Source: an uncultured Gemmatimonadota bacterium
GTDB taxonomy: Bacteria; JAAXHH01
Assembly (NCBI GenBank): GCA_951812955.1
Contig: OX638340.1
Location: 2,240,001-2,304,000, forward strand
Direction of reading: 5' to 3'
DNA length: 64,000 bases
How positions within the stretch are numbered: position 1 is the stretch's first letter; the number at the start of each line of letters is the position of its first letter. The notes below the pieces were generated by a model. It ran no database searches. It was not told the origin of the DNA and was given only the letters and a program-made list of their open reading frames with translations. This document shows positions 1 to 64,000 of this stretch, in pieces. The position numbers and the translations under genes were made by a program.

Positions 1-74
1 TCCTGCGCCAGACCGTATCCCCGGACGAGATCAACATCCGGCACGTATGGAAGCCCGTCCTGCTGATCGGTCTC

Positions 75-1082
75 ATGGCTCTGGCGGTGGTCTACTGGTC
101 GGCCACGACCTACAGGCACTACCGGGAACGCAGGCGCGCCGGAATCAGCACCACGGAGGGCCGTCCCTTTCTTCGCCGGACCGACCGGATCATCCTCATC
201 GCGCCCGCCCTCGTGCTTTACACGGTGTTCGTGATCATTCCGAGCGCGAAATCGTTCCTCTGGAGCCTGAACGAGTGGGATGGGCTGACTGAAATGCGTT
301 ACACGGGCCTGCTCAACTTCGGCCGCCTGCTCTTCGAAAGCGACGGATTCTGGATCGCGCTGAACAACAACCTGTTCATCATGTTCGTAATCCCGCTGTT
401 CGTCATCCCGATTTCTCTCTTCCTGGCCGTATGCATCAGCCGAGAGATCTGGGGGTCGCGATTCTTTCGCATCGCCTTCTTCTTCCCGAACATTCTCGGT
501 GCCGTGGCCGCCACGCTCCTCTGGATGCACCTCTACAATCCCCAGGGCGGTCCGATAAACACGGCGCTGGTGGGCATCGGGGTGATCCTGTCCGCGGCCG
601 GTCTGGAAACCGCGGGAAGCTGGCTGCAGGCCATGGAAGGATTCGCCTGGCTGTCGCAGTCCAACCTGTACTGGGCGCTGATCCCCATGTCCATCTGGGG
701 CGCGTGCGGGTTCAACATGATCCTCTTCCTGGCCGCCATGGAGAGCATTCCCCAGAGTCTCTACGAAGCGGCGGATATCGACGGCGCATCGTCGTGGCGG
801 CAGTTCTGGACCATCACCCTGCCCCTGATCTGGGAGGTGCTATCCATCTCCATCGTTTTCATGGTCATCGGCGGAATGAAGGTCTTCGAGTCCATATGGC
901 TTTTGACCAACCAGTCGCCGACCACGCAGGTGCACGTCATCGGCACGCTCATGGTGCAGGACATGTTTACCGAGTTCAAGATCGGCGAAGCCACGGCCAT
1001 CGCCGTACTGCTGTTCATCATGGTCTTTTTCGGAACGGCCGCCACGTTGAGACTCATGCGGAGGGAAACGGTGGAATTCTGA
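75..1082 (+). CDS. ABC transporter permease, carbohydrate type (MalF/UgpA-like inner membrane component). The reading frame is open to the window start, so the true start may lie upstream.
   Basis: Multi-TM hydrophobic protein with the EAA loop motif (EAADIDGASSWRQFWTITLPL) typical of binding-protein-dependent permeases. No in-frame stop between position 1 and the ATG at 75. Confidence 0.8.
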   Translation: MALAVVYWSATTYRHYRERRRAGISTTEGRPFLRRTDRIILIAPALVLYTVFVIIPSAKSFLWSLNEWDGLTEMRYTGLLNFGRLLFESDGFWIALNNNLFIMFVIPLFVIPISLFLAVCISREIWGSRFFRIAFFFPNILGAVAATLLWMHLYNPQGGPINTALVGIGVILSAAGLETAGSWLQAMEGFAWLSQSNLYWALIPMSIWGACGFNMILFLAAMESIPQSLYEAADIDGASSWRQFWTITLPLIWEVLSISIVFMVIGGMKVFESIWLLTNQSPTTQVHVIGTLMVQDMFTEFKIGEATAIAVLLFIMVFFGTAATLRLMRRETVEF

Positions 1083-1125
1083 TGAATCGGGCGAGAACGA
1101 AGCAGCGAACGACGGTGAGGAACTG

Positions 1126-2046
1126 ATGACGCGGACGGACGAAATGAAACAAGCTGGAGATAACGGCCGGACGGGCGAAACGAGTCCGAAGGGCGAGATG
1201 CGCCGGACCGCGGCCTGGAATCTGATTGTATACCCGATCCTGCTCGGTTACCTGGTCATCGTGGTCTATCCGATGGCCTGGCTGCTTTACACGTCGCTCA
1301 AGACGGACCGGGAGATCTTCCTTGCGCCCTTCACGCTGCCGGACTGGGCGGACCTGCAATGGATAAACTTTTCGCGGGCATGGACAGTGGGGCAATTCGG
1401 GGATTACTTCCTGAACAGCGCGGTGCTGACGGTCCTGACCGTGATCCTGTCCCTGCTCTTCGCGGCCATGGCGGCCTATGCCCTCTCGCGGTTCCGCTTC
1501 TTCGGCGCGCGACCGTTGTTCTTCTTCTTCCTGGCCGGCCTGATGGTGCCGCTGCAACTGGCCATCGTGCCGCTATTCTTCCAGATGAAGGACCTGATGC
1601 TGCTCAACTCCCGGCTGGGACTGCTGATCGTGTACATCGCCTTTGGCATGCCCTTCGCCATCTTCATCCTGGCGGGGTTCTTCAAATCGCTGCCGTCGGG
1701 CCTTCACGAATCTGCGCTCATGGATGGGGCCGGCGAACTGCGGGCCTTCTGGCACATTATGCTGCCGCTGGCCAAACCCGCCCTGGTCACCGTGGGCATC
1801 TTCGCCTTCCTCGGCACCTGGAACGAGTTCTTCATGGCCTTCATGTTCCTGTCGGGCGAAAATGCCGAAAACCTGCGCACCCTTCCGCTGGGCCTAGCCA
1901 ACATTACCATCGTGAGCCAGTACCGCAGTGACTGGGGCATGGCCTTCGCCGGCCTGGTGCTCATGATGCTGCCCACCATGGTGGTCTATGCCCTGCTACA
2001 GCGGCAGGTGACCCGGGGGATCACGGTGGGGGCGCTAAAGGGGTAA
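1126..2046 (+). CDS. ABC transporter permease, carbohydrate type (MalG/UgpE-like)
   Basis: Six-TM profile and EAA-loop region (ESALMDGAGELRAFWHIMLPLAKPAL). Lies directly downstream of the first permease. Confidence 0.8.
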   Translation: MTRTDEMKQAGDNGRTGETSPKGEMRRTAAWNLIVYPILLGYLVIVVYPMAWLLYTSLKTDREIFLAPFTLPDWADLQWINFSRAWTVGQFGDYFLNSAVLTVLTVILSLLFAAMAAYALSRFRFFGARPLFFFFLAGLMVPLQLAIVPLFFQMKDLMLLNSRLGLLIVYIAFGMPFAIFILAGFFKSLPSGLHESALMDGAGELRAFWHIMLPLAKPALVTVGIFAFLGTWNEFFMAFMFLSGENAENLRTLPLGLANITIVSQYRSDWGMAFAGLVLMMLPTMVVYALLQRQVTRGITVGALKG

Positions 2047-2118
2047 ATTCCAGCGCTTTGTCATCTTAAATCCACAGAATGCACGGAAAGGTACATATTC
2101 ACTCCCGATTCTGTTTAA

Positions 2119-3717
2119 ATGGATCCATCAACGCGTCTGAGGACCAGGGATTGGCAGATCATGCCACACGATTCACAGCCAACAGACACGATCTGGTACT
2201 GCATTCGGCGAAATGGCATCGCGAAAGATGAAGGCTGGATCGGCGATGTCACGCTGGATGACTTGCCGAATCAGGTGGGCGTTGAACCGGGTGATACGTT
2301 CGAAGTTTGTATCGCTTCAGACTTTCAAACTGTACCGCCTGACCAGATATCCAGCTTCTTCTACAACCGGGACCGCGGGATTGTCGGCTTGGAGATGGCT
2401 TACGGTGATGAGACCTTGCGAATCGCGCCTACTCGAATGATCGCAGCGAATCTCGGGTTTGCCCGGGCCATGGAGAGATTCCGTCAACAGTTAAACATAA
2501 GCGCTGACGAATTCGCCACCAACGGCAGGCTGCGTGTTTTTTCCGCCAGGCAGGTCCTGGTACCGGGCGGAAGCATACCTGACCGAATGGAACTACATCG
2601 TGGATCAACACTCGTGACCGAGGCTCCGTCGGATGGCAGGGACCGAGCTGAGGTGCTGGCCTGTGGAATTAGTCGGTGGATGCTTCGAAATATGTCCGAG
2701 GATGGCGCGTTGCCCTACAAATACTGGCCTAGCCGGGGTAAAGAATCTCCGGCCGATAACGCCATTCGCCGGTTTCTTGCATCCCTGGCCCTTGAACGTC
2801 ACGGTAGATATTTCGATGACAAAGAAATTCGTGAGGCGGCCCGGCGCAACCTGGGCTTCAATCTGAAGCGGAATTTCAGGGTCATCGGCGGTGGAATAGG
2901 CGCCATAGTGGAACCAACAGGAGCGAAGCTTGGTGCGGCGGCGCTGGCCGCTTTGTGTATACTGGAGAGCCCGGCATTCAGTGATTTCAAGACCGAGTAC
3001 GACATGCTGACCGCTGGTGTGAACTCACTTGCGGATAAGGAAATGGGATTTCGTACATTCTTCTTTCCACCCGAACGCGACGGAGAAAACTGGAATTTCT
3101 ATTCGGGGGAAGCACTACTGTTCTGGGCCGAGGCCATGCGCCATGGCGCGCCGGGTGCCCCTACGCTGGAACGCTGCGCCGAGACTTTTGATAAGTGCCG
3201 GGAACGGCATTTTCGGGCACGGAACCCCGCTTTCGTTCCGTGGCATATACAGGCCTGCACATCCCTGTTCAAACAAACAAGGCGGCGTGAGTTCGTCGAT
3301 TTTGTGTTTGAGATCAGCGACTGGCTACTACCAATGCAGCAGTGGGACGGAATGTTGCCGGACCTTCGCGGTCGGTTCTACAATCCAAAACGACCGGATT
3401 TTGGACCGCCACACGCGGCTTCCACCGGAGCCTACCTCGAAGGTCTTGCGGACGCCTCGATGTTGGCGCAAATGGTAGGAGACTGTCCCCGTGCCAAAGC
3501 ATACCAACGAGTCGTAAACCGTGGGCTGCGTTCTCTACGTCAACTGCAGTTCCGCGATGCCTGCGACACTTTCTATATTTCAAAGAAACACCGTGTCATG
3601 GGCGCGATCCGTACGGAAGCCTACGACAATTCAGTTCGAGTCGACTCGGCAGCGCACGCCCTGATCGCGGCAGTAAAATGGCTGAAATCAGGACGTACTC
3701 ATTCGGTCGGCGCGTAG
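2119..3717 (+). CDS. Hypothetical 532-aa protein, possibly an all-alpha (alpha/alpha-toroid-like) fold. Function unknown.
   Basis: Long ORF with coding-like composition and no recognisable catalytic motif. It is not LanC-like (no CHG/WCHG zinc motifs). Its 3' end overlaps the 3' end of the convergent AspH-like gene by 19 bp. Confidence 0.5.
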   Translation: MDPSTRLRTRDWQIMPHDSQPTDTIWYCIRRNGIAKDEGWIGDVTLDDLPNQVGVEPGDTFEVCIASDFQTVPPDQISSFFYNRDRGIVGLEMAYGDETLRIAPTRMIAANLGFARAMERFRQQLNISADEFATNGRLRVFSARQVLVPGGSIPDRMELHRGSTLVTEAPSDGRDRAEVLACGISRWMLRNMSEDGALPYKYWPSRGKESPADNAIRRFLASLALERHGRYFDDKEIREAARRNLGFNLKRNFRVIGGGIGAIVEPTGAKLGAAALAALCILESPAFSDFKTEYDMLTAGVNSLADKEMGFRTFFFPPERDGENWNFYSGEALLFWAEAMRHGAPGAPTLERCAETFDKCRERHFRARNPAFVPWHIQACTSLFKQTRRREFVDFVFEISDWLLPMQQWDGMLPDLRGRFYNPKRPDFGPPHAASTGAYLEGLADASMLAQMVGDCPRAKAYQRVVNRGLRSLRQLQFRDACDTFYISKKHRVMGAIRTEAYDNSVRVDSAAHALIAAVKWLKSGRTHSVGA

Positions 3718-4334
3718 ATGTAGTGCCCGCGTCCTTTCTCCGGCAGCACGTCGAAAATCAAGTGCACCCGTGGTTCGTTTGTCGGGTTTCTCGCTTCGTG
3801 CAGCGCCTTGTTGTCGAACACCCACAGCTCGCCTTCCCGCATCACTATGGTTTCACCTTCTGCGGTCATTGGACTCCCCTCCGGGCTCCTCAGCACAAGG
3901 TGGTATCGATCACGTATTCGGTAGTAAGCGCCGGCGTCGGTATGAGGTCGAACCCACCCCTGAGGTTGCAAGGATACCAGTGTAGCGCGTCCAAGTACAC
4001 CCCGATGAAGCGTGGCGATCTCTTTACAGAACGCCAGCGTTCGGGGGAATTTTCTAGCAGTAGCAGTAGTGCGACTGTCATGGACGTCGTTGGCGTTTTT
4101 CGCTCCTGGAGGCAGTGGTTTTTTAGCGGTACGCAGAAAGATATTTTGGGTGTCGCGTTGACAACGAACCTTGCGTTGCCGACTGGTATCGGCGAGCCAA
4201 AGATCTGGTACTGTGTCCAATTCCAGCATTAGCGGTTCAATATCGATGCCCGTCGCGATCCGGGTGAAACGCTTACCTGCCGGTGACACATCATTTGATT
4301 CTTTACCGGGAATCACATCGGTCTTGTGTATCAC
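3699..4334 (-). CDS. Aspartyl/asparaginyl beta-hydroxylase family Fe(II)/2-oxoglutarate oxygenase (AspH/LpxO/CinX-like)
   Basis: Strong similarity to the AspH catalytic core: GWVRPHTDAG..YHLVL aligns with the human THVWPHTGPTN..MHLGLVI, and GELWVFDNKALHEARN..RVHLIFDV aligns with GKVLIFDDSFEHEVWQ..RLIFIVDV. Both His ligands and the 2OG-binding Arg region are conserved. Confidence 0.85.
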   Translation of the reverse strand: MIHKTDVIPGKESNDVSPAGKRFTRIATGIDIEPLMLELDTVPDLWLADTSRQRKVRCQRDTQNIFLRTAKKPLPPGAKNANDVHDSRTTATARKFPRTLAFCKEIATLHRGVLGRATLVSLQPQGWVRPHTDAGAYYRIRDRYHLVLRSPEGSPMTAEGETIVMREGELWVFDNKALHEARNPTNEPRVHLIFDVLPEKGRGHYIYAPTE

Positions 4335-4469
4335 AAACGACCACCCTTACCGCCATATGCCAATGGGATTGATCAGCACCATCTCAGTATTCAACACAAG
4401 TAGTTACGTATGCTGGAGCCAGCTCAACAGGCCAGAAAGTACACGTTCGGTTAATCGAACAGCCATGAA

Positions 4470-5483
4470 TCAGTCGTCATCGTCGTCATCTTTATCATCG
4501 TCGTCATCGTCATCGTCGTCATCGTCGTCATCATCATCGCCGTCGCCATCCCCGTCACCATCCCCGTCGCCATCGCCATCGCCATCGCCGTCACCATCGC
4601 CGTCGCCATCCCCGTCTCCATCACCATCACCGTCGCCATCTCCATCACCATCGCCGTCACCGTCGCCATCCCCATCGCCGTCCCCATCTCCATCGCCGTC
4701 GCCGTTACCTCCAGAGTTCCCACTGGGCGGTGGACTTAACTCTTCATCGCCGTCGCCATCCCCATCGCCGTCTCCATCACCACTGGGCGGTGGACTTAAC
4801 ACTTCGTCACCGTCGCCATCCCCGTCGCCATCCCCGTCTCCATCACCGTCGCCATCCCCGTCTCCATCACCGTCGCCATCGCCATCCCCATCGCCATCGC
4901 CATCACCGTCGCCATCGCCATCCCCATCGCCATCGCCGTCACCATCCCCATCACCATCACCGTCGCCATCACCGTCGCCATCCCCGTCCCCATCTCCGTC
5001 GCCATCCCCGGCCCCGTCCCCATCGCCATCGCCGTCACCATCGCCGTCGCCATCCCCGTCTCCATCACCGTCCCCATCACCGTCGCCATCCCCGTCCCCA
5101 TCACCATCACCGTCACCATCGCCGTCACCGTCACCATCGCCGTCCCCATCGCCACCATTTGAACTTGTGGTATTTGTTACCACACTTGCGTTGTCCTCGT
5201 TATTGCTACCTGCATCCCCGTTCCCATCCCCATTTCCGTTCCTATCTCCATTTCCGTCACCATCTCCATCTCCATCGCCATCTCCGTCCCCGTCGCCGTC
5301 CCCATCGCCGCTGCCACCCGGACTCTGAGCACTCCCCACCTGATTCGCACTCGTGGCGAATCCAGACCCTGATCCCATGGGGTTCAGATCGTTGTCCCCT
5401 CTGCAACCCAGGATCATGAGCAACGAAGCGACAGTCAGTTGCATTCTTCGCAACCATTGCATAATGGTTCGGCACAAGGCCAT
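4470..5483 (-). CDS. Lipoprotein made almost entirely of Gly-Asp dipeptide repeats (about 125 GD units), with two short EVLSPPPSG/EELSPPPSG spacers and a C-terminal poly-Asp tail (D15-K-D6)
   Basis: Minus-strand frame has an N-terminal signal peptide with RR n-region and lipobox (..ASLLMILGC). The (GD)n tract is uninterrupted, 337 aa and in frame. The other frames of the same DNA give SP-repeat or HR-rich shadow ORFs without start context. It is on the same strand as the AspH-like gene, 135 bp upstream of it. Confidence 0.6.
   Translation of the reverse strand: MALCRTIMQWLRRMQLTVASLLMILGCRGDNDLNPMGSGSGFATSANQVGSAQSPGGSGDGDGDGDGDGDGDGDGDGNGDRNGNGDGNGDAGSNNEDNASVVTNTTSSNGGDGDGDGDGDGDGDGDGDGDGDGDGDGDGDGDGDGDGDGDGDGDGDGAGDGDGDGDGDGDGDGDGDGDGDGDGDGDGDGDGDGDGDGDGDGDGDGDGDGDGDGDGDGDGDGDGDGDEVLSPPPSGDGDGDGDGDGDEELSPPPSGNSGGNGDGDGDGDGDGDGDGDGDGDGDGDGDGDGDGDGDGDGDGDGDGDGDGDGDGDGDGDDDDDDDDDDDDDDDKDDDDDD
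4473..5320. repeat. Roughly 830-bp period-6 (hexanucleotide, GTCGCC/GTCACC/ATCGCC variants) tandem repeat tract, with an embedded 60-bp direct duplication (cactgggcggtggacttaac twice) and a 3' GAT/GAC homocodon run
   Basis: Read directly from the sequence between 4473 and 5320. The period is a multiple of 3, so slippage would preserve reading frame. Confidence 0.9.
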
Positions 5484-5817
5484 GGCACGCTACCTATTTG
5501 CCGGTTTGGAAATACAGTACAGGAGTGTTATTTGATTGTAATACGGAGCACACACAATCATGAGGAACCCTACCTTTGCCGTGACAGGCTATAGGGAACG
5601 TCACGGCAGACACAGATAGTAGGTAACGTTGTGTACCCTAAATAAAACCGGATTCCAGCTTGGATGTCAATGATTTAGACTTCAAGGTGATCACAAGACC
5701 TTTACATGACACAGTAATCCGTCCACTTTCGCCATTTCGATTCCTATCACAGCAACTAGGAATACGGCACCGCGGCGACAGTCCTGGCCTTGCATACACG
5801 GGTATATCAATCAGGTA

Positions 5818-6177
5818 CTAAGGCTTGTCGATCCAGACCGGATCCGGCGTGATGCTCGTCTCTGGCGGCGGCCCGGTATCGGTCCATTCTTCCTCGTTCT
5901 CGAGGAGGAATCCGGGTTCGACCGACATGTCGTGATCGCAGATGATCTGGCAGGACAACCGTACCTCGCCGACCAGCCCTTTCTCGGAAAGTACCGCGTG
6001 CTCGGCCTCGGTCATCGTGTCCGGCTCGCCCTCACTGATGGTCACCCGGCAGGTTGTGCACTTGGCGTTCCCACCGCACCGGTGGCCGATGTTCACCCCG
6101 GTGCCCTCGATAGCCAGTACCAGACGCTGCCCGGAATCGACTTCGTTCTCCACTCCGTTGACGGTAAGTTTCGGCAT
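5818..6177 (-). CDS. [2Fe-2S] ferredoxin, adrenodoxin/putidaredoxin type
   Basis: C-x5-C-x2-C ... C cluster ligands (HRCGGNAKCTTCRV ... LSCQIIC). 119 aa, the typical size for this family. Confidence 0.75.
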   Translation of the reverse strand: MPKLTVNGVENEVDSGQRLVLAIEGTGVNIGHRCGGNAKCTTCRVTISEGEPDTMTEAEHAVLSEKGLVGEVRLSCQIICDHDMSVEPGFLLENEEEWTDTGPPPETSITPDPVWIDKP

Positions 6178-6274
6178 GATTCCCTGCTCCTTTCGCGTGT
6201 GTGCTAAACCAGTCTCAAGTGGGTTGTGACTCCATCTCGATCGAATTCAGTACAAGTATCTCCGTTTGCTACGA

Positions 6275-7066
6275 TTAAATAACGTGACCCAGCCGGTCCC
6301 GAGTATGTTCCAGGTCCACCCAGCGATGCGGTCCGTCGGTTACAGCGTAGCACACCTCGTAGACCGGATTCTCCGTGGCCTGCAGGGCCAGTTCGATGAT
6401 CCGCGTGATGTCCGCCTGGCTGCACCAGACCGATCGCAGGAAGGGTTCTGTTGCCTCGTTCTCCTTGTTGACCCATCCGATGCGAAGGCAGACGACGGAA
6501 AAATCGTGGGCATCATGGTAGGTGCGGCAGATCCCCTCGCCCCAGATCTTGCTGGCGGAATAGGGTTCCGTGGGCCGCGGCGGATCGGTGACCTTGACGA
6601 TAGGCATGGGATCGGGCAGCCCCTCCAGACGGCCCTTCAGTAGCGACACGTACGGTTCGTCAAATTGACCGTATCCCCAACTCGCCATGACGGAACTCGC
6701 GTAGATCATTCGCCTGATGCCCTGTTCCCGGCAGACCTCCAGCACGTTGTAGGTACCCCGGATGTTGGCGTCCAGAATGGTCTCGAAGGACGCGCCCGGA
6801 TCGGGGACGGCGCCGAGATGGACCACGGCGTCCATGCCCTCGAGAGCCCTGGACACGGCATCGCGATCGGTCAGATCGGCCAGTGAGAATCGATCTTCCG
6901 GGATGCGCAGGAGATCCTCGTCGTCGATGCGGTCCGACGACACGGTCCGGCGGCCGCTGCCGTAGGCTTCGTACTCATCCTTTCCGCTCAGATACCTGTA
7001 GGTCAGGTTGCCGATCAGTCCGTACGCTCCTGTTACGTGGACCTTCAAGGGTGTTCCTTCGCTCAT
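6275..7066 (-). CDS. NAD(P)-dependent epimerase/dehydratase family protein (short SDR-like)
   Basis: N-terminal Rossmann motif VTGAYGLIG, 263 aa. Confidence 0.75.
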   Translation of the reverse strand: MSEGTPLKVHVTGAYGLIGNLTYRYLSGKDEYEAYGSGRRTVSSDRIDDEDLLRIPEDRFSLADLTDRDAVSRALEGMDAVVHLGAVPDPGASFETILDANIRGTYNVLEVCREQGIRRMIYASSVMASWGYGQFDEPYVSLLKGRLEGLPDPMPIVKVTDPPRPTEPYSASKIWGEGICRTYHDAHDFSVVCLRIGWVNKENEATEPFLRSVWCSQADITRIIELALQATENPVYEVCYAVTDGPHRWVDLEHTRDRLGHVI

Positions 7067-7194
7067 CGATTCCTCCAGTTTAACTTCGGCAGATTGGTCG
7101 TACTACTTCTCCAACATACGATTACGCAAAAGTCGAATCATGCCTGCTTAAGATGTCTCGCTCTTCAGTCAGTGAATTTCGGTAATGGCCCTGC

Positions 7195-8826
7195 TCAGGC
7201 CTCGTCCATGAAAGGATAGCGCCAGTCCGTCGGCGGGACCATAGTTTCCTTGATCGTCCGGGCGCTCATCCACCGCAGCAGGTTCATCGGACTGCCCGCC
7301 TTGTCGTTCGTTCCGGACGCCCGGGCGCCACCGAAGGGCTGCTGTCCGACGACGGCCCCGGTGGGCTTGTCGTTGACGTAGAAATTACCGGCCGAGTTGC
7401 GGAGCGCATCCGATATGCGGACGATGGCTTCGCGGTCCTGCGCGAAGACGGAGCCGGTCAGGGCGTAGGGTGACGTGCCGTCGCAAAGCGTAAGCGTATC
7501 TTCCAACTGGTCGTCTTCGTAAACGTAGATCGTGAGCACGGGACCGAAGATTTCTTCTTCCATGGTTTTGAAACGCGGGTTCGTCGTCACGATTGTCGTC
7601 GGTTCGACGAACCAGCCTCGCTCGCGGTCGCAAACGCCGCCCGTGATGATCTCGGCGTCATCCGCCGAACGGGCGTATTCGATGTGACCGGCGATGTTTT
7701 CGAAGGAGGCCTCGTCGATCACGGCCGCCATGAAGTTGGTGAAGTCTTCGGGATCTCCCATCTTGATCTGCGAAGCTTCCGCCGTGAACCGATCCCTGAA
7801 TGCCGGCCACAGGGAACGGGGAATGTACATCCGGGAGGCCGCGGAACACTTCTGCCCCTGGTATTCGAAGGCGCCGCGTACCGCCGCCGCGACGAGGGCT
7901 TCCACGTCCGCTGAGGCGTGGACGAAGATGAAGTCCTTCCCTCCCGTCTCGCCCACGATGCGAGGGTAGTGCCTCATGCGCTCAAGGTTGCCCGCCACCG
8001 TGCGGTACATCCGCTGAAAGGTCTCTGTCGAACCGGTGAAATGGATCCCTGCCAGATCCGGGCTGTTCAGCACCGGATCGCCCACTTCGGCCCCGGATCC
8101 CGGGATGAAGTTAATCACGCCGGGGGGCAAACCGGCTTCTTGCAGCAGCCGCATGACGTGCCACGCCGAATAAACGGCCGAGGATGCCGGCTTCCAGAGG
8201 ACCGAGCAGCCGGTCAGCGCCGGCGCCGTGGGCAGGTTGCCGCCGATGGCCGTGAAATTGAACGGGGTTACGGCAAAGACGAACCCCTCGAGGGCCCGGT
8301 ACTCCAGTCGGTTCCACACCCCGACAGAGGATGCCGGCTGGTCGCTCATGAGCTGCGCGAGGTAGCTGACGTTGAATCGCCAGAAATCGATCAGTTCGCA
8401 GGCCGAATCGATCTCGGCCTGGTAGATCGTCTTGGACTGGCCCAGCATGGTGGCGGCGTTGACCGTCTGGCGCCAGGGACCGGCCAGCAAGTCCGCCGCT
8501 TTCGCTATAACCGACGCCCGGTGCTCCCAGGGCATATCCGCCCACGCGGCGCGGGCTTCCAGGGCCGCATCGATCGCCATACGGACCTCGACCGCTCCCG
8601 CTTTGTGATAGACGCCGAGATCGACTGTGTGATCGTGAGGCGCCCGTAGCGGTGCCGTGTTACCCGTCTTCACTTCGCGCCCGCCGATGATCAGTGGGAC
8701 CTCGACAGGCGAGGATTTCAACTCACCGAGCTTCGCCTTGACGGCGGCTCGTTCGGCCGATCCGGGCGCGTAGTCCAGTACCGGCTCGTTGTAGGGCTGA
8801 GGCGGGTTGAAGCGTGCGTTGGCCAT
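7195..8826 (-). CDS. pruA: L-glutamate gamma-semialdehyde (1-pyrroline-5-carboxylate) dehydrogenase, aldehyde dehydrogenase superfamily
   Basis: Start chosen at MANARFNPPQPYNEPVLDYAPGSAER (ATG at 8826). The ORF track extends a further 44 codons to 8958 in an Arg-rich extension. The ALDH catalytic Cys region FEYQGQKCSAASR is present. Confidence 0.85.
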   Translation of the reverse strand: MANARFNPPQPYNEPVLDYAPGSAERAAVKAKLGELKSSPVEVPLIIGGREVKTGNTAPLRAPHDHTVDLGVYHKAGAVEVRMAIDAALEARAAWADMPWEHRASVIAKAADLLAGPWRQTVNAATMLGQSKTIYQAEIDSACELIDFWRFNVSYLAQLMSDQPASSVGVWNRLEYRALEGFVFAVTPFNFTAIGGNLPTAPALTGCSVLWKPASSAVYSAWHVMRLLQEAGLPPGVINFIPGSGAEVGDPVLNSPDLAGIHFTGSTETFQRMYRTVAGNLERMRHYPRIVGETGGKDFIFVHASADVEALVAAAVRGAFEYQGQKCSAASRMYIPRSLWPAFRDRFTAEASQIKMGDPEDFTNFMAAVIDEASFENIAGHIEYARSADDAEIITGGVCDRERGWFVEPTTIVTTNPRFKTMEEEIFGPVLTIYVYEDDQLEDTLTLCDGTSPYALTGSVFAQDREAIVRISDALRNSAGNFYVNDKPTGAVVGQQPFGGARASGTNDKAGSPMNLLRWMSARTIKETMVPPTDWRYPFMDEA

Positions 8827-9095
8827 GATCCATATGTACCCGCCGCGGGGCCGATGTGTCAACTGTTTTGTAGGCCTTCCATGCGGCTGGAGGATCGGCG
8901 AATCAACGGCCGTTGGACGAGCGGACAGACGGCGGACAGACACTGCCGGACGGGCCATTTTAGCCTTGCCAGATCCTGCGGGGAAATGAGATATTGAGGT
9001 TATAGGCCAAAGCCAGACACGCGAATCATAAGAGCAGGATCAACCAGGTTCGCGGCAGCCCAGGAATTGCAGCCGCCCGGACCGGAGGTACGGTC

Positions 9096-10184
9096 ATGAG
9101 CACCGATCAAGCTGACCAGGAACACGGCATCAAGGCGGTCAACCAGGAATTCACGCAATACGACCAGGTGAAGAAGGAACAGACCTACAACCTGGCCGAA
9201 GGCGCGGCGGAGGAGGAATTCGACGAGGAAACGCAGATCAGGACCTGCGACATGAACCTGTTCCATCACGGCGGACCGGAGGGCAAGGCGCAGTTCGCCC
9301 GGGACATCGGTGAGGCCATGGAGGGCATCGGTTTCGTGATCCTCGAGAACCATGAAATCCCGGCCAGCCTGTACGTCGAGGCCGAGCGCAAGGTAGCCGA
9401 GTTCTTCACGTCCACGCCTATAGCGGATAAGATGAGATACGAGGCCCAGCGGCACGGGTCGGTCAACCAGGGCTACTTCCCCATCAAGCAGACCAGCCGG
9501 ATGCATCCCGATCTCGTCGAGGGCTGGGTATTCTGCCGGCGGGCCTTCAACCTGGGCGAGAACCCGGACTACCGCGAAACGGACTACTGGCCCGCGACCG
9601 GATACGAACCCTTTTTCCGCCAGGTCATCCGGCATCACGAAGGTCTGATCCTGCCCCTCATGCAGAGCATCCTGGCCTATCTCGGCTGTGACTCGACAAT
9701 GTACGACGAGAAACTCACGCGAACGAACTTCGGCTTCCGGCTCAACTACTACCCGCCCATCACCCGGGAGGACGACGAGTCCGGCGCCGGACGCATGCTG
9801 GGCCATGAGGACGTGGACCTGTTCACCATCCTGCCCTCCCACGGGGTGGATGGCCTGCAGGTGCTCAACCGCGAAAACATGAAGTGGATCCGCCTCAATC
9901 CGCCCGAGGGCAGCATCATCATCAACACCGGCGACTACATGCAGCGGATCACCAACGACCGCCTTCCTTCCACCACGCACCGTGTCAGCAAGCCTATCGA
10001 CACCAGTCTCTACGAATCGGCCCGCATCAGCATTCCCATGGCCGTATACGTCTGGGAGGAAGAAATGCTCGAGGTGCTGCCCAACACGGGCGAGCCCAAG
10101 TACGAACCCATCTCCGCCGTCCAGTTCCACACCCGGACCACGAGCAAGTACTACGGCGACGATTATGCGGTGGATGATGATTGA
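9096..10184 (+). CDS. 2-oxoglutarate/Fe(II)-dependent oxygenase, isopenicillin-N-synthase-like (DIOX_N + 2OG-FeII_Oxy) family
   Basis: HxD...H facial triad (GHEDVDLFTILP ... STTHRV) with the DSBH core GLQVLNRENMKWIRLNPPEGSIIINTGD. Confidence 0.75.
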   Translation: MSTDQADQEHGIKAVNQEFTQYDQVKKEQTYNLAEGAAEEEFDEETQIRTCDMNLFHHGGPEGKAQFARDIGEAMEGIGFVILENHEIPASLYVEAERKVAEFFTSTPIADKMRYEAQRHGSVNQGYFPIKQTSRMHPDLVEGWVFCRRAFNLGENPDYRETDYWPATGYEPFFRQVIRHHEGLILPLMQSILAYLGCDSTMYDEKLTRTNFGFRLNYYPPITREDDESGAGRMLGHEDVDLFTILPSHGVDGLQVLNRENMKWIRLNPPEGSIIINTGDYMQRITNDRLPSTTHRVSKPIDTSLYESARISIPMAVYVWEEEMLEVLPNTGEPKYEPISAVQFHTRTTSKYYGDDYAVDDD

Positions 10185-10380
10185 CGGGGACTGTTGAATC
10201 GAAATGGCTGATTCGATGTGGACGACGACTGACTAAATCGGGGCAGAAGCGGACCCTCTTCGAGCATTCGGAAGGTCGACGACCGAAGACGAAGCGATAA
10301 TACGTCTGTCGGCCACCCAGCGGCCCGCGAATGACCACCCGTGGTAGACGACGACAGGCGGGATCCAGGAAAGGCTAAGC

Positions 10381-11136
10381 ATGACTCCCCACGAAAGATA
10401 CCTCTTCGACCTGCAGGGTTTTATCGAGGTCCCGGACGCGTTGGACGCCGGGCAGCTCGCAGAACTGAACGGCATACTGGACGAGAAGATCGACGGGGCC
10501 ATGGCACCCGGCGCCACCACCCACCGATTCGGCTTCACCCTGCTCGACTGGGGACCAACCTACCGGGAACTGATCGACAATCCGCGGATAGATCCTTATC
10601 TGGAACAACTGATCGGTCCGAAGTACCGGCTGGACCACGATTATGCCGATATCATCCGAAAAGGCGACGGTCCAATCGGCACGACCCTCCACGGAGGCGC
10701 CATCCCCTTCGACCCCCTCTACTCCTACACCTGCACCAACGAAGAGATCCGTTGCGGCCTGACTGTGGTCGCCTACTACCTGAAGGACGTAAATCCAGGC
10801 GACGGCGGATTCGGCTGCGTGCCCGGCAGCCATAAGAGCAACTTCCGGTTCCCGGACGAGTGGCGCAACCTCAAGACCGACCAGCCCTTCATCCGCGCCG
10901 TAACCGGCAAGGCCGGCACCGCCGTCATATTCACCGAGGCCCTGACCCACGGCACCATGCCCTGGCACGGTGACGAGCGCCGCACCCTCTTCTACAAGTA
11001 CTCGCCCAATTCGATATCCTGGTACGCGGAATACTATGACGCCGACCGGTACGAAGGTCTGACGGAACGGCAGCAGGAGATCCTTGAGGCACCGAACGCG
11101 CGGTATGGAGAACGGTCTAAGCGTGGGGTTGTGTAG
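10381..11136 (+). CDS. Phytanoyl-CoA dioxygenase (PhyH) family protein
   Basis: N-terminal ERYLFDLQGFIEVPDALDAGQL, typical of PhyH-family proteins. 251 aa. Confidence 0.65.
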   Translation: MTPHERYLFDLQGFIEVPDALDAGQLAELNGILDEKIDGAMAPGATTHRFGFTLLDWGPTYRELIDNPRIDPYLEQLIGPKYRLDHDYADIIRKGDGPIGTTLHGGAIPFDPLYSYTCTNEEIRCGLTVVAYYLKDVNPGDGGFGCVPGSHKSNFRFPDEWRNLKTDQPFIRAVTGKAGTAVIFTEALTHGTMPWHGDERRTLFYKYSPNSISWYAEYYDADRYEGLTERQQEILEAPNARYGERSKRGVV

Positions 11137-11214
11137 GTGGGCTTTACGGATAGACCAGTTGATATTACGACCACATTTATTTGCTCATTGATTTACTGTA
11201 TCTCGAGGTTACAA

Positions 11215-11505
11215 ATGGACGTTAAGGAAGCCGTAAGTACGGCCATAAAACATATTGCAGATGTATACTCGGAAGAGGGAATCTCGCATATTGGATTAGA
11301 AGAGGTAGAATACGACGAGATTAACTCACAATGGAACGTGACCGTTGGATTTGCACGTAAGTGGGACTTCCCTACTCCGGTTCTTATCCCCGTATTACCT
11401 TCACCAAGACCAAACCAAAGAACCTACAAAATCGTAGTAATTCGTGATAGAGACAAGAAGGTCACCGCAATGAAGATAAGGGATTTAGCTACGTCGAATG
11501 AATAG
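11215..11505 (+). CDS. Small hypothetical protein, possible cognate partner of the downstream PIN protein. First gene of the lower-GC insert.
   Basis: ATG with AGG Shine-Dalgarno about 8 nt upstream. The ORF track starts at a GTG at 11137, immediately after the PhyH stop. The 3' end overlaps the PIN gene by 8 nt. No recognisable antitoxin fold. Confidence 0.4.
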   Translation: MDVKEAVSTAIKHIADVYSEEGISHIGLEEVEYDEINSQWNVTVGFARKWDFPTPVLIPVLPSPRPNQRTYKIVVIRDRDKKVTAMKIRDLATSNE

Positions 11506-11968
11506 TGTGCTTATAGATACGAATCTACTTGTCCTTTTGGTTGTAGGATCTACCGATAGAGAGTTTATTAGTCGACATAAACGCACAAAATCGTTCATAC
11601 CCAGAGACTATGACGAACTGACACGTCTGTTGTCGGGATCTCGTGAGTTATGGGTTACTTCTCACTGTCTGGCAGAGACATCGAATCTTCTGAAGCAAAC
11701 CGATAAAACAAAAGCACAGATCTTGTTACATACTCTTGCGGCCTACTGCGATATTGCCCGCGAATCGCATATTCCCAAAGAGACGGTATTTGGATACGAG
11801 AACTACCGCAGACTTGGCGTCACCGACACCGGCTTCATATACTCATCCGAAACAGTCTCTCGATCTATAACAGTAGATTTCAACTTGTACATCGAACTGA
11901 GTAACCTTGGCAGAGAAGTGATAAACTTCCACCACATCCGTGCTTCGTATCTCCAGAATGTCGATTGA
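11498..11968 (+). CDS. PIN-domain protein (VapC-like putative RNase toxin)
   Basis: N-terminal MNSVLIDTNLLVLL is the hallmark PIN start. 156 aa. Located in the lower-GC island. Confidence 0.6.
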   Translation: MNSVLIDTNLLVLLVVGSTDREFISRHKRTKSFIPRDYDELTRLLSGSRELWVTSHCLAETSNLLKQTDKTKAQILLHTLAAYCDIARESHIPKETVFGYENYRRLGVTDTGFIYSSETVSRSITVDFNLYIELSNLGREVINFHHIRASYLQNVD

Positions 11969-12089
11969 CACGACGATCACACAGTTTTGCACATTCCAGT
12001 GCTTAGTTTTTGGTCAAGACCAACCTGTAGTTAAAACCAACCAATGGCCCTGAAGAAATCCCAAAATTTGGTAAACACTGCCAGGAGAG

Positions 12090-13034
12090 ATGCCACCTAT
12101 GCTTGACGAATTGGTTGGATGTATCGATGAACTTAAAGATCGTATTTCCAAATACCGAAACTCACTAAATGAGAACGAAACTCGTACTCGAATGCAGTTA
12201 ATAGATCCGCTGCTTCGTGTGCTGGGCTGGGACGTCTCCGATCCACGGTACGTTATCCCAGAATTCAAGGTGTCCGATGGTTGGGCTGACTATGCCTTAT
12301 TGCGGGATGATGGTAAGCCTGCTGCTATGGTGGAAGCTAAAAAACTGGACGAACCGTTAAAGCCCGCACACCGTGCTCAGATGTTGAAATACGCAATTGA
12401 GTTGGGTATCCCATACACTGGTTTGACAGATGGAAATCACTGGGAGTTGTACAATGTTTTCCAACCGGTACCTATGGAGGACAAACAGATCTTGGATGTT
12501 ACTTTATTGGATTCCCACTCCCACGAAAGTGCACTAAAGTTACTGCTGCTCTGGAATCCAAATCTAGACGCCGGCAGCGCGGTGAAAGCAAATGAACCTG
12601 TTCTCGTCGACACTCAGAATGGCGGTTCGATTCCTCCAATAATCGTTCCGCCACCATCGAACTGGAAGGCACTTTCAGATTACGAACCACCAGCAGGAAC
12701 ACCCGCACCTAAGGCTATTAGGCTTTGGGATGACTCAGAAAGAGAAGTGCATCATTGGTATGAAATTCTCACCATAGTAGCCGAAAAGCTCTACAACGAA
12801 AATGTCCTTACATTGGAACATATACCGATTCAATGGGCTAAAAAGACCTATAGTATTCACTCTCAACCAGTACATCCGACCGGCAACAAGTTTGAAAATC
12901 ATAAAGAAATCGGTAACTCGGGATTGTTCGTAAACGTAAATTTAAATACCGGTCAAGTACGAAATAACACCCGGAATCTACTGAAGAAATACAACATTGG
13001 TACAGAGAAGGTTTACCTCAAGGTAGCCGATTAG
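12090..13034 (+). CDS. Stand-alone type I restriction enzyme HsdR N-terminal-like (PD-(D/E)xK nuclease) domain protein with an uncharacterised C-terminal half
   Basis: NETRTRMQLIDPLLRVLGW ... DGWADYALL ... AAMVEAKKLDE matches the HsdR_N motif (ETRT..IDP.L..LGW, D...EAK). Confidence 0.6.
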   Translation: MPPMLDELVGCIDELKDRISKYRNSLNENETRTRMQLIDPLLRVLGWDVSDPRYVIPEFKVSDGWADYALLRDDGKPAAMVEAKKLDEPLKPAHRAQMLKYAIELGIPYTGLTDGNHWELYNVFQPVPMEDKQILDVTLLDSHSHESALKLLLLWNPNLDAGSAVKANEPVLVDTQNGGSIPPIIVPPPSNWKALSDYEPPAGTPAPKAIRLWDDSEREVHHWYEILTIVAEKLYNENVLTLEHIPIQWAKKTYSIHSQPVHPTGNKFENHKEIGNSGLFVNVNLNTGQVRNNTRNLLKKYNIGTEKVYLKVAD

Positions 13035-13444
13035 GTAGTTTCGTTGACCTACCATGTTGAGGAGTGATATTTCTTGATCTCCACAGACAAGGTTAAGGGT
13101 AAACCACAGCATACCTCCTCACTATCAGGCACGGTTCCTCAGTACGTTGAAGCGATATCAGCAACTCGCTAGCTAGCAGCTACCTGCCCCGTCGCATGGA
13201 ATACTGGGTACAAACCGTCTTTCACTTTAGTGGCGATTTGTTCACGGCTCCGTTCGTCAAATACAATTGAGCCCACTAATTCCACCTGTTTACCTCGACA
13301 AACAAGAGTACAGATCAATCACTTCGTATGACAAAACTCATTCAACTTCTATTCGAAATTGGAATCGGTGACCACCACTCAACCTCTGAATCGTGTGAGA
13401 CTGATGAAGATTCGCTGGTACATGGAAAGGATAATGGAGTGTAA

Positions 13445-15622
13445 TTGATGAATTCAACGTCTGAAGAAACCACCACCCGTCCCTGTTGGTTTGTGGGCGC
13501 CAGTTATTCTGGTACGGGCGATCAAACTGAGCGATTTCTCACGGAAGGTATCTGGGAGAACGGCTTCGACAACGATCATCCGGCCGTCGCGATGACCAAA
13601 ACCATTCAGCCCGGAGACCCAATCGCGATCAAGTCCGCCTACGTTCGCAAACACGACCTACCTTTTGACAGTCGCAACCAGTTCGTATCCGTAATGGCGA
13701 TCAAGGCCATCGGGACGGTTTTAGAGAACATCGGTGATGGCCATACCGTTAAGGTTAAATGGAATAAGGAGGTAACTCCGCGAGAATGGTATTTCTTTAC
13801 TAACAGAGGTACAGTTTGGAAAGTATCGCCTGGTAGTGACTGGTATTCCGACGCCCTGATCGGATTCGCGTTCGAGAACAAGCCGCAGGATATCGATCGT
13901 TTCTTAAAAGTGCCGTATTGGAGGGAGAGGTATCGAGGAGACACGCTCAATGATCAACGGTTTGCGTGGACGAGGTTCTACGAGGCCTTTGCGGATAAGC
14001 TGCTCACATATAGGAACAAGCGCTTAGACTTAATAAATGGTATACAAGAAATAGCTGCCAGAGAGTATGCCATGTTGGTTCTGAGGGATCAGTTTCGGGA
14101 CGGTACGATCGGTCCACTCAAAGACATATGCCCATTTACTACCATCGGATTGTTCAATAAGGGAATAACGAATAGCAATCGAAGATCAATTGCATCAGAA
14201 CTCGCTGAATTGCTGGGAGTGTCAGAGTCGGTTCCGGATTCATTCGATGGAATACCTGTTCTCAACAATCAGAATTCCTGGTTTTTTTCGTATGAAAAAA
14301 ACCGACGACCGGAAGATATTGAAATCCTTTGGAATGTTTACTCCCGTGCAATTGCCTTCGCTGATTCAGATGATTCCGATGCGCGATCTGCTTTCGTCTC
14401 TGCTTACGACGACGCATCCGAGGTTTCTCACGTAGGTTGGAAACTTACATTTGGGCTGTATTGGATACGGCCTTGGGATTTCCCCGTCCTCGACACGAAT
14501 ACCCGGCGTTACCTGGACAAGAAACTCAATATTGAGATCGGACTAAATGGACCGAAAAGGGGATACTGTAGTGCGAACGACTACCTGACGGTCCATGACA
14601 CACTTGAAAAGAGGTTTCTGGAGGACACATATCCGGTTCGTTCTTTTCCAGAACTAGCACGCGAAGCCTGGTTGTATAAGCCCGGTGACCCGGATCCCCC
14701 GCCAGATAGCGGTCTGGATCCCCCGCCACCACCTGTCCCTTATTCACTCGATGATATCGTGAAAGACGGCTGTTTCATTGCCAGAGATAAACTCGAGTCG
14801 ATACTCAATCGACTCCGTACCAAGAAAAACCTCATTCTACAAGGCCCTCCAGGAACCGGGAAGACTTGGCTCGCCAGGAAGTTGGCCTACGCTTTGATCT
14901 GTGAGCGAGACGAAAGCAAGGTTCGTTCGGTACAGTTCCATCCCAATCTCTCTTACGAAGATTTCGTACGTGGTTGGCGGCCGGCGGGAGATGGTAAACT
15001 TACGCTCGTAGATGGCCCCTTCATCGCCATAAGGGACGAGGCCGAAAAAGATCCTACTACTCGATACGTCTTGGTCATCGAAGAGATCAACCGGGGCAAT
15101 CCCGCACAGATTTTCGGCGAGATGCTGACATTGTTGGAGACCGACAAGCGAACTCCAGACGAAGCCTTGGAATTGGTTTATTCAAAGACTCCGGATGAGC
15201 GATTCTTTGTTCCTAACAATCTGTTTGTCATCGGGACGATGAACATTGCTGATCGTTCACTGGCACTTGTAGACCTGGCATTACGCCGTAGATTTGCATT
15301 TATCGATCTGGAACCTACCCTTGGCAAGACTTGGCGAGACTGGGTCCATTCTAAAAACGGGATAGATAACGAGACTCTCACCGAAATTGAGCATCGTATA
15401 GATGATCTGAACCGGACGATCTCCAATGATTCCGGTCTTGGCTCGCAATTTCGCTTGGGGCACAGTTATGTGACGCCGCCGTTTGAACAGCCGATTAAAG
15501 ATGGGAGAAAGTGGTACAGGGAAGTCGTTGAAACGGAAATTGGACCACTACTCGACGAATACTGGTTCGAAGACCTCGCGAAATCTAGAAACGCAAAAAA
15601 GAAACTTTTGGATGGTTTTTAG
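13445..15622 (+). CDS. mcrB: McrB-family AAA+ GTPase (5-methylcytosine-specific restriction subunit homolog) with a long (about 440 aa) divergent N-terminal region
   Basis: McrB signatures are present: ILQGPPGTGKTW (Walker A), FHPNLSYEDFVRGWRP, VIEEINRGNPAQIFGE (NxxN GTPase motif), FVIGTMNIADRS and ALRRRFAFIDL. Confidence 0.85.
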   Translation: MMNSTSEETTTRPCWFVGASYSGTGDQTERFLTEGIWENGFDNDHPAVAMTKTIQPGDPIAIKSAYVRKHDLPFDSRNQFVSVMAIKAIGTVLENIGDGHTVKVKWNKEVTPREWYFFTNRGTVWKVSPGSDWYSDALIGFAFENKPQDIDRFLKVPYWRERYRGDTLNDQRFAWTRFYEAFADKLLTYRNKRLDLINGIQEIAAREYAMLVLRDQFRDGTIGPLKDICPFTTIGLFNKGITNSNRRSIASELAELLGVSESVPDSFDGIPVLNNQNSWFFSYEKNRRPEDIEILWNVYSRAIAFADSDDSDARSAFVSAYDDASEVSHVGWKLTFGLYWIRPWDFPVLDTNTRRYLDKKLNIEIGLNGPKRGYCSANDYLTVHDTLEKRFLEDTYPVRSFPELAREAWLYKPGDPDPPPDSGLDPPPPPVPYSLDDIVKDGCFIARDKLESILNRLRTKKNLILQGPPGTGKTWLARKLAYALICERDESKVRSVQFHPNLSYEDFVRGWRPAGDGKLTLVDGPFIAIRDEAEKDPTTRYVLVIEEINRGNPAQIFGEMLTLLETDKRTPDEALELVYSKTPDERFFVPNNLFVIGTMNIADRSLALVDLALRRRFAFIDLEPTLGKTWRDWVHSKNGIDNETLTEIEHRIDDLNRTISNDSGLGSQFRLGHSYVTPPFEQPIKDGRKWYREVVETEIGPLLDEYWFEDLAKSRNAKKKLLDGF

Positions 15623-16743
15623 TGGTGAATGGCCCAGTAGTTAGTACGGCTGACGAGACGATCGAACAGGCCGGGTATATCGGTCGTATCCCTTTACGAA
15701 ATATCTGGCTGCTCATGCTTTACGCCTCTGACCTTTTCAGGCAACTTGATGCGTCTGAATACCGCTCCTTCGAAGATAATCCTGATGACCTGCCCGATCT
15801 GGTTGCCGAGATCCTATCACATGAAGTCGAACGTCGACTAAAGCGAAATCTGAGTTACGGCTACCAATACCGTAACGAAGTGCTCGGACGGGTTCGCGGA
15901 CGTATCGACCTTTTACAAACCGAAGCTCATCAACTACTGCAACGCGGCATGGTCGCCTGTCGATTCGACGAACTGACAATCGACACACCGAGGAACAGGT
16001 ACGTTCGATCCGCCCTCGAGATGATATCCAAATATGTTCGTCGAAAAGACCTGGCTCACCAGTGCAGGTCCCTCGTTGGAAGCCTTAGGCGACAGGGAGT
16101 CGTTGGAGAACGACCTGGGCGTGAGGTGACGTCAGTTGAGCGATACGGTAGACATGACGCTGTTGACCGCAAGATGGTGGATGCGGCTCGTCTTGCCTTC
16201 GAAATGGCCATTCCGACCGAGCAGACCGGTTCCAGGCACCTTCCACTACCGGACCGTGATATAAACTGGATTCGCAGACTCTATGAGAAAGGCGTTGCAG
16301 GATTCTATGATGTGGTACTTTCCAGAAGGGGATGGAATGTGTATCCGGGAACGATTCTCAGATGGCCCACGACAGTCAGAAGTCCGCGAATAGACGGGAT
16401 ACTACCCTCCATGCGGACCGATATTGTGTTGGATCATGTTGACGAAGGCCGACGGATCGTTATAGACACGAAATTCAACTCGGTTTTGTCGAGAGGTTGG
16501 TATCGAAATGAAGGGATACGAAGCGGATACATGTACCAGATCTATGCTTACCTTAGGTCGCAGGAAGAGAGTGGTGATCCGCTTGATTGTAATGCAGAGG
16601 GAATGTTTCTCCATCCGTCGGTTGGTGAGATGTTCAACGAATGGGTAGATATTCAGGGTCATCGGATCCACTTCAATACCGTTGATCTCGCAACCGATAC
16701 ACAGACCATCAGATCGCAGTTGTTGGATGCGGTGAAACCTTAA
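15622..16743 (+). CDS. mcrC: McrC-family nuclease subunit
   Basis: GTG start overlapping the mcrB stop (TAGTG), 373 aa, C-terminal PD-(D/E)xK-like IVLDHVDEGRRIVIDTKF. Position immediately after mcrB supports the call. Confidence 0.7.
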   Translation: MVNGPVVSTADETIEQAGYIGRIPLRNIWLLMLYASDLFRQLDASEYRSFEDNPDDLPDLVAEILSHEVERRLKRNLSYGYQYRNEVLGRVRGRIDLLQTEAHQLLQRGMVACRFDELTIDTPRNRYVRSALEMISKYVRRKDLAHQCRSLVGSLRRQGVVGERPGREVTSVERYGRHDAVDRKMVDAARLAFEMAIPTEQTGSRHLPLPDRDINWIRRLYEKGVAGFYDVVLSRRGWNVYPGTILRWPTTVRSPRIDGILPSMRTDIVLDHVDEGRRIVIDTKFNSVLSRGWYRNEGIRSGYMYQIYAYLRSQEESGDPLDCNAEGMFLHPSVGEMFNEWVDIQGHRIHFNTVDLATDTQTIRSQLLDAVKP

Positions 16744-16834
16744 ACTGACTTTGCTCTCGACATAGTCGTTCCACCAGCCCATTTCCCGCATCCGTTTGGT
16801 GTGTTCGGCAGCTTCGGTAATCTCAAGATTTGAC

Positions 16835-17761
16835 TCACCCCGCCTTCCTGAAGACCTCGAAACGACGGTCCAGCCGGTCCTGGTCCGGATGGTCACGGGT
16901 GCGTGAAGGCAGGTGCAGTCCCGATCCGTCCAGTTGCTTGAGGGCCTGGAGCATGGGACCGTCATCCTTGTCCAGCAGGCGGTCGGATACGTGCAGCCGG
17001 TAGTCGGGATCAATGCCGATCAGGTGGGCGTCAAAGGCCGCATGATGAATCTTGGACAGGGCCAAGCCGTTGGGTACGACGGGTTGTCCCAATGCCTCGT
17101 CGCCATCGGCAATGATGTGGGCGGCATCCAGTAACTGCGTTTCCGGTAGGCCGGTAATGGCACAGCGGCCGCGATAGGCGTGAAGGACAGCCTCGCGGAA
17201 CGTGGCTTGGTGGAGTCGTTCCTTGACCATGCGCAGGGCATACCGCCGCTCTACCGCGTTAATCGGAGCTTCCATCTCGGCCTGGTTGGGGTTCCCAAAG
17301 GCAAGCGTGGACTTGAGCGCGAATCCATCCCAATTGGAGATGAAGGTGGGAATGATCGCCTGATACCGGCTGGGAGACACACCGAGAAAGTAGATCACGG
17401 GAATCTGATTCTCCCAGGCAACCTTTAACCACTGGTTGTCTGCTGCTGCCGGGTCCTGTCCCATGAAGGCGTAGTCCACGGAATCGTTGCCCTCGAAAAT
17501 CTGGCTGTGGACCTGCTTTTGGTCGTCGTACCAGACTCGGCCGCCCGGTCTGGGGTACACGGTCCTGATCGAGAGAAGGTACCGCATCCGGCGCGGCTTG
17601 AATATGCCCCGCTGCGGATTGACAAGGGGGATCCTTTCGCCTTCGAATACGAACCCCGGCGCCAGTTCGTCCCTCGTAAGGTGGCCATGGGTTTCACTCA
17701 GCCGCCGCACGTGATCGAACGCGGCCATCCGCATCCTCGGATCTCGGTCGTCGACGTTCAT
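16835..17761 (-). CDS. HNH_2-family endonuclease with an N-terminal putative DNA-modification reader domain (type IV restriction-like)
   Basis: C-terminal YRGRCAITGLPETQLLDAAHIIADGDE ... NGLALSKIHHAAFD is the HNH_2 pattern (C..TG...L.AAHI.P ... NGL.L....H..FD). Confidence 0.7.
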   Translation of the reverse strand: MNVDDRDPRMRMAAFDHVRRLSETHGHLTRDELAPGFVFEGERIPLVNPQRGIFKPRRMRYLLSIRTVYPRPGGRVWYDDQKQVHSQIFEGNDSVDYAFMGQDPAAADNQWLKVAWENQIPVIYFLGVSPSRYQAIIPTFISNWDGFALKSTLAFGNPNQAEMEAPINAVERRYALRMVKERLHQATFREAVLHAYRGRCAITGLPETQLLDAAHIIADGDEALGQPVVPNGLALSKIHHAAFDAHLIGIDPDYRLHVSDRLLDKDDGPMLQALKQLDGSGLHLPSRTRDHPDQDRLDRRFEVFRKAG

Positions 17762-17770
17762 CTCAGTCCT

Positions 17771-18787
17771 TTACCCCCGGTAAATCCTCTCATTGTGCCA
17801 GGATAGTACTTCGGTGGACGGCTGGTCCACCGCATTCCTGGGAACGACAATCTGTTTCCCGTGCAAAGAGTAGTAATCGCGCCCGTTCTCGAATTCCTCC
17901 CGGACCTGTCCGCTGACCTCGAAGTGCAATTCAGGGGTCACCGTTACGTATCCGGAATCGAACAGCCCGTGGATGTCGCGCCTTAGCAGCAGTCCGTTCC
18001 TGGCTTCGTGGATGCCCCCTTCGCTGTAGGGACGGATGTGCGCGGCATCAAGGGCCGGCAGCGTCCGTTCGCGGGTAACTGCGCAACGGCGGTCGTAAAG
18101 GTCGGTTACCAGGGCCCTGAAAGCACCTTGACCGAGACGCGGTTTGACCAGTTGCGGTTTGCCGTAAAGGGTTTGCCCGGCCAGGAGGCCTGAGGGTTCG
18201 GCCACGATGCCGGCAGGATTTGCAGATACACTGGTTGGCTGTCGGAATTCCAAACGGCCGTTGACTGCGTCCCACAATGCCCGTCCGTCTGAGTCACCGG
18301 TACTAAATGTCTTTAGTGACACGATGTTCGGCGACCATGTCGACGGCACATCGACAAACTCGGATGCCTCGAAGAAGAAGGGTTGGGTAAGGATCCGGCA
18401 GCCAATCTTGTAATCGCTCGGCTCACGTGGGTCAACATTACGGTAACGTGAGATACGATTTCGCATTTCCTGCAATGTCTCGGCACCGTTGGCTTCCCCG
18501 AATGCTTCCCATGCAAGGGAACAAGGCATCACATTGGCATAGGCAAAAACGCCGCCGCCAACGATTACGTTGTACGGCGCGTGTAGCTTGAAGAGGAACA
18601 GTTCACCGGGCTGAAGTGCCTTGAAGTTCGTGCCAGAAGGCGCCCAGAAGTTGACCTCCTCCAGGTGCGGCTTCTGCCGGAGAGTCTTGAACCAGTCCCC
18701 GTCGGTCACGGCAACGACCAGCTTGATGTCCATAGCGCGAATTCCGGTAAACTTTGGTGCTATTGGGATACAGGCAGATCCGATCAA
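17771..18787 (-). CDS. HNH_2-family endonuclease with an N-terminal PUA/EVE-like beta-barrel domain (type IV restriction-like)
   Basis: C-terminal RRCAVTRERTLPALDAAHIRPYSEGG ... NGLLLRRDIHGLFDSGYVTV. N-terminal KLVVAVTDGDWFKTLRQ..VNFWAPSG..GELFLFKL resembles PUA-like modified-base readers fused to nucleases. Confidence 0.7.
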   Translation of the reverse strand: MIGSACIPIAPKFTGIRAMDIKLVVAVTDGDWFKTLRQKPHLEEVNFWAPSGTNFKALQPGELFLFKLHAPYNVIVGGGVFAYANVMPCSLAWEAFGEANGAETLQEMRNRISRYRNVDPREPSDYKIGCRILTQPFFFEASEFVDVPSTWSPNIVSLKTFSTGDSDGRALWDAVNGRLEFRQPTSVSANPAGIVAEPSGLLAGQTLYGKPQLVKPRLGQGAFRALVTDLYDRRCAVTRERTLPALDAAHIRPYSEGGIHEARNGLLLRRDIHGLFDSGYVTVTPELHFEVSGQVREEFENGRDYYSLHGKQIVVPRNAVDQPSTEVLSWHNERIYRG

Positions 18788-19076
18788 CGGACAACCGCAA
18801 CCGTGCGTCTCGCTGATCGAGCCTTATCATCTAAAATAAAAGACGGCAACCATGGCAGGTCAAGTGCCGCCTGTGCGACCCGGTTTTTGACGTTTGGAAC
18901 ACAGAACGAGTGCTTCCAGATTGCCTTGACCAAATGTACCTGTTAGTTTACTGAACGTTGGTACACTTGATCTCATAAGTTATCAGGAGATTACGAGCGA
19001 GTAGTGAAAGGAACGATTCATATCTTATGTTGTGTAATTTAAATCATATATCGGAAATAGTACATAGGGGAGTTGT

Positions 19077-19274
19077 GTGGTGAATAGTAACTCAAAAGAT
19101 AATAACGAACGGCGATCGCCGATAAAAACCGCCAAACATGACAACTCGAGTGACGAAAACAATCCCCCAGCCAACCTGGCGGAAGCGATACGCGCCCGTT
19201 TTGCACCGTTGGGTGGGATAGAACTGGATCTTCCGCCACGCGAACCCATGCGCGAACCGCCCGAATTCAAATAA
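19077..19274 (+). CDS. Possible degenerate RHH/VapB-like antitoxin remnant: only a C-terminal tail (AEAIRARFAPLGGIELDLPPREPMREPPEF) is retained
   Basis: The C-terminal motif resembles the toxin-binding tails of FitA/VapB antitoxins. The N-terminal half is low-complexity and has no RHH. It lies in an AT-rich intergenic patch with no adjacent toxin. Confidence 0.25.
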   Translation: MVNSNSKDNNERRSPIKTAKHDNSSDENNPPANLAEAIRARFAPLGGIELDLPPREPMREPPEFK

Positions 19275-19359
19275 TGAGAACGCATTAGCGCTGACTGGAA
19301 ACTGTCCCATATGAACCCGGCAATTCCGCACTGGTAATCCAACCAACAAAGGACACCCC

Positions 19360-20754
19360 ATGCCCCCGATCGACATCGGCTCACGCCGCGAGCTCTTTGT
19401 AGACTCATTTCTGATCGACACCCTCACGGACGCCCACCAACATCTTCACGAACCCGTTCTAAAGGAGACGGTATTCCGCGTAGAGGAACCTCTGGAGAAC
19501 GCCTGTACGGGTTGCTACAACCTGGTACAGACAGACGGCAAAGTCCTGGTGTATTACCGCGGCTATCACCCCACGGGCAAACACGAGGATCTGCCCGAGG
19601 GTTGGGCGGAAACGCAGACGACAAACCTGCTGGTCAGCGATGACGGCATCCACTTCGAACGGCCGAACCTGGGCCTGGTGGAAGCGGAAGGTTCGAAGGA
19701 CAACAACATCCTCGTCCGGGGCCGCGAGGCACATAACTTCTGCGTCTTCCTGGACGGCAATCCGGAAGTGGCGCCCGATCAGCGTTTCAAGGCCGTCGGT
19801 GGAGAAGGCAGGGACAGTCTCTTCGGTTTCACTTCATCCGACGGATTGACCTGGAAACCGGTGCAGGACGGTCCCCTCGCGATCACGGGCGCCTTCGACT
19901 CGGTGAACGTGCCCCTTTGGGACGACTACGCGGGTTGCTACCGCCTCTTCAGCCGGTACTTCGAACAGACGGGGGAAGACGGCGTCGGGGTCCGGGCAAT
20001 TCAGAGCTGCACCTCGGAGGATTTCATCCACTGGACCACGCCCGAACATCACGTGTACGGCGAAGGCGTCCCGTTCGAGCACTTCTACACCAACGCCACC
20101 ACGCCATGCCCTGGCGCGGAACACATCCTGCTGTCCTTTCCCATGCGGTTCGTGCCGGAACGGACGAAGGACATCAAGGGCATGGATTACCCCGGGGGCG
20201 GCGTGTCCGACGCTATATTCATGTCGAGTCGGGACGGCGTCCACTGGGACCGGAGTTTCATGGACGCCTGGCTGCGCCCGGGCCTGGAAAAGCGCAACTG
20301 GACGCACCGCAACCAGACGCCGGCCGCGGGAATCGTTCCGACAGCCCCGGACGAATGGTCGATGTACGTCGCCGAGCATTACGGATGGGACACCAACGGC
20401 GTGAGGCGGGTGACCGTCCGTCCCCACGGTTTCGCCTCCGTCCGGGCAGGCTACTACGGTGGCGAACTGTTTACGAAACCCCTGACCTTCACCGGATCGA
20501 CGCTGTATATCAACTACTCGGCGTCCGCCGTGGGCGCCGTGTCCGTGGAGATTCAGGATACGGAAGGTCGAGCCTTGGAGGGATTTGCGGCAAACGACAT
20601 GGATCCCCTGTTCGGCGACGACCTGGACGCCCCGATTACGTGGAAGGGCTCCGACGGTCTGAATGGCCTGAACCGGCTGAACGGTGTGCCGGTCCGCCTG
20701 CGGTTCATCCTGAAGGACGCCGATCTCTTCTCGATCCGTTTCGGAGATTCCTGA
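19360..20754 (+). CDS. Hypothetical 464-aa protein, possibly a beta-propeller glycoside-hydrolase-like fold
   Basis: Long ORF with good coding statistics and no definitive motif recognised. Confidence 0.45.
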   Translation: MPPIDIGSRRELFVDSFLIDTLTDAHQHLHEPVLKETVFRVEEPLENACTGCYNLVQTDGKVLVYYRGYHPTGKHEDLPEGWAETQTTNLLVSDDGIHFERPNLGLVEAEGSKDNNILVRGREAHNFCVFLDGNPEVAPDQRFKAVGGEGRDSLFGFTSSDGLTWKPVQDGPLAITGAFDSVNVPLWDDYAGCYRLFSRYFEQTGEDGVGVRAIQSCTSEDFIHWTTPEHHVYGEGVPFEHFYTNATTPCPGAEHILLSFPMRFVPERTKDIKGMDYPGGGVSDAIFMSSRDGVHWDRSFMDAWLRPGLEKRNWTHRNQTPAAGIVPTAPDEWSMYVAEHYGWDTNGVRRVTVRPHGFASVRAGYYGGELFTKPLTFTGSTLYINYSASAVGAVSVEIQDTEGRALEGFAANDMDPLFGDDLDAPITWKGSDGLNGLNRLNGVPVRLRFILKDADLFSIRFGDS

Positions 20755-20872
20755 GAAGAATCCTGAGAAGATTCGTGAGAAATACAGACCCCGGGGTTAT
20801 CCCATCGGTATTCCGTGTCAAAGGATAGCTTTGATGAGGATTGAGGACCGGGGGCAGCGACTTCCGGCTCAC

Positions 20873-21643
20873 CTATTCAGCCTTCGGTCTGATTTTCCTG
20901 TAAATCACCGGAGTCAGGGAAATGGTAATCAGCAGGGCGAGGGCGATGCCCAGGTTGGTCAGGGCAGAGGATCTTAGCGCGGCGCGCGCCACGTCGTCGA
21001 GTTCAGTGCCGGCCATGTAGACCTGCATCAGCGACGCCGCGGTGTATGCGTAGATGAAAGTGGAAGGCGTGATGCCGATCATCGTCCCCAATACGTAGTG
21101 AATCTTCCGGATTCCGGACAGCCCGGCGGCAAAGTTGAGGAGATTGAATGGGATCAATGGGATCAGCCGTAGCTGGAGCATGCGCAGGAAACCCTGATTC
21201 CTCAGCTGGCGGTCGATCCGGTCGATCGGACCCTTGATGTAGCGGGAGATGAAATCGCGGCCCAGGTACCGGGCCAGGTCGAAGGCCAGGCTGGCGCCGA
21301 TGTTCGCGCCGACCAGCACGTAAAGCGTGCCCCACATGGCGCCGAAGGTGAACCCGGCGACAAAGGTCATGACCACCATCGGCACGCCCACCGTCGTGAG
21401 CAACGCGTACAGGCCGATGAACACCAGGGGCGCCCACCAGTAGCCCGCGATGGAATCGAAGAATCCCTCCATCGCAATGGGCTGGAGATACGCTCCCAGG
21501 GGGGTGAAGCTATAAACAAGAATGCCGGAAGAGGCGATCGCGAGCAGGATGGCCAGCTTGACGAGCGAACGCTTCCGGCTTGTTCCCTTGCCGGGGCCTA
21601 CCTGCCGCATGGCGTGTATGATTTCTTCATCGATCCATCCCAT
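20873..21643 (-). CDS. DedA/TVP38/TMEM64-family membrane protein
   Basis: VPMVVMTFVAGFTFGAMWGTLYVLVGANIGASLAFDLARYLGRDFI matches the SNARE-associated/DedA core. Confidence 0.75.
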   Translation of the reverse strand: MGWIDEEIIHAMRQVGPGKGTSRKRSLVKLAILLAIASSGILVYSFTPLGAYLQPIAMEGFFDSIAGYWWAPLVFIGLYALLTTVGVPMVVMTFVAGFTFGAMWGTLYVLVGANIGASLAFDLARYLGRDFISRYIKGPIDRIDRQLRNQGFLRMLQLRLIPLIPFNLLNFAAGLSGIRKIHYVLGTMIGITPSTFIYAYTAASLMQVYMAGTELDDVARAALRSSALTNLGIALALLITISLTPVIYRKIRPKAE

Positions 21644-21745
21644 TCGGAGCGTTGTCAGTCAGCCCGGCGTGTCGGCAGTCAGCTCGGAACATTTGCACTC
21701 GGCCCGGTGTGTCGACAGCCAGCGCTTAAACTATGATCGACCGCT

Positions 21746-22531
21746 TTACTCCGCGCGCTGCTCGTTGATGCCCCAGTCATAATGCAGGTAGTCGACGTCC
21801 ACGTCTTTCCGCTTCAGCAACGCACGCGCCGCATCATCCGGCACGTAGGGCGTGATGTACTCCAGGACTTCCTGCTGGTTCTTCCCGAAGTCGTCCTCGT
21901 ACCAGTCCATGATCGGCGACAGCCAGACGGTGTTATCCTCCGGGTCGGCTCGGAACTTACTGGGATCGGCGAAAAAGACAAGGGTATTCGCCCTCAGCTG
22001 CCGGTCCATGTCCTCCGCTGTGAACGCTTCGGTCATGAGTGGCGGGCATCCTATGGAAGCGCACACGAGGGCGAAGTGGACCAGGGGCTCGTCCATCTTG
22101 CGCAGGATATTGTGCTCGATGTCATCCAGCGAGTATTCCCTGCCCTGGATTTCGATCTTGTAATCCTTCCAGATGCTGTACCCCAACAGGCTGACGTGAT
22201 TCTTGATGCTGCTCGTGGGATAGAAGTGCAGCATCCCGCGGATCGTCAACGCGTTGTAGGTATTGATCCAGAAGGCGAAGACCTCGTTGCGGTCCTTCAG
22301 CCCACCCGGGTCCACGCCCTTGATCATCTCCAGGTAGCCGTCCAACGTACCCACGTCGCGGGCCTTCCAGGTCCGGTAGTCGATCATGCCCCGTTCATCG
22401 ACGTATTTCTTCAACAATCCGTCGTACACGGAATGGTCCACTGTGCCGCCTCCCTGCGCTCCGGCGGTTCCGGTAAACATGATCGCCGTCAGCGCAACGG
22501 TCATCAAGGTAATCCATTGTCTTGTTCGCAT
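21746..22531 (-). CDS. DUF547-domain secreted protein
   Basis: Signal peptide plus FWINTYNALTI, the DUF547 signature. Confidence 0.7.
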   Translation of the reverse strand: MRTRQWITLMTVALTAIMFTGTAGAQGGGTVDHSVYDGLLKKYVDERGMIDYRTWKARDVGTLDGYLEMIKGVDPGGLKDRNEVFAFWINTYNALTIRGMLHFYPTSSIKNHVSLLGYSIWKDYKIEIQGREYSLDDIEHNILRKMDEPLVHFALVCASIGCPPLMTEAFTAEDMDRQLRANTLVFFADPSKFRADPEDNTVWLSPIMDWYEDDFGKNQQEVLEYITPYVPDDAARALLKRKDVDVDYLHYDWGINEQRAE

Positions 22532-22641
22532 CGTTCGCGCCCCCTATTTCCCTTGCCCGAGGTGGGATTTCCTGCTATCTTTCGTTCACTTCCGCAGACG
22601 TTCCACGGACCGGTTACATCCTTCCCAGGCGGTAAGAAACT

Positions 22642-23208
22642 ATGGAAACGAAATCTCGCGTCAACATCGTCTACGTCCTCGCCGCGCTCCTGATCCTGGC
22701 CGGATTGATCTCGGCCATCGTGGGCGAAATGAGATCGCCCGAAGTGGCCGTCATATTCGATGCGGATGGCTCAATCTCTTCTAACCCCTACTCGGTCGAT
22801 CTGGAATTCGCCTTGACGGACGCCGACGAGAACGAATTCACCATCGCGCAGTTCGAGGGCCAGGTCCGGGTCGTCAACTTCTGGGCCACCTGGTGCCCCC
22901 CATGCCGCGACGAGATCCCCGACTTCCAGGCGTTCCATGAGAAGTACGAAGAAAAGGGCGTCAAGGTCATCGGCATCGCCCTCGACGAGCAAGGTGCGGA
23001 AATCGTACAGCCATTCGTCGAGGAAATGAACATGACCTACCTTTCCCTCATCGACACCACGCAGAAGGCCGCCAGGGAATTCGGTGGGATCTACGGTATT
23101 CCGACCACCTTCATCATCGACCGCGACGGAATGGTCCAGAAGAAACACGTAGGCTACATGTCCTACGAAAACCTGGAATCCGCCGTGCTGCCGCTGCTGG
23201 CAAACTAG
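22642..23208 (+). CDS. TlpA/ResA-like thiol-disulfide oxidoreductase (thioredoxin fold), membrane-anchored
   Basis: N-terminal TM segment and VVNFWATWCPPCRDEIPDF (CxxC active site). Confidence 0.8.
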   Translation: METKSRVNIVYVLAALLILAGLISAIVGEMRSPEVAVIFDADGSISSNPYSVDLEFALTDADENEFTIAQFEGQVRVVNFWATWCPPCRDEIPDFQAFHEKYEEKGVKVIGIALDEQGAEIVQPFVEEMNMTYLSLIDTTQKAAREFGGIYGIPTTFIIDRDGMVQKKHVGYMSYENLESAVLPLLAN

Positions 23209-23362
23209 GTTACATCTGCTGCTGGCGAACTAGGTGTTACATTCGGCCGATGCGCGTCGGTATATACGGCCACGGCTCCTCCGGCCGCTGCTCCTCCGGC
23301 TGTTTCCCGTACTCGATCCGATGCTTTGCCGTACGCGCCGAAATCACCTCCCCGAGCAGAAT

Positions 23363-23953
23363 TCACCTCTCCGTGCCGTGCAGTCTCCCGAGCGTCAGCG
23401 CCAGGTTACGCCCCAATCCCTCCACCGCCGCCTGGCGCTTCTCGTCTTTCAAACTACCATCATCCGTAAACGCTCCGTGCGCGCCCGGAACCGCCACCTG
23501 GTCCGGCAGGATCATGACGTGGATGTTGCTTAAGATCGATCGCACGTGCACGAGTCCGCGCAGACCGCCCAGCGCACCTGGCGAAGCGCTCATCAACGCG
23601 GCCGTCTTGTTCCGGAAGACCGCCAGCCTCTCCTCGCCCGGCGCGGGCCTGGATGCCCAGTCGATCGTGTTCTTGAGGAGCGGCGTGATCGAACTGTTGT
23701 ATTCCGGCGCGGCGATCAGCAGTCCCTGGCTGGCCATCATCAGCGCCTTGAAGCGGACCGCGTTCTCTGGAATTCCATCTCGTTCTTCCAGGTCGCCGTC
23801 GTACAGTGGCATGGGGTAGTCGCGCATATCGACCAGGTCGACCGCGGCTCCGGCCTCCTCTGCGCCACGCGCCGCGATACCGACCAGTTTCCTGTTGAAA
23901 GAACCGGTCCGCGCACTGCCGGCAAATGCAAGAATTCTGGGTACATAGCTCAT
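23363..23953 (-). CDS. NADPH-dependent FMN reductase (flavodoxin-like fold)
   Basis: MSYVPRILAFAGSARTGSFNRKLVGIAA matches FMN_red family N-termini. The internal ATG is chosen as the start. Confidence 0.7.
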   Translation of the reverse strand: MSYVPRILAFAGSARTGSFNRKLVGIAARGAEEAGAAVDLVDMRDYPMPLYDGDLEERDGIPENAVRFKALMMASQGLLIAAPEYNSSITPLLKNTIDWASRPAPGEERLAVFRNKTAALMSASPGALGGLRGLVHVRSILSNIHVMILPDQVAVPGAHGAFTDDGSLKDEKRQAAVEGLGRNLALTLGRLHGTER

Positions 23954-24484
23954 ATGGTTTTCGCTTTCTCCCACTGTTGATTCAGTTATTTAAATAGTAG
24001 TCCTGAACTATTTCAGCATCATTACTAAGCCACGCCGGAATCGCCCAGCGGCGCGACTTCCAGCCTACTGTCCCGCACGACCTTCAGCCCATTCTCCCAC
24101 GGCACGAACCGGGTCCGCGTTGGCTCCGCCCCGCCGCACGAGCTTCAACCCTCGATGGCACCGCTCCACAGCGAGTCCCGCGGAACGACCCTAAGGTACT
24201 ATAAAAAGTCGTGATACAAACCCCGAAAGTCAAGGGAGGATTAGACACTGAATGCGCCGGTCCGATCGGCTGCTTCACCCCTTCCGGCAAGGACTTTCCA
24301 GGCGGTTGAACGACGGAGAAACACCTTGACTGCAGGGGCTTGTATTGCTATGGTTCCAACATCGTAAACGCAACGTCCTCACAGGGCTTTCCGACGCGCT
24401 GCCGCGATGGGTTCAGCGCGGTATTCCGAGACGGAATCCCGGTTACTCCGAACCGGCCGGAAACCGGCCAATCCAATCCCGCCC

Positions 24485-27226
24485 ATGCCCCGATCCAAAG
24501 GAACGCTGACGCCCGCCATGGCGCAATACGCCAGGATGAAGGATCAGCACAAGGATGCGATTCTCTTCTTCCGCATGGGGGATTTCTACGAGACCTTCGA
24601 AGACGACGCCAAACTGGTGTCGCGCGTCCTGGGCATCACGCTGACTGCCCGCAACTCGGGCACCGGCGGCGGTGAGAAGACGCCGCTGGCCGGCGTGCCC
24701 TATCACGCCGTGGAAAAGTACATCGCCGAACTCGTAGGTTCGGGATACAAAGTGGCGGTCTGCGAGCAGGTTGAAGATCCGAAAAAGGCCCGCGGCGTGG
24801 TCAAGCGGGACGTGGTTGAGGTCGTCACGCCGGGGACGACGATGCTGGCGCAGACCCTCGATCCCGGCGAGAACAACTACATGGTCGCTCTCGCATTCGA
24901 CGAGGCAGAATACGGCCTGGCCTTTCTCGATCTGTCCACCGGCGAGTTCCGTGCGGCGGAACTGAACGAAGAAAACCTGCTCAGCGAGCTCAATCGCCTC
25001 GATCCCGCCGAAGCGATCGTGTCCTACGACTGGGCGGAGCAGGCAGCGGCCCTGCTCGAACCCCGGTTCCCCGAAATGGCGATCAGCCGCCTGGAGGAGT
25101 GGGCGTTTTCATACGATCACGCCCGCCAGGTCCTGCTCGATCATTTCGAGGTGTTGACGCTCAAGGGATTCGGCTGCGACGAAATGGCCGGCGGCGTCTC
25201 CGCGGCGGGCGGCATGCTGGTCTATCTCCGGGAGACCCAGAAGAACCGGCTGGCCCACCTGAAGTCCATGGCCCGCTACGACGTCGCGGACTCCATGCTG
25301 ATGGACACGGAGACCCAGCGCAACCTGGAGTTGATTACCTCGTTGCGGGACGGCGGCCGCGAAGGTACGCTCCTTTCCGTGATGGACCGGACGTACACGC
25401 CCATGGGCGCTCGGTACATGCGCCAGGCAATCACCCGGCCGCTGGTTTCGGCCGAAGCCGTCCTGGCCCGCCAGGGGGCGGTGGGCGAACTCCATGCGGA
25501 GCACGGCACGCGGGACGCATTCGCGGACCTGCTCAAGACCATGGGGGACCTGGAGCGCCTTGCGGCCAGGGTCGGATCCGAACGGGCGAATGCCCGCGAC
25601 CTGATCGCGTTGAAGACCGCCCTGCACGTGATCCCGGTCATCAAGGAAACGCTCAAAAGCCTGAAAGCCGGATTGTCCGCAGGCCTCCGGGACGGGCTGC
25701 GGGAACTGAAATCCCTGGCGGAGAATCTGGATCGAGCCCTGGTGGACGATCCGCCCCTCTCGCTTACGGAAGGCGGGCTCATCCGGGCAGCATACAACGA
25801 GGAGCTCGATGATCTGCGCACGGTCAGTTCGGGCGGAAAACGCTGGATCGCAGAACTGCAGCAGAAGGAACGGGAGCGCACGGGGATCCAGTCCCTCAAG
25901 GTCGACTACAACCGCGTCTTCGGCTACTACATCGAGGTCACCAAACCGAACCTGCACCGGCTGGAAGGCGAATACATCCGCAAGCAGACCATGCGCAACG
26001 CGGAGCGGTTCTTCACCCCGGAGCTCAAGGAATACGAGGAGAAGATCCTGGGCGCCGAGGAAAAGATCGGGGAGCTGGAATATGCCCTTTTCCTCGAACT
26101 CCGGGAGGAGGTGGCCGCGAGCCTGGGCGAGATCCAGGGCAATGGCCGATCGATCGCGCAACTGGACTTCCTGACCGCGCTGGCCGAACTGGCCGCCCGG
26201 AACGACTACGTGGCCCCGGAGATCGACGATGGATCCGTCCTGGAGATCGACGACGGACGCCACCCTGTGGTGGAGCAACTGTTGCAAGGCGAAGCCTTCG
26301 TCCCCAACGATACGCAGCTCGACACCCGGACAAAACAGATCGCCCTCATCACCGGGCCGAACATGGCCGGCAAGAGCACCTATCTCCGCCAGGTGGGCCT
26401 GATCGTACTCATGGCCCAGGTCGGTTCCTTCGTCCCGGCGCGGTCCGCGCGGATCGGCATCGTGGACCGCATCTTCACGCGCGTCGGCGCCTCCGACAAC
26501 CTGGCCCGGGGCGAAAGCACCTTTCTCGTAGAGATGAACGAGACCGCCAACATTCTGAACAACGCGACGCCGCGAAGTCTCGTCCTCCTCGACGAGATCG
26601 GGCGGGGCACGAGCACCTACGACGGGCTGAGCATCGCCTGGTCGGTCACGGAGTTCCTCCACAACACGCCGGAACGGGCGGCCAAGACCCTCTTCGCCAC
26701 GCATTACCACGAACTGATCGAACTGGCTTCGAGTCTCGACCGGATCGCCAACTACAACGTGGCTATCCGGGAGCAGGACGACCGGATCGTATTTCTGAGG
26801 AAGGTGATGCCCGGCGGGAGCGACCGCAGTTACGGGATCCAGGTGGCGCGCATGGCTGGGTTGCCGCGCAGCGTGGTCGAGCGAGCCCGGGTCATCCTGG
26901 CCAACCTGGAGGGCGAGGACCTTGCTCCGGGCGGCCAGGATGGCCAGGGCGGCGTCGAGGACGCGGATGGAACGGGCGGCGCGGCGGGCTCGGATGGCGC
27001 GGGTGGACCAGGTAGTCCGGCTGGCGCGGCGGGCGAGGCGGGCACACCGCGCCACGGAATGCCCAGGGCGGAAAGCGCCGAATACCAGCTCAGCCTGTTC
27101 CTGCCTGCGGACCATCCGGTCGTCGAGGACATCAAGGAACTCGATCTGGACGTAATGACGCCGGTCGAAGCCATGAACGCCCTGTACCGGCTACAGCAGA
27201 AAGCCGCGGATCCCGATGGCGAATAG
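24485..27226 (+). CDS. mutS: DNA mismatch repair protein MutS
   Basis: TPAMAQYARMKDQHKDAILFFRMGDFYETFEDDA (mismatch-binding domain) and the Walker A GPNMAGKSTYLRQV. Start moved to the ATG at 24485 (MPRSKGT). Confidence 0.95.
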   Translation: MPRSKGTLTPAMAQYARMKDQHKDAILFFRMGDFYETFEDDAKLVSRVLGITLTARNSGTGGGEKTPLAGVPYHAVEKYIAELVGSGYKVAVCEQVEDPKKARGVVKRDVVEVVTPGTTMLAQTLDPGENNYMVALAFDEAEYGLAFLDLSTGEFRAAELNEENLLSELNRLDPAEAIVSYDWAEQAAALLEPRFPEMAISRLEEWAFSYDHARQVLLDHFEVLTLKGFGCDEMAGGVSAAGGMLVYLRETQKNRLAHLKSMARYDVADSMLMDTETQRNLELITSLRDGGREGTLLSVMDRTYTPMGARYMRQAITRPLVSAEAVLARQGAVGELHAEHGTRDAFADLLKTMGDLERLAARVGSERANARDLIALKTALHVIPVIKETLKSLKAGLSAGLRDGLRELKSLAENLDRALVDDPPLSLTEGGLIRAAYNEELDDLRTVSSGGKRWIAELQQKERERTGIQSLKVDYNRVFGYYIEVTKPNLHRLEGEYIRKQTMRNAERFFTPELKEYEEKILGAEEKIGELEYALFLELREEVAASLGEIQGNGRSIAQLDFLTALAELAARNDYVAPEIDDGSVLEIDDGRHPVVEQLLQGEAFVPNDTQLDTRTKQIALITGPNMAGKSTYLRQVGLIVLMAQVGSFVPARSARIGIVDRIFTRVGASDNLARGESTFLVEMNETANILNNATPRSLVLLDEIGRGTSTYDGLSIAWSVTEFLHNTPERAAKTLFATHYHELIELASSLDRIANYNVAIREQDDRIVFLRKVMPGGSDRSYGIQVARMAGLPRSVVERARVILANLEGEDLAPGGQDGQGGVEDADGTGGAAGSDGAGGPGSPAGAAGEAGTPRHGMPRAESAEYQLSLFLPADHPVVEDIKELDLDVMTPVEAMNALYRLQQKAADPDGE

Positions 27227-27276
27227 CACGCTTCGGAGAGAGTAGCCGCGTGGGTGTAGAGAGGAGCCGTGCGCAT

Positions 27277-27424
27277 CGTCTTCTCCGCCCTGCTCGTCAA
27301 CGACGACTCCATATGTAGGTGGCATGATCGGCATTCCTGCCGCCATGCTCTTCAACCCCGACTCCTAAGGTAGGTGGCCGTGTCCATCATATCCTCCGCT
27401 ATGCTCGTCAACCCCGATGGAGAC
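27277..27424. repeat. Three imperfect tandem copies (about 56 bp each) of the NUDIX gene 5' end
   Basis: ccgccctgctcgtcaacgacgactccatatgtaggtggc, ccgccatgctcttcaaccccgactcctaaggtaggtggcc and ccgctatgctcgtcaaccccgatggagac. The first two copies end in in-frame stop codons. Confidence 0.7.
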
Positions 27425-27799
27425 ATCCTCGTCAACCTCCGCGACGACGACCCCCGGATCATCTTCCCGAATCTGTGGAGCCTCATCGGGGGCCACGTGG
27501 AAGCGGGAGAATCGCCCGAAGAAGGCCTGGTCAGAGAGGTGCTGGAGGAGATCGGCTACCGGTTGACCGAGTACCACGCCCTGGCGACCTTCTTCGACGG
27601 GGAAGACGTGCGTCACCTCTATCTCTCCCCGATCGACGTCCCGATCGAAGATCTCGTACTGGGCGAAGGCCAGGCCATCCGGTTCATCGATCCCAGGCGG
27701 GCGCTCGCCGAACTCGACCTGTGCGTCACCGGCCGGCGGTGCATCGAGGTCTACCTGCGCCACCTCGAATTCCAGGCGTACGTCCGCACGCGAAGCTGA
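27374..27799 (+). CDS. NUDIX hydrolase
   Basis: Nudix box GGHVEAGESPEEGLVREVLEEIGY. GTG start. Alternative ATG at MLVNPDGD. Confidence 0.8.
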   Translation: MAVSIISSAMLVNPDGDILVNLRDDDPRIIFPNLWSLIGGHVEAGESPEEGLVREVLEEIGYRLTEYHALATFFDGEDVRHLYLSPIDVPIEDLVLGEGQAIRFIDPRRALAELDLCVTGRRCIEVYLRHLEFQAYVRTRS

Positions 27800-27861
27800 G
27801 GGCGGCCCGCCAACCCGGATCCGCCAACACGGATCCCAGCAACCTCCCGAAAGACTTTCCC

Positions 27862-30800
27862 CTACGCTTTCTTCAACCCCCATGACCTGACCATGTAGTA
27901 GATGACCGGAATGACCACGAGGGTCAGTACCGTAGAAGTCACCATGCCGCCCACCATGGGCGCGGCGATGCGCTGCATGACCTCCGATCCCGTGCCGGTT
28001 CCCCACATGATGGGCGTCAACCCGGCCATGGTGGCGGCGACCGTCATCATCTTGGGGCGCACGCGCTCCACGGCCCCGTGCATGACGACCTCGTAGAGAT
28101 CCTGACGTGTGTTCAGCGCGTCACGGTCTACCCGTTCCTGGTAGGCCTGTTTCAGATAGAGCAGCATGACGACCCCCGTTTCCGCCGCCACGCCGGCCAG
28201 CGCGATGAACCCGACGCCCACCGCGATGCTGAAATCGTAGTCCATCAGATACATCAGCCACACGCCGCCCACGAGCGCGAAGGGCAGCGATAGCATGACG
28301 ATCATACTGTCCGTGACGTTGCGAAAGTTCATGTATAGCAGCAGGAGAATGATGGCCAGGGTGACGGGCACGACGACCTGCAGACGGCGCTGCGCCCGCT
28401 CCATGTACTCGTACTGCCCGCTCCAGACCATGCTGTATCCCACGGGCAGGGAAACCCGTTCCGCGATGTGCTGTCGGGCGGTTTCCACGTAGGCGCCGAT
28501 GTCCGTGTCCTTCAGATCCACGTATACCCAGGCCGTGGGCCGGGCGTTCTCCGACTTGATGCCGGCGGGTCCTTTCCGAAATCGGATTTCTGCCACCTGG
28601 CTGATGGGGATCTGCGCCCCCGAGGGCGTAGGAATCAGGATGCGCCTGAGGTCCGATACGTCGTCGCGCAGCTCCCGGGCATAGCGGATGTTCACCGGGT
28701 AGCGCTCGAGTCCCTCGACCGTGTGAGTCACGTCCACGCCGCCCACCGCTGACATGATGACATCCTGCACGTCGCCCACGGTCATCCCGTAGCGTGCCGC
28801 CTCGACGCGGTCGATCTCGAAGTCGAGGTAGTTCCCGCCAAGTGTCTTCTCCGGGAAGACGCTGAGCGTGCCCGGCAGTTCACTGAGTTCTACCGCGACC
28901 TGCTCTGCCAGATCCGACAGCTCGGCCAGATCGTTCCCCATCAGCTTGACGCCCACCGGGGTCCGGATGCCCGTGGACAGCATGTCGATCCGGGTGCGGA
29001 TGGGCATGGTCCAGGCGTTGGTCAGACCCGGAAACTGGATCGCGTTGTTGAGGGCTTCTACGAGTCCTTCGCGGGTCATGCCCGGCCGCCATTCTTCCTC
29101 GGGCTTTAACATGATGGTGGTCTCGATCATGGACAGCGGCGCAGGGTCGGTCGCCGTGTCAGCCCGTCCCACCTTGCCGAATACCCGTTCCACTTCCGGG
29201 AAGGAACTTATGATCTTATCGGTCTGCTGCAGGAGCTGTCGGGCCTTGGTAATCGATATGCCTGGATCCGTGGTGGGCATGTAGAGCAGGTCGCCCTCGT
29301 AGAGCGGCGGCATGAACTCGGACCCGATCCGCTGCAGCGGATACCACGTGGCCGAGAGGACGACCACCGCGACGGCGATGGTCAGCCACCTCAGGCGGAT
29401 CGCCGACCGGATCACGGGCCGGTACAGGAACACGAGCAGCCGGCTGAGCGGATTCCTGCGTTCCGGCAGCAGACGTCCCCGGACCAGGTAGCCGATCAGT
29501 ACGGGTACGAACGTAATCGCCAGCAGGGCGGCCGCTGCCATGGTGTACGTCTTGGTATAGGCCAGGGGCTTGAAGAGCCGGCCCTCCTGGGCCTGCAGGG
29601 CGAAGATTGGCGCGAAAGACAGCGTGATGATGAGCAGGGAGTAGAAGAGGGACGGTCCCACTTCCTTCGTGGCGTCGAGGACGATCTGCCAGTGGTCCTT
29701 CTTCCCGCGGTCCCGCTCCATGTGCTTGTGCGTGTTTTCGATCATGACGATGGCGGCGTCCACCAGCGTGCCGATGGCAATGGCGATCCCGCCGAGGGAC
29801 ATGATATTGGCGTTGATCCCCTGCCAGGACATGACCAGGAAGGCGGCGAGCACGCTGATCGGAAGGGTGAGGATGACCACCAGGGCCGATCGGAAGTGGA
29901 TCAGGAAGATGATGCAGACCAGGGCGACGATGAGGCTTTCTTCCAGAAGCTTGTTGCTCAGGTTGTCGATGGCCCGTTCGATCAGGTTCGACCGGTCGTA
30001 GGCCGTGATGATCTCCACGCCCTCCGGAAGGCCCGATTTGAGCGACTCCAGCTTCTCCTCCACGTCCCGGATGACCTCCATGGCGTTCTCGCCGTACCGC
30101 ATGACGATGATGCCGCCGACGATCTCCCCCTCGCCGTTCCATTCCGCCAGCCCGCGCCGCAGTTCCGGTCCGGTCGTTACCCGCGCTACCTGGTGCAGCA
30201 AGACGGGCGTGCCGAAATCGTCTACACCAAGGGTGACGTTCTCCAGGTCCTCGACGGACTTGATGTACCCCAGTCCTCGGACCATGTATTCTGTTTCCGC
30301 CATTTCCACGACCCGGCCGCCCACGTCGTTGTTGCTCCGCTGGATCGCCGTCTTGATCCGGTTGAGCGGAATGCCGAAGATCAGCAGCTTGTTGGGGTCG
30401 ACCTCCACCTGGTACTGCTTCACGAACCCGCCGATGCTGGCGACCTCGGAAACGCCATGAACAGAAGTCAGTTCGTATCGCAGGAACCAGTCCTGGATGC
30501 TACGGAGTTCCGCCAGGTTGTGCCGGTCGCTCCTCAGCACGTATTCGTAGACCCATCCCACGCCCGTGGCGTCCGGTCCCAGGCTCGGATTCACGCCTGG
30601 CGGCAATCGGTCGGTCACGTAGCTCAGGTACTCCAGCACGCGGCTACGGGCCCAGTAGATGTCCGTGCCGTCCTCGAAGATGATATACACGAAACTGAGC
30701 CCGAAGAAACTGTAACCCCGAACCGTCTGCGCATGGGGCACCGCGAGCATGGCCGTCGTCAGCGGGTAGGTCACCTGGTCCTCCACCACCTGCGGCGCCT

Positions 30801-30966
30801 GGCCGGGATATTCGGTCAGGACGATCACCTGCACGTCCGAGAGATCCGGGATGGCGTCCAGGGGGATCTCCACCAGGGCCACGGTTCCCCCCGCGATCAA
30901 CAGCAAGGTGACCAGGATCACGAGGAACCGGTTCTTGACAGAGTATTCGATTATGCGTTGTAACAT
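27862..30966 (-). CDS. cusA: Heavy-metal efflux RND transporter, CusA/CzcA family
   Basis: 1034 aa, 12-TM RND architecture. N-terminus RFLVILVTLLLIAGGTVALVEIPLDAIPDLSDVQVIV is typical of the HME-RND family. Confidence 0.9.
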   Translation of the reverse strand: MLQRIIEYSVKNRFLVILVTLLLIAGGTVALVEIPLDAIPDLSDVQVIVLTEYPGQAPQVVEDQVTYPLTTAMLAVPHAQTVRGYSFFGLSFVYIIFEDGTDIYWARSRVLEYLSYVTDRLPPGVNPSLGPDATGVGWVYEYVLRSDRHNLAELRSIQDWFLRYELTSVHGVSEVASIGGFVKQYQVEVDPNKLLIFGIPLNRIKTAIQRSNNDVGGRVVEMAETEYMVRGLGYIKSVEDLENVTLGVDDFGTPVLLHQVARVTTGPELRRGLAEWNGEGEIVGGIIVMRYGENAMEVIRDVEEKLESLKSGLPEGVEIITAYDRSNLIERAIDNLSNKLLEESLIVALVCIIFLIHFRSALVVILTLPISVLAAFLVMSWQGINANIMSLGGIAIAIGTLVDAAIVMIENTHKHMERDRGKKDHWQIVLDATKEVGPSLFYSLLIITLSFAPIFALQAQEGRLFKPLAYTKTYTMAAAALLAITFVPVLIGYLVRGRLLPERRNPLSRLLVFLYRPVIRSAIRLRWLTIAVAVVVLSATWYPLQRIGSEFMPPLYEGDLLYMPTTDPGISITKARQLLQQTDKIISSFPEVERVFGKVGRADTATDPAPLSMIETTIMLKPEEEWRPGMTREGLVEALNNAIQFPGLTNAWTMPIRTRIDMLSTGIRTPVGVKLMGNDLAELSDLAEQVAVELSELPGTLSVFPEKTLGGNYLDFEIDRVEAARYGMTVGDVQDVIMSAVGGVDVTHTVEGLERYPVNIRYARELRDDVSDLRRILIPTPSGAQIPISQVAEIRFRKGPAGIKSENARPTAWVYVDLKDTDIGAYVETARQHIAERVSLPVGYSMVWSGQYEYMERAQRRLQVVVPVTLAIILLLLYMNFRNVTDSMIVMLSLPFALVGGVWLMYLMDYDFSIAVGVGFIALAGVAAETGVVMLLYLKQAYQERVDRDALNTRQDLYEVVMHGAVERVRPKMMTVAATMAGLTPIMWGTGTGSEVMQRIAAPMVGGMVTSTVLTLVVIPVIYYMVRSWGLKKA

Positions 30967-31006
30967 GATGAGCCCCTTTAAGTTCCGGACGGTCCAGGCG
31001 GACCGG

Positions 31007-32362
31007 TCAATGCATCATCCGGTGGTCGAGCATTTTCTGGATCGCCTCCTGGAGCCGGCTTTCCGAATCGATCAGGAACTGGGCGGAGGTCACGACCCGT
31101 TCGCCCGCGCTGACGCCGCGCATCGCCTCCACGTAACCTTCCCGACCCTCCATGCCGAGGGTAACTTCGCGGGGCTCGAACTTCCCGCCATCGAGGGCGA
31201 CGAAGACCACGTTGCGCTCGCCGCTGTGGATGACCGCGCTGCCCGGGATAACCAGCAGGGGCCGCTCGCTGCGCGCGGAAAGGCGGATATTGGCGTACAT
31301 CTGGGGTTTCAGTTCGAGATCCCGGTTGGGGAACACCAGACGGATCTTGATGTCACGCGACGCGCGGTCCAGGTAGGGATAGATGTAATCGATCGTGCCG
31401 CGATAGACCTTCCCCGGGTTGTAGGGCAGTTCCATCTCGGCCGTCAGTCCCGGATTCAACCACGGGGCGTCCCCGTCGTATACGTGGGCGAAGGCCCAGA
31501 TGCTCGAAAGATCGGCCATACGGTACATGTCCATGCCTGGCGTGACCCGCATGCCCAGTTCGGCCATCCGCTCCACGACGATGCCCGTTGAAGGCGCATA
31601 GATGGTCAGGGTCCGGGCGATCGTGCCCCTTTCCTCCAGCTCCTGGATCTGCGCCTCGGTCACGTCCCAGTAGAGCAGGCGGCGCCGCGAGGCATCCAGC
31701 AGCGACTCCGCGCCTTTCGTGATGGTCTCAAACGTGCTGTTTTCGAGATTTTCAACGTTCTGGAACGCCAGGAGGTATTCTTCCTGCGCCGCGACGAGTT
31801 CCGGCGAGTAGATGGCCAGCATCGGATCGCCCGCGGCGACCCGCTGACCCGTCTCGTTCACGTAGAGCTTTTCGATCCACCCGGGATACTTGACGTTGAT
31901 CCGGGAATACATTTCCTCGTTGTAGTCCAGGTGGCCGACGGTCCGTATGGATCGGGTCAGCGGACGTTCCTGGACGGCCGCGGTTTGGACGCCGATGTTC
32001 TGTATCGTGGCCGGATCGATCACGATGGTAGCGCCGGGGGAGGGCGCCGCGTCCTCGGCCTGTTCGTCCATAGCCTGTTCGGCCACGGCCTGCTCTTCCG
32101 CTTCGGCCGTGTTTTTCATCGGCGTAAGATTCATCCCGCAGATCGGACACTGGCCCGGTTCTTCCGTAATTACGTTCGGATGCATACCGCACGTCCACAA
32201 CTGAACCTGCGCCGTATCACCGCTATCGGAAGTGGTCGTCGACTCCGGATCGCCACAGCCCGTTAACAGCACCAGCGGCGCGGCGGCCAGCAGCATGACG
32301 GCCAGCAACCTGGAGGCCAGTGACCGGAATGCACGCCCGCGTAGTCTCTTGACGATGTTCAT
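31007..32362 (-). CDS. cusB: RND efflux membrane-fusion (periplasmic adaptor) protein, CusB-like, with an N-terminal heavy-metal-binding Cys motif
   Basis: WTCGMHPNVITEEPGQCPICGMNL matches the metal-binding domain found in CusB-like adaptors. Position is between the OMF and RND genes. Confidence 0.8.
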   Translation of the reverse strand: MNIVKRLRGRAFRSLASRLLAVMLLAAAPLVLLTGCGDPESTTTSDSGDTAQVQLWTCGMHPNVITEEPGQCPICGMNLTPMKNTAEAEEQAVAEQAMDEQAEDAAPSPGATIVIDPATIQNIGVQTAAVQERPLTRSIRTVGHLDYNEEMYSRINVKYPGWIEKLYVNETGQRVAAGDPMLAIYSPELVAAQEEYLLAFQNVENLENSTFETITKGAESLLDASRRRLLYWDVTEAQIQELEERGTIARTLTIYAPSTGIVVERMAELGMRVTPGMDMYRMADLSSIWAFAHVYDGDAPWLNPGLTAEMELPYNPGKVYRGTIDYIYPYLDRASRDIKIRLVFPNRDLELKPQMYANIRLSARSERPLLVIPGSAVIHSGERNVVFVALDGGKFEPREVTLGMEGREGYVEAMRGVSAGERVVTSAQFLIDSESRLQEAIQKMLDHRMMH

Positions 32363-32378
32363 GATTTACCTCCTGTGT

Positions 32379-33647
32379 CTACGGGAGCGATCCCCCGGCG
32401 GCCCGTTCCAGCCGGCTGAGATACTTTCGGTAGTTGGCCGTTTCGGCCACGTACCCGAGCCGGGTACGCAGCACCATGCGTTCCGCGTCGAGCAGGTCGA
32501 GGAAGTCCATCTGCCCCGACTGGAAAGCGGCCAGTGTCGCCAGCACGCTGTTTTCCGCCTGGGTGATGAGGCCTTGCTCATAGACGTCGAGAGCCCGTCC
32601 GGAATGACGCAGGCGCCCGTATGCCTCCGCGACCTCCGCCGCGACGGTGTCCCGGATGCTCCGCCTGGCATATTGGCTTTCTTCCACGCGTGCCATGGCC
32701 TCCTGCACCCCGGCCCGCGTGCGTTTCCTGAACAGGGGCAGATTCACGCTCAACATGACGCCGAAGGCGTCTTTCCCGGCGTCGGATGCCGGGTTCCCTT
32801 CGAGCTTCGGAACGGTGATATAAGAAGCCTGCACCATGAAATCCGGCCGGTTGCCGAGGCGCGCGAGCCGGAGACCCAGTTCGTTTTGCCGGATCCGTGC
32901 GTCGACCGCCTCCAGTTCCTGCCGGACGGCCAGTGCTTTCTCAACCACCAGGGATTCGGGCTGTGTGTATCTCGTGGTATCAATGGCCGCAACCCGGTCG
33001 ACAGGCGTATCGGACGGACGGCTCAGCGCGCCGTTGAGGCGGGCAACGTGGGCGCTCCGCTCACCTTCCAGCGTAATGCGCTGTTTCAGTATCTCCGAAG
33101 CTTCCACGTGCGACTTGAGTACGTCTGCCTGGGAACCGCTCCCGGTGGCGTACTTCTCCTCCGCGGCGCCGGTGAAGGTCTCCAGCAGGACGAGATAGTC
33201 TTCAAGGATGCGCAGGGACCGGTCTACCCGGAAGAGATCATAGTAGACCGACTTCACTTCGTAGGTGATATCGCGCGCAATCGATTGGATCCCGGCCGTT
33301 TCGACCGCTGTTTCTTCCCCGGATATGTCGCCGCGCAGGCTCAGCTTGCCCGGATATGGAATCTGCTGTCCGAAGGCCAGCACGTTCCTCTGCGGTCCGA
33401 CACGCGTTTCCGGAGAGGATAGCCAACGCGTGTACATTAATACCGGATCCGAGTAGGAAGCGACCTGCGGCCGTCGTTGCGTGACCGCGGTCCGACGGTG
33501 ACGCGCTGCCTGCAGGACGGGGTTGCGGTCCAGGGCCTCGGCGACCAGCGCCTCGAGTCGCGGCGTCTGCGCCCGGGCCGGCAGAACGGCGAAAACGAGG
33601 GCGAAAGACATGATCAGAAAACCCGCGTATCGTGAAAAAACGGACAT
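32379..33647 (-). CDS. cusC: TolC-family outer-membrane efflux protein (CusC-like)
   Basis: Signal peptide, 422 aa, coiled-coil/alpha-barrel repeat pattern. First gene of the C-B-A operon on the minus strand. Confidence 0.8.
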   Translation of the reverse strand: MSVFSRYAGFLIMSFALVFAVLPARAQTPRLEALVAEALDRNPVLQAARHRRTAVTQRRPQVASYSDPVLMYTRWLSSPETRVGPQRNVLAFGQQIPYPGKLSLRGDISGEETAVETAGIQSIARDITYEVKSVYYDLFRVDRSLRILEDYLVLLETFTGAAEEKYATGSGSQADVLKSHVEASEILKQRITLEGERSAHVARLNGALSRPSDTPVDRVAAIDTTRYTQPESLVVEKALAVRQELEAVDARIRQNELGLRLARLGNRPDFMVQASYITVPKLEGNPASDAGKDAFGVMLSVNLPLFRKRTRAGVQEAMARVEESQYARRSIRDTVAAEVAEAYGRLRHSGRALDVYEQGLITQAENSVLATLAAFQSGQMDFLDLLDAERMVLRTRLGYVAETANYRKYLSRLERAAGGSLP

Positions 33648-33893
33648 GGCCTGTTCCTCGGGTTGATATGAATTGATCGTTACAGTTGAATACGGCCTGG
33701 AGAGCGGATGTGGCGGTCCCTTGCGGGATGGCGCTTCGCATCATCGGCGCGCAGTATCGTTAGGCGTTACGCATCGTCCCGGGACGCGCAGGCTGCCGGA
33801 CGGACAAAACCTGGAAGTCCGGATACACGATGCCTTCTACGCGTCGCGTGTTACGCTCACGGCCCGTTGGTGCCCAGTGTTTTCAGGTGGGTA

Positions 33894-34331
33894 TTAGATG
33901 AGGTACGTGCAGAAGAGTGCGCGCAATGGGGGTGGGGACCGGTCGGTATTCGATTCCGGAGAAATCCGTGAGACATGGACCGCCGGTTCAACCAGGTGTA
34001 ACCCCCGCAGCGGCGTCGATAGGACCAGCTGATCGGGTTGAACGGAAGCGGCTGGAAGCAGCGCACCCACCCCGGATTGCCGGTATGGCGCCGGATCGAC
34101 GCTGCAGCAGGACATGGCCAGCGTGCCCGTCGCGCATGTTTCCGTCGCGTGGCCCGTGGCGCATGTTTCCGGAGTCTTGGCCGTCGAGCAACAAGCGTGC
34201 TCGCTCCCGGACGAAGATGCGTCCGGCGACGAAGACTTTGCCATCATGCACACGCCGTCCGCTGCCGTGCCCGCCAGGGACGGAGACGACAAGGAGAGGA
34301 AAAGGATGAGAACGGTGAATCGCCTGATCAT
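33894..34331 (-). CDS. Small secreted Cys/His/Met-rich hypothetical protein upstream of cusCBA, candidate periplasmic metal-binding protein. The C-terminal half may be read-through.
   Basis: Signal peptide MIRRFTVLILFLSLSSPSLAG, then HACCSTAKTPETCATGHATETCATG (ETCATG repeated). Same strand and immediately upstream of cusC. Confidence 0.35.
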   Translation of the reverse strand: MIRRFTVLILFLSLSSPSLAGTAADGVCMMAKSSSPDASSSGSEHACCSTAKTPETCATGHATETCATGTLAMSCCSVDPAPYRQSGVGALLPAASVQPDQLVLSTPLRGLHLVEPAVHVSRISPESNTDRSPPPLRALFCTYLI

Positions 34332-34478
34332 GACCGGATCTCCGGGGAATCAACCTGGCTCGATATATAACAATCTACCCGCATACCGGGAGAAACACAA
34401 TCGAATTCGGGACACCCGCGACGCCTGCCGCGTCGGACCGCACTCCGCCCTGGCCTACCAGTCCGTATCGGATCCGCG

Positions 34479-34703
34479 CTATTTTCCCCGCCTTCGCTGG
34501 CGCCTGACGAGCTTTACTACTTCCTTCACCGAGAGGTTCGTCTTGACCGTTGGTATATCCAGCGGAGACGCTGGAGGCAGTTCGGGGACGACGGCATATC
34601 TCCTGCCATCCTTTCTGCGTATGATTACTTTTCCGGTCGATTCCGCTTCGTCGAGCAAACTCGACAGATGCTGCCTCGCTTCAGTATAGGTATAGACGTC
34701 CAT
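34479..34703 (-). CDS. Phd/YefM-family type II antitoxin
   Basis: MDVYTYTEARQHLSSLLDEAESTGKVIIRRKDGRRYAVVP matches the Phd/YefM consensus. Start moved to the ATG at 34703. Confidence 0.65.
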   Translation of the reverse strand: MDVYTYTEARQHLSSLLDEAESTGKVIIRRKDGRRYAVVPELPPASPLDIPTVKTNLSVKEVVKLVRRQRRRGK

Positions 34704-34710
34704 GACGCAG

Positions 34711-35118
34711 TCACTCCCCTTGAAATTCCAGACGCACAACGTCAATGCCAAGCGACTCCGCGGCGCGGGCCAATGACCGGTCCAGGGTCAGCAGAGGCGC
34801 ATTGTACCTGATGGCGGTCTCCAGAAAAAAAGCGTCGGCCGCCACTCCCTTCATTCGAGACGCGATCGAAAGGATCTGGGCCATGTCCACGTCCACGTAA
34901 CGTAGCGGGATGTTGCCCAGGATCTCCATGCCTCTGCGCGCCTCCTCGGCGTCGATCCCTTTCTGCCGGATCATGACGGAGAAGGCATGGCAAATCTCCC
35001 ATCGAACGAAATCCGGCGCGATGAGGACGTGACCCGAAGCCGCTTCGGCCAGGGCACCGCGTTCCGGACCCTGCATTACGGATGCAATAATCGCCGATGT
35101 ATCGATGACCATATTCAC
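34711..35118 (-). CDS. vapC: PIN-domain toxin (VapC-like)
   Basis: MNMVIDTSAIIA..., 135 aa. The acidic residues needed for a PIN active site are present. Confidence 0.7.
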   Translation of the reverse strand: MNMVIDTSAIIASVMQGPERGALAEAASGHVLIAPDFVRWEICHAFSVMIRQKGIDAEEARRGMEILGNIPLRYVDVDMAQILSIASRMKGVAADAFFLETAIRYNAPLLTLDRSLARAAESLGIDVVRLEFQGE

Positions 35119-35490
35119 GCTGAAACCTCCCTTTTAATATTGTACAATTGTACATCATTATGTCAACAAAAATAACGAAACCCCGTATTTACAGGCCTTT
35201 AGGGGTTGCCGCCGACTTGGCGGCATTGACCAGCGGAGATCACCACAGATGCAATTCATGGTACGTGCGGCCGGCCGATTCAAAGGATTATGACGCAAGA
35301 CGTTCGCGCAATTACCCTTTTTCAGCGGCCATTGTTCACACACCGGTCACACTTATTTCGTTATATTTGAATGGAATGGGCGTTTTTTTAGATACCTTCC
35401 TATTGCCTACGTATCCGGTTGACTTCATGCGGGCTTGGATCCGTCGATCGTAACAGCAGTACGTTAATCACTTCTACGGGGATAGCGATC

Positions 35491-36003
35491 ATGAACGGCA
35501 CATTGAGTGAAGGAAGCAGGCGGGAGTTGACGGACAGGTTCGTTTGTGCGGTGCAGCACCTGGGCCGATTGATGCACAACGGACGGCTTGGCGAACTGAA
35601 GAAACTCGACCTGAACGCCCACCAGGCGGATACCCTGATGTTGCTGTATCATCACGGGCCCACCCGGATGGGGACCCTGGCGAACTACCTGGGGAGTAAA
35701 CTGCCGCACATGTCCCTCATTGTAGGTCACCTGGTCAACAAGGGTTACATTCAACGAAGTTCGGATCCAAAGGACCGGAGAGTGGTTATCTGCGAATTCA
35801 CTGCAAAAGGCAGGAAGGCTGCGCAACAGATCATACAACATACGAGGATACTCGTGAACGAGGTGGCCGAAAAGTGGGATTTCGAACAGTTCGAATCCGT
35901 GGTCGAGTCGCTGGAATCGTTTTGGGACCCAGAATCGGGAGTTCCCGGATCAGCCGTTTCTGGGCAGCGCCAGTCCAGAGACAGGTTGTTGGAAGAGATG
36001 TAA
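35491..36003 (+). CDS. MarR-family transcriptional regulator
   Basis: Winged-helix region LNAHQADTLMLLYHHGPTRMGTLANYL...DPKDRRVVICEFTAKGR. Confidence 0.8.
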   Translation: MNGTLSEGSRRELTDRFVCAVQHLGRLMHNGRLGELKKLDLNAHQADTLMLLYHHGPTRMGTLANYLGSKLPHMSLIVGHLVNKGYIQRSSDPKDRRVVICEFTAKGRKAAQQIIQHTRILVNEVAEKWDFEQFESVVESLESFWDPESGVPGSAVSGQRQSRDRLLEEM

Positions 36004-36169
36004 TCCCAGATATGGCAGGCCAGTTCAATGCAGGGTGAAGCAGCCGGCGATCCGACTGTTGCCATTGCGCCCGAAGCCGGATCTGCGTGACCGGCGTCAG
36101 TTGGAACTACTTCGGCAATAAATAGTCCGCCAGAACATCGAGGTCGATTGGGGCGTCCCGCCCTAATTC

Positions 36170-36405
36170 TCCGACCCGCCCCTACATCCGACCCGCCCTT
36201 ACCACCGACCCGCCCACACCCCCGGCCCAACCGGGAGAGTACAGATTCCTACCATATCCTTGGCCATCCGGCACTGCTCGGCTGGCCGTCCATTTCCGCC
36301 GCCGAGACGGCTGTCCGCTTTCGCCCCAGTCGGCCGTCCATTTCCGCCGCCGAGACGGCTGTCCGCTTTCGCTCCAGTCGGCCGTCCGCTTTCGCCCCAG
36401 TCGGA
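36170..36405. repeat. Intergenic direct repeats: ccgacccgccc x3 (14-bp period) followed by 48-bp unit ggccgtccatttccgccgccgagacggctgtccgctttcgccccagtc x2 plus a partial third copy
   Basis: Read from the sequence between the two marR paralogs. Confidence 0.85.
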
Positions 36406-36441
36406 TCGCGGAACGGCACGCCTGCGGCAATAAAGTTTAAT

Positions 36442-36470
36442 TTGACAAATGTTATTTTACTGGATAGTTT
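36442..36470 (+). promoter_or_regulatory. Candidate sigma70-like promoter (TTGACA-N17-TAGTTT) in the AT-rich stretch upstream of the second marR, with a nearby GTTCGAAC palindrome
   Basis: Exact -35 hexamer, 17-nt spacer, -10 matching TAnnnT. Located about 230 nt upstream of the marR start. Inference only. Confidence 0.3.
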
Positions 36471-36698
36471 CCATACAGTTTTGTTCGAACTTTGTTTGGA
36501 ACTTCGGTTTATCTCCAGGGCATTCCCCGCCCCGGAGCATTCAACGTGAATTTACACACGTAAAACCGGTTCGATTCAAGGGACTACAACAAGCGGTTTC
36601 CAGACAGGGCCGAGCGTCCCGTGGCATTACCAGAAACACGGAATCGCGGGGTCCCGCGGAAAGCGTGCCGATCCAACCACTCTCATGGTTCTGGGTGA

Positions 36699-37181
36699 AT
36701 GAACGTGGAGAACGAATTCAGGCAGGACATCTCGAACCGCTACTTGAAGTCCGTGGAAGAAATCAACCGGATCATGTACAGCGGCCGTCTGCATGAGTGG
36801 CAGGGGATGGATCTATCGATTTCCCAGTTCAATACCCTTGTCATGCTGAAGCAGATGGGACCGATGCGCATGGGTATGATTTCCTACTATCTGAAGAACA
36901 CGCTTGCCGCCACCACATCGATCGTAGACCGTCTGGAGAACAAGGACCTGGTGATTCGGACCAAGGATCCCGAAGACAGAAGAGTGGTCATCTGCGAATT
37001 GACGGAACACGGGCAGAAAGCAACGGAGCGATTCTGGCGAGTCGCGCGGGAGGCGGCCTTGAGGGTAGCCAGCAAGTGGGACCTGAAGCAGTTCGAATCA
37101 GTGGTCGAGGCGCTGGAACTGGTCTTGCAGACCCATAAGGAGATCGTTCAGTCCGGCACATCTACAAAGCCTGCCGAATAA
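36699..37181 (+). CDS. MarR-family transcriptional regulator (paralog of 35491-36003)
   Basis: QFNTLVMLKQMGPMRMGMISYYL...DPEDRRVVICELTEHGQ. Clear paralogy with the upstream MarR. Confidence 0.8.
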   Translation: MNVENEFRQDISNRYLKSVEEINRIMYSGRLHEWQGMDLSISQFNTLVMLKQMGPMRMGMISYYLKNTLAATTSIVDRLENKDLVIRTKDPEDRRVVICELTEHGQKATERFWRVAREAALRVASKWDLKQFESVVEALELVLQTHKEIVQSGTSTKPAE

Positions 37182-37223
37182 CCCACGCAACAATCTACTA
37201 AGCCTGCCAAATAACCACTGACA

Positions 37224-38195
37224 TCAAGATGAAGAAGAACAGGTAAGCATGAAGTGCCGCGCAGCGCCGATGATGCCGGCGTCGTCGCCGAGTTTGGCAG
37301 GCACGATCCGCAGTATGCCGGCCGACCACTTGTAGGCCCGCCGCGCCACCTCGGCGCCGATGGGATTGAAGATTAGATCGCCCGCCTTAATCACGCCGCC
37401 TCCAATAACGATCAATTCGGGATTCAGCAGGTTGGTGAGGCTGGAAACGGCCGTACCGAGCAGCGTGGCGGACCGGTGCATCACTTCCCGCGCCGTATCG
37501 TCGCCCTGGCCGGCGGCCTCGGCGACCATGGCCGCATCGATTCGGTCCAGGTTGCCCCCGCTCATTTCCCTTAATACGCTCTTCCGGCGACCGTGCACCA
37601 GTTCCCGCGCCTGTTCGGCGATGGCCGTCGCCGAAGCATAGGCTTCCAGGCATCCCGGCGCGCCGCAGCCACACATCCTGCCGTTCTCCACGACGGTCAT
37701 ATGGCCGATCTCGCCGCCCGCGCCGTTGGAGCCGCGCCAGACTTCGTTGTTCATGATGATCGCGCCGCCCACGCCCGTCCCCAGGGTAATACATATGACG
37801 TTCGCCTTGCCGGCGGCGGCGCCTACCCAGTGCTCCCCGATGGCCGCGGCGTTGGCGTCGTTCTCGATCGTCACCGGCAGTCCCAGGCGTTCACGGAGGA
37901 TCGACTGGAGCGGAAGATCCACCCATTCCGGCACGTTCGGCGCGTATACCACGATCCCTGAATCCTCCGGAATCAACCCGGGCGTACCCACGCCCACGCC
38001 GGCCACGCGGCCCCTTCCGCAGGAGTCCATGGTCATCTCGACGCAGGTCACCAGCCGGTCGATCACCTCGCCGGCGGTGCGGCTGCCCGATATGGATTGC
38101 CAGGCCCTGTGGGATATGCGGCCGCCGTCGTCCACTACGGCGCTGTTGACATTGGTCCCCCCCAGGTCCACGCCTATGACCAGGTCTCGCTTCAT
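37224..38195 (-). CDS. glk: ROK-family glucokinase
   Basis: MKRDLVIGVDLGGTNVNSAVV (ATP-binding DxGGT) and the ROK zinc motif GHMTVVENGRMCGCGAPGCLE. The upstream 485 codons of the 808-aa ORF in the track are an Arg/Gly-rich read-through and are excluded. Confidence 0.85.
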   Translation of the reverse strand: MKRDLVIGVDLGGTNVNSAVVDDGGRISHRAWQSISGSRTAGEVIDRLVTCVEMTMDSCGRGRVAGVGVGTPGLIPEDSGIVVYAPNVPEWVDLPLQSILRERLGLPVTIENDANAAAIGEHWVGAAAGKANVICITLGTGVGGAIIMNNEVWRGSNGAGGEIGHMTVVENGRMCGCGAPGCLEAYASATAIAEQARELVHGRRKSVLREMSGGNLDRIDAAMVAEAAGQGDDTAREVMHRSATLLGTAVSSLTNLLNPELIVIGGGVIKAGDLIFNPIGAEVARRAYKWSAGILRIVPAKLGDDAGIIGAARHFMLTCSSSS

Positions 38196-39754
38196 GCCCG
38201 TTCCCTGCTTCCGGCCAGGTCCACGCCCGACATCGGCTCCGGAGCGGGTATGCCTATCATGGACAGCACGGTCGGCGCCACGTCCGCCAGCCGGCCACCG
38301 TCGCGAAGACGCGCGTTTCTCCCGGAATCGTCGACAAGGATGAGCGGCACGGGATTCGTAGTGTGTGCGGTATGGGGCGTGGAGGTGACGGGATCCACCA
38401 TCATCTCCGCGTTGCCGTGGTCCGCCGTGACGATCGCCCCGCCGCCGGCCGACCCGACCGCGTCCATTACCTCTCCCAGGCACCGGTCGACCGTCTCCAC
38501 GGCCGCAACCGCCGCGGGGAGCGAACCCGTATGGCCCACCATGTCCGGATTGGCGAAATTCACCAGCACGAAATCGTATTCCCCGCCGCGAAGGGCGCCG
38601 GCCACGCGGGATGCGACCTCGGGCGCGCTCATTTCGGGCTTCTCGTCGTAGGTGGCCACGTCCCGCGGAGAGGGGACCATTAACCGGTCCTCGCCGTCGA
38701 AAGGCCGCTCGTCGCCTCCGTTGAAGAAATAGGTGACGTGGGGGTATTTCTCCGTTTCCGCCACGCGCAGTTGCCTCCGTCCGGCACGGCTGATCGTTTC
38801 CCCCAGAATACAGGCCATGGGCTCGGGTGGACGGAAGGCGCAAGGCACATCGAAACGTGCATCGTAGGGCGTCATGGTGGCGACGCGTACGTCCGGCACG
38901 GTTCCGCGGCAGAAACCGTCGAAGTCCTCCTCGATGAAGGTCCGGACGATCTGGCGTCCTCGGTCCGCCCGGTAATTGAAGACGATCACCGCGTCGCCAT
39001 CCGCCATCGTCCCGGCGGGGCCGTCCCGCGTCGCCCCGATCACGGTGGGCGATACGAATTCGTCGGTTTCGCCCCGGTCGTAAGCCGCCTGGATCGCCTC
39101 CGCCGCGGAACCGGCCCGGTTCCCCTTTCCCGCGGTGAAGAGATCGTAGGCCCTGCGCACCCGATCCCACCGGTTGTCCCGGTCCATGGCGTAGAAACGT
39201 CCGGTCACGGTGGCGATGCGGCCCGTACCGAGCCGTTCGATAGTCTCCTGCAGCGTCCGCAGATAGGCCGGCGCGCTTCGGGGCGCCGTATCGCGGCCGT
39301 CCACGACTGCGTGCACCAGGACGCGGTCTCCTGTGAATCCCTGGCGGGAGGCCAGTTCCAGTAGCGTCAGGTAGTGTTTTTCGGCGCTGTGGACCAGTCC
39401 GTTCGATGTGAGTCCCAGCAGGTGCAGCCTGCCGCCCGTTCCACGGAGCCGTTCCAGGATTGCGGCAAACGCCGCGTTCTCGAAGAACCTGCCGTCGTCG
39501 ATGGCCTCGTTGATCCGGGTGACTTCCTGCCGCACCACCCGCCCGGCGCCCAGGTTGAGGTGGCCGACTTCCGAGTTGCCCATGATACCGGGAGGAAGAC
39601 CCACGTCTACACCCGATGCACTCAGCATGGTGTGAGGATACCGTTGCCACAGCCTGTCGAAGTTCGGCGTCTCCGCCAGCAAAACGGCGTTGGCGTCGCC
39701 GCGGGGGGCGATGCCCCAGCCGTCCAGGATGACAAGCGCGACGGGAGGATTCAT
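38192..39754 (-). CDS. gpmI: 2,3-bisphosphoglycerate-independent phosphoglycerate mutase
   Basis: MNPPVALVILDGWGIAPRGDANAV...MGNSEVGHLNLGAGR. The 3' end overlaps the glk start by 4 nt. Confidence 0.9.
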   Translation of the reverse strand: MNPPVALVILDGWGIAPRGDANAVLLAETPNFDRLWQRYPHTMLSASGVDVGLPPGIMGNSEVGHLNLGAGRVVRQEVTRINEAIDDGRFFENAAFAAILERLRGTGGRLHLLGLTSNGLVHSAEKHYLTLLELASRQGFTGDRVLVHAVVDGRDTAPRSAPAYLRTLQETIERLGTGRIATVTGRFYAMDRDNRWDRVRRAYDLFTAGKGNRAGSAAEAIQAAYDRGETDEFVSPTVIGATRDGPAGTMADGDAVIVFNYRADRGRQIVRTFIEEDFDGFCRGTVPDVRVATMTPYDARFDVPCAFRPPEPMACILGETISRAGRRQLRVAETEKYPHVTYFFNGGDERPFDGEDRLMVPSPRDVATYDEKPEMSAPEVASRVAGALRGGEYDFVLVNFANPDMVGHTGSLPAAVAAVETVDRCLGEVMDAVGSAGGGAIVTADHGNAEMMVDPVTSTPHTAHTTNPVPLILVDDSGRNARLRDGGRLADVAPTVLSMIGIPAPEPMSGVDLAGSRERA

Positions 39755-39888
39755 ATGGAAGTACGTACTCCGGACGTATCGATTCGGGTACCCATTACCC
39801 TTCTGGCGAAGGGCCAATTATGAAGAAAACGCGGAAGTCACTCCGCGTTTTCTGATGTGTCGATCGATATTCCGTAGATCAATTTGTG

Positions 39889-41370
39889 TTATTCTTCGGG
39901 GATCCGCAGGCCGATAAGAAACTGCGCATTGCCCCGCTGTATCCTGAATCGGATGGCCTGGCCGGGTTCGAATTCTCGGACGATGCCTAGGAATTCCTGT
40001 ACGCTGGACACCGACTCGCCGTTCACCTCGCGGATCAGGTCGCCCCGTTGCAGTCTCTTGTCCTCGGCCACGCTGCCCGCGCGAACCTGGGTGATCACCA
40101 CGCCCGAACCCGCCTCGTAGAAACGAGACCACTCCCGCGTCACATCCATGACGTCGATGCCGAGGTTGGTCGCGGGGCTCCTTCTGGGTTCGCTCGTCGA
40201 CGCGACGCGGGTCGGATCTCCATCGGGTAACTCGCCAAGTTCCAGCGCGATCGTCACCGGCGATCCTTCCCGTACGACCTCGATCTCAATTTCCGTCCCC
40301 GGAGCGATATCCGCGATCCGTTTCCGCAGGTCGTCCACGTCTTCCACGTCTTCCCCGTCGACCGCGACGATGACATCCTCCACCTGGAGATCGGAGTCGA
40401 TCGCCGGTCCGTCATCCACGATGTTGCTTATGAGCGCTCCCGCCTTGCTGTCCAGGCCCATGGATTCGGCCACGATCTCATCCAAATCTGCGATTTCCAC
40501 CCCCAGGTACCCGCGGCTCACGCGTCCGTCCTCGACCAGCCGGGTCATGATGTCCCGGGCCATGTTGGCCGGAACCGCGAAGCCGACGCCCTGGTACCCG
40601 CCGGTCCGGGTGGAAATGGCGGTGTTGATGCCCATGAGGTTCCCTTCCAGGTCGACCAGCGCGCCTCCGCTGTTCCCCGGATTGATGGCGGCGTCCGTCT
40701 GGATGAAGTTCTCGTAAGAGTTCGGTTCCAGTACGCGTCCCCGGCCCTTGGCGCTGACGATGCCCGCCGTGACGGTATGGTTCAGTCCGAAGGGATTGCC
40801 CACGGCCAGCACCCACTCGCCGACCCTCAACTTGTCCGAATCGCCAAAGGCCAACACGGGAAGATTATCGAAATCGATCTTGATGACGGCAAGATCTGTA
40901 CGGGGATCCAGTCCGACGATCTCCGCCTCCGTCTCCCGTTCGTCCGACAATTGAACGGTCAGTTTCTCCGCGTTTTCCACCACGTGGTTGTTCGTCACGA
41001 TGTAGCCGTCTTTCGACACGATCACCCCGGACCCCAGACCCTGGAACGGCCGCGGCCGTTGATTTCCCGGCGGTCCGCCGCCGAAAAACTCTTCGAAGGG
41101 ATTCCTGAACCGCTGCTGCGTCTGCGCGACCGCGCGTTTGCTCGTGATGAGTACAACGGAAGGCTTGACCCGCTCCGCGATGGTGGCGAAGGTCTCGCTG
41201 AATTCCTGCATCGACCGCTGGTCAGCGGCGACGACCGGTGTTATCGACCTGTTCTCGTCCTGTTCGACAATGGAGGCGTCCCAGTTGGAAATGAACAGGC
41301 CGCCGAGTACCATGCCCGTGATGAGCAGCGCCGCGCCGGCGAAGCCTCCTATATTCCTTTTCTCCGTCAT
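39889..41370 (-). CDS. HtrA/DegP-family periplasmic serine protease with two PDZ domains
   Basis: Signal/TM anchor, trypsin-like core GSGVIVSKDGYIVTNNHVV...GNSGGALVD, and two PDZ-like C-terminal segments. Confidence 0.9.
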   Translation of the reverse strand: MTEKRNIGGFAGAALLITGMVLGGLFISNWDASIVEQDENRSITPVVAADQRSMQEFSETFATIAERVKPSVVLITSKRAVAQTQQRFRNPFEEFFGGGPPGNQRPRPFQGLGSGVIVSKDGYIVTNNHVVENAEKLTVQLSDERETEAEIVGLDPRTDLAVIKIDFDNLPVLAFGDSDKLRVGEWVLAVGNPFGLNHTVTAGIVSAKGRGRVLEPNSYENFIQTDAAINPGNSGGALVDLEGNLMGINTAISTRTGGYQGVGFAVPANMARDIMTRLVEDGRVSRGYLGVEIADLDEIVAESMGLDSKAGALISNIVDDGPAIDSDLQVEDVIVAVDGEDVEDVDDLRKRIADIAPGTEIEIEVVREGSPVTIALELGELPDGDPTRVASTSEPRRSPATNLGIDVMDVTREWSRFYEAGSGVVITQVRAGSVAEDKRLQRGDLIREVNGESVSSVQEFLGIVREFEPGQAIRFRIQRGNAQFLIGLRIPEE

Positions 41371-41542
41371 GCTCGATCTCCCTTTCTATGCTGTTTTTGC
41401 CCTGCCATTTACAACTATGCATAATACCGGGCACGCGTCCCGGCGTCAAACGATTACGGTCTATCTGCGACTGCCTCTTCCCCTTCCCATCCGGTTTCGC
41501 CAAGCGTCAGTCCGCCGGCCACACCCCGCGCTTCGAGCAATT

Positions 41543-41636
41543 CCTGCCTCAGTTCAGATTCGCGTCCCGGGTCGAAACGGTCACGCCGTCCTGCCTCAGT
41601 TCAGATTCGCGTCCCGGGTCGAAACGGTCACGCCGC
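41543..41636. repeat. 47-bp perfect tandem duplication (x2) covering the last 13 codons, stop codon and 6 nt of 3' flank of lon
   Basis: cctgcctcagttcagattcgcgtcccgggtcgaaacggtcacgccg occurs twice back-to-back. Copy 2 contains the lon stop (TGA on the minus strand at 41596-41598). Confidence 0.85.
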
Positions 41637-44049
41637 CTTGCATGGACTCCACCCAGGTCCCGTCGCTTTCCGGGGTGTCGGCGGGTTCATCCATGAGCGC
41701 CAGTTCCAGGACCTGGTCGATATGGTCGACCAGGCAGAACCCGAGCTTCTCCTTAACGGCCGCGGGGACGTCGTCCAGGTCTTTCTCGTTCCGGCGGGGC
41801 AGGATGATGGTGGTGATACCGGCCCGCATCGCGCCGAGGACCTTCTCCTTGACGCCGCCGACCGGCATGACCTTCCCGCGCAGAGTGACCTCGCCGGTCA
41901 TGGCCAGATCGTTTCGTACCGGCCGGCCCGTGAGCAGGGAGGTCAGCACCGTCACGAGCGCCACGCCGGCGGACGGACCGTCCTTGGGGATAGCACCCAC
42001 GGGCAGATGGATATGTATGTCGTGCCGACCGAAGAACGCCGGGTCGATCTGCCATTCCTCGGCGTGCGACCTGACGTAGGTCATTGCGGCCCGGGCGGAT
42101 TCCTTCATCACGTCGCCCAGTTGGCCCGTAAGCGTCAGCCCCTTTCTGCCGGGCATCTTGCTGGCTTCGACAAACATGATCTCGCCGCCGGCCGGGGTCC
42201 AGGCCAGCCCGATCGCCACGCCGGGGTCTCCGGTGCGTTCCGCGGTCTCGGAGAAGTACTCGGGCGGACCCAGGTGCCGGTGCAGGTCACCTTCGGAAAT
42301 CTGGAAGGGTGGAGCCTGCCCTTCGGCGACCGAACGGGCCGATTTGCGGGCGACTGTGCGGATCTTCCGCTCCAGGTTGCGCAGGCCCGCCTCCCGGGTA
42401 TAATCGGAGATGATCCGGGCGATCGCCCGGTCGTCAAGACGCAGGTCATCCGTGGACAACCCGTGCGACTCCAGTTCCCTGGGAACGAGGTAGCGCCGCG
42501 CGATTTCGACCTTCTCCTCTTCCGTGTATCCCGACAGCTCGATGATCTCCATGCGGTCGCGCAGCGGCTCCGGTATGCCGGCCAGCATATTGGCAGTGGT
42601 CACGAACATGACGTTGGACAGGTCGAAGGGCAGATCGATGTAGTGATCGGTAAAGGTGTCGTTCTGTTCCGGGTCGAGCACTTCGAGCAGCGCGGAGGAG
42701 GGGTCTCCCCGGAAATCCCGGCCGAGCTTGTCGATCTCGTCCAGCATGAAGACCGGGTTGTTGGTGCCCGCCTTGCGGATGCTCTGGATGATGCGTCCCG
42801 GCAACGCGCCGATGTAGGTCCTGCGGTGTCCCCTGATCTCAGCCTCGTCATGCACACCGCCCAGCGATATGCGCACGAACCGTCGGCCCAGGGCGCGGGC
42901 GATCGACTTGCCGAGCGAGGTCTTGCCCACCCCCGGCGGACCCGCGAAACACAGGATGGAACCCTTCAGGTCCGGCTTCAGGCTCCGCACGGCCAGGTGT
43001 TCGAGGACGCGGTCCTTGATCTTCTCGAGGCCGTAGTGGTCTTCGTCCAGGATTTCCCGGGCCCGCTCGATGTCCAACTGATCATCCGATGAAACGGACC
43101 AGGGCAGCTCCGACAGCCACTCGAGATAGGTCCGCAGTGTCGAATACTCCGGAGAGACGGTCGGAATGCGCTCCAACCTTTTGAGTTCGCGCTCCGCTTC
43201 CGCCCGGGCCTCGCCAGGCAGGCCGGCTTCCTCGATCTTCTCGCGCAGGTCGGACAGGTCCTCGCCCTGTCCTTCGCCGTCTTCTCCGAGCTCCCGTTGT
43301 ATGGCCTTCATCTGCTCGCGGAGATAGTACTCGCGCTGTGCCTTGCCCATCTTGTCCTCGACCTGCGACTGGATGCGGCTGCCCGTCTCCGCCACTTCGA
43401 TCTCCCGGGTTATCAGGAATGTCAGCGCCTTCAGCCTTCCCTTGACATCGCTCAATTCCAGCATGGCCTGCTGGTCTTCGAGGGAAATCTTCAGATTGAA
43501 GGCGATGAAATCGGCCATTTTGGATGGCTGGTCCTCCAGGTTGAGCAGGGGGATGCGCAGCTCTTCGGACATGGTCGGGACCAGTTCGATCAGCCGCTGG
43601 AACTGCTCCGCCAGGTTGTGGGCCAGTGCCTTGCCTTCCATGGACTCATGTTTCTGCTCAGCCTGGAGTTCCACCCGGACGCGCATGATCGGCTCGGTTT
43701 CGAGCACGTCCAGTACACGTGCGCGGGCCACCCCGTGGACCACCGCGTGGAGGCTGTCTTCCGGCAGCTTCATCATCTTGTATATCCGAACCAGCGTACC
43801 GAATTTGTAGAGATCTTCGGGCGACGGCTGGTCCGTGTCCGGGTCCCGCTGCGCCAGGACCATGACCATCTTGTCCTGTTGTAGCGCCTCGTCCAGCGCC
43901 TTGACAGAACCCGTCCGGTCGGCTACCAGCGCGGCCGCCATATGGGGATACACGATCAGGTTGCGCACCGGCAGCACGGCGATGGACTCGATTACCGAGT
44001 TCTCCTGCAGGTTCAACGGTACTTCCTGGAGCGCCTTGATTTCAGCCAT
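41596..44049 (-). CDS. lon: ATP-dependent Lon protease
   Basis: 817 aa with the Lon N-domain, AAA+ Walker A GPPGVGKTSLGKSIA, and the protease domain with catalytic Ser in PKDGPSAGVALVT. Confidence 0.95.
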   Translation of the reverse strand: MAEIKALQEVPLNLQENSVIESIAVLPVRNLIVYPHMAAALVADRTGSVKALDEALQQDKMVMVLAQRDPDTDQPSPEDLYKFGTLVRIYKMMKLPEDSLHAVVHGVARARVLDVLETEPIMRVRVELQAEQKHESMEGKALAHNLAEQFQRLIELVPTMSEELRIPLLNLEDQPSKMADFIAFNLKISLEDQQAMLELSDVKGRLKALTFLITREIEVAETGSRIQSQVEDKMGKAQREYYLREQMKAIQRELGEDGEGQGEDLSDLREKIEEAGLPGEARAEAERELKRLERIPTVSPEYSTLRTYLEWLSELPWSVSSDDQLDIERAREILDEDHYGLEKIKDRVLEHLAVRSLKPDLKGSILCFAGPPGVGKTSLGKSIARALGRRFVRISLGGVHDEAEIRGHRRTYIGALPGRIIQSIRKAGTNNPVFMLDEIDKLGRDFRGDPSSALLEVLDPEQNDTFTDHYIDLPFDLSNVMFVTTANMLAGIPEPLRDRMEIIELSGYTEEEKVEIARRYLVPRELESHGLSTDDLRLDDRAIARIISDYTREAGLRNLERKIRTVARKSARSVAEGQAPPFQISEGDLHRHLGPPEYFSETAERTGDPGVAIGLAWTPAGGEIMFVEASKMPGRKGLTLTGQLGDVMKESARAAMTYVRSHAEEWQIDPAFFGRHDIHIHLPVGAIPKDGPSAGVALVTVLTSLLTGRPVRNDLAMTGEVTLRGKVMPVGGVKEKVLGAMRAGITTIILPRRNEKDLDDVPAAVKEKLGFCLVDHIDQVLELALMDEPADTPESDGTWVESMQGGVTVSTRDANLN

Positions 44050-44830
44050 GTCTTACCTCGCTTTCCCTGCCCTTGTGCCGCGTCCTCGGGCGTCCTCAAG
44101 AGGTGGCCGTCGCGAGACTCGGTTAGCCCTCGACCGTCAGTGAACGTCGCCGGGCCTGTTTCCATTCGCATGGCCATGGGAAGCGCCTCGCGGCTGCTTG
44201 ATTCATTATACGCACCAACCGGCCAATACGCTTCATTTGGCCTGGATTTCTACCGTACTACAGCAACATAGGGTGCAAACTCCATGCCACGATGATTCCG
44301 TGTCGACGACTTGATGATTCCGTGCCTCCTTCACGATGCTTCTGGGCCGACGGCATGGTAAATTCGCGCCACGCCAGGATTCTATTCGCGTATATGTGCC
44401 AATTTGGCATATCAGGTCGCACAAACTGCCATTTTAGCATGTGGCTTACTACAGAATCTCACACTATTTGGTCGGCAACTTCATCCCTCCGCTCGAATCC
44501 GTGTATGCCACGGCCTTCGCATAGCTATTCCGAACCGCGCCGGAGGTTTTTCTGCCCAGACCGTACTGCGCCTGTGTGATCTGCTGTCCGGACCGCGCTG
44601 CGCCAGTGTAATTTGCTACCCGGACTGCGATACGCCTTGTGTGTTCTACTTCCATCGAAACAGGTTGACAATTCGACGGTTCGGGTTACCATGTCGAGAA
44701 ATGATCGGCCTGCGTGTCCGTACTTAAACAGAGCGGTCTGTTCAGCCTGTTCCGGGGCAATCACGCGCCTGTTTTCGACGGAAACAGCCGCGACATTTCT
44801 CTGTCTACTGTCTCCATACGAGGAATACCC

Positions 44831-45298
44831 ATGAAACGTCCTTTCATTCGGATCTTGACGACCACGCTGTCATGCTTTCTTATCGCGGGATTGGCCATGG
44901 CGGGTTGCGGCGGCGAAGGCGGCGGAAGCCAGGACCATGCCGAAGAACCGGCCGAAAGCGAGGCGCCCGACCCGAACACCGAGGCGCGCCAGGAGTACAT
45001 GAGAGAGATCGCGCAGCTCTGCGAAGGGATCGCCCTGGCGATCGAGGAAGGATCCGTGGGGACGATCGGCGCCGACGTGTCGAATCTCAAGGGGGTCATG
45101 GAGGAAGTGTCTACGATGCCTCCGCGATACGATTCTTCGAGATTCGGGTTCTACGCCTCCGACTTCCAGATACGCGCCGACACGCTCATCGCAGCTGCGG
45201 AGACCGGTTCGGCCATCGAGGCCGACTCCGCGATGCAAGCCCTCGCGATCACCTGCGGCGTTTGCCATTACAACTGCAAGTTCCCGGCCGATCCGTAA
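44831..45298 (+). CDS. Cytochrome c'-like (class II c-type cytochrome) lipoprotein
   Basis: Lipoprotein signal (FLIAGLAMAGC), about 135-aa helical mature part, single CxxCH heme motif (CGVCH) about 12 residues from the C-terminus, as in cytochrome c'. Confidence 0.5.
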   Translation: MKRPFIRILTTTLSCFLIAGLAMAGCGGEGGGSQDHAEEPAESEAPDPNTEARQEYMREIAQLCEGIALAIEEGSVGTIGADVSNLKGVMEEVSTMPPRYDSSRFGFYASDFQIRADTLIAAAETGSAIEADSAMQALAITCGVCHYNCKFPADP

Positions 45299-45370
45299 TT
45301 CGCGGTTAGTTCCCGGCCGACCCGTAAATATCCGGCAAGTTCCCGGCCGATCCGTAATTCCCGCCAAGGA
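45279..45370. repeat. Three tandem copies of about 30 bp (agttcccggccgatccgtaa...), the first containing the last 6 codons and stop of the cytochrome gene
   Basis: aagttcccggccgatccgtaattcgcggtt / agttcccggccgacccgtaaatatccggca / agttcccggccgatccgtaattcccgcc. Confidence 0.8.
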
Positions 45371-45376
45371 GGAACC

Positions 45377-46360
45377 ATGATACGTCAATTCACCGCGGCG
45401 CTCGTCTGCGCCGCGCTCATAGCCGCGGCGTGCAGTGATTCCGAAGGGCCCGCGCCGTCCGAAGAGGAGCCCGCAACCGTGAACCCGATGAATGAATACG
45501 GCATGACGGCCAGCAACGTATTCCTGTACTACGCCGACGTAGAAGCGGCGACGGAGTTCTACACCCGGACCCTGGGCTTCGCCGTTGCGGCAGATTACGG
45601 GTTCGCCAAGATCCTCCGCGTCGCCCCGAGTTCCTTCATCACCCTCGTCGACGAAGAGATGGGCATGCACAGCGCCAGCGATCCCAAGACCGTGGCCATC
45701 GCCCTCATCACGGACCAGCTGGACGAGTGGTGGGACTACATGAAGGACCAGGAAGTAGAGATGCGGTCCACCTCCTACAACCCGGTCGAGGGACGTCCCC
45801 ATCACGGATTCGTCGCCATCGATCCGGAGGGTTACCTCCTGGAGTTCGAGCGGTTCAACGAACACGCCGAGAACGAGATGCTGGTCCCGGTGCTGAACGA
45901 GACCGAGACGATCTATCCCGCCGAAGGCACGTCCAATGTGCCTCCGGGACTGGGTTTCAAGGCGACGGTGGTGTGGTTCTACTACAAGGACATGCCCGCG
46001 ATCCAGGCCTTCTACGAAGAGGTCATGGGCTTCGACCTGATCGTGGACCAGGGGTGGACCAAGATCTACCGCATCTCGCCATCGGGCTACATGGGCCTCG
46101 TGGACGAGCAACGCGGCATGCACAACTTCACGGAGAAGAAGGCCGTCACCATGTCCTTCTGGACGGACCGTATCGACGACTGGTACGCCTACGTCAGCGG
46201 CCACGGCGACTTTGAAATGCGCTCCGAGAAGGTCGAGGAAACGGACCGGTACCGCGCCTTCGTCGCCTACGATCCGGAAGGCTACTTCCTTGAATGGAAC
46301 GTCTTCAAGGACGCGCCGGACAACGAGACGCTCCACAGAATGCTGCGGGGCGAAGAGTAG
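45377..46360 (+). CDS. Two-domain VOC (glyoxalase/bleomycin-resistance/extradiol dioxygenase) family lipoprotein
   Basis: Lipoprotein signal (ALIAAAC). Two internally repeated halves (FLYYADVEAATEFYTRTLGF ... VVWFYYKDMPAIQAFYEEVMGF), each ending in a YDPEGY.LE motif. Confidence 0.65.
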   Translation: MIRQFTAALVCAALIAAACSDSEGPAPSEEEPATVNPMNEYGMTASNVFLYYADVEAATEFYTRTLGFAVAADYGFAKILRVAPSSFITLVDEEMGMHSASDPKTVAIALITDQLDEWWDYMKDQEVEMRSTSYNPVEGRPHHGFVAIDPEGYLLEFERFNEHAENEMLVPVLNETETIYPAEGTSNVPPGLGFKATVVWFYYKDMPAIQAFYEEVMGFDLIVDQGWTKIYRISPSGYMGLVDEQRGMHNFTEKKAVTMSFWTDRIDDWYAYVSGHGDFEMRSEKVEETDRYRAFVAYDPEGYFLEWNVFKDAPDNETLHRMLRGEE

Positions 46361-46371
46361 AAGGAAGAAAC

Positions 46372-47607
46372 ATGCCGACCATCAGGCCCTACGACCCGGA
46401 ACGCGATCGAGACGCGATCATCCGGGTCTGGCGCGAAGTACATTGGATCACCAGCGACGTGCAGGCCAAGTGGGCGCCGCTGTTCATGGAGAAAACCCGG
46501 ACCGACGTGGCGGAGGTGAACGGCGAAGCGGAGTGCCAGGCTTCATCGACCGACGGGACGTTCCGCTACCAGGACGAAGACCTGGCCATGTCCGCCATCG
46601 TGGGCGTGACGACCAGCCGCGTCGCCCGCAAGCAACGTCTCGCCCAGCGGGTTACGGCGCACCGCATTGCCGAAGACGCCGCCCGGGGGGCGGAGATCTG
46701 CATGCTGACCATGTTCGAGCAGGGATTCTACGACCTGATGGGATTCGGCACGGGTCCCTACGGACACAGGGTGCGGTTCGATCCCGCCGACCTCACGATC
46801 GACCGGCCCTTCCGGGTGCCCAGGCGCCTGACCGCCGACGACTGGGAAATGATCCATTCCGCCATGGTAAACCGCAGGTTGACCCACGGTGGCTGCAGGC
46901 TGTATCCGGCGGAGTTGCTGCAGGTCGAACTGAATCACTCGGAGAAATCCTTCGTGCTGGGCTACTGCGATGGTCCAGGCGGCGAGCTGACCCACTTCTT
47001 CTGGGCGAGCGACAATGAAGAGCACGGTCCCTGCTATGTCTACATGATGGCCTACCAGGATCATTCCCAGCTCATGGAACTGCTCGCGCTCATGAAATCT
47101 CTCGGAGACCAGATTCGGCTCTTCCAGATCGTCGAACCCCCCGACGTGCAAATCCAGGACCTGATCAGGCAGCCCTTTCGGGCCAGGATCGTATCCGAAA
47201 AAGGTCCCTTCAACACACTGATTCGGGGTGATGGGTACTGGCAGGCCCGGATCTGCGACCTGGAAGCCTGCATGGCCAAGACCCGCCTGCACGGCCCGTC
47301 GACGCGGTTCAATCTTTCCCTGAGCGATCCCATCGAGAAGTACCTGGACGCCGGCGCGTCCTGGCGAGGTCTTAGTGGGGAGTACGTGGTCACGCTGGGT
47401 CCCGAGTCCCAGGCTGAACCCGGCGCCGACCCCGCACTACCTACGCTGGCCGCCTCCGTCGGCGCCTTCACCCGTCTCTGGCTCGGCGTTCGTCCCGCCA
47501 CCGGCCTGGCCGTCACCGACGACCTGTCCGGTCCCCCCGAACTGCTGTCCGCGCTGGATCGCACCCTGCGCCTGCCCGTGCCGGGGATGTGCGGGTGGGA
47601 GTTTTAG
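46372..47607 (+). CDS. Eis-like GNAT N-acetyltransferase with a C-terminal SCP2-like domain
   Basis: About 410 aa with tandem GNAT-like regions and a C-terminal TLAASVGAFTRLWLG segment like the Eis sterol-carrier domain. Start moved to the ATG at 46372. Confidence 0.55.
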   Translation: MPTIRPYDPERDRDAIIRVWREVHWITSDVQAKWAPLFMEKTRTDVAEVNGEAECQASSTDGTFRYQDEDLAMSAIVGVTTSRVARKQRLAQRVTAHRIAEDAARGAEICMLTMFEQGFYDLMGFGTGPYGHRVRFDPADLTIDRPFRVPRRLTADDWEMIHSAMVNRRLTHGGCRLYPAELLQVELNHSEKSFVLGYCDGPGGELTHFFWASDNEEHGPCYVYMMAYQDHSQLMELLALMKSLGDQIRLFQIVEPPDVQIQDLIRQPFRARIVSEKGPFNTLIRGDGYWQARICDLEACMAKTRLHGPSTRFNLSLSDPIEKYLDAGASWRGLSGEYVVTLGPESQAEPGADPALPTLAASVGAFTRLWLGVRPATGLAVTDDLSGPPELLSALDRTLRLPVPGMCGWEF

Positions 47608-47713
47608 ATTTCCGCGACTTTTCCTACTAATGCTATAACTGCATTTCCCGGCGGTTCTTCACGATTCGATGAACCCCTGCCGCGAACGTACTGCTCGGTC
47701 GAGCTAACTTTAA

Positions 47714-47963
47714 GAGGTTCGTGATGGTTCTCAAGATCAATTCAAAAAGCAAATCACCTTACCGACAAGTGTTCTGGATGCCCTCGGTGTGGATCCCGGT
47801 GACCAGATTGAAATCATCGAGGGACCTGATGGATTCATCCTCAGGCCCCGGAAAATTGACTATTCAAGTCTGGGGACATTGAAGGAGAAAACTCGACGCG
47901 GTCACGACACCTTCGATATCCAGGTCTTCCGCGAGCAGCCCTATAGCCCATCGCTAAAGGAAT
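47714..47963 (+). pseudogene. MazE/AbrB (SpoVT-AbrB) family antitoxin-like gene, apparently frameshifted in an A5 homopolymer near its 5' end
   Basis: The downstream frame encodes KQITLPTSVLDALGVDPGDQIEIIEGPDGFILRPRK (looped-hinge-helix pattern), but the only start (ATG 47724) is in the -1 frame. One extra A in ttcaaaaagc would fuse MVLKINSKK to QITLP. Confidence 0.4.
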
Positions 47964-48289
47964 GATACCTCGGTGCTTGCCGAAATCAAGGAAGTGCAGG
48001 ATCGTGCGGGTTTCTGCGTAGGCAGATTTTGGAGATCCATCGGTAAATGCGTTGAAAGTTGGAGTGGTGGAGATGGGGTTCCTCAAGCCACACTTGAAGA
48101 ATACAAACATTAGTTGGTGTGTCCGTGATTGTGTCCTCATTACATTGCGGAACCAGACTGAATAGTATATCATACTCGATATACATTTGGATCTTACGAT
48201 CCAGTGGAAGGAAGAGTTCCCAGGACCAACCCAATCTTGGATTTGTGGATCTTATACAAGCGTTGCGACGATCAGTGGAGCGAACAACG

Positions 48290-48505
48290 ATGAAAAACGA
48301 GTTCACTGCGATTATCGAAAGGGACGAAGAAATATACATTGCTTTTTGTCCCGAAATACCGGAAGCGAATGGCCAAGGCGCGACCAAGGATGAAGCCTGC
48401 GAGAGCTTGGCAGAGGCCATTGCCCTTGTATTGGAAGATCGCCGGGAAGAGGGGCTTCGCGGAGCAGCCCCTGGAGCTATTCGAGAAAGAGTCACCATTT
48501 CGTGA
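48290..48505 (+). CDS. hicB: HicB-family antitoxin
   Basis: MKNEFTAIIERDEEIYIAFCPEIPEANGQGATKDEACESLAEAIALVLE matches the HicB N-domain consensus. Confidence 0.65.
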   Translation: MKNEFTAIIERDEEIYIAFCPEIPEANGQGATKDEACESLAEAIALVLEDRREEGLRGAAPGAIRERVTIS

Positions 48506-48690
48506 AACGGAGGAGTTTAATCCGACATCTCCAAAGACACAACTGTCAACTCAAACGCGAAGGACGTTCGCATTCATTGTGGTGTAATTCGATAACGGGG
48601 GCTGTCGAAACAATTCCTCGTCATACCGAGATTTCTAACCGTCTGGCGCGTAAGATATGCCGAAATCTCTCAGTTCCTGATATACTGTAA
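48502..48690 (+). CDS. hicA: HicA-family mRNA interferase toxin
   Basis: SLIRHLQRHNCQLKREGRSHSLW...ETIPRHTEISNRLARKICRNLSV matches HicA (LIK.L...GW...R..GSHH.F.H). Start overlaps the hicB stop (ATGA). Confidence 0.65.
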   Translation: MKRRSLIRHLQRHNCQLKREGRSHSLWCNSITGAVETIPRHTEISNRLARKICRNLSVPDIL

Positions 48691-48839
48691 CCATGACTAA
48701 TCGTCTTGTGATTTGATCAACAAAGTTGTTTGCAGAATTACCTGTTCTCCAGAAGTACCCCTCCCATCTGAAACAGCACTCCTCAAAGGCAATCTGAGTC
48801 AGCGTTACGACGTCAAGATGACGTTTATCTTCGAAGTAC

Positions 48840-50084
48840 TCAGCGCATGAAGCACGGAAGCGCCTGGCTGACCGCCGGTGGATGAACGATGCGCTTGACC
48901 AGACTGCCTGATCCGTCGTCCTGCCACTGGATCTGTATGCCCTTCAGGTCGCGCTGGGCGCCGGCCTGGGCGTCGCCGATCGGATAGACACCGAACGGTC
49001 CCAGGACAGTCAGTTTGGAGGTCGCAAACAGAAAGTTGCGTATTGACGCCCGGTCGATTTCCCCGGTGGGCGTAGCGGCCCGGTTGATGCCCTCCGCGAG
49101 CAGCTCCACGGCGCCGAAACCTGCGGCGGCCTGGTAGTCCGGCATCCTGTGGTAGGCCGCTTCGTAGCGTCGTACGAACATCTCGTTCGTGGCGATGTAC
49201 CCCTCCGTGCGGATCGTTGGATCCCAGGCCGCGTTGCTGATGACGCAGCGACCAACCGCGCCTACCTCGTTGATGAAGGTTTCCCCGCTCGCCAGGAGGA
49301 GGGACGTCAGGAGCGGTCTGTATTCCACGGCGTCCACGGCCCGCGCGAACGCGATCGCGTCGTCCGAGTATCCTCCGCCGATGAACAGATCGGCGCCCGC
49401 ATCCCGCGCCATGGCCGCCAGTGCCTCGTGGTCCACGCTGCCCAACGCGTAGGCCTGCTCCATAACGATGTCGAGCCCACTGTTCCGCGCCGCGTCGCGT
49501 ATGCCCTGGGCCACCGCAGTGGGAAAGGCCGTATCCTCCCACACCAAAGCCACCGTGCGGGCGCCGGACTGCGCGGCCAGTTCCACCGATCCCTCGAGAT
49601 AAGTCGGGGCCGGATTCGTCACCTGCACGCTCCACTGCCGTCCCCGGTTCGCCCAGATCACGGGAGCCGCCGCCGCCGAGGAGACGAGCGGGATGCCGGC
49701 TGCTTCCGTCACGCCGATCACGGGTTCGGTGATCCCGCTGCTGTAGGGGCCCAGAAAGGCGGTGATCGAATCCGATGCGATCATCTCCTGATAGAGGCGA
49801 ACGCTCGCATCCGCGTCGCTCCCATCGTCGCGTATCACCAGCTGCACCTTCCGCCCGCCGATGCCGCCCTTCTCGTTCAGCATTTCGACGGCGAGCCTAT
49901 AGCCGCGGCTGACTTCCTCCCCGGGCGTGCTGAGGCGGCCGGTCTCCGCCACGGCCGCCCCAAGCGTGATGGGTTTCGGCGCCGGCGCCGGCGTTGACTC
50001 CGGCCCCATCGGATCTTCGTTGCCGCACGCGGCCAACGACATTGCCAGCGCCATTGCCAGCGCGCCAAGCCATCTTTGTCTCAT
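48840..50084 (-). CDS. ABC transporter substrate-binding lipoprotein, branched-chain amino acid (LivJ/LivK-like, PBP type 1)
   Basis: Lipoprotein signal (MSLAACG) and Leu/Ile/Val-binding protein family pattern. 414 aa. Confidence 0.8.
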   Translation of the reverse strand: MRQRWLGALAMALAMSLAACGNEDPMGPESTPAPAPKPITLGAAVAETGRLSTPGEEVSRGYRLAVEMLNEKGGIGGRKVQLVIRDDGSDADASVRLYQEMIASDSITAFLGPYSSGITEPVIGVTEAAGIPLVSSAAAAPVIWANRGRQWSVQVTNPAPTYLEGSVELAAQSGARTVALVWEDTAFPTAVAQGIRDAARNSGLDIVMEQAYALGSVDHEALAAMARDAGADLFIGGGYSDDAIAFARAVDAVEYRPLLTSLLLASGETFINEVGAVGRCVISNAAWDPTIRTEGYIATNEMFVRRYEAAYHRMPDYQAAAGFGAVELLAEGINRAATPTGEIDRASIRNFLFATSKLTVLGPFGVYPIGDAQAGAQRDLKGIQIQWQDDGSGSLVKRIVHPPAVSQALPCFMR

Positions 50085-50114
50085 GATAACACCTCATTGA
50101 TCAGAATTGTCCCA

Positions 50115-50435
50115 TCACAACTTCGGATCCGGATCCCCGGTATTCACGCCGCCTTCCTGTATCAGCAGGTAATTCATCGTCGATGCGGCCTGGCGAAACT
50201 TCATCGCCTCCTGGTAGGCCGGATCGTTGTACCATGCCTCGGCCTGCGCCTTGCTGGAAAATTCCAGAATTACCATCCTCCCGTCGTAATCATTGCCCTC
50301 GACGCAGGCGATCTCCTCGCCCCGCGTCAGGAACTTCCCCCCGTACTTCTTGACGATGGGAGGCGTCCGGTCGGTGTATTTACGGTAGATGTCAGGGTCG
50401 TGGATGGACATCATGGAGATGACATAAGCAGGCAT
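50115..50435 (-). CDS. DUF1330-domain protein
   Basis: 106 aa, MPAYVISMMSIHDPDIYRKY...RMVILEFSSKAQAEAWYNDPAYQEA, typical DUF1330. Confidence 0.7.
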   Translation of the reverse strand: MPAYVISMMSIHDPDIYRKYTDRTPPIVKKYGGKFLTRGEEIACVEGNDYDGRMVILEFSSKAQAEAWYNDPAYQEAMKFRQAASTMNYLLIQEGGVNTGDPDPKL

Positions 50436-50578
50436 TGAAGGTGCTCTCCTGTCTGGTTGGCGTGACCTGGTATGGACTCACTTCAGGGTAGTTCAGCAAG
50501 AGCCGACTTGGCTTCCCAAAACACACGCTGAGCCACAAAGGATGCTTTGGAGGCGGAAGCACCTGTGGCGTCATGGCG

Positions 50579-52246
50579 TCAATCGACCTCGTCCGGATGG
50601 TCCCCTTCCACAATCCGCTCCGCCCGGTGGGTCTTTCCATCCTGGAGAAAGAGGAAATGGTCCACGTTTCCCATCTCGTCCCGGACGAAGGTGATCCGGG
50701 CGTCCTCTACTTCCAGGTAGAAGTCCCCTGAAGATTCGAGGATCAGTTCGCTTCGGGGCTGGCCGGGGGGCTGGCCGTAGAGCTTTCCGTCGCTGTAGGT
50801 GATGTCCACGGTAAACTCGGGGGAGAACGTGTAGGTTCCGGTGCATGCCTCGTAGGCGTCCTCGCTCAGGCGTACGGTCTTCATTGGGGGCGGCGCCAGG
50901 GGATTCCGGGCGCTCAGCAGGTGGAAGCCGATGTCCTCGACGTTGGCCGAGCTGTTGGACAGGACCACGACGCCCTTTCGCCACGCCTTGAGGAAGGCGG
51001 CGAATGCGTAGAACCCGTTGGTCCGGCCGGTGAGCCAGTGGATTTCTCGGCCTTGTTCGTCCTGGCGCACCTTCCAGCCCAGCGCGGTCCGGACGCCCTC
51101 TTCGTCAGTCGGTTCCCTGGCCACGATGAGGCTGTCGAAGGACGCGTGGTAGCGGGTCGAATCGTCTTCGGTGAAGTCTTCCGGCAACGCGTAGATGATA
51201 CCCATGTTGGCCGACACCAGGGTCATCATGTCGTGGAGATTGGACCGCAGCCCCGTGCCGCCCACGAGGGTCGTATCGGACCAGGCGTGCACGGGGCGGC
51301 GGGCTTCGTCGTGTCCGGTCGCCAGATACGTCCGCATGGACTGCGAAGGCGCGTTGGCCGTGTTGGCCAGCTTGATAGGATCGCCGAGCATCTCCCGGAC
51401 CAGGTCGTCGTATGATTCGCCGGTAGCCCGTTCCAATACGTGTCCCAGGAGTCCCATTCCGAGATCTGAATAGGCATAGGGGGCGTCCGTCGAGTAGCGG
51501 TCTTCCGTCTCGAAGGGATCGTCTCCTACCGGATCCTGTCCTTCCGGATCATCTCTCTCCAAAACGTTGTAACCAAACTGGGCCCCAAGCCCGTCGCGCT
51601 GCGCGTCCGTGTACCCGGCGAGGTATTCGTACAGCAACTCCACCGAATATCCCTTCAACGGATCGTCCGGATCGTCCGAAACCAGGTTGTCCGGCACGCG
51701 GGGCAGTCCCGAGGTGTGGGTGGCGAGGTGCTCAATCAGGATGGGGCGTCCGGCGGGTGTCGCCGGCACGGTCACCGTATCCGGGAGATAGACGGACACC
51801 CGGTCGGTCAGGTTCAGGTCGCCCCGCTGGACCAGGAGGGACAGCATGGCCGTCGTATACAGGCTGCTCAACTGGCCGATCTCGAAGACCGTCATGGCGC
51901 TCGCGCGCCGTATCGTGCCGCGGTTAAACGTGCCGTGGGCGTAGACGTACCGGTTGATGCCTCGGATGATCCCGGCGACGATGCCCACCGTCTGGCCGTA
52001 TTCATCGACGCGTTCGCGAAGCACGCGCTGTACGGGGTCCTCTTCCTCGACCTCTTCCGCACCGGAGCTTCCCGCGCTGCTGGGCGTATTGCTCCTCGCG
52101 CCCTGCGCATAGGCCGAGTCCTGCGCATAGGTCGTGCCCTGCGCATATGCCGAGCCCAGCGCGCGCGCCGGTGTGGACACGGCGAGCGTATAACAGATGC
52201 CGAAACAACACAACCACATGAGAAAACGGCCCGTGAATGACCGCAT
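50579..52246 (-). CDS. Secreted beta-lactamase-fold (class C/PBP-like) protein with a C-terminal DUF3471-like domain. The canonical SxxK motif is altered.
   Basis: Signal peptide. FEIGQLSSLYT aligns with the consensus F.IGSvSKtFT, and Lys is replaced by Ser. C-terminal VRLSEDAYEACTGTYTF...DGKLYGQ is DUF3471-like. Confidence 0.75.
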   Translation of the reverse strand: MRSFTGRFLMWLCCFGICYTLAVSTPARALGSAYAQGTTYAQDSAYAQGARSNTPSSAGSSGAEEVEEEDPVQRVLRERVDEYGQTVGIVAGIIRGINRYVYAHGTFNRGTIRRASAMTVFEIGQLSSLYTTAMLSLLVQRGDLNLTDRVSVYLPDTVTVPATPAGRPILIEHLATHTSGLPRVPDNLVSDDPDDPLKGYSVELLYEYLAGYTDAQRDGLGAQFGYNVLERDDPEGQDPVGDDPFETEDRYSTDAPYAYSDLGMGLLGHVLERATGESYDDLVREMLGDPIKLANTANAPSQSMRTYLATGHDEARRPVHAWSDTTLVGGTGLRSNLHDMMTLVSANMGIIYALPEDFTEDDSTRYHASFDSLIVAREPTDEEGVRTALGWKVRQDEQGREIHWLTGRTNGFYAFAAFLKAWRKGVVVLSNSSANVEDIGFHLLSARNPLAPPPMKTVRLSEDAYEACTGTYTFSPEFTVDITYSDGKLYGQPPGQPRSELILESSGDFYLEVEDARITFVRDEMGNVDHFLFLQDGKTHRAERIVEGDHPDEVD

Positions 52247-52270
52247 GAGTCTGATCCTCTCCGAGTGTGC

Positions 52271-53086
52271 TTAGTGCCGCGGTACCAGCACTTCGTTGGC
52301 GCTGTCCAGCCGGACGGGTTTCGCGTAGTGATACACGTTGACGCCCTCGGCGACCGGCGTGGGCACCCGGACGATGAACTCCACCCAGTCAGGTGTATTA
52401 AACGCGGCGAAGGCCAGTTCGATCCCTTCCATCATGTCTTCCGGGTCGCGGGTCAGGTCCGGCAGCAGTACCGGGCCCGTGTCCGGCTGGTAGATCCAGT
52501 CCCGCTCGTTGGCATTGATCGTCTTGACCGGGTATTCGAGCACCGCGGCGTACCGGTCGTTCCCGATGGTCGTCCGGGCGTTCAGGGGGACGTTGCCGAG
52601 GACGGCCTCGACGATGGTCCGCGGCGTCTCCAGAAGGCGGCCGTCCACGCGGGACAGGTCGATCCGGACGTCGTCGAAGGTCTCCGCGATGGCGACGATC
52701 TGCCGCTCGGGCTGCTCTCCCAGGGAGGGCGGGTAGAGCGTGGCGCCCCGGTTCGCCACCTCGTAGGTCTTGATGGCCATGAAGGTGTCCGACGAGAAGA
52801 TCGGCTTGAAGTCCGCGCTGGGGATGTGCCAGATATCCCGCTCCACCCCGACCTGTTCGGTCTTGCAACTCACCCCCAGGACGTATTCTTCCCGGAACCC
52901 GCCGTCCTTCCCGGTCACGGTCAGGGTGGCCTCTATGGGAATGCGGGCGTTATTCAGGGAATAGGGCACCTTCTGGGTCACGGTCTTCGGCGGTTTCTTC
53001 TCGGAATCCACGCGAAAGGTAAAATAGGAACGCGCGAAATCGATGGTCTGCATGGGCATGGGCACTCCTGAAAGGTTCTGCAGCAA
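52271..53086 (-). CDS. Hypothetical protein (271 aa), no recognisable domain
   Basis: Coding-like ORF between the beta-lactamase-fold gene and a repeat-containing intergenic region. Confidence 0.45.
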   Translation of the reverse strand: MLQNLSGVPMPMQTIDFARSYFTFRVDSEKKPPKTVTQKVPYSLNNARIPIEATLTVTGKDGGFREEYVLGVSCKTEQVGVERDIWHIPSADFKPIFSSDTFMAIKTYEVANRGATLYPPSLGEQPERQIVAIAETFDDVRIDLSRVDGRLLETPRTIVEAVLGNVPLNARTTIGNDRYAAVLEYPVKTINANERDWIYQPDTGPVLLPDLTRDPEDMMEGIELAFAAFNTPDWVEFIVRVPTPVAEGVNVYHYAKPVRLDSANEVLVPRH

Positions 53087-53090
53087 CCGG

Positions 53091-53267
53091 CTATGGACTA
53101 CTTGATCCAGATGCAGCCTACAAATGGTTTTTCAACATCTGATTATGGACTACTTGACGCGACTGATTATGGACTACTTGTGATTATGTACCTTCTGTTC
53201 CAGACGCAGATTAAAATGGGTCCTGGACACGGTTATTCATACCTTCTGGACACGGTTATTCATACCT
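53091..53267. repeat. Intergenic direct repeats: gattatggactacttg x3 and c(c/t)tggacacggttattcatacct x2
   Basis: Read from the sequence. The first set lies upstream of the hypothetical gene 52271-53086. The second set lies immediately 3' of the FtsX-permease stop (53256). Confidence 0.8.
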
Positions 53268-55718
53268 CAATGCATGCACAGGGTCGGACAGCGTGGTCTT
53301 CAACGTATGATACATCACAGTCAGCAGAGCGATCATCGTGACGAAAGCCCCTACGAGACCGAAGATGCCAAGATTGACCACGGCGTGATACGCAAACTCC
53401 TGAATCCACGTCATCATCATCGTGTACGCAATTGGCCAGGCTATGGCGTTTGCGATGAGTGACAAAATGACCACCTCGCGGCATTGCAGGGTTAACAGAC
53501 TCAGAAAAGTCGCTCCCAGTGCCTTTCGTATCCCCACTTCCCTGATGCGTTTTCTTGTCGTGTATGAAACAAGGCCGGTCAGGCCCAGGCAAGCGATAAG
53601 AACCGCTATCAGCGAAAAACTGCCGAGTATCGTAATCAGTCTGTTCTCTTCGTTATAGAACTGTGCGGTGTCTTCATCCAGGAAGTAGTAGGCAAATGCG
53701 AAGTCCGGATTGATGTCCCTCCATGTCTCCTCGATGAATGCCAGGGTTTCCTCGTAGTTCTCCGAACCGAGTTTAATGGACACATTCCAGAATTCATCTG
53801 ATGCGAGCATGGCGAGCGGTTCGATTTCCGACCTTAAGCTATTGTAATGAAAGTCATTTACTACCCCGATTACCGTTCTGAAGGATTCAGCGGCCTCCCC
53901 GGACGCTGACATGCCGCGGGGCGCAATCCACCTTATCCTTTCTCCCACGGCTCCTTCAGCAGAATCCCAGCCGGCTTTCGCGGCCGCGCGCTCGTTGAGA
54001 ATGATTGAACGCCTGTCTTCCGCCGCCAGGGTACTCGAGAAAAAACGTCCTGCTTTCATGGTCATGCCAAGCGTACGGAGGTAGTCGGCGTCGACCCAAA
54101 AGGTCCTTACCTGGATTTGCCCTCCGTCGTCTGCGGTTATCGGCCGTATGGTCGTTTGTAGCGGCGGTCTTCCCGGGGGCATGTCGGACCCGGAAACACT
54201 GAGTACGCTATGGTGTTCAAGCAGTCTTTCTTTCAGGGCCGAGAATGTATTTACGACAGGAGTGAATGTGAGCGGAATGACGACTATCCGTTGGTTGTCA
54301 TAGCCCAGGTCCTTGTCCCGGATGTAATCTATTTGCTGATACACGATGCAGGTAGCGATTATCAGAACAGTCGATATGGTGAATTGAAACACGACCAGCG
54401 TTTGACGCAGCGACGCCTTTTTTATCCCTCTGCTAATCCCGCTTTTAAGTACGTCAATCGGTTTGTAAGATGAAAGCAGGAGGGCGGGGTAAATGCCGGA
54501 GACAAGTCCAACCATCAGCGAAGTGCCGAGTAACGCCGGTATCAACTCGGAGATATCATAACTGATCTGGTCTGCTGACGCTGTCATCATACTGCTGAAC
54601 ACGGGAAGCAGGAACTCGATCATTCCCCAAGCGATAGGCAAGGCGATGATGGCGATAAACACAGACTCTCCGATATGCTGTGCCATCAGTTGGGCTCGTT
54701 GCGCTCCCAGCGTTTTACGCAGTCCTATTTCACCTGCACGGCCGCTCGAGTACGCGGTAGCGAGATTGATGAAGTTCACACAGGCAATCATCAGTATCAG
54801 TACCGCTACGGCGCCGTAGAGGAAAACAGTTGAAATACTGCCGTTTGGTTCCAACTCACCCATGCGACTAGAGTAAAGATGAATGGATGTCAGGGGTTGC
54901 AGAGTGAGGTCAAAAGTAATTTGCTCACTTTCAAACCGGGGATTCACGTGCCTGGAAACAAACTCGGGAAACTTGGTGGTCAATTCACCGGGGATGGAAG
55001 CCGGTGTGAGCAACAAGTAAACATGGCTGCGGTTCCAAAGATCCCAGGTGTACCGCTCATCCGGCCTAAAACTGACCGATGATTCACGTTGATGTGCGAG
55101 AAAATCATAATTCATGTGCGAGTTTGGTGGCAGGTCTCGCATTACCCCCACGATACGATAGTCCCAGGTATCTTCGGCGCGAATCGTTTTACCTATGGGA
55201 TCGGCATCCTTGAAGTACTTCAGCGCCATGGATTCGGACAAAACGACCGTAAAGGCGTCTTTCAGCGCGGTTTCGGGGTTTCCTTGAACGAATTCGACCG
55301 AAAAAACATCGAAAAACGTGGAGTCCGTGTGATAGAACCCCTTTTCATAGAATCGATTTTCGCCGTGGGCTATCATGTAGGAAGAACCCGGTTTCAGAAC
55401 GGTCACCGACGCTTGAATTTCCGGGAACTCCTCTTTCAGGACGCTGACCAGGGGGGTCAAGGCAGCAGCGGTTTCCGTGGTGCTGTTCGGACTGTGTATG
55501 TCCATCGCCACGCGGTATATTCTGTCTGAATTCACATTGAACCGATCGAAACTCAGTTCGAACCGCATGTAGAGCATAATCATCACGAAACATGTTACGC
55601 CAATTGTAAGACCCACTACATTGATGGATACATAAGCCTTATTGTTCCACAGGTGGCGAACAGTAGTCCTTAAAATGTTACTGATCAGCGACGCAGGAAG
55701 AAACCCGGTAGCGGCCAT
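53256..55718 (-). CDS. FtsX-like ABC transporter permease with two FtsX domains (MacB/YtrF-like permease-only protein)
   Basis: N-terminal TM, large periplasmic domain, 4-TM FtsX block, second periplasmic domain, second FtsX block. Start moved to the ATG at 55718 (MAATGF). The track ORF begins at an upstream TTG. Confidence 0.8.
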   Translation of the reverse strand: MAATGFLPASLISNILRTTVRHLWNNKAYVSINVVGLTIGVTCFVMIMLYMRFELSFDRFNVNSDRIYRVAMDIHSPNSTTETAAALTPLVSVLKEEFPEIQASVTVLKPGSSYMIAHGENRFYEKGFYHTDSTFFDVFSVEFVQGNPETALKDAFTVVLSESMALKYFKDADPIGKTIRAEDTWDYRIVGVMRDLPPNSHMNYDFLAHQRESSVSFRPDERYTWDLWNRSHVYLLLTPASIPGELTTKFPEFVSRHVNPRFESEQITFDLTLQPLTSIHLYSSRMGELEPNGSISTVFLYGAVAVLILMIACVNFINLATAYSSGRAGEIGLRKTLGAQRAQLMAQHIGESVFIAIIALPIAWGMIEFLLPVFSSMMTASADQISYDISELIPALLGTSLMVGLVSGIYPALLLSSYKPIDVLKSGISRGIKKASLRQTLVVFQFTISTVLIIATCIVYQQIDYIRDKDLGYDNQRIVVIPLTFTPVVNTFSALKERLLEHHSVLSVSGSDMPPGRPPLQTTIRPITADDGGQIQVRTFWVDADYLRTLGMTMKAGRFFSSTLAAEDRRSIILNERAAAKAGWDSAEGAVGERIRWIAPRGMSASGEAAESFRTVIGVVNDFHYNSLRSEIEPLAMLASDEFWNVSIKLGSENYEETLAFIEETWRDINPDFAFAYYFLDEDTAQFYNEENRLITILGSFSLIAVLIACLGLTGLVSYTTRKRIREVGIRKALGATFLSLLTLQCREVVILSLIANAIAWPIAYTMMMTWIQEFAYHAVVNLGIFGLVGAFVTMIALLTVMYHTLKTTLSDPVHALRYE

Positions 55719-55852
55719 GGCGGATCTCCAGCAGCTTAAAACGGGATTTCGTACAGGAAGCAGAAGCCACCCCAACCTTATGCGGACAATATAGTGTTCC
55801 CCTCGACTTTTCGGTACGACATTACAGGCGTAACGCGGCAACCAGGAGCACC

Positions 55853-57697
55853 ATGTCAAGCGAACTGACCAGGACCTACCGCCCGTTCTCGGACTCCCGC
55901 CCCTACACCCGCTGGTGGTGGTTCTACGATGACATCAGGGCGGTGGACATCCGGACGCAGTTGCGATGGGTGCGGGACCAGGGATTCGGTGGCGTGGAGA
56001 TCGCCTTCATGTATCCGCAGCCAGGGTCCGGTGAAGGGCCCCACTGGCTGAGCGAGGCGTGGACCGACTTGGTCGCCTTCGCCAAGGAAGAGGCGGACCG
56101 GCTCGGGATCGGATGCGACTTCACCTTCAGCACGTCCTGGCCCTTCGGTGGGTCGATCGTTCCCGAGGAGGACGCGGGACAGGTATTCGGCGGGCCGGCG
56201 ACCCAGCGCCTGGAAAAGTCGTGGGAACTGTCCTATTTCGGCCGCGGCCGGATCCTGAACCACCTGGACACGGGCGCGTTCAGCCGTTACGCCGAGCAGG
56301 TAGGTGGCGCACTGAAACCCGCCCTGCGCGGTACGACCTCGGGAATGTTCTCCGATTCGTGGGAGGTTTTCCCGGAGGGCCTCTGGAGCGCCCACCTGGA
56401 CCCCGTCTTCAGGGATCGTTTCGGGTACGACCTGGAACCGTTCAAGGCATGTATCGACCAGCATCCCGACGTGCGGTACGATTACCGGAAGATCCTGTCG
56501 GATGCGGCGATCGAGGGCTTCTTCAGGCCCTATGCCGAGGTTTGCCACCGCCTCGGCGCCGTGAGCCGCGTGCAGTGTCACGGGGCGCCGACGGACCTGC
56601 TGGCCGCTTTCGCGCTCGTGGACGTCCCGGAATCGGAGGCCCTGCTGTTCGAGACGTTCTTCTCGGCCATACCGGGTTCGGCCGCGGCCCTGGGCTCTCG
56701 GCCCGTGGTGACCTGCGAGACGTTCACCTGTATCTACGGCTACGCGCCATGGCCCGCGCCGTCACCCCATCACGGCGAGGAGAAGGTGGAGGACATGAAG
56801 CTCATGGCGGACGCGGTGTTCGCCAACGGCGTCAACCACATCGTCTGGCACGGCATGCCCTACAACGCGCCGGGCGGGAACAACACCTTCTACGCGACCA
56901 CGCACGTCGGTCCGGGCAGCGGATTCGCCGGCCGGCTTCCGGCCTTCAACGCCTACATGGCCGAGGCCTCCGATTTCGTCAAGCAGGGCAGAACGTATAC
57001 GGACGTGGCCGTGTACCTCCCACTGGAAGACCACTGGATGTGCCATACGCTGCCCGAGGAACGGCGCGGACCGGCCGCGAACTATTACTGGGAACTGCAA
57101 ACCGTCGAACGGCCCGGTGCCTTGCTTGGGTACCATCCCCTCTGGATATCGACGCCTTTTCTGGAGGAAGCGGAGGTGGAGGACGGCCGCGTTCGATATG
57201 GAGAGGCAGTCTTTTCCGTATTGTATGTGGACGTGGAATGGCTGGACGGCGAAGCCCTGTCGGCCCTGCAGCGGCTGGCAAGGGAAGGTGCGCATATCGT
57301 CATTCCGCGCAGGCCTGCCGCGCCCGGCCACCGTCCGCCTGCGGATTACGAGGATCGCCTGAAACAACTGATGAGCCAACCAGCGGTTACCACTGATCCG
57401 GGTGAGGCGCTGCGGCATCCTCCCCTCGTGAGCGGCCTGGACACGCCGGAATTCTGGTGCAGGGAGGTCGACGGCGACTACCACCTATACTTCGCCCATC
57501 CCGATACGAAGCGCATCCGGTACCCCATGGCCTACGAGGGCTGGCGTTCCACGGGCCTGGTCGAGCGGGAAGTAGTCCTGCATGTCAACAGCCGGGAGCG
57601 GACGGTGCGCCTGGCCTTCGAGCCCGAAGATGCCATGCTGGTCAGGGTATCGGCCACGGGCGCGGTGGACGTGGAACCGGGGCGTGTTGATGAGTGA
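55853..57697 (+). CDS. Putative glycoside hydrolase (TIM-barrel, family uncertain)
   Basis: N-terminal RPYTRWWWFYDD...GFGGVEIAF pattern is reminiscent of bacterial GH families. 614 aa. Low-confidence family call. Confidence 0.45.
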   Translation: MSSELTRTYRPFSDSRPYTRWWWFYDDIRAVDIRTQLRWVRDQGFGGVEIAFMYPQPGSGEGPHWLSEAWTDLVAFAKEEADRLGIGCDFTFSTSWPFGGSIVPEEDAGQVFGGPATQRLEKSWELSYFGRGRILNHLDTGAFSRYAEQVGGALKPALRGTTSGMFSDSWEVFPEGLWSAHLDPVFRDRFGYDLEPFKACIDQHPDVRYDYRKILSDAAIEGFFRPYAEVCHRLGAVSRVQCHGAPTDLLAAFALVDVPESEALLFETFFSAIPGSAAALGSRPVVTCETFTCIYGYAPWPAPSPHHGEEKVEDMKLMADAVFANGVNHIVWHGMPYNAPGGNNTFYATTHVGPGSGFAGRLPAFNAYMAEASDFVKQGRTYTDVAVYLPLEDHWMCHTLPEERRGPAANYYWELQTVERPGALLGYHPLWISTPFLEEAEVEDGRVRYGEAVFSVLYVDVEWLDGEALSALQRLAREGAHIVIPRRPAAPGHRPPADYEDRLKQLMSQPAVTTDPGEALRHPPLVSGLDTPEFWCREVDGDYHLYFAHPDTKRIRYPMAYEGWRSTGLVEREVVLHVNSRERTVRLAFEPEDAMLVRVSATGAVDVEPGRVDE

Positions 57698-57871
57698 AGC
57701 AGCGCATGGATTCATTGCCACATAGGCGCATTGAGGCGTCGCATCAGCACATTGCCGCAAAGATGCATTGGAGCGCCGCGTAAACTCATTGTCGAACAGG
57801 CGCAATGAAGCGGCGCATAGATTTACTGCCGCAAAAGCGTATCGAAAACCAACCACGGAGACTTAACACCC

Positions 57872-58987
57872 ATGCACGACCCACGATATGGTGACCTGGC
57901 GAAGGTGCTTACCGGACACTCGACGAAGATCCAGCCGGGAGACCGGGTACTCATCGAGGCCTTCGACGTGCCCGATGAAATGGTTATCTCGCTCATCCGG
58001 ACGATCCGGGAAGCGGGCGGCGTTCCGCTGGTCTCCATCAAGCACCAGCGCGTCATGCGGGAACTGGTCCATGCCGGGGACGAGGCCGCGATGGAAGCCG
58101 CCGGCGCCTTTGAATCCCATCGCATGGAGCGGGTGCAGGCCTACATGGCCCTGCGCGGCAGCCGGAACGTGATGGAGATGTCGGACGTGCCTGGCGAAGC
58201 CATGCGGCTCTACGAGCAACGCTGGCTCAAGCCCGTGCACTTCGATATCCGCGTGCCAAAGACCCGGTGGGTGGTGCTGCGCTGGCCGACCCCGTCCATG
58301 GCGCAGCAGGCCGGCACGAGCACCGAGGCCTTCGAGGACTTCTTCTTTGACGTGTGCACCCTGGATTATGGGAAGATGGAAAGGGCCCTCGCGCCGCTGA
58401 AGGAGCACATGGACCGCACCGACCGTGTCCGGCTCACAGGTCCGGGTACCGACTTGAGCTTCAGTATAAGGGACATCCCCACCGTCGGATGCTCGGGCGA
58501 CCGTAACATTCCCGACGGCGAGTGCTTTACCGCGCCGGTGCGCGATTCGGTCAATGGCGTCATTACGTTCAACACGCCGACGCTGTATCACGGCGTGACG
58601 TTTACGGACGTGCAGTTGAGATTCGAAGACGGCAAGATAGCGGAGGCGAGCGGCAACCGGACGGAGAAGCTCAACGAGATCTTCGACACCGATGAGGGGG
58701 CGCGCTACATCGGCGAATTCGCCATCGGCTTCAATCCCCACATCACCGCGCCCATGCTGGACATTCTCTTCGACGAGAAGATCGCGGGTTCCTTCCACTT
58801 CACGCCCGGACAGGCCTACGAGGAAGCGGACAACGGCAATCGATCCGCCGTGCACTGGGACATGGTCATGATCCAGACGCCGGAATACGGCGGCGGGACC
58901 ATCGAGTTCGATGGGGAAGTAATCAGGAAAGACGGGATATTCGTCGTTCCGGAACTCGAGGGCCTGAATCCGGAACGATTGAGGTGA
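57872..58987 (+). CDS. Aminopeptidase, peptidase M29 (AmpS/PepS) family
   Basis: [38 protein letters not shown] is typical of the M29 N-terminus. 371 aa. Confidence 0.8.
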
Positions 58988-59029
58988 AACAGGCGCGCTA
59001 CGACGACGCGGAGAAGATCGAAGAAAGTC

Positions 59030-61555
59030 CTACTGTTCCAACAGCATGAAGCTGGTCGTCCTGGTTGCGCGCTGCCCGGAATGCCGGTCCTCAAGCGTCA
59101 CCGCGAGCACATACACACCGGCCGTCAGGTCCGTGGTATCGATCGCCGTGTACTCGGCTTCCTCGGACGTATCGCCCTCGCCCTCATACGACAGAACGAC
59201 GGTCTGCAGGTCGCCGGACCGATCAACCGGACGGCCGCCCGTATCCGGCATGCCCTCGGGTTTGATCTCGTAGTAGGTCTGGTAGGAGGTCCGTCCCGCT
59301 TCGTCTCTGTCCAGGTTATAGATCTCGTAATACACGTACACCAACTGGCCCCGCCCATATGCGCGCAACGGATGCGGCACGATGTTCAGCCCTTTCCTGA
59401 CGAACGATCCGGTCTGGTCGGTCGGCGTTATACCGGTAGACATCTTGAGGCCGCTGATCATCAGATCGCGTCCCTGGTAATCGGGGATGGAAACCGGTTT
59501 CCTGTAGACGCCGATGCGCTGGGAGGTTTCATCCTGCATCTCCACGGCCGCCGTGAACTGTCCCGAAGGCACCAGGACATCGACGGCCAGCGTGTAGGCC
59601 GATACCCGGGCCTGTTCGGAGCTTATCATCCGCTTCGGCCGTTCGATGGGACCGAAGCGGAACTTCTGATTAAGCACCGGCTTGTTTACCGTATCGCGCA
59701 GCGTGGCCTGGTTTCTCAGGAAAGTTTCGTTTCCAAGGCCGTCGGTGACGTCTCCGAACTGCCAGACTGGAAGGCTGTAGACCAGTTCCATTACCGTTTT
59801 CTTGCCGTTCCCCCGGAAAGTGGTGATGTCGAAGGCATAGTCCAGGCCGTCGCCTCCGAAATCGTGCTCGTAGTCTTCCGGGCTACGCTCGATCAGCTGT
59901 TCGGCGATCCGCTGGGGATGATGCATTTCCTCCTTCTGAATTTCGTTGAATGCAGCGTTGTTATCGGGTTCCGTGGAGATCATCAGCGTGCGCAGGGGGT
60001 AGTCGAACCGGCCCCCTCCCATCTGGTCGACGAAGAACAATTCCATGTCGTGCGCCGCGTATACCCAGCTCTCCGACCTGTAAGACGGCCCCATCGCCCG
60101 TCTTTGAACGATCCTGGTTTCGTAGTTGACCTCGGATTGATCATTTAATGAAGACTCTTCTGTGGCTACGTTGTCCGCGGTGAGGTTGTTCACGGTCAGA
60201 AGTGATGCAGCGCCGAAGCCCGCGCGATTCTTCGTGTCCTGTTCCAGCTGGACGGACACCTGTCCCCGGTCCACTTTCAAGCGGTAACCGAACTGCCAGT
60301 TCTTTTCGCGAATGGCGTCCACGGCCGGATTGCCGGTGGGCATGTAGATATCTCTTGGGTCCTCGTATGAGCGGAAGAGAAACCGTCGGCGGTCGTCGGG
60401 CTCGCCATAGCGGACGTATATCTCCCCACGACGGTCGTAGGGGAACCGAGCCGAGGAAAAGTGTATACGTGCATACATCACCCGCTTGTAATGTTCGACC
60501 AGGCGTTCGTTCTCGACCGTGGCTGGATTCGGGTCCCGGGCATTCCAGAAGTCCTGCCACAACCTGTCGCGGGCCGGTCCTTTCGCGGCCTCCCAGGCCG
60601 CCAGCTCGTCGGGAGAAGCCACGTGGGCCAGGTCCCAGTAAATCTCCTGTTCCTCGGACTCAAGCCCCTTGATGTAGGTCTCCAGCGACCGCTGCAGCAG
60701 GTCGTACTGTTTCTTCGAACTCATGGACAGCGCTTCGAACTGCGTCAGCATGGTCCGGATCAGGTCGGGCGTGATACCCTCCATCTCCTCCGCCATCTTC
60801 CGGAGCTGTTCTGCGCCCCGCTCGTAATATTCGAACCGGTGACAGATGCCGGCGAATTTCCGAAGCGTCTCGGGATGGTCCGGATTGACCTGGTACTGTC
60901 TCAGGTAATTAGTCAGCGCCTTGATGTAGTCGTCGTAACGGTCCCTGACGCGCTTCCCGTGGTCCGCCAGCTTCAGTTCCTCGTAACAACGGCCGAGTTG
61001 ATAGAATGCGTCCGGATGCTCGGGATCCAATTCTACAGTCCGCTCAAAGTACGCCCGGCCATCCTGATGACTGCCGATCAGCCAGGCGGTATCGACCTGG
61101 TCCATGTACGTCAGGCCCATGATGTACTGGATCTGGGCGTTTTCGGGATCCAGTCTCATGGCGGTGCGCAACGCCTTCCGGGCATCGAGGCGCCGGTGCG
61201 GCATGCGATTGTATACGAGCCCCAGGCCCATATGGCCAGGTGCCCATTTCCTGTCTCTCCTGACCGCGTGCTTGAAGGCCTTGAGCGCTTCTGCGTCCCT
61301 GTTCAGTGCGAACAGGGCCATGCCGAGCCAGTAGTGGCCGGAAGCACTGTTCTTATTATCCAGTACCGCCTGCTGCAACGGAGGCAGCGCTTCACGGTAC
61401 ATGCCCAGTTCGTAGTAGCGTTTGCCTTCTTCAAGCGATGACTGGCTTGCCAGCCCTGCATCCGGCGGCAAGGCGGACTGGGCCTGCGAGCGACCGAATG
61501 GGACCCACACGGTCAGAATCAGTGCGGCGGTTGAAATGAAACGGAGTGTAGTCAT
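59030..61555 (-). CDS. Large secreted TPR-repeat protein with a C-terminal GWxTD-like domain
   Basis: Signal peptide (MTTLRFISTAALILTVWVPFGRSQA), N-terminal TPR repeats, then PYDRRGEIYVRYGEPDDRR (GWxTD-like core). Paralogous to the next gene. Confidence 0.6.
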   Translation of the reverse strand: MTTLRFISTAALILTVWVPFGRSQAQSALPPDAGLASQSSLEEGKRYYELGMYREALPPLQQAVLDNKNSASGHYWLGMALFALNRDAEALKAFKHAVRRDRKWAPGHMGLGLVYNRMPHRRLDARKALRTAMRLDPENAQIQYIMGLTYMDQVDTAWLIGSHQDGRAYFERTVELDPEHPDAFYQLGRCYEELKLADHGKRVRDRYDDYIKALTNYLRQYQVNPDHPETLRKFAGICHRFEYYERGAEQLRKMAEEMEGITPDLIRTMLTQFEALSMSSKKQYDLLQRSLETYIKGLESEEQEIYWDLAHVASPDELAAWEAAKGPARDRLWQDFWNARDPNPATVENERLVEHYKRVMYARIHFSSARFPYDRRGEIYVRYGEPDDRRRFLFRSYEDPRDIYMPTGNPAVDAIREKNWQFGYRLKVDRGQVSVQLEQDTKNRAGFGAASLLTVNNLTADNVATEESSLNDQSEVNYETRIVQRRAMGPSYRSESWVYAAHDMELFFVDQMGGGRFDYPLRTLMISTEPDNNAAFNEIQKEEMHHPQRIAEQLIERSPEDYEHDFGGDGLDYAFDITTFRGNGKKTVMELVYSLPVWQFGDVTDGLGNETFLRNQATLRDTVNKPVLNQKFRFGPIERPKRMISSEQARVSAYTLAVDVLVPSGQFTAAVEMQDETSQRIGVYRKPVSIPDYQGRDLMISGLKMSTGITPTDQTGSFVRKGLNIVPHPLRAYGRGQLVYVYYEIYNLDRDEAGRTSYQTYYEIKPEGMPDTGGRPVDRSGDLQTVVLSYEGEGDTSEEAEYTAIDTTDLTAGVYVLAVTLEDRHSGQRATRTTSFMLLEQ

Positions 61556-61704
61556 GATCTCTATGTGATAAACCGGGTACGGTATGGCCTGCAAGGTACG
61601 GTGTAGCCCGCATGGTACGATATGGCCTGCGAACAAACTGAACCGTCGATCAAAGCGGCTGTTTCCCCACACGTTCGGCGACGCGGGGAAGACCGAAGAA
61701 AGTC

Positions 61705-64000
61705 CTACCGTTCCATGACCAGGAAGTTGGCTGATTTGGAAACGGTACTTCCCGCGTGCAGGTCGGTAAGCCTGACAGTAAGTATATACTCACCCGCCGG
61801 CAGACCCGAAGTATCCAATGAAGTATACTCACGGTCCTCGGCTGAAGACCCTTCTCCCGCGAAGGCCATCATTACCGTCTGCATGTCTCTTTGCCTGCGG
61901 GCCGACCAGCCACGCCTTTCAGTAACCTCCAGGGGGCTGATCTCGTAGTGGAATTCGTACGCTGTTCTCTTCTCCCTGTCCAGGCTGAGGTTGTATATCT
62001 CGCAGTAAACGTAAACGGGGTTTCCCCGAAGGTAGAGCCGTCCCGGATTGGGCGTGATGTTCAATCCCTTGCGCACAAAGGGGCCCTGTACGCCTGTCGG
62101 AGCGATGATGGTGGCCAACTTGAGATCGCTGATGAGTAATTCTTCGCCGCTGTAATCAGACAGGGTGACTGGCTTGCGATACACTCCGATCCGGCTCGTC
62201 GTCTCGTCCTGCACCTGGACCGCCAGCGTGAAGCGTCCCGCCGGCGCCACGACGCTAGCGGGCAACGAATACACCGGGACATTCACTTGGCTTTCGGCCA
62301 TCGGCCCCTTCGGCCGGTCGAAGGGGCCGAAACCGAACTCGTGGGTGAACTGCGGGCTCATGGTCGAATCACGCAGGGTGACCAGGTGCGCGAGCCGGGT
62401 CCTGATCCCTCTGCCGTCCGACACCTCACCGAACTGCCATATGGGTATGCTGTAGGACAGATCCAGTTCCGTTGCACCGTTGTCCGCCCTGAAACTTACG
62501 GCGTCGAAGGCGTACTCGAGCGGCTCTCCGCCGTAGTCGTGCAGGTATTCCTCCGGGGCTTTGGCGATCAGTTCTTTGGCGAGCCGCCGGGGACTGAACC
62601 TTTCCTGCCGGGCCATCGCCTGCGGGTTGGTAAGCAGGTTGCCCTGGGGGTAATCGAATCGGCCCCCGCCGAACTGGTCGACGAAGAACAGTTCCAGGCC
62701 ATGCCGGACGTATACCCAGCTCTCGGTAGTGTATCCCGCACCCATTTCCTTTCTCTCCCTCTGCAGGTCAAAGACCGCGGATGATGCAACGATTCCGTCG
62801 GCCAGCGTTCCGCCAAGGGAGTCCAGTTCTGCTACAGTTACCCCCTCGGGCGGGACGATCGTCAAATTGCCCCGGTCGACACGCAATTGATAGCCAAACC
62901 GGTTATTCTGCTCTCGGATCGCGTCCACTGCCGCGTCATCGGAAATCGTAGCACTTTGATAGGCAATCCGATCTGCGTTATAGACGTTGCCGCGGCGGTC
63001 TTCCGGTTCACCGTAACGGACGTACATCTCGCCGCGGCGGTCATAGGGGTGCTGTCCCTGTGAAAAATGGTACCGGGCATACATTACGCGACGGTAATGC
63101 GCTACGAGGCGTTCGTTGGTCACGGTGGCGGGATTCGAATCCCTGGCATTCCAGAAGGCATGCCAGCGCGCATCGCGTTCGAGTCCGCCGGCTTCCTTCC
63201 AGGACGCCAGCTCGTCAGGAGTAGCCACGTGCGCCAGATCCCGGTAAACGCGCTGTTCGTCAGGGCCAAGAAGGGAAATGTACGTTTCAAAAATCCCATG
63301 CAGCACATCCGGCCGTGATTTCGAGTCTTCGGAAAGCGTGCTGAATTGCGTAAGCAGGGTCTGGACGATAGCTGAACCCGAATCTTCAAGTTCTGCTCCG
63401 GCATGTTCCAGTAACTCAACGGCCAGACCATACCTTTCGGAAAGAAGGGCCAGATAGACGAAACGGCCGAGTGCGTCGTAATGGCCGGGATTTACCTTGA
63501 ACTGCGAGATATATGCCGCCATCGCCTTGTCGAATTCGGGCGACTCGGGCCGTTCAAAACAACGGCCGATCTGAAAATACGCATCGGGATGGGAAGGATC
63601 CAATACCGCCGCTTTGAGGAAATAGTTCCGGCCGTCCCGGCCGCCACCCAGAATCCGGTCGGTCTTTCGCGGATTCATATGGGCGATTCCGATATGGTAC
63701 TGGATTTCCGGGTCGTCAGGCGCCAGCCTGGCCGCCATACGCAAGGCGTGACGCGCGTCCAGTCTTCGGTATTTCAACTGAATGTAGGACTTGCCCAGCC
63801 CCACGTAGCCTAACGCCAACTTCTCGTCCAGTTCGACTGAACGCTTGAACGAACTTACCGCCTTCCGGTATTGCTCCAACCCGTATTGAGCCATGCCGAG
63901 CCAGTAGTGGGCGGGCGCCGAACCCCCATCAGCCTCGACGGCCTGATTAAAGTACGGCAATGCTTCCGCGAACTTTTCCTGGTCGAATAGCGTCCGGCCC
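61705..64000 (-). CDS. Paralogous TPR + GWxTD-like domain protein. The 5' end runs off the window.
   Basis: Shares long conserved blocks with the preceding protein (ATVxNERLVxHY(K/R)RVMYARxHFS, PYDRRGE(I/M)YVRYGEP, ESWVYxxHxxELFFVDQxGGGRFDYP, YYEIYNL). The reading frame is open to position 63999. Confidence 0.6.
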   Translation of the reverse strand, partial: GRTLFDQEKFAEALPYFNQAVEADGGSAPAHYWLGMAQYGLEQYRKAVSSFKRSVELDEKLALGYVGLGKSYIQLKYRRLDARHALRMAARLAPDDPEIQYHIGIAHMNPRKTDRILGGGRDGRNYFLKAAVLDPSHPDAYFQIGRCFERPESPEFDKAMAAYISQFKVNPGHYDALGRFVYLALLSERYGLAVELLEHAGAELEDSGSAIVQTLLTQFSTLSEDSKSRPDVLHGIFETYISLLGPDEQRVYRDLAHVATPDELASWKEAGGLERDARWHAFWNARDSNPATVTNERLVAHYRRVMYARYHFSQGQHPYDRRGEMYVRYGEPEDRRGNVYNADRIAYQSATISDDAAVDAIREQNNRFGYQLRVDRGNLTIVPPEGVTVAELDSLGGTLADGIVASSAVFDLQRERKEMGAGYTTESWVYVRHGLELFFVDQFGGGRFDYPQGNLLTNPQAMARQERFSPRRLAKELIAKAPEEYLHDYGGEPLEYAFDAVSFRADNGATELDLSYSIPIWQFGEVSDGRGIRTRLAHLVTLRDSTMSPQFTHEFGFGPFDRPKGPMAESQVNVPVYSLPASVVAPAGRFTLAVQVQDETTSRIGVYRKPVTLSDYSGEELLISDLKLATIIAPTGVQGPFVRKGLNITPNPGRLYLRGNPVYVYCEIYNLSLDREKRTAYEFHYEISPLEVTERRGWSARRQRDMQTVMMAFAGEGSSAEDREYTSLDTSGLPAGEYILTVRLTDLHAGSTVSKSANFLVMER

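Follow-up and report, generated by a model that had tools for sequence, protein, structure and literature searches.

Within a 64-kb window (the whole stretch of DNA that was analyzed), we found a three-gene module in which a protein built of Gly-Asp (GD) repeats, carrying a lipoprotein-type signal, is encoded beside an AspH-like Fe(II)/2-oxoglutarate (2OG) oxygenase and an uncharacterized partner protein, p532. We consider it probable that this module represents a cytoplasmic two-enzyme system that modifies, most likely by β-hydroxylation, the Asp residues in (GD)n tracts of exported proteins. We found no description of the three-gene module in the literature, and it points to an undescribed system for the chemical modification of hyper-acidic surface proteins. 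The features of the module are as follows.

2119..3717, plus strand: gene for p532, the uncharacterized partner protein (532-aa ORF)
3699..4334, minus strand: gene for the AspH-like Fe(II)/2OG oxygenase (211-aa ORF, GTG start)
4335..4469, minus strand: 135-nt spacer separating the GD and AspH-like genes
4470..5483, minus strand: gene for the poly(Gly-Asp) lipoprotein proposed as substrate or carrier (337-aa ORF)
4473..4538, minus strand: C-terminal poly-Asp tail, D15-K-D6, from the ORF translation
4536..5309, minus strand: (GGN-GAY)n tracts in five uninterrupted runs of 9, 23, 34, 6, and 28 units
5403..5483, minus strand: predicted signal peptide with lipobox (..SLLMILG-C27), read from the sequence by pattern only

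The initial annotation had placed the oxygenase and lipoprotein ORFs on the same strand, and we confirmed both, 135 nt apart on the minus strand, as well as the lipobox, the Gly-Asp runs, and the D15-K-D6 tail. Its estimates of about 125 Gly-Asp repeats and more than 140 Asp residues were too high; the protein contains 104 Gly-Asp dipeptides, 126 Asp, and 119 Gly, and its mature form has 311 residues with a charge of about −127. The N terminus, MALCRTIMQWLRRMQLTVASLLMILGC, is lipobox-compatible and was scored as matching the pattern [LVI][ASTVI][GAS]C at ..LLMILG-C27, a pattern-only assignment in which the Leu at position −2 is less usual. M8 is an alternative start that would leave a 19-residue signal before the Cys. 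Orthologous carriers in other phyla keep lipobox-type N termini (e.g., ..FFIASCGDD.. in Vicinamibacterales), and lipoprotein-type carriers in many loci end in poly-D tails of 8 to >30 residues. Short spacers separate the GD runs (DEVLSPPPSG, DEELSPPPSG, and one N/S/T-rich stretch), and repeat number varies among orthologs, as in a 394-aa protein (L001) and a 165-codon open frame with 44 GD (L006). NCBIfam matches of the GD protein were to SdrC/SdrD/ClfA/ClfB, which we attribute to likeness of the repeats only. The 135-nt spacer holds a weak terminator-like hairpin at 4461-4444 (consensus match only), which might attenuate read-through into the AspH-like gene.

We asked which strand of the repeat is coding. 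It is perfect as a peptide but only about 72% matched as DNA, with mixed codons for both Gly (GGC 42, GGG 26, GGT 24, GGA 12) and Asp (GAT 62, GAC 42). As GGN-GAY reads TCN-CCR in reverse complement, this wobble variation cannot assign the frame: third-position variation is equally compatible with a Ser-Pro repeat coded on the opposite strand, where a frame (ORF 4171-5328, plus strand) is open for 385 codons, and the repeat might also be a hexanucleotide microsatellite. However, the Ser-Pro ORF runs antisense over the AspH-like gene and has no signal sequence, whereas the GD frame has a lipobox signal at its start and a poly-D tail at its end that are conserved in many phyla. In relatives, GD tracts continue in frame into RTX (HemolysinCabind) and PG_binding_1 domains with strong Pfam scores, and in 72 of 76 cases, the tract and the AspH-like gene share a strand. 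We conclude that the conserved lipobox of the orthologs and the in-frame continuation into known domains establish the GD frame and that, with the strand bias, they effectively refute the Ser-Pro or noncoding reading, to which we assign next to no probability.

The assignment of the 3699-4334 product to the AspH family, made initially from the sequence alone, was borne out by a Pfam search: it matches PF05118 (Asp_Arg_Hydrox) over residues 86-196 with E 1.7e-22 and 80.4 bits (cutoff 22.6), and the domain was present in all 120 homologs among the matches listed. H131-x-D133, H179, and R189 are invariant in the alignment and compose the HxD...H...R motif of 2OG oxygenases. In the structure model, the protein adopts a double-stranded β-helix (DSBH) fold predicted to bear the iron ligands and the 2OG-binding basic residue. 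The subfamily comprises 604 clusters at 90% identity and has an N-terminal basic motif, DTSRQRKVRCQRDTQNIFLR, that is particular to it. We rejected two narrower assignments. An LpxO/OlsC-type lipid hydroxylase was discarded on NCBIfam equivalog scores of 28.8 and 16 bits versus cutoffs of 500 and 450 and on the absence of a hydrophobic segment; animal AspH proper was discarded as the protein has only 211 aa, no TPR, and no transmembrane segment and possesses an HxD...H triad instead. The nearest solved relatives are free-proline hydroxylases. Inspection by eye revealed neither a signal peptide nor a transmembrane segment in the 211-aa protein, whose pI is 9.4, and we place it in the AspH/proline-hydroxylase clade as a small, basic oxygenase that is apparently cytoplasmic.

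Scanning genomes with the AspH-like alignment identified 139 relatives, and 80 loci, all from metagenome-assembled genomes (MAGs) and covering at least five phyla or classes, were kept; carrier lineages were Acidobacteriota, Gemmatimonadota, Alpha- and Gammaproteobacteria, and Binatia. Counting as a GD tract any run of at least five GD repeats, we found one within the module in 76 of the 80 loci: directly upstream and on the same strand in 72, upstream but on the opposite strand in 3, and downstream in 1. Neither the 452 kb of outer flanks nor the rest of the 64-kb window outside the module contained such a tract. The association of the GD tract with the AspH-like gene is far beyond chance. 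Four loci had no GD tract: L007, where an Ig/cadherin-like lipoprotein takes the place of the GD protein; L013, with a transposase-like insertion; L082, at a contig end; and L012. The carriers themselves differ, being lipoproteins with a lipobox and poly-D tail, proteins with RTX repeats (HemolysinCabind, E 1e-42 to 1e-57), proteins with PG_binding_1 domains, or membrane-anchored proteins ending in ..SLRDGRF, so the GD tract is their common element. The three-gene set recurs in marine symbiont genomes of several phyla, many of them from sponges. Where the source of a MAG could be checked, it was the sponge Aplysina aerophoba (MKWU, PMC5649159; APA_bin naming, PMC11706023), and the isolate names of several others hint at holobionts of sponges or corals.

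The lipoprotein and the oxygenase had been proposed as a dedicated enzyme–substrate pair. The adjacency of a GD-tract gene and the AspH-like gene in 76 of 80 loci and the variety of carriers support that proposal, but it had missed the most constant partner, p532, which was present in all 84 loci examined for it. The p532 gene is convergent with the AspH-like gene, overlapping its 3′ end by 19 nt, and its probable start at 2161 gives a protein of 518 aa. Structure modeling predicts an N-terminal domain and a six-hairpin barrel, the C-terminal domain having the (α/α)6 barrel fold. Members of this fold class range from hydrolases and epimerases to a dehydratase-isomerase and the transaldolase AprG, and identity to structural neighbors is 7 to 13%. 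The window p532 had no match in Pfam or NCBIfam (only sporadic matches with E>0.1 appeared among 34 members) and no sequence relative in the PDB, and we therefore rejected its placement in a defined GH or epimerase sequence family; a profile search likewise returned no HD or DUF6817 match. The family is large (1896 representatives at 50% clustering), and its very many invariant polar residues are typical of enzymes.

Fusions and distant relatives tie p532 both to the oxygenase and to the GD tract. Among 19 long family representatives, 7 combine a p532-like domain and a PF05118 domain in a single polypeptide, and both domain orders occur; elsewhere in the family, fusions are to carboxylate-activating Mur-ligase or ATP-grasp domains. 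One fusion gene (L085) is convergent with that of a 618-aa protein with about 60 GD repeats, another (L086) adjoins a D11-plus-RTX-repeat protein, and a third (L087) follows a PCAT exporter. At about 45% identity, p532-like proteins still adjoin GD-tract proteins. In two distant lineages, L089/L090 and L092, a p532-like gene lies beside a GD-tract protein with no AspH-like gene in the sequence examined, which for L092 reaches only about 590 nt past the p532-like gene. The constant presence of p532, the PF05118 fusions, and these GD neighbors lead us to describe a two-enzyme module. The AspH-like protein may not be the sole or primary enzyme acting on the GD tract and, as the tract can pair with p532 alone, p532 may carry the key chemistry.

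These observations raise an alternative that we consider rather unlikely, in which p532 is the defining enzyme and the GD tract its target, the oxygenase is preparatory or optional, and the end residue derives from β-hydroxy-Asp by oxidative cleavage, dehydration, glycosylation, or cross-linking, in parallel with SmaO/SmaX. It would account for the constancy of p532, its conserved polar residues, the enzymes in its fold class, the fusions to carboxylate-activating domains, and the GD neighbors lacking a detected AspH-like gene, and a hydroxylase with a second enzyme acting after it has been described for the Asp of DGDG (PMC12186529). However, p532 is not an HD-domain protein, unlike SmaX; sequence searches detect no family or solved relative; its fold similarity is generic at such low identity; and no cofactor or catalytic motif can be assigned. 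It could equally be a noncatalytic recruitment scaffold, and AspH-like genes may lie elsewhere in the L089 and L092 genomes. We think it improbable that the GD tract is a passive acidic spacer, stalk, or Ca2+-binding tract, with the enzymes acting on a free amino acid, lipid, or small metabolite and the genes being neighbors by co-regulation or co-transfer. The hydroxylation of free proline by the nearest solved relatives would fit this possibility, as would the inclusion of lipid hydroxylases in PF05118, with weak NCBIfam matches to LpxO and OlsC, and the spacer-like position of GD between anchor and functional domain in several carriers. Yet the LpxO, OlsC, and TIGR04531 scores are 29, 16, and 19 bits against cutoffs of 500, 450, and 300, and the linkage is kept, as all other neighbors change, in at least five phyla or classes and also in fusion-protein lineages at <50% identity. 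Moreover, the GD or poly-D tract is the only element common to the neighboring proteins, and both enzymes are basic (median pI 9.4 for the AspH-like alignment and 9.5 for that of p532), as expected for proteins binding a polyanion.

We favor joint modification of the GD tract by the oxygenase and p532. From the gene content, conserved linkage, intact catalytic motif, fusions, and exported carriers observed as sequence features, we infer a substrate relationship, a chemistry, an order of events, and a physiological role. The module would consist of an exported (Gly-Asp)n protein, the Fe(II)/2OG oxygenase, and the basic 520-aa six-hairpin partner p532. Working jointly in the cytoplasm, the two enzymes would target the unfolded, polyanionic GD tract ahead of its export, which for a Sec substrate presupposes a time window that we assume. 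The oxygenase would hydroxylate the β-carbon of Asp preceding Gly, many times per chain, and p532 would either recruit the acidic tract or carry out a second step on hydroxy-Asp. Export would then proceed via Sec/Lol for the lipoprotein forms and via type I secretion for the RTX forms, leaving a poly(Gly-β-hydroxyAsp) chain at the surface whose α-hydroxy-carboxylate side chains would bind Ca2+ or Fe3+ more strongly than Asp. The cation-binding or biomineralization role first suggested for such a polymer is plausible. More tentatively, and at somewhat below even likelihood, this could be a hitherto unrecognized posttranslational modification system, common to several phyla of marine animal-associated bacteria, that converts encoded (Gly-Asp)n tracts of exported proteins into long poly(β-hydroxy-Asp) or further-processed chains, a ribosomally made, metal-chelating surface polymer, with p532 as the founder of an acidic-repeat enzyme family that takes AspH-like, Mur-ligase, or ATP-grasp partners according to lineage.

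If this proposal is correct, roughly a hundred Asp residues would be hydroxylated in one exported bacterial protein, an extent previously linked to collagen and the proteins of plant cell walls, and two large uncharacterized families, the AspH-like subfamily and p532, would gain a function. β-Hydroxy-Asp is the iron-binding unit of many marine siderophores, and a surface polymer built from it would add a new type of material for handling metals. Because the MAGs derive from a sponge where checked, and from sponges or corals by isolate name, the module would be a candidate symbiosis factor that might serve in surface Ca2+/Fe3+ binding, protease protection, or interaction with the host matrix.

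Among characterized enzymes, the solved relatives L-proline cis-4-hydroxylase and proline 3-hydroxylase (4p7w/4p7x, 1e5r) act on free amino acids and are about 290 aa long, with no conserved protein-substrate neighbor and no p532 partner. CinX and human AspH are peptidyl-Asp β-hydroxylases of PF05118, but the AspH-like protein is only about 20% identical to human AspH and CinX/DurX, and its subfamily is set apart by the N-terminal basic motif noted above and by its obligatory p532 partner. In human AspH, iron is bound by two His alone; the AspH-like protein differs in having the HxD...H triad and in lacking the TPR domain and membrane anchor. Their substrates also differ, being a folded EGF domain with a consensus motif for AspH and one Asp in a lanthipeptide for CinX.

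Repeated modification along a low-complexity tract has parallels elsewhere. Collagen and extensin prolyl 4-hydroxylases are 2OG oxygenases that work repeatedly along a repeat (X-Pro-Gly; Ser-Pro4) of a secreted structural protein, and in plants, the hydroxyl added by prolyl 4-hydroxylase is then glycosylated. Staphylococcal Ser-Asp repeat proteins undergo cytoplasmic, pre-export modification by adjacent dedicated enzymes: ClfA and SdrC/D/E pair with the adjacent glycosyltransferases SdgA/SdgB, as serine-rich repeat adhesins do with Gtf enzymes. ClfA and SdrC/D/E thus resemble our module in being surface proteins with a long X-Asp dipeptide repeat (stalk) and modifying enzymes encoded alongside. 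In these systems of Gram-positive pathogens, it is Ser that is modified, by GlcNAc transfer through GT-family glycosyltransferases, whereas the GD module of marine symbionts encodes an oxygenase and a six-hairpin protein.

The closest parallel tempers the initial view that nothing comparable had been described, although we found no description of the module itself. SmaO, an Fe/2OG enzyme reported in 2025, β-hydroxylates Asp specifically in DGDG, forming L-erythro-β-hydroxy-Asp (Hya) only in DGDG/GDG; it requires Gly after the Asp, does not accept Asn, Glu, or Ala, and with its HD-domain partner SmaX takes Asp via Hya to aminomalonate (PMC12186529). The AspH-like subfamily is compared here with SmaO by the latter's described specificity and by gene context. 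SmaA, the substrate in this graspetide-type RiPP cluster, is short, a leader-core peptide in which two Asp are targeted, unlike the 130- to >1000-aa exported GD substrates with tens to >100 GD units; the partner enzymes are an HD-domain protein and the six-hairpin p532, respectively; and no ATP-grasp protein or leader peptide was found in the window module. Yet both systems combine an Fe(II)/2OG oxygenase with a second dedicated enzyme, and SmaO-SmaX fusions parallel the AspH-p532 fusions, one of which follows the PCAT exporter reminiscent of Sma-type clusters. In both, a substrate gene with Asp in a D-G context lies in the cluster, the (GD)n protein adjoining the enzyme gene in 76 of 80 loci.

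The initial annotation had proposed an AspH homologue and a neighbouring poly(Gly-Asp) lipoprotein as an enzyme-substrate pair. We find that three genes in this part of the window very probably form one functional module, with two further oxygenase genes beyond it:

2119-3717, + strand: gene for p532, a 532-aa partner protein; probable start at 2161; convergent with the hydroxylase gene
3699-4334, - strand: AspH-like gene, 211-aa product
135-nt spacer between the Gly-Asp gene and the AspH-like gene, with a weak terminator-like hairpin at 4461-4444
4470-5483, - strand: poly(Gly-Asp) lipoprotein gene, 337-codon ORF
9096-10184, + strand: oxygenase gene (2OG-FeII_Oxy and DIOX_N), 5-7 kb from the module; syntenic in the nearest relative (L001)
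10381-11136, + strand: oxygenase gene (PhyH), 5-7 kb from the module

Reading the ORF at 4470-5483 upheld the description of its product as a lipoprotein with a D15-K-D6 tail, the N terminus (MALCRTIMQWLRRMQLTVASLLMILG-C) comprising a lipoprotein-type signal and lipobox. The mature part of 311 residues contains 126 Asp, 119 Gly and 104 Gly-Asp dipeptides, with just three basic residues and a net charge of about -127; the initial annotation, with its ~125 repeats and over 140 Asp, had put both counts somewhat high. Matches of this protein to Pfam TrAA12 and to NCBIfam MSCRAMM/serine-rich models were rejected as low-complexity matches lying far below cutoffs or covering repeat columns only.

We were concerned that the repeat might be read in the wrong frame. 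The GD tract, a (Gly-Asp)n run coded GGN-GAY, becomes TCN-CCR on the reverse complement, and its synonymous-looking variation fits equally well a Ser-Pro frame that is open at 4171-5328 on the strand opposite to the GD gene; nor does the perfection of the peptide repeat, against a DNA repeat only ~72% matched, choose between the frames. Three other lines settle the matter: the lipobox signal (..FFIASCGDD..) and the poly-D tail are kept in orthologues of other phyla; in relatives the tract reads in frame into HemolysinCabind (Pfam E 9e-42 and 2e-57) and PG_binding_1 (Pfam E 6e-12) domains; and tract and hydroxylase gene share a strand in 72 of 76 loci. On this sequence evidence we conclude that the GD frame is the real coding frame. 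Its signal peptide, poly-D tail and in-frame domains rule out the Ser-Pro ORF as a real gene, and there is next to no chance that the repeat is anything other than a GD-coding gene.

Homologues of the AspH-like protein fall into 604 clusters, the best 120 of which are 65-92% identical to the query, and scanning a single genome for each GTDB species gave 139 relatives. We kept 80 loci, all from metagenome-assembled genomes (MAGs), which span Vicinamibacterales, Thermoanaerobaculia, other Acidobacteriota, Gemmatimonadota, Alpha- and Gammaproteobacteria and Binatia. A GD tract, taken as a run of at least five GGN-GAY units within the module, was present in 76 of the 80 (72 directly upstream of the AspH-like gene on the same strand, three upstream on the opposite strand, one downstream), and no such run occurred in 452 kb of outer flanks or elsewhere in the 64-kb window. 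The pairing of GD tract and AspH-like gene is conserved far beyond chance, bearing out the co-occurrence of AspH homologues with Asp-rich repeat ORFs that the initial annotation had suggested looking for. The four loci lacking a tract comprise one at a contig end (L082), one with a transposase-like ORF inserted upstream (L013), one with a lipoprotein carrying Big_9 and Ig/cadherin-like domains instead (L007) and one with a shorter related lipoprotein ORF instead (L012). Transposase-like ORFs lie directly upstream of the AspH-like gene where the tract is lost (L013:4552-5616; L007:2990-4513).

The window shares synteny with its nearest relatives, L001 (92% identity) and L006 (90%), and the GD gene varies in size among the three (394 aa in L001, a 165-codon open frame with 44 GD in L006 and 337 aa in the window); therefore the tract expands and contracts. 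Short-read assemblies of such repeats are not wholly reliable, but the arrangement is also found in complete long-read chromosomes. Two MAGs carry two module copies on separate contigs (L030 and L039 in CATOTG01; L017 and L047 in JAJEDW01); the JAJEDW01 copies have diverged: their AspH-like proteins share 74% and 68% identity with that of the window, and their GD genes are of unequal size.

The 3' ends of the p532 and hydroxylase genes overlap by 19 nt (3699-3717); in most related loci the two genes likewise overlap or abut tail to tail (e.g. L001 6618/6636, L003 6678/6702). By tblastn, p532 was matched in 84 of 84 loci at 58-91% identity, nearly always convergent with and abutting the hydroxylase gene, and none of the other window neighbours tested was conserved beyond the nearest relatives. 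Genes for Fer2, epimerase, aldehyde dehydrogenase and ABC permease proteins, found only in those relatives, were dismissed as module members. Among the 80 loci, neither of the two further oxygenase genes falls in a widely shared ORF cluster, and they seem not to belong to the module. Next to them, 11137-11968 (+ strand) holds a pair of short ORFs (122 aa and 156 aa) that overlap by 8 nt and have a toxin-antitoxin-type look.

Searches of Pfam and NCBIfam returned no match for p532, and the PDB holds no sequence relative. Its AF2 model (pLDDT 71.6) has two parts, an N-terminal alpha/beta domain and a C-terminal six-hairpin barrel; an AMMECR1-like identity for the former is a tentative lead, the Foldseek matches to 1zq7 and 1vaj, which we take to be AMMECR1 homologues, being weak (E ~1e-3, TM 0.43-0.47). 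A full profile search defined a family of 1896 representatives at 50% clustering (E<=1e-3), 448 of them at E<=1e-30. When 19 long representatives (762-1285 aa) were scanned for domains, seven carried PF05118 in the same polypeptide as the p532 domain, in both orders and with the subfamily's own motifs kept. Such fusion is classic sequence evidence that the AspH-like protein and p532 would work together. The other partners were Mur-ligase M and C domains (4/19: P0248, P0265, P0283, P0336), an ATP-grasp domain (2/19: P0300, P0331) and a methyltransferase with FAD_binding_4 (1/19: P0272). The Mur-ligase and ATP-grasp partners are carboxylate-activating ligase domains of a type that serves poly-acidic peptides, as in cyanophycin synthetase, PgsB and RimK; the two contexts inspected for such fusions, L088 and L091, have no GD tract.

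A fourth conserved gene, absent from the window, lies directly upstream of p532 in most of 22 loci, mostly from Alpha- and Gammaproteobacteria together with L061 from Binatia (for example L048:3652-4299, - strand, and L069:8148-8984, - strand). Its product of ~190 aa has N-terminal membrane helices and a C-terminal HTH with a weak GerE/LuxR match (E 0.005, below cutoff), and may be a module-specific regulator.

As the initial annotation had supposed, the product of 3699-4334 falls in the AspH family, matching Pfam PF05118 (Asp_Arg_Hydrox) at E 1.7e-22, well over the gathering score, and it is a predicted catalytically intact member of the AspH/proline-hydroxylase clade. LpxO, OlsC and TIGR04531 identities scored far below cutoffs, and orthology to animal AspH was rejected given a full HxD...H triad and no TPR domain or membrane anchor. 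Median pI values of 9.4 for the AspH-like alignment and 9.5 for the p532 alignment would suit a polyanionic substrate. Inspected by eye, neither protein has a visible signal peptide, and both are therefore presumably cytoplasmic.

Besides the lipoprotein with its poly-D tail, GD tracts are carried by RTX proteins, which would be expected to use type I secretion, by membrane-anchored proteins ending ..DDLADSLRDGRF, by proteins with a C-terminal GAFYGDDH..GSFERDRLRGVFGTLRE domain and by proteins with a PG-binding domain. RTX carriers occur in both Vicinamibacterales and Gammaproteobacteria, and ..SLRDGRF carriers in Alpha- and Gammaproteobacteria and Binatia; every carrier looks exported. In nine loci from Thermoanaerobaculia and relatives (L019, L021, L023, L030, L033, L035, L039, L043, L050; e.g. 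L023:3450-3700), the GD ORF runs stop-free and in frame into the AspH-like gene, and the junction, read in six of them, has a linker peptide (..PPWQFVAFAPAAVGIR..) conserved between lineages. This could be either a true lipoprotein-GD-AspH fusion, in which case the oxygenase would lie outside the cytoplasm, or a separate AspH-like protein translated from an internal GTG.

The link to GD or acidic tracts persists even where identity to the window protein in the p532-like part has dropped to 36-45%. In L085 an AspH-AspH-p532 fusion is convergent with a gene for a 618-aa protein of ~60 GD units. In L086 the gene before a p532-AspH fusion codes for a 229-aa protein that combines a D11 run with RTX-like repeats. 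The fusion in L087 comes straight after genes for a Peptidase_C39 ABC exporter and an HlyD-type adaptor, an arrangement known from RiPP clusters. Two lineages have p532-like genes that stand alone (45% identity), one (L089/L090) next to a (GD)31-polyD-subtilase-like protein and the other (L092) next to a 931-aa protein with ~75 GD units; no AspH-like sequence was detected in the DNA covered, which in L092 reaches just ~590 nt past the gene. In L089:3403-8248 (GCA_028284045.1), the p532-like gene is flanked on one side by a tyrosinase gene, which has a 176-aa neighbour, and on the other by the convergent subtilase-like gene; an ECF sigma factor gene comes next, and there is no AspH-like gene within 5 kb. 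The link of p532 to GD thus appears at least as deep as that of AspH to GD. Mainly for this reason we regard the original pair as partly supported: its conserved linkage stands, and the third gene had been missed.

We propose that the AspH-like oxygenase and p532 act as a cytoplasmic two-enzyme system that would recognise the unfolded (GD)n tract in the protein encoded alongside them and modify many of its Asp residues. The modification would most probably be beta-hydroxylation of Asp in a D-G context, with p532 as tract-binding subunit or second-step enzyme; the modified protein would then be exported and displayed. Type I secretion substrates and staphylococcal Ser-Asp repeat proteins are established examples of proteins that are modified in the cytoplasm and exported afterwards. 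That the tract is the substrate seems likely to us, and Asp beta-hydroxylation has somewhat better than an even chance of being the reaction. A Ca/Fe-chelating or biomineralisation role for the modified tract would be chemically reasonable.

Peptide and other substrates of the AspH-like protein cannot be told apart from the fold alone. In one alternative, which we consider improbable, the tract is a passive spacer and the enzymes act on a small molecule or lipid. Varied carriers around a constant tract are the pattern expected if the adjacent enzymes recognise that tract. A less remote, still unlikely, alternative is that p532 carries the defining chemistry, with hydroxy-Asp just an intermediate or optional. 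Stand-alone p532-like genes beside GD proteins are in keeping with it, and it is compatible with much of the two-enzyme mechanism that we prefer.

Aplysina aerophoba, a sponge, is the source of the MKWU contigs (L001; PMC5649159, PMC5099237). The 'APA_bin' MAGs are symbionts of A. aerophoba too (PMC11706023), and the names of several further isolates hint at sponge or coral holobionts. In 72 of 75 loci p532 is nearest to a counterpart from its own phylum or class; even so, the best cross-phylum identity of 65-76% is unusually high and compatible with, and suggestive of, old horizontal spread among co-habiting lineages. The literature searched, with subscription journals partly covered, yielded no account of GD-repeat proteins paired with such an AspH-like/p532 module.

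The closest precedent is SmaO, an Fe(II)/2OG oxygenase that turns both Asp of DGDG into L-erythro-beta-hydroxy-Asp (Kim et al. 2025, PMC12186529); it acts only where Gly follows Asp and does not accept Asn, Glu or Ala, and many predicted SmaO-type precursors have Asp in Gly-rich regions (PMC12186529). A second enzyme, SmaX, then yields aminomalonate, and SmaO-SmaX fusions exist (PMC12186529). The likeness of SmaO to our AspH-like subfamily would be one of chemistry and D-G context. With CinX and SmaO the module would share a dedicated Asp hydroxylase whose substrate is genetically encoded; new with respect to both would be the giant repeat substrates on exported proteins, the obligatory partner family p532 and a distribution centred on marine holobiont bacteria.

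Follow-up and report, generated by a model that had tools for sequence, protein, structure and literature searches.

A predicted lipoprotein composed of Gly-Asp repeats

The locus studied here raises the question of what is made from a gene dominated by a hexanucleotide repeat, and what its product does for the cell. The repeat lies in a 64,000-nucleotide stretch of DNA from an uncultured Gemmatimonadota bacterium, called the window below. The period-6, in-frame repeat that had been predicted at positions 4473-5320 is real, and reads (Gly-Asp)n (GD) on the minus strand. The translation of the open reading frame (Table 1) contains 126 Asp and 120 Gly, with 100 GD dipeptides in five blocks of 9, 23, 34, 6, and 28 units, and the tract is interrupted by one 20-residue linker rich in Asn, Ser, and Thr and by two proline-rich spacers.

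The N-terminus was inspected for the lipobox pattern [LVI][ASTVI][GAS]C after a positively charged n-region and a hydrophobic h-region. By pattern reading only, it can be divided as MALCRTIMQWLRRMQ-LTVASLLMIL-G-C, in which Ile at −3 and Gly at −1 fit the lipobox and Leu at −2 is atypical. This signal and lipobox region is conserved in the orthologues of loci L002 and L042, and canonical lipoboxes (FFVASC, VAAGC, LLGAC) are found in other carriers of GD tracts. The conserved lipoprotein-type signal agrees with the secreted acidic polymer proposed in the original prediction. The window protein is predicted to be secreted, and consists of little more than a putative lipid anchor, some 100 Gly-Asp dipeptides, and the poly-Asp tail. 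The tail reads D21-K-D6 in L042 and reaches up to 36 residues in other carriers.

Exact-sequence look-ups of the GD protein and of the neighbouring hydroxylase found no record. When the GD protein was used as a homology query, all matches were unrelated low-complexity proteins rich in G, D, N, and Y, and the search was therefore useless as a reverse test. Its Pfam match to a 'TrAA12-like' family was rejected as a low-complexity artefact that falls on the same ~50 profile positions in every GD protein, and its NCBIfam MSCRAMM matches were likewise judged artefacts. The 64,000-nt window contains no tRNA or Rfam element, and a promoter search found no sigma-70-like promoter. In the gap between the GD gene and the hydroxylase gene, a search for a terminator or attenuator gave one weak hairpin (4461-4444), not above chance, and no stable or conserved structure was found there in 12 loci (z between −1.2 and +1.3).

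Table 1. Features of the GD locus and its neighbours in the window
Feature	Position	Strand	Basis and remarks
GD-repeat lipoprotein gene	4470..5483	minus	ORF and translation; 337 aa, net charge about −124
Signal peptide, predicted lipoprotein type, MALCRTIMQWLRRMQLTVASLLMILG/C, lipobox ILGC	5403..5483	minus	Pattern reading of sequence
First GD block, 9 units, then N/G-rich stretch	5256..5309	minus	Translation; 10 units in L042
N/S/T-rich non-repeat linker, 20 aa, AGSNNEDNASVVTNTTSSNG	about 5154..5213	minus	Translation; identical in L042
Main GD tract, (GD)23-GA-(GD)34, spacer, (GD)6, spacer, (GD)28	4536..5153	minus	Translation
Proline-rich spacer 1, EVLSPPPS	4782..4805	minus	Translation; also in L042 and L002
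Proline-rich spacer 2, EELSPPPSGNSGGN	4704..4745	minus	Translation; in L042, absent from L002
Poly-Asp tail, D14-K-D6	4473..4535	minus	Translation; stop codon 4470-4472
Shadow ORF, poly-Ser/Ser-Pro, not judged a gene	4171..5328	plus	No signal peptide; mirrors GD codons
Shadow ORF, His/Arg-rich, not judged a gene	4730..5419	plus	ORF list
Shadow ORFs, MAT-rich	4451..4723 and 4796..5158	minus	ORF list
PF05118 Fe(II)/2-oxoglutarate oxygenase, 211 aa	3699..4334	minus	135 bp downstream of GD gene, same strand
orf532, 532 aa, N-terminal beta domain and (alpha/alpha)6 toroid	2119..3717	plus	Unannotated

Coding strand of the repeat

The same DNA had been expected to yield long shadow ORFs (SP-, HR-, and MAT-rich) that gene callers may mis-annotate. 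All of these are present in the window ORF list, and the public gene calls for L042 indeed hold two MAT-rich shadow ORFs and miss the GD ORF. In the same calls the intact L042 hydroxylase ORF was annotated as only 56 aa.

We considered whether the tract might be non-coding, or might encode a Ser-Pro protein on the plus strand with the GD frame as its shadow. Apart from the missing L042 call, this reading draws on the plus-strand TCN-CCR (Ser-Pro) frame, which is also open. Degeneracy at the third codon position was tried for choosing the strand and rejected, since the reverse complement of GGN-GAY is RTC-NCC and the Ser-Pro frame is therefore equally 'synonymous'; codon periodicity is unable to pick the coding strand for repeats of this type. 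What settles the strand instead is the signal peptide, together with the in-frame fusions of relatives. A conserved N-terminus with signal and lipobox exists only in the GD frame, which is also the only one that continues into recognised domains, namely RTX repeats in L009, Peptidase_S8 in L041, and the PF05118 hydroxylase in L013 and L040. The Ser-Pro ORF, on the other hand, begins within the hydroxylase gene, where its 5' part runs antisense to the start of that gene, and it lacks an export signal. A non-coding or Ser-Pro tract is thus extremely improbable, and the window GD gene very probably encodes a genuine, hypervariable lipoprotein.

Variation of the tract and its mechanism

Length hypervariability had been predicted from the repeat, and was found by comparing closely related loci. 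Among seven untruncated locus pairs whose adjacent hydroxylase DNA is 97-100% identical, the tract differs in six, with some of the differences deriving from short-read assemblies, which may collapse repeats. Between the window and L042, whose flanking hydroxylase DNA is 99.5% identical, the GD blocks change from 9/23/34/6/28 to 10/10/54/39, and the main GD tract is the part rearranged relative to both L042 and L002. Two other near-identical pairs have 64 versus 9 units (L013/L015) and 102 versus 95 units (L068/L109). The reading frame was kept in every length difference seen between near-identical loci. Assembly fragility was evident as well: the contig or locus stops inside the tract in 5-7 of the 41 genome loci and in 28 of the 80 metagenome loci described below. 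GD-tract genes are systematically broken or mis-called in metagenome assemblies, and tract length is a strain-level marker.

The description of the repeat DNA as near-pure did not hold. Tandem Repeats Finder (TRF) matches are only 72-74%, and no hexamer is repeated perfectly over more than 18 bp. Each of the eight synonymous GGN-GAY hexamers occurs in the window tract (24, 18, 15, 14, 10, 8, 6, and 5 times); the perfection of the repeat sits in the peptide, not in the DNA, in which the codons are scrambled. With DNA this imperfect, simple slippage by hexamers is unlikely to be how the tract changes. Multi-unit duplications, in contrast, exceed codon-shuffled expectation: the longest exact repeat in the window tract is 50 bp, against a mean of 27 and a maximum of 47 in 200 codon shuffles, and a 36-bp unit is tandemly duplicated. 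A 60-bp duplication around the proline-rich spacers, predicted to be recent, does exist (4720-4779 versus 4780-4839, 52/60 matches with an identical 21-bp core), but the two spacers are not a recent duplication private to the window, as both occur in L042, 54 GD units apart versus 6 in the window, and one occurs in L002. The tract seems to change as multi-unit blocks are gained, lost, and reshuffled.

A conserved three-gene cassette

The GD gene does not stand alone. It is accompanied by the genes for a PF05118 oxygenase and for the toroid protein orf532, a context that lies outside the coordinates of the original prediction and was missed there. A homology search with the hydroxylase gave 41 loci, distributed over Gemmatimonadota, Acidobacteriota (Vicinamibacteria, Thermoanaerobaculia, Bryobacterales), and Gamma- and Alphaproteobacteria. 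A GD-tract gene adjoins the hydroxylase gene in 39 of them, in the layout of the window in 37 loci and divergently oriented in the 2 others, while the toroid gene is adjacent to and convergent on the hydroxylase gene in all 41. Other neighbouring genes are common only to the window and its two closest relatives, and the GD carriers differ from one another in all respects but the GD tract. The cassette of GD tract, PF05118 oxygenase, and toroid is almost certainly conserved across several phyla, and its distribution, which includes sponge symbionts, suggests horizontal transfer. The GD tract is its variable member. A literature search on GD repeats, on Asp hydroxylase with sponge, and on PF05118 gave no description of this system, and the cassette is apparently undescribed so far. 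It also occurs in Algihabitans albus ac2, a cultured isolate (L041; NZ_CP159482.1, about 4.413-4.418 Mb), and is therefore directly testable. Locus L006 keeps both enzymes with no long GD tract. In the L035 carrier, a TbpB-like C-terminus read by eye was not confirmed by Pfam.

In 10 loci the GD/poly-Asp tract runs on in frame into the hydroxylase across the linker PPWQFVAFAPAA, which is conserved through synonymous changes. Such genes encode a lipobox, GD tract, poly-Asp, conserved linker, and oxygenase in one frame, and human AspH combines a membrane anchor and an acidic region that binds Ca2+ with a helical-repeat domain and a PF05118 domain. The GD/poly-Asp segment could accordingly be a stalk that holds an extracytoplasmic oxygenase off the membrane, in the manner of AspH and junctate, with envelope or host (sponge matrix) proteins as substrates; the unfused small GD lipoproteins would then be remnants or partners. 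A distant toroid homologue, L091, does carry its own lipoprotein signal. We consider an enzyme displayed in this way quite improbable, however, as the oxygenase is separate and has no signal peptide in 29 of 39 loci, the toroid is signal-less in all 41 cassette loci, and the supply of 2-oxoglutarate and Fe(II) in the periplasm is uncertain. The fused loci, moreover, belong to lineages that are related (Thermoanaerobaculia and Candidatus Multivorans-type MAGs), and perhaps only one or a few fusion events therefore underlie them.

The oxygenase and the toroid protein

The window oxygenase matches PF05118 with 80.4 bits (gathering cut-off 22.6, E=1.7e-22) in Pfam, and all of its top 120 homologues carry the same domain. 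Its fold is a double-stranded beta-helix. Four residues are invariant in 37 oxygenase sequences: H131, D133, and H179, which form the metal-binding HxD...H triad, and R189 as the basic 2OG-binding residue. All four have aligned counterparts (HxD, His, Arg) in the proline hydroxylases. From the invariant residues and the fold, the oxygenase is predicted to be enzyme-competent. Its best structural match is a free-proline hydroxylase. Besides AspH, the PF05118 family includes free-proline hydroxylases and the lipid hydroxylases LpxO and OlsC, and the window enzyme is about equally distant from all of them.

In another reading the enzyme would, like LpxO and OlsC, hydroxylate an acyl chain, for example of the lipoprotein anchor or of a membrane lipid, rather than Asp. 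Its genetic partner is a lipoprotein, and NCBIfam did show weak similarity to LpxO (E=6e-7) and OlsC (E=0.005), but the scores lie far under the cut-offs (29 bits versus 500). LpxO and OlsC are membrane proteins, whereas the window enzyme is a small protein in which no hydrophobic membrane segment is obvious by eye. Hydroxylation of lipid also leaves unexplained the link to GD tracts in carriers that are not lipoproteins, such as the RTX type, and we hold it to be very unlikely.

The convergent orf532 overlaps the 3' end of the hydroxylase gene by 19 bp. Its structure is that of an (alpha/alpha)6 barrel, with structural identities of 7-14%; it has no Pfam or NCBIfam match, and no PDB match by sequence or profile search. 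Assignments as GH76, AGE epimerase, GH88, or terpene cyclase were rejected, as there were no family matches. The toroid family comprises about 1,350 cluster representatives without annotation. Fusions to Mur-ligase or methyltransferase/FAD domains are seen in some other members, and in four proteins (P0319, P0370, P0386, P0453) a toroid and a PF05118 domain share a single polypeptide. Both cassette enzymes are basic (median pI: hydroxylase 9.3, toroid 9.5), in contrast to the strongly negative GD protein.

GD tracts outside the cassette

In a reverse search, 80 loci were found solely by the (GD)16 DNA pattern. Six of these carry the rare toroid family, three of the six also the hydroxylase, and among these are the two longest tracts, with 95 and 102 units. 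In L065, L091, and L092 the toroid gene lies beside a GD tract, and no hydroxylase was detected on those contigs. The remaining 74 tracts are outside the cassette, typically as tethers directly after a lipobox, an arrangement frequent in metagenomes. Most tracts of 16-45 units lie without the cassette, and GD tracts therefore have no general need for its enzymes.

The abundance of these tethers raises the possibility that the tract in the cassette, too, is an unmodified, disordered acidic linker or a low-affinity Ca2+ buffer, and that the enzymes merely travel with it and act elsewhere, on a small molecule, sugar, or amino acid. The structural match of the oxygenase to an enzyme of free proline is in keeping with this, as are the toroid fold, a typical one for carbohydrate-active enzymes and for terpene cyclases, and the Mur-ligase and methyltransferase/FAD fusions. 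About half of the E. coli outer-membrane lipoproteins also have disordered N-terminal linkers, which are important for lipoprotein sorting (bioRxiv 10.1101/2021.01.05.425367). A passive tract would not explain, however, why the GD gene is kept beside the hydroxylase gene in several phyla by carriers that are otherwise unlike, why the two are fused in frame, or why both enzymes are so basic, and the window GD protein has no domain to tether. On balance a passive role is possible but not likely.

The GD tract as a candidate substrate

Since the GD gene belongs to a conserved cassette with a hydroxylase-family enzyme, we suggest that the acidic polymer is chemically modified. Whether the tract is the substrate of the cassette enzymes appears to us evenly balanced. 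The basic enzymes complement the acidic GD protein in charge, and the conserved adjacency of the three genes, the GD-hydroxylase fusions, and the toroid-PF05118 fusions all speak for it. On the opposite side, AspH acts on folded EGF domains, not on GD repeats, and the lipoprotein signal of the fused loci would export the oxygenase away from the signal-less toroid; an exported fused oxygenase would fit a stalk at least as well as a substrate. Both enzymes without a long tract, as in L006, and the toroid without a detected hydroxylase, as in L065, L091, and L092, also count against it.

Having no export signal, the oxygenase and the toroid are predicted to be cytoplasmic. In the modification that we propose, the disordered tract would first be acted on by the two basic enzymes, with Sec export and lipidation to follow. 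Hydroxylation of the Asp beta carbon by the oxygenase would yield beta-hydroxy-Asp, an assignment of the chemistry that we make tentatively. The toroid may dock the substrate, like the TPR domain of human AspH, or be a second enzyme that modifies it. The result would be a long polyanionic polymer of the envelope, a strong chelator of Ca2+ or Fe3+ and possibly protease-resistant, and its length would be tuned through gain and loss of multi-unit blocks by recombination or slippage between imperfect repeats. For this explanation as a whole, a length-tunable, cation-binding surface polyanion whose Asp residues are hydroxylated before export, the case for and the case against seem of equal weight. 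Beta-hydroxy-Asp is a metal-binding residue in many siderophores. That the cassette makes a new protein-based chelating polymer, with ~100 Asp converted to beta-hydroxy-Asp and further processed by the new toroid family, displayed at the surface as a Ca2+/Fe3+ binder of tunable length, and shared horizontally among marine bacteria from several phyla, sponge symbionts among them, is a conjecture we rate as unlikely.

Comparison with known systems

The closest analogue of the GD cassette is found in staphylococci, in the SD-repeat proteins (ClfA/B, SdrC/D/E) and their enzymes SdgA and SdgB. In both systems a surface protein has a long X-Asp dipeptide repeat encoded by degenerate DNA, and enzymes dedicated to its modification, presumably so in the cassette, are encoded beside the repeat genes in a conserved arrangement. 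Allelic variation of sdrD has reportedly been the subject of one study. The sdgA and sdgB genes adjoin sdr genes, and their products modify the Ser-Asp repeats and thereby shield them from a host protease (PMC3794999). The window protein resembles SD regions only weakly and in low complexity (41-49 bits in NCBIfam); at 48 bits versus cut-offs of 999-2500, it is not an MSCRAMM SD-repeat member, and its translation has no A domain and no LPXTG, its repeat being GD. As the repeat is Gly-Asp and not Ser-Asp, it offers no hydroxyl until one is added. The GD host is diderm, with a lipid anchor instead of LPXTG, and the neighbours are a 2OG oxygenase and a toroid instead of GT-B glycosyltransferases.

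AspH, which also has junctate/humbug isoforms, is related to the window oxygenase only distantly (profile E=5e-5, about 20% identity). It has HxG at the position aligned with the HxD of the classical HxD...H triad in the window enzyme, its helical partner is TPR rather than an (alpha/alpha)6 toroid, and its substrates are disulfide-bonded EGF domains, whereas the candidate in the cassette is the GD tract. With Gram-negative lipoprotein linkers the GD protein shares a disordered segment directly after the lipobox Cys, but here the 'linker' of ~300 aa is the whole protein, highly charged, with a poly-Asp tail and no folded domain, far longer than usual and genetically tied to two enzymes.

Calsequestrin and the molluscan Aspein and Asprich are Asp-rich, disordered proteins with poly-Asp that bind Ca2+ at high capacity or act in biomineralisation. 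The GD protein is like them in these features, and low-affinity, high-capacity cation binding would be expected of it; they are eukaryotic, unrelated in sequence, and without a linked hydroxylase. We know of no mineral phenotype in cassette-bearing bacteria. Plant extensins and arabinogalactan proteins have (Ser-Pro)n or (Ala-Pro)n repeats that are hydroxylated by prolyl 4-hydroxylases and then elaborated. By analogy, the proposed GD system would likewise pair a short-period secreted repeat with a 2OG oxygenase, but the plant proteins differ from it in residue (Pro), oxygenase family, kingdom, and compartment. Like bacterial contingency loci, the GD gene is a fast-changing, repeat-driven gene of a surface protein. 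A simple-sequence contingency locus, however, has a perfect short-unit tract that shifts frame or promoter spacing, whereas the window tract has a 6-nt unit, a multiple of three, and imperfect DNA, and varies in length rather than switching on and off by frameshift.

If the proposed modification is true, bacteria would have in the cassette a counterpart to SD-repeat glycosylation based on oxygenase chemistry, and low-complexity proteins hydroxylated in bulk after translation, which are rare, would gain an example. The unannotated toroid family would acquire its first functional clue, and sponge symbionts might be found to carry a surface polymer that handles metals or calcium.

Codons drift in a perfect Gly-Asp tract

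The repeat has the coordinates, the period of 6 and the in-frame nature originally described, and lies within a minus-strand ORF of 337 aa (Table of window features). Its translation reads MALCRTIMQWLRRMQLTVASLLMILGC...(GD)9...AGSNNEDNASVVTNTTSSNG-(GD)23-GA-(GD)34-EVLSPPPS-(GD)6-EELSPPPSGNSGGN-(GD)28-D14-K-D6-stop, with 126 Asp and 120 Gly residues. The DNA, however, is not the near-pure repeat that had been described: TRF matches over the tract amounted to 72–74%, all eight synonymous forms of the GGN-GAY hexamer are present, and one hexamer repeats without a mismatch for 18 bp at most. The tract contains a 50-bp exact repeat with copies 444 bp apart, a 36-bp unit duplicated in tandem, and the 60-bp duplication of a spacer-containing unit described earlier, which is real, its two copies agreeing at 52 of 60 positions. 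Such duplications are longer than those obtained when the codons of this protein were shuffled 200 times (longest repeat 27 on average and 47 at most). Scrambled hexamers, together with duplications beyond the codon-shuffled level, therefore indicate that the GD peptide is kept perfect while its codons drift, and that the tract changes by gain or loss of multi-unit blocks. Four other tandem duplications in the window bear no relation to the GD tract.

Features of the window
Feature	Position	Strand	Remarks
ABC permeases	75-2046		adjacent to cassette
orf532 (toroid gene)	2119..3717	+	532 aa, (alpha/alpha)6-toroid; convergent with hydroxylase, 19-bp overlap at hydroxylase 3' end
Hydroxylase	3699..4334	-	PF05118 Fe(II)/2OG oxygenase, E=1.7e-22; same strand as GD gene, 135 bp downstream
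GD gene	4470..5483	-	predicted lipoprotein of Gly-Asp dipeptides
Period-6 repeat	4473-5320	-	within GD gene
60-bp duplication	4720-4779, 4780-4839		within GD gene
PhyH-family oxygenase	10381-11136		near cassette
ORF, weak HSDR_N match	12090-13034		defence island
AAA_5 ATPase	13445-15622		defence island
McrBC-family protein	15622-16743		defence island
HNH endonuclease	16835-17761	-	defence island
HNH endonuclease	17771-18787	-	defence island
Tandem duplication	27283-27417		55 bp x2.4 (78%)
Tandem duplication	36284-36387		48 bp x2.2 (98%)
Tandem duplication	41542-41635		47 bp x2 (100%)
Tandem duplication	53223-53267		23 bp x2 (100%)

In reverse complement, GGN-GAY becomes RTC-NCC, and the plus-strand frame TCN-CCR (Ser-Pro) is equally degenerate. 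Since the Gly-Asp and Ser-Pro frames are both open and both third-position-degenerate, codon periodicity was rejected as a strand test, and neither it nor gene callers can choose the strand of any GGN-GAY tract, such as that at 4536-5153. The GD ORF starts with a lipoprotein-type signal (positive n-region, hydrophobic core, ILG/C) that is kept in the orthologues at loci L002 and L042. In relatives, the GD frame runs stop-free into RTX nonapeptide repeats (L009), a subtilase (L041), or the PF05118 oxygenase (L013, L040). The Ser-Pro ORF starts antisense within the neighbouring gene and carries no export signal. The signal, the in-frame domains of relatives, and the poor Ser-Pro alternative support the minus-strand GD frame as the coding frame, and a gene on the opposite strand, or no gene at all, is most improbable.

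The shadow ORFs are present and, as anticipated, mislead annotation. L042 is a 2.47-Mb 'ptg' contig, reached through a protein (P0075) 99% identical to orf532. Its public gene calls (7539-8986) lack the GD ORF and contain two MAT-rich shadow ORFs (8291-8614 and 8657-8986), and its hydroxylase, an intact 215-codon open frame, is called as only 56 aa. Pfam PF22807 (TrAA12-like) matched every GD-repeat protein tested, at times beyond the gathering score (67.7 bits vs 30.9 in L040). The matches fell on the same ~50 profile positions each time (about 380–433), and this identity was rejected as a low-complexity artefact, which could seed false annotations.

Tract length varies between near-identical loci

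When window 3600-5900 was aligned to L042, only a handful of positions differed outside the tract, and the hydroxylase DNA was 99.5% identical. The GD blocks were 9/23/34/6/28 in the window vs 10/10/54/39 in L042, the two proline-rich spacers lay 6 vs 54 units apart, and the poly-D tails were D14-K-D6 and D21-K-D6, the L042 protein having 366 aa. In L002, where neighbouring genes encode proteins 87–98% identical to those of the window, the orthologue has 163 aa and one spacer. Among all loci with at least 94% identical hydroxylase DNA, seven untruncated pairs stood at 97–100%, and the tract differed in six of them, always in frame, which bears out the predicted length hypervariability; several of the assemblies compared, perhaps that of the window among them, were built from short reads, in which repeats could have collapsed. 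The strongest comparisons are that with L042 and those among chromosome-level MAGs.

GD tracts in pairs of loci with closely similar hydroxylase DNA
Pair	Hydroxylase DNA identity	GD units
L013/L015	99.1%	64 vs 9
L029/L030	100%	46+28 vs 40+34
L068/L109	100%	102 vs 95
L017/L022	97.2%	53 vs 60
L009/L038	96.7%	40 vs 41+22+19
L022/L026	100%	blocks identical

The GD gene belongs to a widespread three-gene cassette

A hydroxylase search with one genome per species gave 41 loci (53–92% identity) from Gemmatimonadota, Vicinamibacteria, Thermoanaerobaculia, Bryobacterales, and Gamma- and Alphaproteobacteria. The orf532 gene, whose product had no sequence match in Pfam, NCBIfam or PDB, was adjacent and convergent in all 41. 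A GD tract adjoined the hydroxylase in 39, upstream on the same strand in 37 and divergent in two (L003, L005). Of the two GD-less loci, L007 (4552-5616) carries an IS-like transposase ORF immediately upstream of the hydroxylase; L006 (5354-5935) has a different lipoprotein there, although its hydroxylase shares 97.7% identity with the one in L037, a locus with 63 GD units. The remaining neighbours in the window (ABC permeases, ferredoxin, SDR, aldehyde dehydrogenase) were found again only in its two closest relatives. GD-tract genes are thus tightly and widely linked to the oxygenase and the toroid. The carriers of the tract, with 13 to 143 GD units, are small lipoproteins with poly-D tails as in the window, GD proteins with RTX repeats (L009, L016, L023, L031, L038) or a subtilase (L039, L041), and GD proteins with domains that have no Pfam match; otherwise unrelated, they have the tract itself in common.

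Cross-phylum identities of 60–75% with unrelated flanks suggest horizontal spread of the cassette. The cassette is present twice in at least two MAGs (CATOTG01, with L017 and L026; JAJEDW01, with L010 and L030), and the copies within one genome differ in tract length or carrier type. Between the window (2119-4334) and L001, protein identity was 92% for the hydroxylase and 91% for orf532, compared with 97–99% for the adjacent ABC permeases, a hint that the cassette may evolve faster or be exchanged. The closest named relative, APA_bin_41, is among the symbiont MAGs of the sponge Aplysina aerophoba (PMC11706023), and the names of the other MAGs suggest that these may stem from work on sponges or corals.

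Elsewhere in the window, a low-GC stretch (11000-18800; 0.43–0.53 vs a window mean of 0.59) is a defence island. The L042 gene at the place of window ORF 9096-10184 is called a DIOX_N/2OG-FeII_Oxy protein.

Cassette parts are fused to one another

In ten loci (L012, L013, L015, L017, L021, L022, L026, L027, L032, L040), the GD/poly-D tract is in frame with the hydroxylase through the linker PPWQFVAFAPAA. Codon changes in the linker are synonymous and leave its peptide conserved, so it is translated, and Pfam detects PF05118 inside the fusion ORFs. Such fusions would also fit a tract that serves as a stalk for an oxygenase displayed outside the cytoplasm, in an AspH/junctate-like layout, but no signal peptide was found in the unfused hydroxylases or in any cassette toroid, and we regard the stalk as improbable.

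A full-library search showed the orf532 family to be large, with 1,351 cluster representatives at E<=1e-3, of which 290 passed E<=1e-30. Among nine long members scanned for domains, four contained one or two fused PF05118 domains (P0319, P0370, P0386, P0453), so the toroid-oxygenase partnership is independent of the window lineage. Three others were fused to Mur-ligase M and C domains and one to methyltransferase and FAD_binding_4 domains (together P0325, P0347, P0368, P0358), which suggests that the family may take part more widely in the modification of peptides or of envelope precursors. Every pair of cassette parts was seen fused except GD tract and toroid.

GD tracts also occur widely without the cassette

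Metagenome contigs were scanned for 16 consecutive GGN-GAY units, blind to the enzymes, which gave at least 80 loci. Among the 80 listed, three had hydroxylase and toroid, including the two longest tracts listed (95 and 102 units), and three more had toroid homologues (33–42% identity) adjoining the tract (L091 2878-4698, L092 279-2000, L065 4-1230), with no hydroxylase detected on these contigs. The L091 homologue starts with a lipoprotein-type signal of its own, and an extracytoplasmic role is therefore possible for part of the family. Six of 80 listed loci amounts to strong enrichment for so rare a family. In the remaining 74 listed loci, GD tracts occur without the cassette and show that tracts of 16–45 units are widespread outside it, most of them directly behind the lipobox Cys and before Cys-rich or other secreted domains. 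Contigs or loci ended in or at the tract in 28 of the 80 metagenome loci among the matches listed and in 5–7 of the 41 genome loci, in line with the foreseen assembly fragility. The cassette nearly always comes with a GD tract (39/41), whereas a GD tract usually comes without the cassette (74/80 listed).

These many cassette-free tethers would suit a tract that is an unmodified tether or Ca2+ buffer, with the enzymes working on a small molecule, as would the resemblances to proline hydroxylases and carbohydrate enzymes. However, the 39/41 linkage over unrelated carriers and the in-frame fusions speak against it, and we consider this explanation unlikely, though a serious contender.

Proposed role of the cassette

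The GD gene product is a hypervariable (GD)n/poly-D protein, a predicted secreted lipoprotein, with a net charge of about -124; both of its partners are unusually basic, with a median pI of 9.3 for the hydroxylase and 9.5 for the toroid. We give an even chance to the disordered GD tract being the substrate of the cassette enzymes. The tract would be modified in the cytoplasm ahead of Sec export, and the likeliest modification would be Asp beta-hydroxylation by the oxygenase, a tentative assignment favoured by analogy with the protein hydroxylase of the PF05118 family; a lipid hydroxylase of the LpxO or OlsC kind seems very unlikely. In AspH, a TPR domain docks the substrate; the toroid might do likewise, or carry out a further reaction. 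At the cell surface, the modified tract would form a polyanionic polymer that chelates cations and perhaps resists proteases, and block-wise recombination or slippage would alter its length.

The best-documented analogue, a repeat protein with neighbouring modification enzymes, is the staphylococcal SD-repeat system, where sdgA and sdgB adjoin the sdr genes in all strains and, by glycosylating the SD repeats, shield these from cathepsin G (PMC3794999). Because a cultured isolate, Algihabitans albus ac2, has the cassette (L041), the hypothesis is directly testable. Dipeptide-repeat surface proteins, disordered lipoprotein linkers, and repeat-length polymorphism are already known; in the searchable literature, we found no account of a GD-repeat/PF05118/toroid cassette or of the toroid family. 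We rate the cassette as a repeat surface protein with dedicated adjacent modification enzymes, which could prove to be a novel type of chelating polymer, hydroxylated after translation.

Follow-up and report, generated by a model that had tools for sequence, protein, structure and literature searches.

A largely ordinary Type IV McrBC pair combining a predicted EVE/PUA-like reader with the widespread DUF8425 domain

The N-terminal domains of McrB proteins are swappable specificity modules (PMC11090510, PMC12707154). The commonest known reader class among them is EVE/PUA-like (PMC7641849, PMC12707154), and EVE-McrB is the most frequent of the EVE fusions (PMC7641849). Among the closest known systems are Thermococcus gammatolerans McrB with its YTH N-domain (PDB 6p0g) and Staphylothermus marinus McrB with its PUA-like N-domain (PDB 6n0s), and the EVE-HNH enzymes such as VcaM4I (PDB 6yex). 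In Escherichia coli K-12 McrB the N-domain is DUF3578/ADAM, a 5mC reader. Also compared were the CoCoNuT relatives of McrBC, and the LlaI/BsuMI systems, in which a separate R1 protein has an ERCC4-like, seven-stranded alpha/beta fold. To our knowledge, no accessory DNA-binding module from a McrBC relative other than LlaI.R1 has been characterised structurally.

The mcrBC locus described here lies in a window (the whole stretch of DNA that was analysed) of 64,000 nucleotides, to which all positions refer. It has in common with E. coli K-12 McrBC the Walker A and B motifs, the NxxD and RRRF motifs, the lid, an McrC above the equivalog cutoff and the order mcrB-mcrC, whereas its McrB N-terminus does not match DUF3578. 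This N-terminus consists of two modules, A and B. Unlike the EVE-, YTH- and PUA-McrB fusions, the window protein has a module A whose sequence gives no detectable match to the EVE or YTH families of Pfam, and compared with the solved McrB N-domains it adds a DUF8425 domain of ~245 aa (module B) between reader and motor. CoCoNuT systems (PMC11090510) have an NxD motif, coiled coils, a CSD and extra nucleases, whereas the window McrB has NxxD and none of these domains. In contrast to LlaI/BsuMI, it is encoded by a single fused mcrB gene, and its module B is predicted to be all-alpha. The same A-B-GTPase architecture is found in WP_423946398.1, a 735-aa 'McrB family protein' [Pseudomonadota] with 61% identity over the N-terminal region. 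The features of the locus are as follows:

11137..11505 and 11498..11968, plus strand: two short ORFs of 122 and 156 aa that overlap each other and border the low-GC block, without Pfam match
12090..13034, plus strand: HSDR_N-like PD-(D/E)xK protein of 314 aa upstream of mcrB, with a weak HSDR_N/Type I R-subunit N-terminal match
13448..15622, plus strand: mcrB homologue, 724 aa from ATG 13448
13478..13939, plus strand: module A (residues ~12-165), a beta-barrel of divergent EVE/YTH/PUA-like type, presumed modified-base reader
13952..14680, plus strand: module B (residues ~170-412), Pfam DUF8425, predicted all-alpha plus a small beta-hairpin
14681..14740, plus strand: flexible Pro/Asp-rich linker YKPGDPDPPPDSGLDPPPPPVP (residues ~413-432), pLDDT <50 in both models
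14741..15619, plus strand: McrB AAA+ GTPase domain with lid (residues ~433-725), NCBIfam and Pfam matches, PF28529 McrB_lid
15622..16743, plus strand: mcrC (373 aa, GTG start), PD-(D/E)xK nuclease partner, NCBIfam NF007277
16835..17761 and 17771..18787, minus strand: two tandem HNH_2 genes, convergent on mcrC

The ORF lister placed the start of mcrB at TTG 13445 (725 aa, ORF 13445..15622, plus strand). However, a database protein that is 100% identical to the window McrB (P0001) is 724 aa long, and the start was therefore set at ATG 13448; a GGAG lies 9-12 nt 5' of this codon. The precomputed Pfam list of P0001 comprises DUF8425, AAA_5 and McrB_lid, and membership of the window protein in DUF8425 (PF28527) follows from this annotation. 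The local Pfam copy is older than PF28527 and PF28529, and these family names were taken from context look-ups.

A sequence-only reading of this DNA had described an McrB with a complete set of C-terminal GTPase signatures behind an atypical N-terminal region, and both the ORF and its GTPase proved to be real. The NCBIfam McrB model NF008457 matches residues 432-722 (E=1.7e-76) and AAA_5 is matched at 4e-27. The Walker A (GPPGTGKT, residues 467-474) and Walker B (VLVIEEINR, residues 542-550) motifs are present, as are the McrB-specific NxxD signature (MNIADRS, residues 599-605) and the RRRF motif (residues 614-617). The end previously given for the unusual region, position 14770, corresponds to residue 442 and is slightly within the GTPase. 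The GTG start of mcrC overlaps the mcrB stop codon by one base. The mcrC product matches NCBIfam McrC NF007277 at E=2e-118 (395 bits, cutoff 338 bits) and Pfam McrBC at 2e-22, and it contains the nuclease motif D...D-T-K. McrBC systems are recognised by a neighbouring McrC in the same orientation that joins a DUF2357-like N-domain to a PD-(D/E)xK nuclease, and the window locus conforms to this. A pseudogene or artefact was ruled out, both ORFs being intact, their motifs complete and McrC above the equivalog cutoff. Judged by its sequence, the locus is an intact mcrBC pair of the Type IV kind, for which GTP-dependent cleavage of foreign, modified DNA is predicted.

Even at E<=10, residues 1-440 had no match in PADLOC, in PDB sequences or in local Pfam, whose families include MrcB_N/DUF3578 and EVE, and NCBIfam and the PDB, searched with phmmer and with profiles, likewise gave no identification. 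As nothing was matched, E. coli McrB-N included, the feature described earlier is truly present, and its dissimilarity to E. coli McrB-N was confirmed. The description of the region as unfamiliar fits the blank local databases but not its abundance, since about 2,800 clusters carry it, RefSeq entries named "McrB family protein" among them. With residues 1-440 alone as the query, 2,834 clusters were matched in the 90%-identity collection and 2,794 representatives in the 50%-identity collection (527 of them at E<=1e-30). Many of these are full-length proteins of ~735 aa, ~61% identical to the window McrB over the N-terminal region, with the source names "McrB family protein", "AAA family ATPase" and "5-methylcytosine-specific restriction protein B". 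In the precomputed annotation, relatives carry PF28527 (DUF8425) and PF28529 (McrB_lid).

Domain mapping on the best 150 representatives delimited module A (~10-167) and module B (~169-420), arranged as A-B in 83, B alone in 50, B-A in 13 and A alone in four. When only the 62 representatives that begin with Met and have an entire GTPase were counted, the order was A-B-GTPase in 26, B-A-GTPase in seven, B-GTPase in six and X-B-GTPase in six, with rarer combinations besides. X is Mrr_N in P0234 (Mrr_N-B-GTPase), while P0186 is built as B-Mrr_N-A-GTPase; P0178 and P0263 are complete B-GTPase proteins with no further recognisable domain. Partners of module B also include DpnI_C, Mrr_N and DUF8426. 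DpnI_C is the winged helix of DpnI, which reads 6mA. From these sequence comparisons, the N-terminus is made up of two independently mobile modules; the guess of a beta-rich domain followed by a helical one agrees with both the AlphaFold2 (AF2) model and the domain mapping (A ~12-165, B ~170-412). In three McrB relatives of ~1,000 aa (P0250, P0257 and P0271) module A apparently has a central position (around residues 340-700) and may be present as tandem copies; further unannotated regions lie N-terminal to it.

Residues 1-440 were modelled with AF2 from 44 input sequences, all at least 60% identical, with a resulting pLDDT of 72.7 and pTM of 0.66. In this model, module A (pLDDT ~60-90, moderate confidence) has the secondary-structure order beta-alpha-alpha-beta-beta-beta-beta-alpha. 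Five aromatic residues (W15, W37, F74, W106 and W115) are 97-100% conserved among 88 diverse homologues, and would suit a candidate aromatic pocket for a flipped base. Module A lies outside every Pfam family: only one of 31 diverse members matches Pfam EVE (PF01878), at E=0.063, none matches YTH or ASCH, and a PDB profile search with the module returned nothing. With hhalign it aligned weakly and co-linearly (P=0.005) to the DUF8426-type "YWL..G..W" domain, which fills the slot of module A in other McrBs. On the modelled fold, module A belongs to the EVE/PUA-like class as a divergent representative and is presumed to be a modified-base reader. The earlier placing of a beta-rich domain in a swappable reader slot is upheld, whereas the suggestion that it forms a new reader class is not supported for this half of the N-terminus. 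Module A widens the EVE-like superfamily by a subfamily that current Pfam models miss, which matters for genome-wide counts of modified-base readers.

Module B was identified as DUF8425 because fragments holding this module alone carry PF28527. It is the constant N-terminal domain of the McrB clade by sequence comparison, a constancy that applies to this clade and not to McrBs at large, the relatives having been drawn with a query of A plus B. Modelled alone from 31 diverse trimmed homologues, it forms ten helices and a small beta-hairpin (pLDDT 91.2, pTM 0.88). Its conserved residues include W175, D227, P230, F231, T232, N238, R246, P271, D291, W296, W340, P343 and D350, and the domain is acidic family-wide (mean net charge -6.6, pI 5.5, 119 sequences), which argues against a generic DNA binder. 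The existence of McrBs with module B as their only N-terminal domain, on the other hand, argues that DUF8425 is more than a spacer. Searches of the literature brought up nothing on PF28527, on DUF8425 or on McrBs with an HhH-GPD domain.

Foldseek returned nothing for the module B model at E<=0.001 and hence no significant PDB relative, but its 13 top hits, all sub-threshold (E 0.1-1), were HhH-GPD glycosylases. The resemblance to this group (Ogg2-type Tm1821/MjOgg, OGG1, MutY, EndoIII) stays below significance by every method. None of the 31 module B members matches Pfam HhH-GPD PF00730 and a PDB profile search gave no match. For hhalign, Nth/MutY profiles were prepared from bait sequences confirmed in the database at 99% identity, their diversity being low (Neff 2-2.8). 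The scores were 16.9 (P=0.13) in run 1 and 23.5 (P=0.012) in run 2, against 10-12 for reversed or unrelated controls; with probabilities of 0.5-3.6% the match is above the controls, yet not significant. The two runs also disagree on register, the hairpin and the catalytic Asp of HhH being aligned with VGW332...D350 in run 1 and with IGLFN...GIP271...D291 in run 2. HhH-GPD proteins are recognised by a helix-hairpin-helix with a Gly-rich hairpin and, ~20 residues further on, an invariant catalytic Asp. Module B does not show this pattern: its hairpin glycines are unconserved, no Lys is conserved, and the candidate Asp residues, with a conservation of 87-90%, all lie at helix N-termini. Because the registers clash, the glycines and Lys are unconserved, the Asp is not invariant and the domain is acidic, homology to the glycosylase fold is left as an unproven lead, and we regard it as unlikely on the present model and alignments.

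The reading we favour, with a probability of about 0.7, is that of a GTP- and modification-dependent Type IV McrBC in a horizontally acquired defence island, with module A as the reader and DUF8425 as a platform. Its steps are drawn from the established McrBC mechanism (PMC7680126, PMC12707154). McrB would form a hexameric GTPase ring activated by McrC. Module A, tethered through module B and the Pro-rich linker, would bind DNA and flip the modified base into a pocket to which some of the conserved aromatic residues W15, W37, F74, W106 and W115 contribute, and GTP-driven translocation would then lead to cleavage by the PD-(D/E)xK nuclease of McrC. As the readers (module A, Mrr_N, the DpnI_C winged helices and DUF8426) are placed on either side of module B, DUF8425 would most likely be a common platform that couples readers or DNA to the motor.

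Two rival readings concern module B. It may stay off the DNA as an adaptor or regulator that docks on the AAA+ ring, holds the readers, autoinhibits the motor or senses a phage protein, a role that we consider plausible, if somewhat short of an even chance. Its family-wide acidity and its constancy beside readers that vary and sit on either side of it fit such a role, as does the predominance of W, P, F and helix caps among its most conserved residues, typical of a structural core; by analogy, the DNA-binding module of LlaI meets the motor via an acidic face (bioRxiv 10.64898/2026.08.31.748284). However, the complete B-GTPase proteins P0178 and P0263 would then lack a DNA-recognition domain unless one were supplied in trans, the conserved R193, R239, R246 and R287 could make a local basic patch, and L011, whose seemingly split gene might have pointed to docking in trans, proved to be a frameshifted pseudogene disrupted by an IS element. 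Alternatively, module B could be a very diverged HhH-GPD fold in direct contact with DNA, either a second reader that interrogates bases or, with lower probability, an active glycosylase; we regard this as rather unlikely. The stronger version, in which DUF8425 is a cryptic, highly diverged HhH-GPD module that itself interrogates or flips bases, is improbable. If it were true, two unrelated base-flipping folds, one PUA-like and one glycosylase-like, would serve one translocating motor, and in the B-only McrBs target recognition would fall to a reader derived from a glycosylase.

A different kind of target altogether, either RNA, as proposed for the CoCoNuT relatives, or unmodified sites, as shown for LlaJI-type site-specific systems, is very improbable for this locus. 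For YTH, EVE and PUA folds, binding to modified RNA is known from many settings (PMC7641849, PMC11090510). Yet the GTPase signature is NxxD and not the NxD of the CoCoNuT clade, the coiled coils, CSD and extra nucleases are absent from the window McrBC, no methyltransferase adjoins the operon within 9-20 kb, and the neighbours are nucleases of modification-dependent type (the two HNH_2 proteins and one PD-(D/E)xK protein). A three-gene LlaI-like system with DUF8425-reader proteins acting in trans was also considered and rejected, since the candidate locus L011 is IS-interrupted and frameshifted and the fold of LlaI.R1 is unrelated.

Overall, the window McrBC is a largely ordinary member of the EVE-type Type IV systems, with an architecture common to thousands of proteins and partly covered by Pfam. 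It is best annotated as "McrB with EVE-like reader plus DUF8425" and not as a novel reader class. The novelty suggested for the N-terminus by the sequence-only reading is not supported for the beta-rich, EVE-like half, whereas the helical half, DUF8425, is genuinely uncharacterised and without a significant solved relative. DUF8425 is the only part worth following up. It is widespread (~2,800 clusters at 50% identity matched the N-terminal query) and can stand as the sole N-terminal domain, and its role, whether in DNA binding, reader docking or motor regulation, would explain how recognition is coupled to translocation in a major Type IV branch.

Between ~12 and 16 kb the GC content drops to 46-49%, whereas the rest of the window has ~60%, which suggests horizontal acquisition of the mcrBC block. 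The HNH_2 proteins convergent on mcrC match PADLOC HNH PDLC04132 (1.6e-28 and 4.3e-15), and both have a weak 'PT-DNA_restrict' match and an N-terminal region of ~200 aa without a Pfam match. The HNH part of the second (17771..18787) matches VcaM4I (E=4.5e-7). The pair probably represents further modification-dependent nucleases. It is syntenic with mcrBC in the loci L007-L009, where the gene order is like that of the window. The mcrB-mcrC pairing is conserved in L001-L006 and L009, and full-length mcrC is kept in L009 and in the window, whereas L007 (9149..10400) and L008 (9233..10400), both closely related to the window island, retain only mcrC remnants of 46-110 aa beside an intact mcrB; because mcrC has decayed in these two loci, the system is not under uniform selection. 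A 313-aa counterpart of the HSDR_N-like protein is found upstream of mcrB in L008 and L009, and a HARE-HTH-Mrr_cat gene replaces it in L007 and in P0040-type loci.

The loci of the 735-aa DUF8425 McrBs have an ADP-ribosylglycohydrolase gene and MADS/Mrr-cat neighbours, whereas the window operon has the two convergent HNH_2 genes instead and no ADP-ribosylglycohydrolase gene. In L001-L006 this gene (11328..12266) encodes 309-312 aa and has an overlap of ~11 nt with the end of mcrC, and the operon adjoins MADS (MAD7), a gene for a 1,821-aa protein and HARE-HTH-Mrr_cat. Seven 735-aa proteins (P0036, P0040, P0041, P0077, P0090, P0098 and P0120) are ~61% identical to the window protein (605-611 bits), and 735-aa McrBs originate from Pseudomonadota, Chlorobium, Geobacter, Zixibacteria, Cardiobacteriaceae and Dehalococcoidales. 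Such near-equal scores against the window protein across these taxa suggest a recent horizontal spread of one 735-aa variant. The locus L011 (1255..4829), a relative arranged as A-B-DpnI_C (winged helix)-GTPase, has been inactivated: a transposase gene splits module A and a frameshift cuts the Walker A segment from the remaining GTPase. At the edge of the low-GC block of the window, the second of the two small overlapping ORFs begins MNSVLIDTNLLVLLVVG and has a PIN-like look; the two ORFs may form a toxin-antitoxin pair.

Follow-up and report, generated by a model that had tools for sequence, protein, structure and literature searches.

A recurrent two-gene operon that joins SRA-like and PUA-superfamily domains to HNH_2 nucleases: candidate type IV restriction enzymes

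Introduction

Type IV enzymes that fuse a reader of modified bases to an HNH nuclease counter phages with hypermodified DNA, and they also serve as reagents for mapping epigenetic bases. Dependence on modification is documented both for SRA-HNH and for EVE/PUA-HNH enzymes (PMC6765204, PMC6212794, PMC7897488). VcaM4I is a proven 5mC/5hmC-dependent enzyme, and both TagI and VcaM4I dimerise through the HNH domain (PMC6212794; PMC7897488). The HNH domain of TagI and ScoA3IV contains a structural zinc site of the form Cys3Asp or CxxC...CxxC/H (PMC6212794). In Streptomyces coelicolor, 6mA stimulates the PUA-like-HNH nickase ScoA3V (Sco5330), which is encoded three genes from the SRA-HNH enzyme ScoA3IV (Sco5333) (PMC6765204). 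A literature search for a described tandem operon of SRA-HNH and PUA-HNH genes found none, the nearest case being Sco5330/Sco5333.

The window analysed here, a 64,000-nucleotide stretch of contig OX638340.1 from an uncultured Gemmatimonadota bacterium, carries two tandem minus-strand genes, ORF B followed by ORF A (B->A). Each encodes an N-terminal domain of a reader fold and a C-terminal HNH_2 nuclease with intact catalytic residues, and because reader folds and HNH_2 are combined, both proteins have the architecture of established type IV modification-dependent restriction enzymes. With moderate confidence we interpret B->A as a self-contained operon, spread by horizontal transfer, of two separate, autonomous type IV restriction endonucleases; by analogy with the characterised enzymes, both A and B would be modification-dependent.

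Results

Locus layout and start sites

The features of the operon are these:
16835..17761, minus strand: ORF A, 308 residues, second gene of the operon, cryptic SRA-like reader plus HNH_2 nuclease
16838..17176, minus strand: A nuclease, residues 196-308, HNH_2 domain
17177..17281, minus strand: A linker, residues 161-195, conserved (71% mean identity), with a long predicted helix at 169-195
17282..17761, minus strand: A reader, residues 1-160, predicted N-terminal helix, small helical/strand head and SRA-like barrel
17762..17770, minus strand: B->A spacer and operon junction, 9 nt from the B stop to the A ATG, with AGGA as ribosome-binding site
17771..18733, minus strand: ORF B, 320 residues, first gene of the operon, PUA-superfamily (ASCH/EVE-like) reader plus HNH_2 nuclease
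17774..18148, minus strand: B nuclease, residues 196-320, HNH_2 domain
18149..18247, minus strand: B linker, residues 163-195, variable (mean pairwise identity 23% versus 74-85% in the flanking domains)
18248..18733, minus strand: B reader, residues 1-162, predicted beta-barrel to which neither Pfam nor PDB sequences gave a match
18734..19359, no strand assigned: B upstream region, AT-rich (GC 0.48), between B and a divergent gene at 19360

B was entered in the ORF list as 17771-18787, a 338-residue form starting from a TTG. Because 120 aligned B homologues begin with MxIxLVVAVTD, the true start is the ATG at 18733 and not the TTG at 18787. The region upstream of B (18734..19359), presumably the promoter region of the operon, has no match to the sigma-70 consensus, and an Rfam search of the sequence upstream of B returned no regulatory RNA; from about 18873 to about 19338 it cannot be aligned to L081, the corresponding locus of another strain. 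GC content is 0.606 for A (GC3 0.74) and 0.575 for B (GC3 0.67); the GC3 of host genes is 0.78-0.82.

The nuclease halves

Pfam model HNH_2 (PF13391) matches both proteins above its cut-off, at residues 200-251 of A (E 5e-11) and at residues 235-283 of the 338-residue form of B (E 4e-12), with the motifs CAITG..LDAAHI..NGLALSKIHHAAFD in A and CAVTRE..LDAAHI..NGLLLRRDIHGLFD in B. The catalytic H/N/H/D positions are invariant across 47 and 48 homologues of the two families: H215, N231, H239 and D244 in A, where H240 is nearly invariant, and H232, N246, H255 and D259 in B. When A is aligned to B, the C-terminal half alone aligns (29% identity over 123 residues, E 4e-11), and sequence similarity between the N-terminal halves is absent. 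These results agree with a preliminary description of the locus in its claims that both genes end in HNH_2 and that their N-terminal halves are unrelated, and the HNH residues, whose lack of conservation it had named as a ground for refutation, are conserved; its description of the two readers as paralogous fails, homology being confined to the nuclease halves.

A PDB sequence match was found for the B nuclease, the HNH domain of VcaM4I (6yex, E 4.5e-7), and in this alignment H232/N246/H255/D259 of B map to H224/N241/D250/D254 of VcaM4I (PMC7897488). A shares the VcaM4I-type HNH_2 domain, with H215/N231/H240/D244 as the catalytic set. C200 is the sole cysteine in the whole A protein, so that no Cys3Asp or CxxC structural zinc site is possible.

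The SRA-like reader of A

An AlphaFold model and fold search place the N-terminal domain of A nearest to SRA domains, those of ScoMcrA, SUVH5, TagI, UHRF1 and MspJI, and so assign it a predicted SRA fold. Six SRA-like restriction enzymes (ScoMcrA, TagI, MspJI, LpnPI, SauUSI and AspBHI) are among the closest structural matches. Confidence in the AF2 model is modest (pLDDT 66, with the SRA core segment 48-79 below 50). Sequence searches returned no such assignment: in the N-terminal half of A, Pfam gave no match to SAD_SRA (PF02182) at E<=10, a HMMER profile of this half found nothing meaningful among all PDB sequences at E<=10, and two distant A homologues, from a Vibrio prophage and an Actinomyces plasmid, matched HNH_2 alone in Pfam, with no SAD_SRA. 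An hhalign comparison of the A reader profile with a UHRF1 SRA sequence, a weak test both ways, paired QRGIFKP of A with AGVHRPH at a non-significant probability of 0.2%.

Invariant residues of the A reader are R51 G52 I53 F54 K55 P56, L62-I65, Y78 D80 Q81, Y97, N109 and W144. The flipped-base pocket of SRA domains consists of two aromatic walls and a carboxylate (TagI Y55/D58/Y67; UHRF1 Y466/D469/Y478); Y78, D80, Q81 and Y97 of A can be placed on this motif by eye, the residue-level alignment being non-significant. In VcaM4I a linker helix is auto-inhibitory (PMC7897488), and the conserved linker helix that follows the A reader may be its analogue.

At 50% identity, the A-type reader family forms 1,454 clusters. 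Among the 150 best of their representatives, many of them fragments or frameshifts, HNH_2 is the sole partner of the reader and is kept by all full-length members; no fusion to any other nuclease or effector was found in this set. A distant A homologue adjoins PD-Lambda-5 in a Vibrio prophage hotspot.

The PUA-superfamily reader of B

By the same procedure (AlphaFold model and fold search), the N-terminal domain of B has a predicted PUA-superfamily fold, with ASCH domains as the best matches, ZmASCH first, followed by VcaM4I/EVE, YTH and McrB-N; the AF2 model is again of modest confidence (pLDDT 59). Neither EVE (PF01878) nor ASCH was matched in Pfam at E<=10, which leaves the B reader outside the EVE family, and its HMMER profile found nothing meaningful among all PDB sequences at E<=10. 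Invariant residues are T10 D11 W14 N28 F29 W30 P32 G59-G61 W75 F78. The linker, residues 163-195, is probably disordered: its pLDDT is below 50, and B homologues range from 306 to 320 residues.

The PUA/EVE-like N-terminus proposed in the preliminary description thus stands as to superfamily, and the domain searches it had called for succeeded at the level of fold for both proteins (A SRA-like; B PUA, ASCH best) and came up empty at the level of Pfam sequence models. The type IV-like fusion of reader and HNH that it had proposed is borne out by the fold searches together with Pfam HNH_2 in both. The phosphorothioate reader (SBD) that it had listed for checking found no support, since NF045808 scored 54.6 and 57.5 bits, far below its cut-off of 180, and was matched only at profile positions 157-284, the HNH half.

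Recurrence, co-divergence and solo copies

B->A recurs across phyla as a conserved, co-diverging operon, and solo copies of each gene are found too. Among 80 genome loci with A, from many phyla, 25-30 have a B homologue immediately upstream; among 59 informative metagenome loci with B, 23 have A immediately downstream. The order is fixed and the gap is 6-35 nt, the arrangement accounting for about 35-40% of loci with either gene in at least seven phyla; this short spacer was seen in 36 + 23 other loci. The juxtaposition of A and B is not due to chance, because dozens of unrelated genomes show the same arrangement. The distance matrices of A and B are correlated (Mantel r 0.79, a value reached in 0 of 2000 permutations). 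Mean pairwise identity is about 73-75% across phyla, which is unusual for defence genes.

About 60% of A loci lack B and about 60% of B loci lack A. Paired and solo copies are intermixed on the A tree, and no residue categorically separates paired from solo copies of A. Decayed partners occur, with truncation in both directions and the remaining gene intact; B is often the truncated gene, beside an intact A. Around 23 pair loci there is no third conserved gene, and every other flanking family is confined to at most 3 of the 23. No methyltransferase recurs as a flanking family at these 23 loci, where ORFs were clustered rather than annotated, so that occasional ones may be present. The lack of any recurring flanking family speaks against methyltransferases as obligate partners, and type IV enzymes are expected to have none. 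Patchy distribution, changing neighbours and decaying copies are all typical of defence genes, and all three are seen here. As vehicles of transfer, plasmids and phages were considered and rejected: A is carried by 9 and B by 6 of 72,556 plasmids, never together, and 50,697 phage records gave distant HNH matches only.

The McrBC island

Beside A lies a feature distinct in composition, domains and synteny:
11106..16831, plus strand: low-GC island, outside the B/A cassette
Contents of the island: two small ORFs; an HSDR_N-like ORF at 12090-13034; McrB at 13445-15622; McrC at 15622-16743

The identities of McrB and McrC were confirmed by domain search. McrC (plus strand) converges on A across a gap of 91 nt, and the two genes have a GC content of 0.49-0.51 and a GC3 of 0.51-0.52. 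Synteny with L001, the corresponding locus of a third strain, breaks at 11105 and 16832, where the same slot holds different cargo, a helicase/nuclease. Identity to L081 is 97-99.6% over McrBC versus 80-86% over A/B and flanks, with the step at about 16860, and McrBC is therefore a recent arrival at a variable spot. No direct repeats flank the island boundaries, and no tRNA occurs in the window. McrB/McrC genes adjoin A in 0 of 80 genome loci and B in one of 80 metagenome loci, that one from the same lineage. McrBC is a later insertion, separate from A/B, as the preliminary description had surmised from composition; by these counts, the link between McrBC and A/B is incidental and restricted to this lineage. 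A single chromosomal slot has evidently been refilled, with a near-identical McrBC island in two strains, the flanks of which diverge by 15-20%, and helicase/nuclease cargo in the third.

Discussion

If A and B are separate restriction enzymes, the same HNH_2 nuclease domain has been joined to different base-flipping readers with complementary specificities. Each protein would dimerise through its HNH domain, by analogy with TagI and VcaM4I, while its N-terminal reader scans DNA and, on meeting a modified base, flips it into an aromatic pocket, for which the candidates, assigned by eye, are Y78/D80-Q81/Y97 in A and W30-x-P32/W75 in B. The flipped base would then license the HNH dimer to cut nearby. 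The SRA-like reader of A would most likely sense cytosines of the 5mC/5hmC type, and the PUA/ASCH-EVE-like reader of B a second class, which could be a different cytosine adduct or, as with ScoA3V, 6mA. As a pair they would widen the range of hypermodified phage or other foreign DNA that is restricted. In this lineage only, McrBC next door would supply a further layer independent of these two; the three stacked restriction activities suggested in the preliminary description are hypothetical.

A heteromeric enzyme, in which the HNH_2 domains of A and B pair and the two readers impose AND or OR logic on cutting, would likewise account for the fixed gene order and the co-divergence. The spacer of 6-35 nt at dozens of distant loci and the strength of the matrix correlation are as this proposal predicts; the nuclease halves are homologous, relatives dimerise via HNH (PMC6212794, PMC7897488), and both proteins keep the catalytic residues that a heterodimer needs for a double-strand cut. 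We nevertheless regard it as unlikely, given the majority of loci at which either gene stands alone, the interspersion of paired and solo A copies with no discriminating residue, and the intact genes left beside decayed partners, while co-divergence is equally expected of two independent genes that travel together. Similarly doubtful is a specific form in which a heterodimer of SRA-like and PUA/ASCH-like subunits requires, or is triggered by, two chemically different base modifications for a double-strand cut and both reader families are new branches of the SRA and PUA folds invisible to Pfam. Such branches might have non-canonical ligands; on the by-eye mapping, A has an invariant Gln where SRA domains have the cytosine-specifying Asp.

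A further alternative, to which we give an equally low probability, is that A and B are not modification-dependent at all, their readers binding RNA, damaged bases or unmodified DNA and their HNH domains acting in repair, RNA processing, toxin-like abortive infection or selfish homing. ASCH, EVE and YTH domains often bind RNA, ZmASCH, the best B match, among them, and the ligand of B therefore need not be DNA; neither reader matches curated SRA/EVE models, conservation across phyla is unusually high, and the PUA-HNH proteins ScoA3II/III, when tested in vitro, were not modification-dependent (PMC6765204). Against this stand the exclusive pairing of the A-type reader with HNH_2 in the best 150 of 1,454 representatives, the six restriction enzymes among the closest structural matches of A, the homology of the B nuclease to VcaM4I, the patchy, variable and decaying loci, and the distant homologue beside PD-Lambda-5.

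Defence systems often contain tandem paralogues of which one is inactive, and the frequent truncation of B where A is intact might suggest a single active nuclease, the other being a degenerate paralogue that serves as regulator, inhibitor or decoy in a toxin/antitoxin-like manner. The invariance of H/N/H/D in both families, the occurrence of both as solo, full-length genes in many genomes and truncations in both directions make this very improbable. That A, B and McrBC form one integrated three-part system, as their adjacency here and in L081 might suggest, is rejected as extremely improbable on the linkage counts (McrB/McrC absent from 80 of 80 genome loci for A and 79 of 80 metagenome loci for B), the convergent orientation, a GC3 of 0.52 versus 0.67-0.74, the identity step against L081 at the A/McrC boundary and the other cargo in L001.

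Two separate enzymes carried as one operon remain our preferred reading, and the recurrent, co-diverging arrangement suggests selection for carrying both readers together. Two very large families, labelled only "HNH endonuclease" in databases and with readers that escape domain models, can now be assigned by predicted fold as SRA-HNH_2 and PUA-HNH_2. B->A also offers a cheap, concrete way to ask whether combined type IV specificities arise from stacked enzymes or from a heteromer; a heteromer, if real, would be a type IV restriction enzyme of two subunits not recognised before, with a dual-reader logic undescribed for modification-dependent nucleases and spread horizontally through at least seven phyla.

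Comparison with known systems

Set against the SRA-HNH enzymes (TagI, ScoA3IV/Sco5333, TbiR51I, MsiJI, VcaCI), A has no detectable SRA sequence similarity, and its nuclease is instead Pfam HNH_2 of the VcaM4I type, not a zinc-finger HNH; with its one cysteine, C200, A lacks the zinc site of TagI and ScoA3IV. Three residues past the first Tyr of the pocket, on the by-eye mapping, A has its invariant Gln, whereas SRA domains have Asp. Unlike those enzymes, A shares an operon with a PUA-HNH paralogue in about a third of its copies. ScoMcrA/SprMcrA (SBD-[SRA]-HNH) are phosphorothioate-dependent, whereas a sulfur-binding domain was not detected in A or B.

B resembles the EVE-HNH enzymes VcaM4I, TspA15I and CmeDI in its succession of PUA-superfamily N-terminus, linker and HNH_2. 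It keeps the equivalents of VcaM4I H224, N241 and D254, the two proteins having 309 (VcaM4I) and 320 (B) residues, and the VcaM4I pocket (W22, P24, W82) resembles, by eye, the W-x-P plus W pattern of B. ScoA3V, set beside B by description rather than by sequence, likewise combines a PUA-superfamily reader, of a clade distinct from EVE, with HNH near an SRA-HNH gene. Sco5330/Sco5333 is the nearest precedent for such a neighbourhood of PUA-HNH and SRA-HNH genes, but those two genes are neither adjacent nor co-transcribed, and ScoA3V homologues are reported from Actinomycetales only, whereas B->A spans many phyla.

Organization of the locus

Two minus-strand reading frames, A and B, adjoin an McrBC locus as follows.

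Features of the A/B and McrBC region
13445-15622, strand opposite to A and B, McrB, by domain matches
15622-16743, strand opposite to A and B, McrC, by domain matches
16835-17761, minus strand, ORF A, 308 aa, from the ORF listing
17771-18733, minus strand, ORF B, 320 aa, listed from a TTG at 18787 and reset to the ATG at 18733

The preliminary description had this arrangement right, but its start codon for B, at the upper end of 16835-18787, was wrong: in the alignment all homologues begin at the equivalent of ATG 18733 (MDIKLVVAVTD...). From the stop codon of B to the ATG of A are 9 nt with an AGGA inside, and B and A therefore form an operon, B first. McrBC converges on ORF A across a gap of 91 nt. 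Between B and a divergent gene at 19360 lies a 626-nt AT-rich intergenic region (18734-19359, GC 0.48) with no Rfam match and no sigma-70 consensus promoter. Its stretch from about 18873 to 19338 is not alignable to L081, a metagenome contig of the same lineage, and the region is possibly another small variable spot, or else a promoter region of unusual kind.

Nuclease and reader domains

The C-terminal thirds of both proteins, where the HNH_2 motifs quoted in the preliminary description are indeed present, exceed the Pfam gathering threshold for HNH_2 (PF13391). A and B can be aligned only over 123 residues at their C-terminal ends (29% identity, E 4e-11); their N-terminal halves, as had been claimed, share no sequence relationship. 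The C-terminal domain of B matches VcaM4I (6yex), a solved EVE-HNH enzyme, with E 4.5e-7. Through this alignment the published VcaM4I active site, H224, N241, D250 and D254 (PMC7897488), corresponds to H232, N246, H255 and D259 of B, all four invariant among 48 homologues, and through the A/B alignment to H215, N231, H240 and D244 of A, of which H240 is nearly invariant and the others invariant among 47 homologues. The earlier reading had depended on conservation of these residues, and neither A nor B looks, by sequence, like a dead paralogue. ORF A has a single cysteine and therefore cannot form the structural zinc site that HNH domains of the TagI/ScoA3IV type carry (PMC6212794); its nuclease belongs to the VcaM4I type. 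The NCBIfam family "phosphorothioated DNA-binding restriction endonuclease" matches weakly, far below cut-off and in the nuclease half only, and this match is no sign of a sulfur-binding domain.

A domain search of the N-termini, proposed earlier, was blank by sequence methods: Pfam returned zero matches at E<=10, N-terminal profiles of A and B found no solved structure, and distant homologues of A were equally without match in this region. AlphaFold2 models, built from about 47 homologues each, were of modest confidence (pLDDT 66 for A, 59 for B), yet fold searches with them were unusually coherent. They returned plant and animal SRA domains for A (SUVH5 8.3, KYP 8.1, SUVH6 7.8, UHRF1 6.9, SUVH9 6.1) and a PUA-like fold for B. 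The N-terminal domain of A is thus modeled as a cryptic SRA domain and that of B as PUA/EVE-like; the earlier guess of a PUA/EVE-like reader holds for B by fold, but ASCH is structurally closer than EVE. The UHRF1 SRA domain has the pattern GVHRP ... Y-E-D-D ... Y, which the invariant residues of A (GIFKP, LLSI.T, Y78-D-D80-Q81, Y97) appear by eye to follow, and the invariants W30-x-P32 and W75 of B are similarly reminiscent of W22, P24 and W82 in the pocket of VcaM4I. Residue-level alignment was not significant with any tool, so we infer both pockets from these resemblances.

A recurrent but separable pair

A and B are best read as a pair of autonomous type IV modification-dependent endonucleases made from one transcript. 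Beyond architecture, conservation and genomic behavior, all of this reading we infer by analogy with TagI and VcaM4I (PMC6212794; PMC7897488; PMC6765204). Each enzyme would dimerize through its own HNH domain, flip a modified base into its reader pocket and cleave close by. Cytosines of the 5mC/5hmC type would be the most plausible target of A's SRA-like reader, and B, with its PUA-like reader, may recognize a second class of modification. ScoA3V, a PUA-HNH enzyme of a non-EVE clade, is stimulated by 6mA (PMC6765204).

Homologues of each protein number in the thousands, at 60-85% identity and from very distant phyla. A B homologue lies immediately upstream on the same strand, 7-16 nt away, in 25-30 of the best 80 genome loci with A, these pairs spanning Gemmatimonadota, Acidobacteriota, Chloroflexota, Nitrospirota, Actinomycetota, Bdellovibrionota and Rhodothermales as well as Alpha-, Beta- and Gammaproteobacteria. 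Of 59 metagenome loci that carry a B homologue and extend far enough beyond it, 23 have A directly downstream. Distance matrices of A and B from 37 complete pairs are correlated (Mantel r 0.79, with 0 of 2000 permutations as high), and the spacer in these pairs is always 6-28 nt. No other flanking family recurs at more than 3 of the 23 pair loci searched for a third conserved gene; A and B therefore behave as a self-contained unit whose two genes move and diverge together. At L056, a further complete copy of B lies 3.5 kb upstream of the pair (3841-4755; 7515-8378).

Fixed gene order and co-divergence would also fit the main rival, a heterodimer of the paralogous HNH domains carrying two different readers, which we consider unlikely since A and B so often occur alone. 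B is missing from about 60% of A loci, and A from about 60% of B loci. Paired and solo copies are interspersed in a neighbor-joining tree of A, and no residue of A cleanly splits them. A 5'-truncated B stump is kept at five or six solo-A loci, and a frameshifted A follows B at two "solo" B loci; partner decay runs both ways. A non-restriction role, in RNA or damage recognition, may apply to B in particular.

The A-type reader is always joined to HNH_2 in the full-length proteins among the best 150 of 1,454 cluster representatives. A occurs on 9 and B on 6 of 72,556 known plasmids, never together, and both are essentially absent from known phages.

Several individual loci may be recorded. At L058 (6059-8378), B is split by about 1.35 kb, possibly an insertion element, with residues 1-159 and 142-320 apart. 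The Foliamicus genome (L033/L037, OZ242252.1) has A twice as a solo gene, with about 10 kb between the copies. Vibrio phage 10N.286.54.E5_PE002 (L161, 1078-2358) encodes a 426-aa distant A homologue, 27% identical over 85% of A and with a C-terminal HNH_2; it is located at the end of a Vibrio prophage, where an integrase/regulator and a PD-Lambda-5 gene flank it, a defense-hotspot context. Plasmid RPME01 of the cultured Methylibium petroleiphilum PM1, a conjugative megaplasmid, carries a solo A (L163, 4001-4927, 64.5% identity), annotated only as "HNH endonuclease", adjoining recombinase and par genes and 2.8 kb from a dCMP deaminase family gene.

McrBC as recent cargo in a variable slot

None of the 80 genome loci has McrB and McrC beside A/B; one metagenome contig, L081 (LXNJ01001516.1), does. 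Nucleotide identity of the window to L081 is 97-99.6% across McrBC (13611-16860) and 80-86% from 16861 on, through A, B and the flanking genes; this step, located at the 3' end of ORF A, indicates that diverged strains have recently exchanged the McrBC island horizontally. In L001, another related locus, the flanks are syntenic at 77-83%: a PhyH-like gene (10381-11136) borders the slot on one side, and A, B and the gene at 19360 follow on the other. Between these flanks, the 5.7-kb low-GC island at 11106-16831 is replaced by 6.5 kb of other cargo (L001 9357-15837): a UvrD-family helicase split in three ORFs, with generic GajB-like PADLOC matches, a PD-(D/E)XK nuclease and three ORFs without matches. 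GC3 rises from 0.43-0.52 in the island through 0.67-0.74 for B and A to 0.78-0.82 for host genes. Together, these observations support the view that A/B were resident before the McrBC island, as first proposed, and that the slot is variable.

The first 432 residues of McrB (13445-14740) include a 430-residue N-terminal region without Pfam match; similarity to E. coli McrB (NF008457) is confined to the AAA_5/GTPase part (432-722) and stays below cut-off. The left end of the island carries two small low-GC plus-strand ORFs (11137-11505 and 11498-11968), which overlap by 8 nt and are blank in Pfam, NCBIfam and PADLOC; the second begins MNSVLIDTNLLVLLV and is PIN-like by eye, and the two are possibly a toxin-antitoxin pair stabilizing the island. 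A stand-alone 314-aa plus-strand ORF (12090-13034), missing from the L081 version of the island, weakly matches HSDR_N (the nuclease-like N-terminal part of type I R subunits; Pfam E 1.6e-5) and, also weakly, type I/IIG entries in PADLOC. The window's remaining low-GC patches, 35419-36003 and 53256-55859, hold ordinary genes rather than more defense islands: one for a MarR-family regulator and one for a MacB/FtsX-type ABC permease.

Comparison with known systems

No description of an operonic, cross-phylum PUA-HNH to SRA-HNH pair was found in the literature, and the pair is a solid lead for restriction-enzyme biochemistry. The type IV reader-plus-HNH architecture claimed earlier is borne out in that A and B match the SRA-HNH and EVE/PUA-HNH classes, but their readers are not sequence members of the reader-domain families of those enzymes. 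Unlike TagI and ScoA3IV, ORF A joins its SRA-like reader to a VcaM4I-type HNH. The nearest precedent for such a neighborhood is in Streptomyces coelicolor, where the PUA-HNH enzyme ScoA3V (Sco5330) and the SRA-HNH enzyme ScoA3IV (Sco5333) are encoded three genes apart (PMC6765204).
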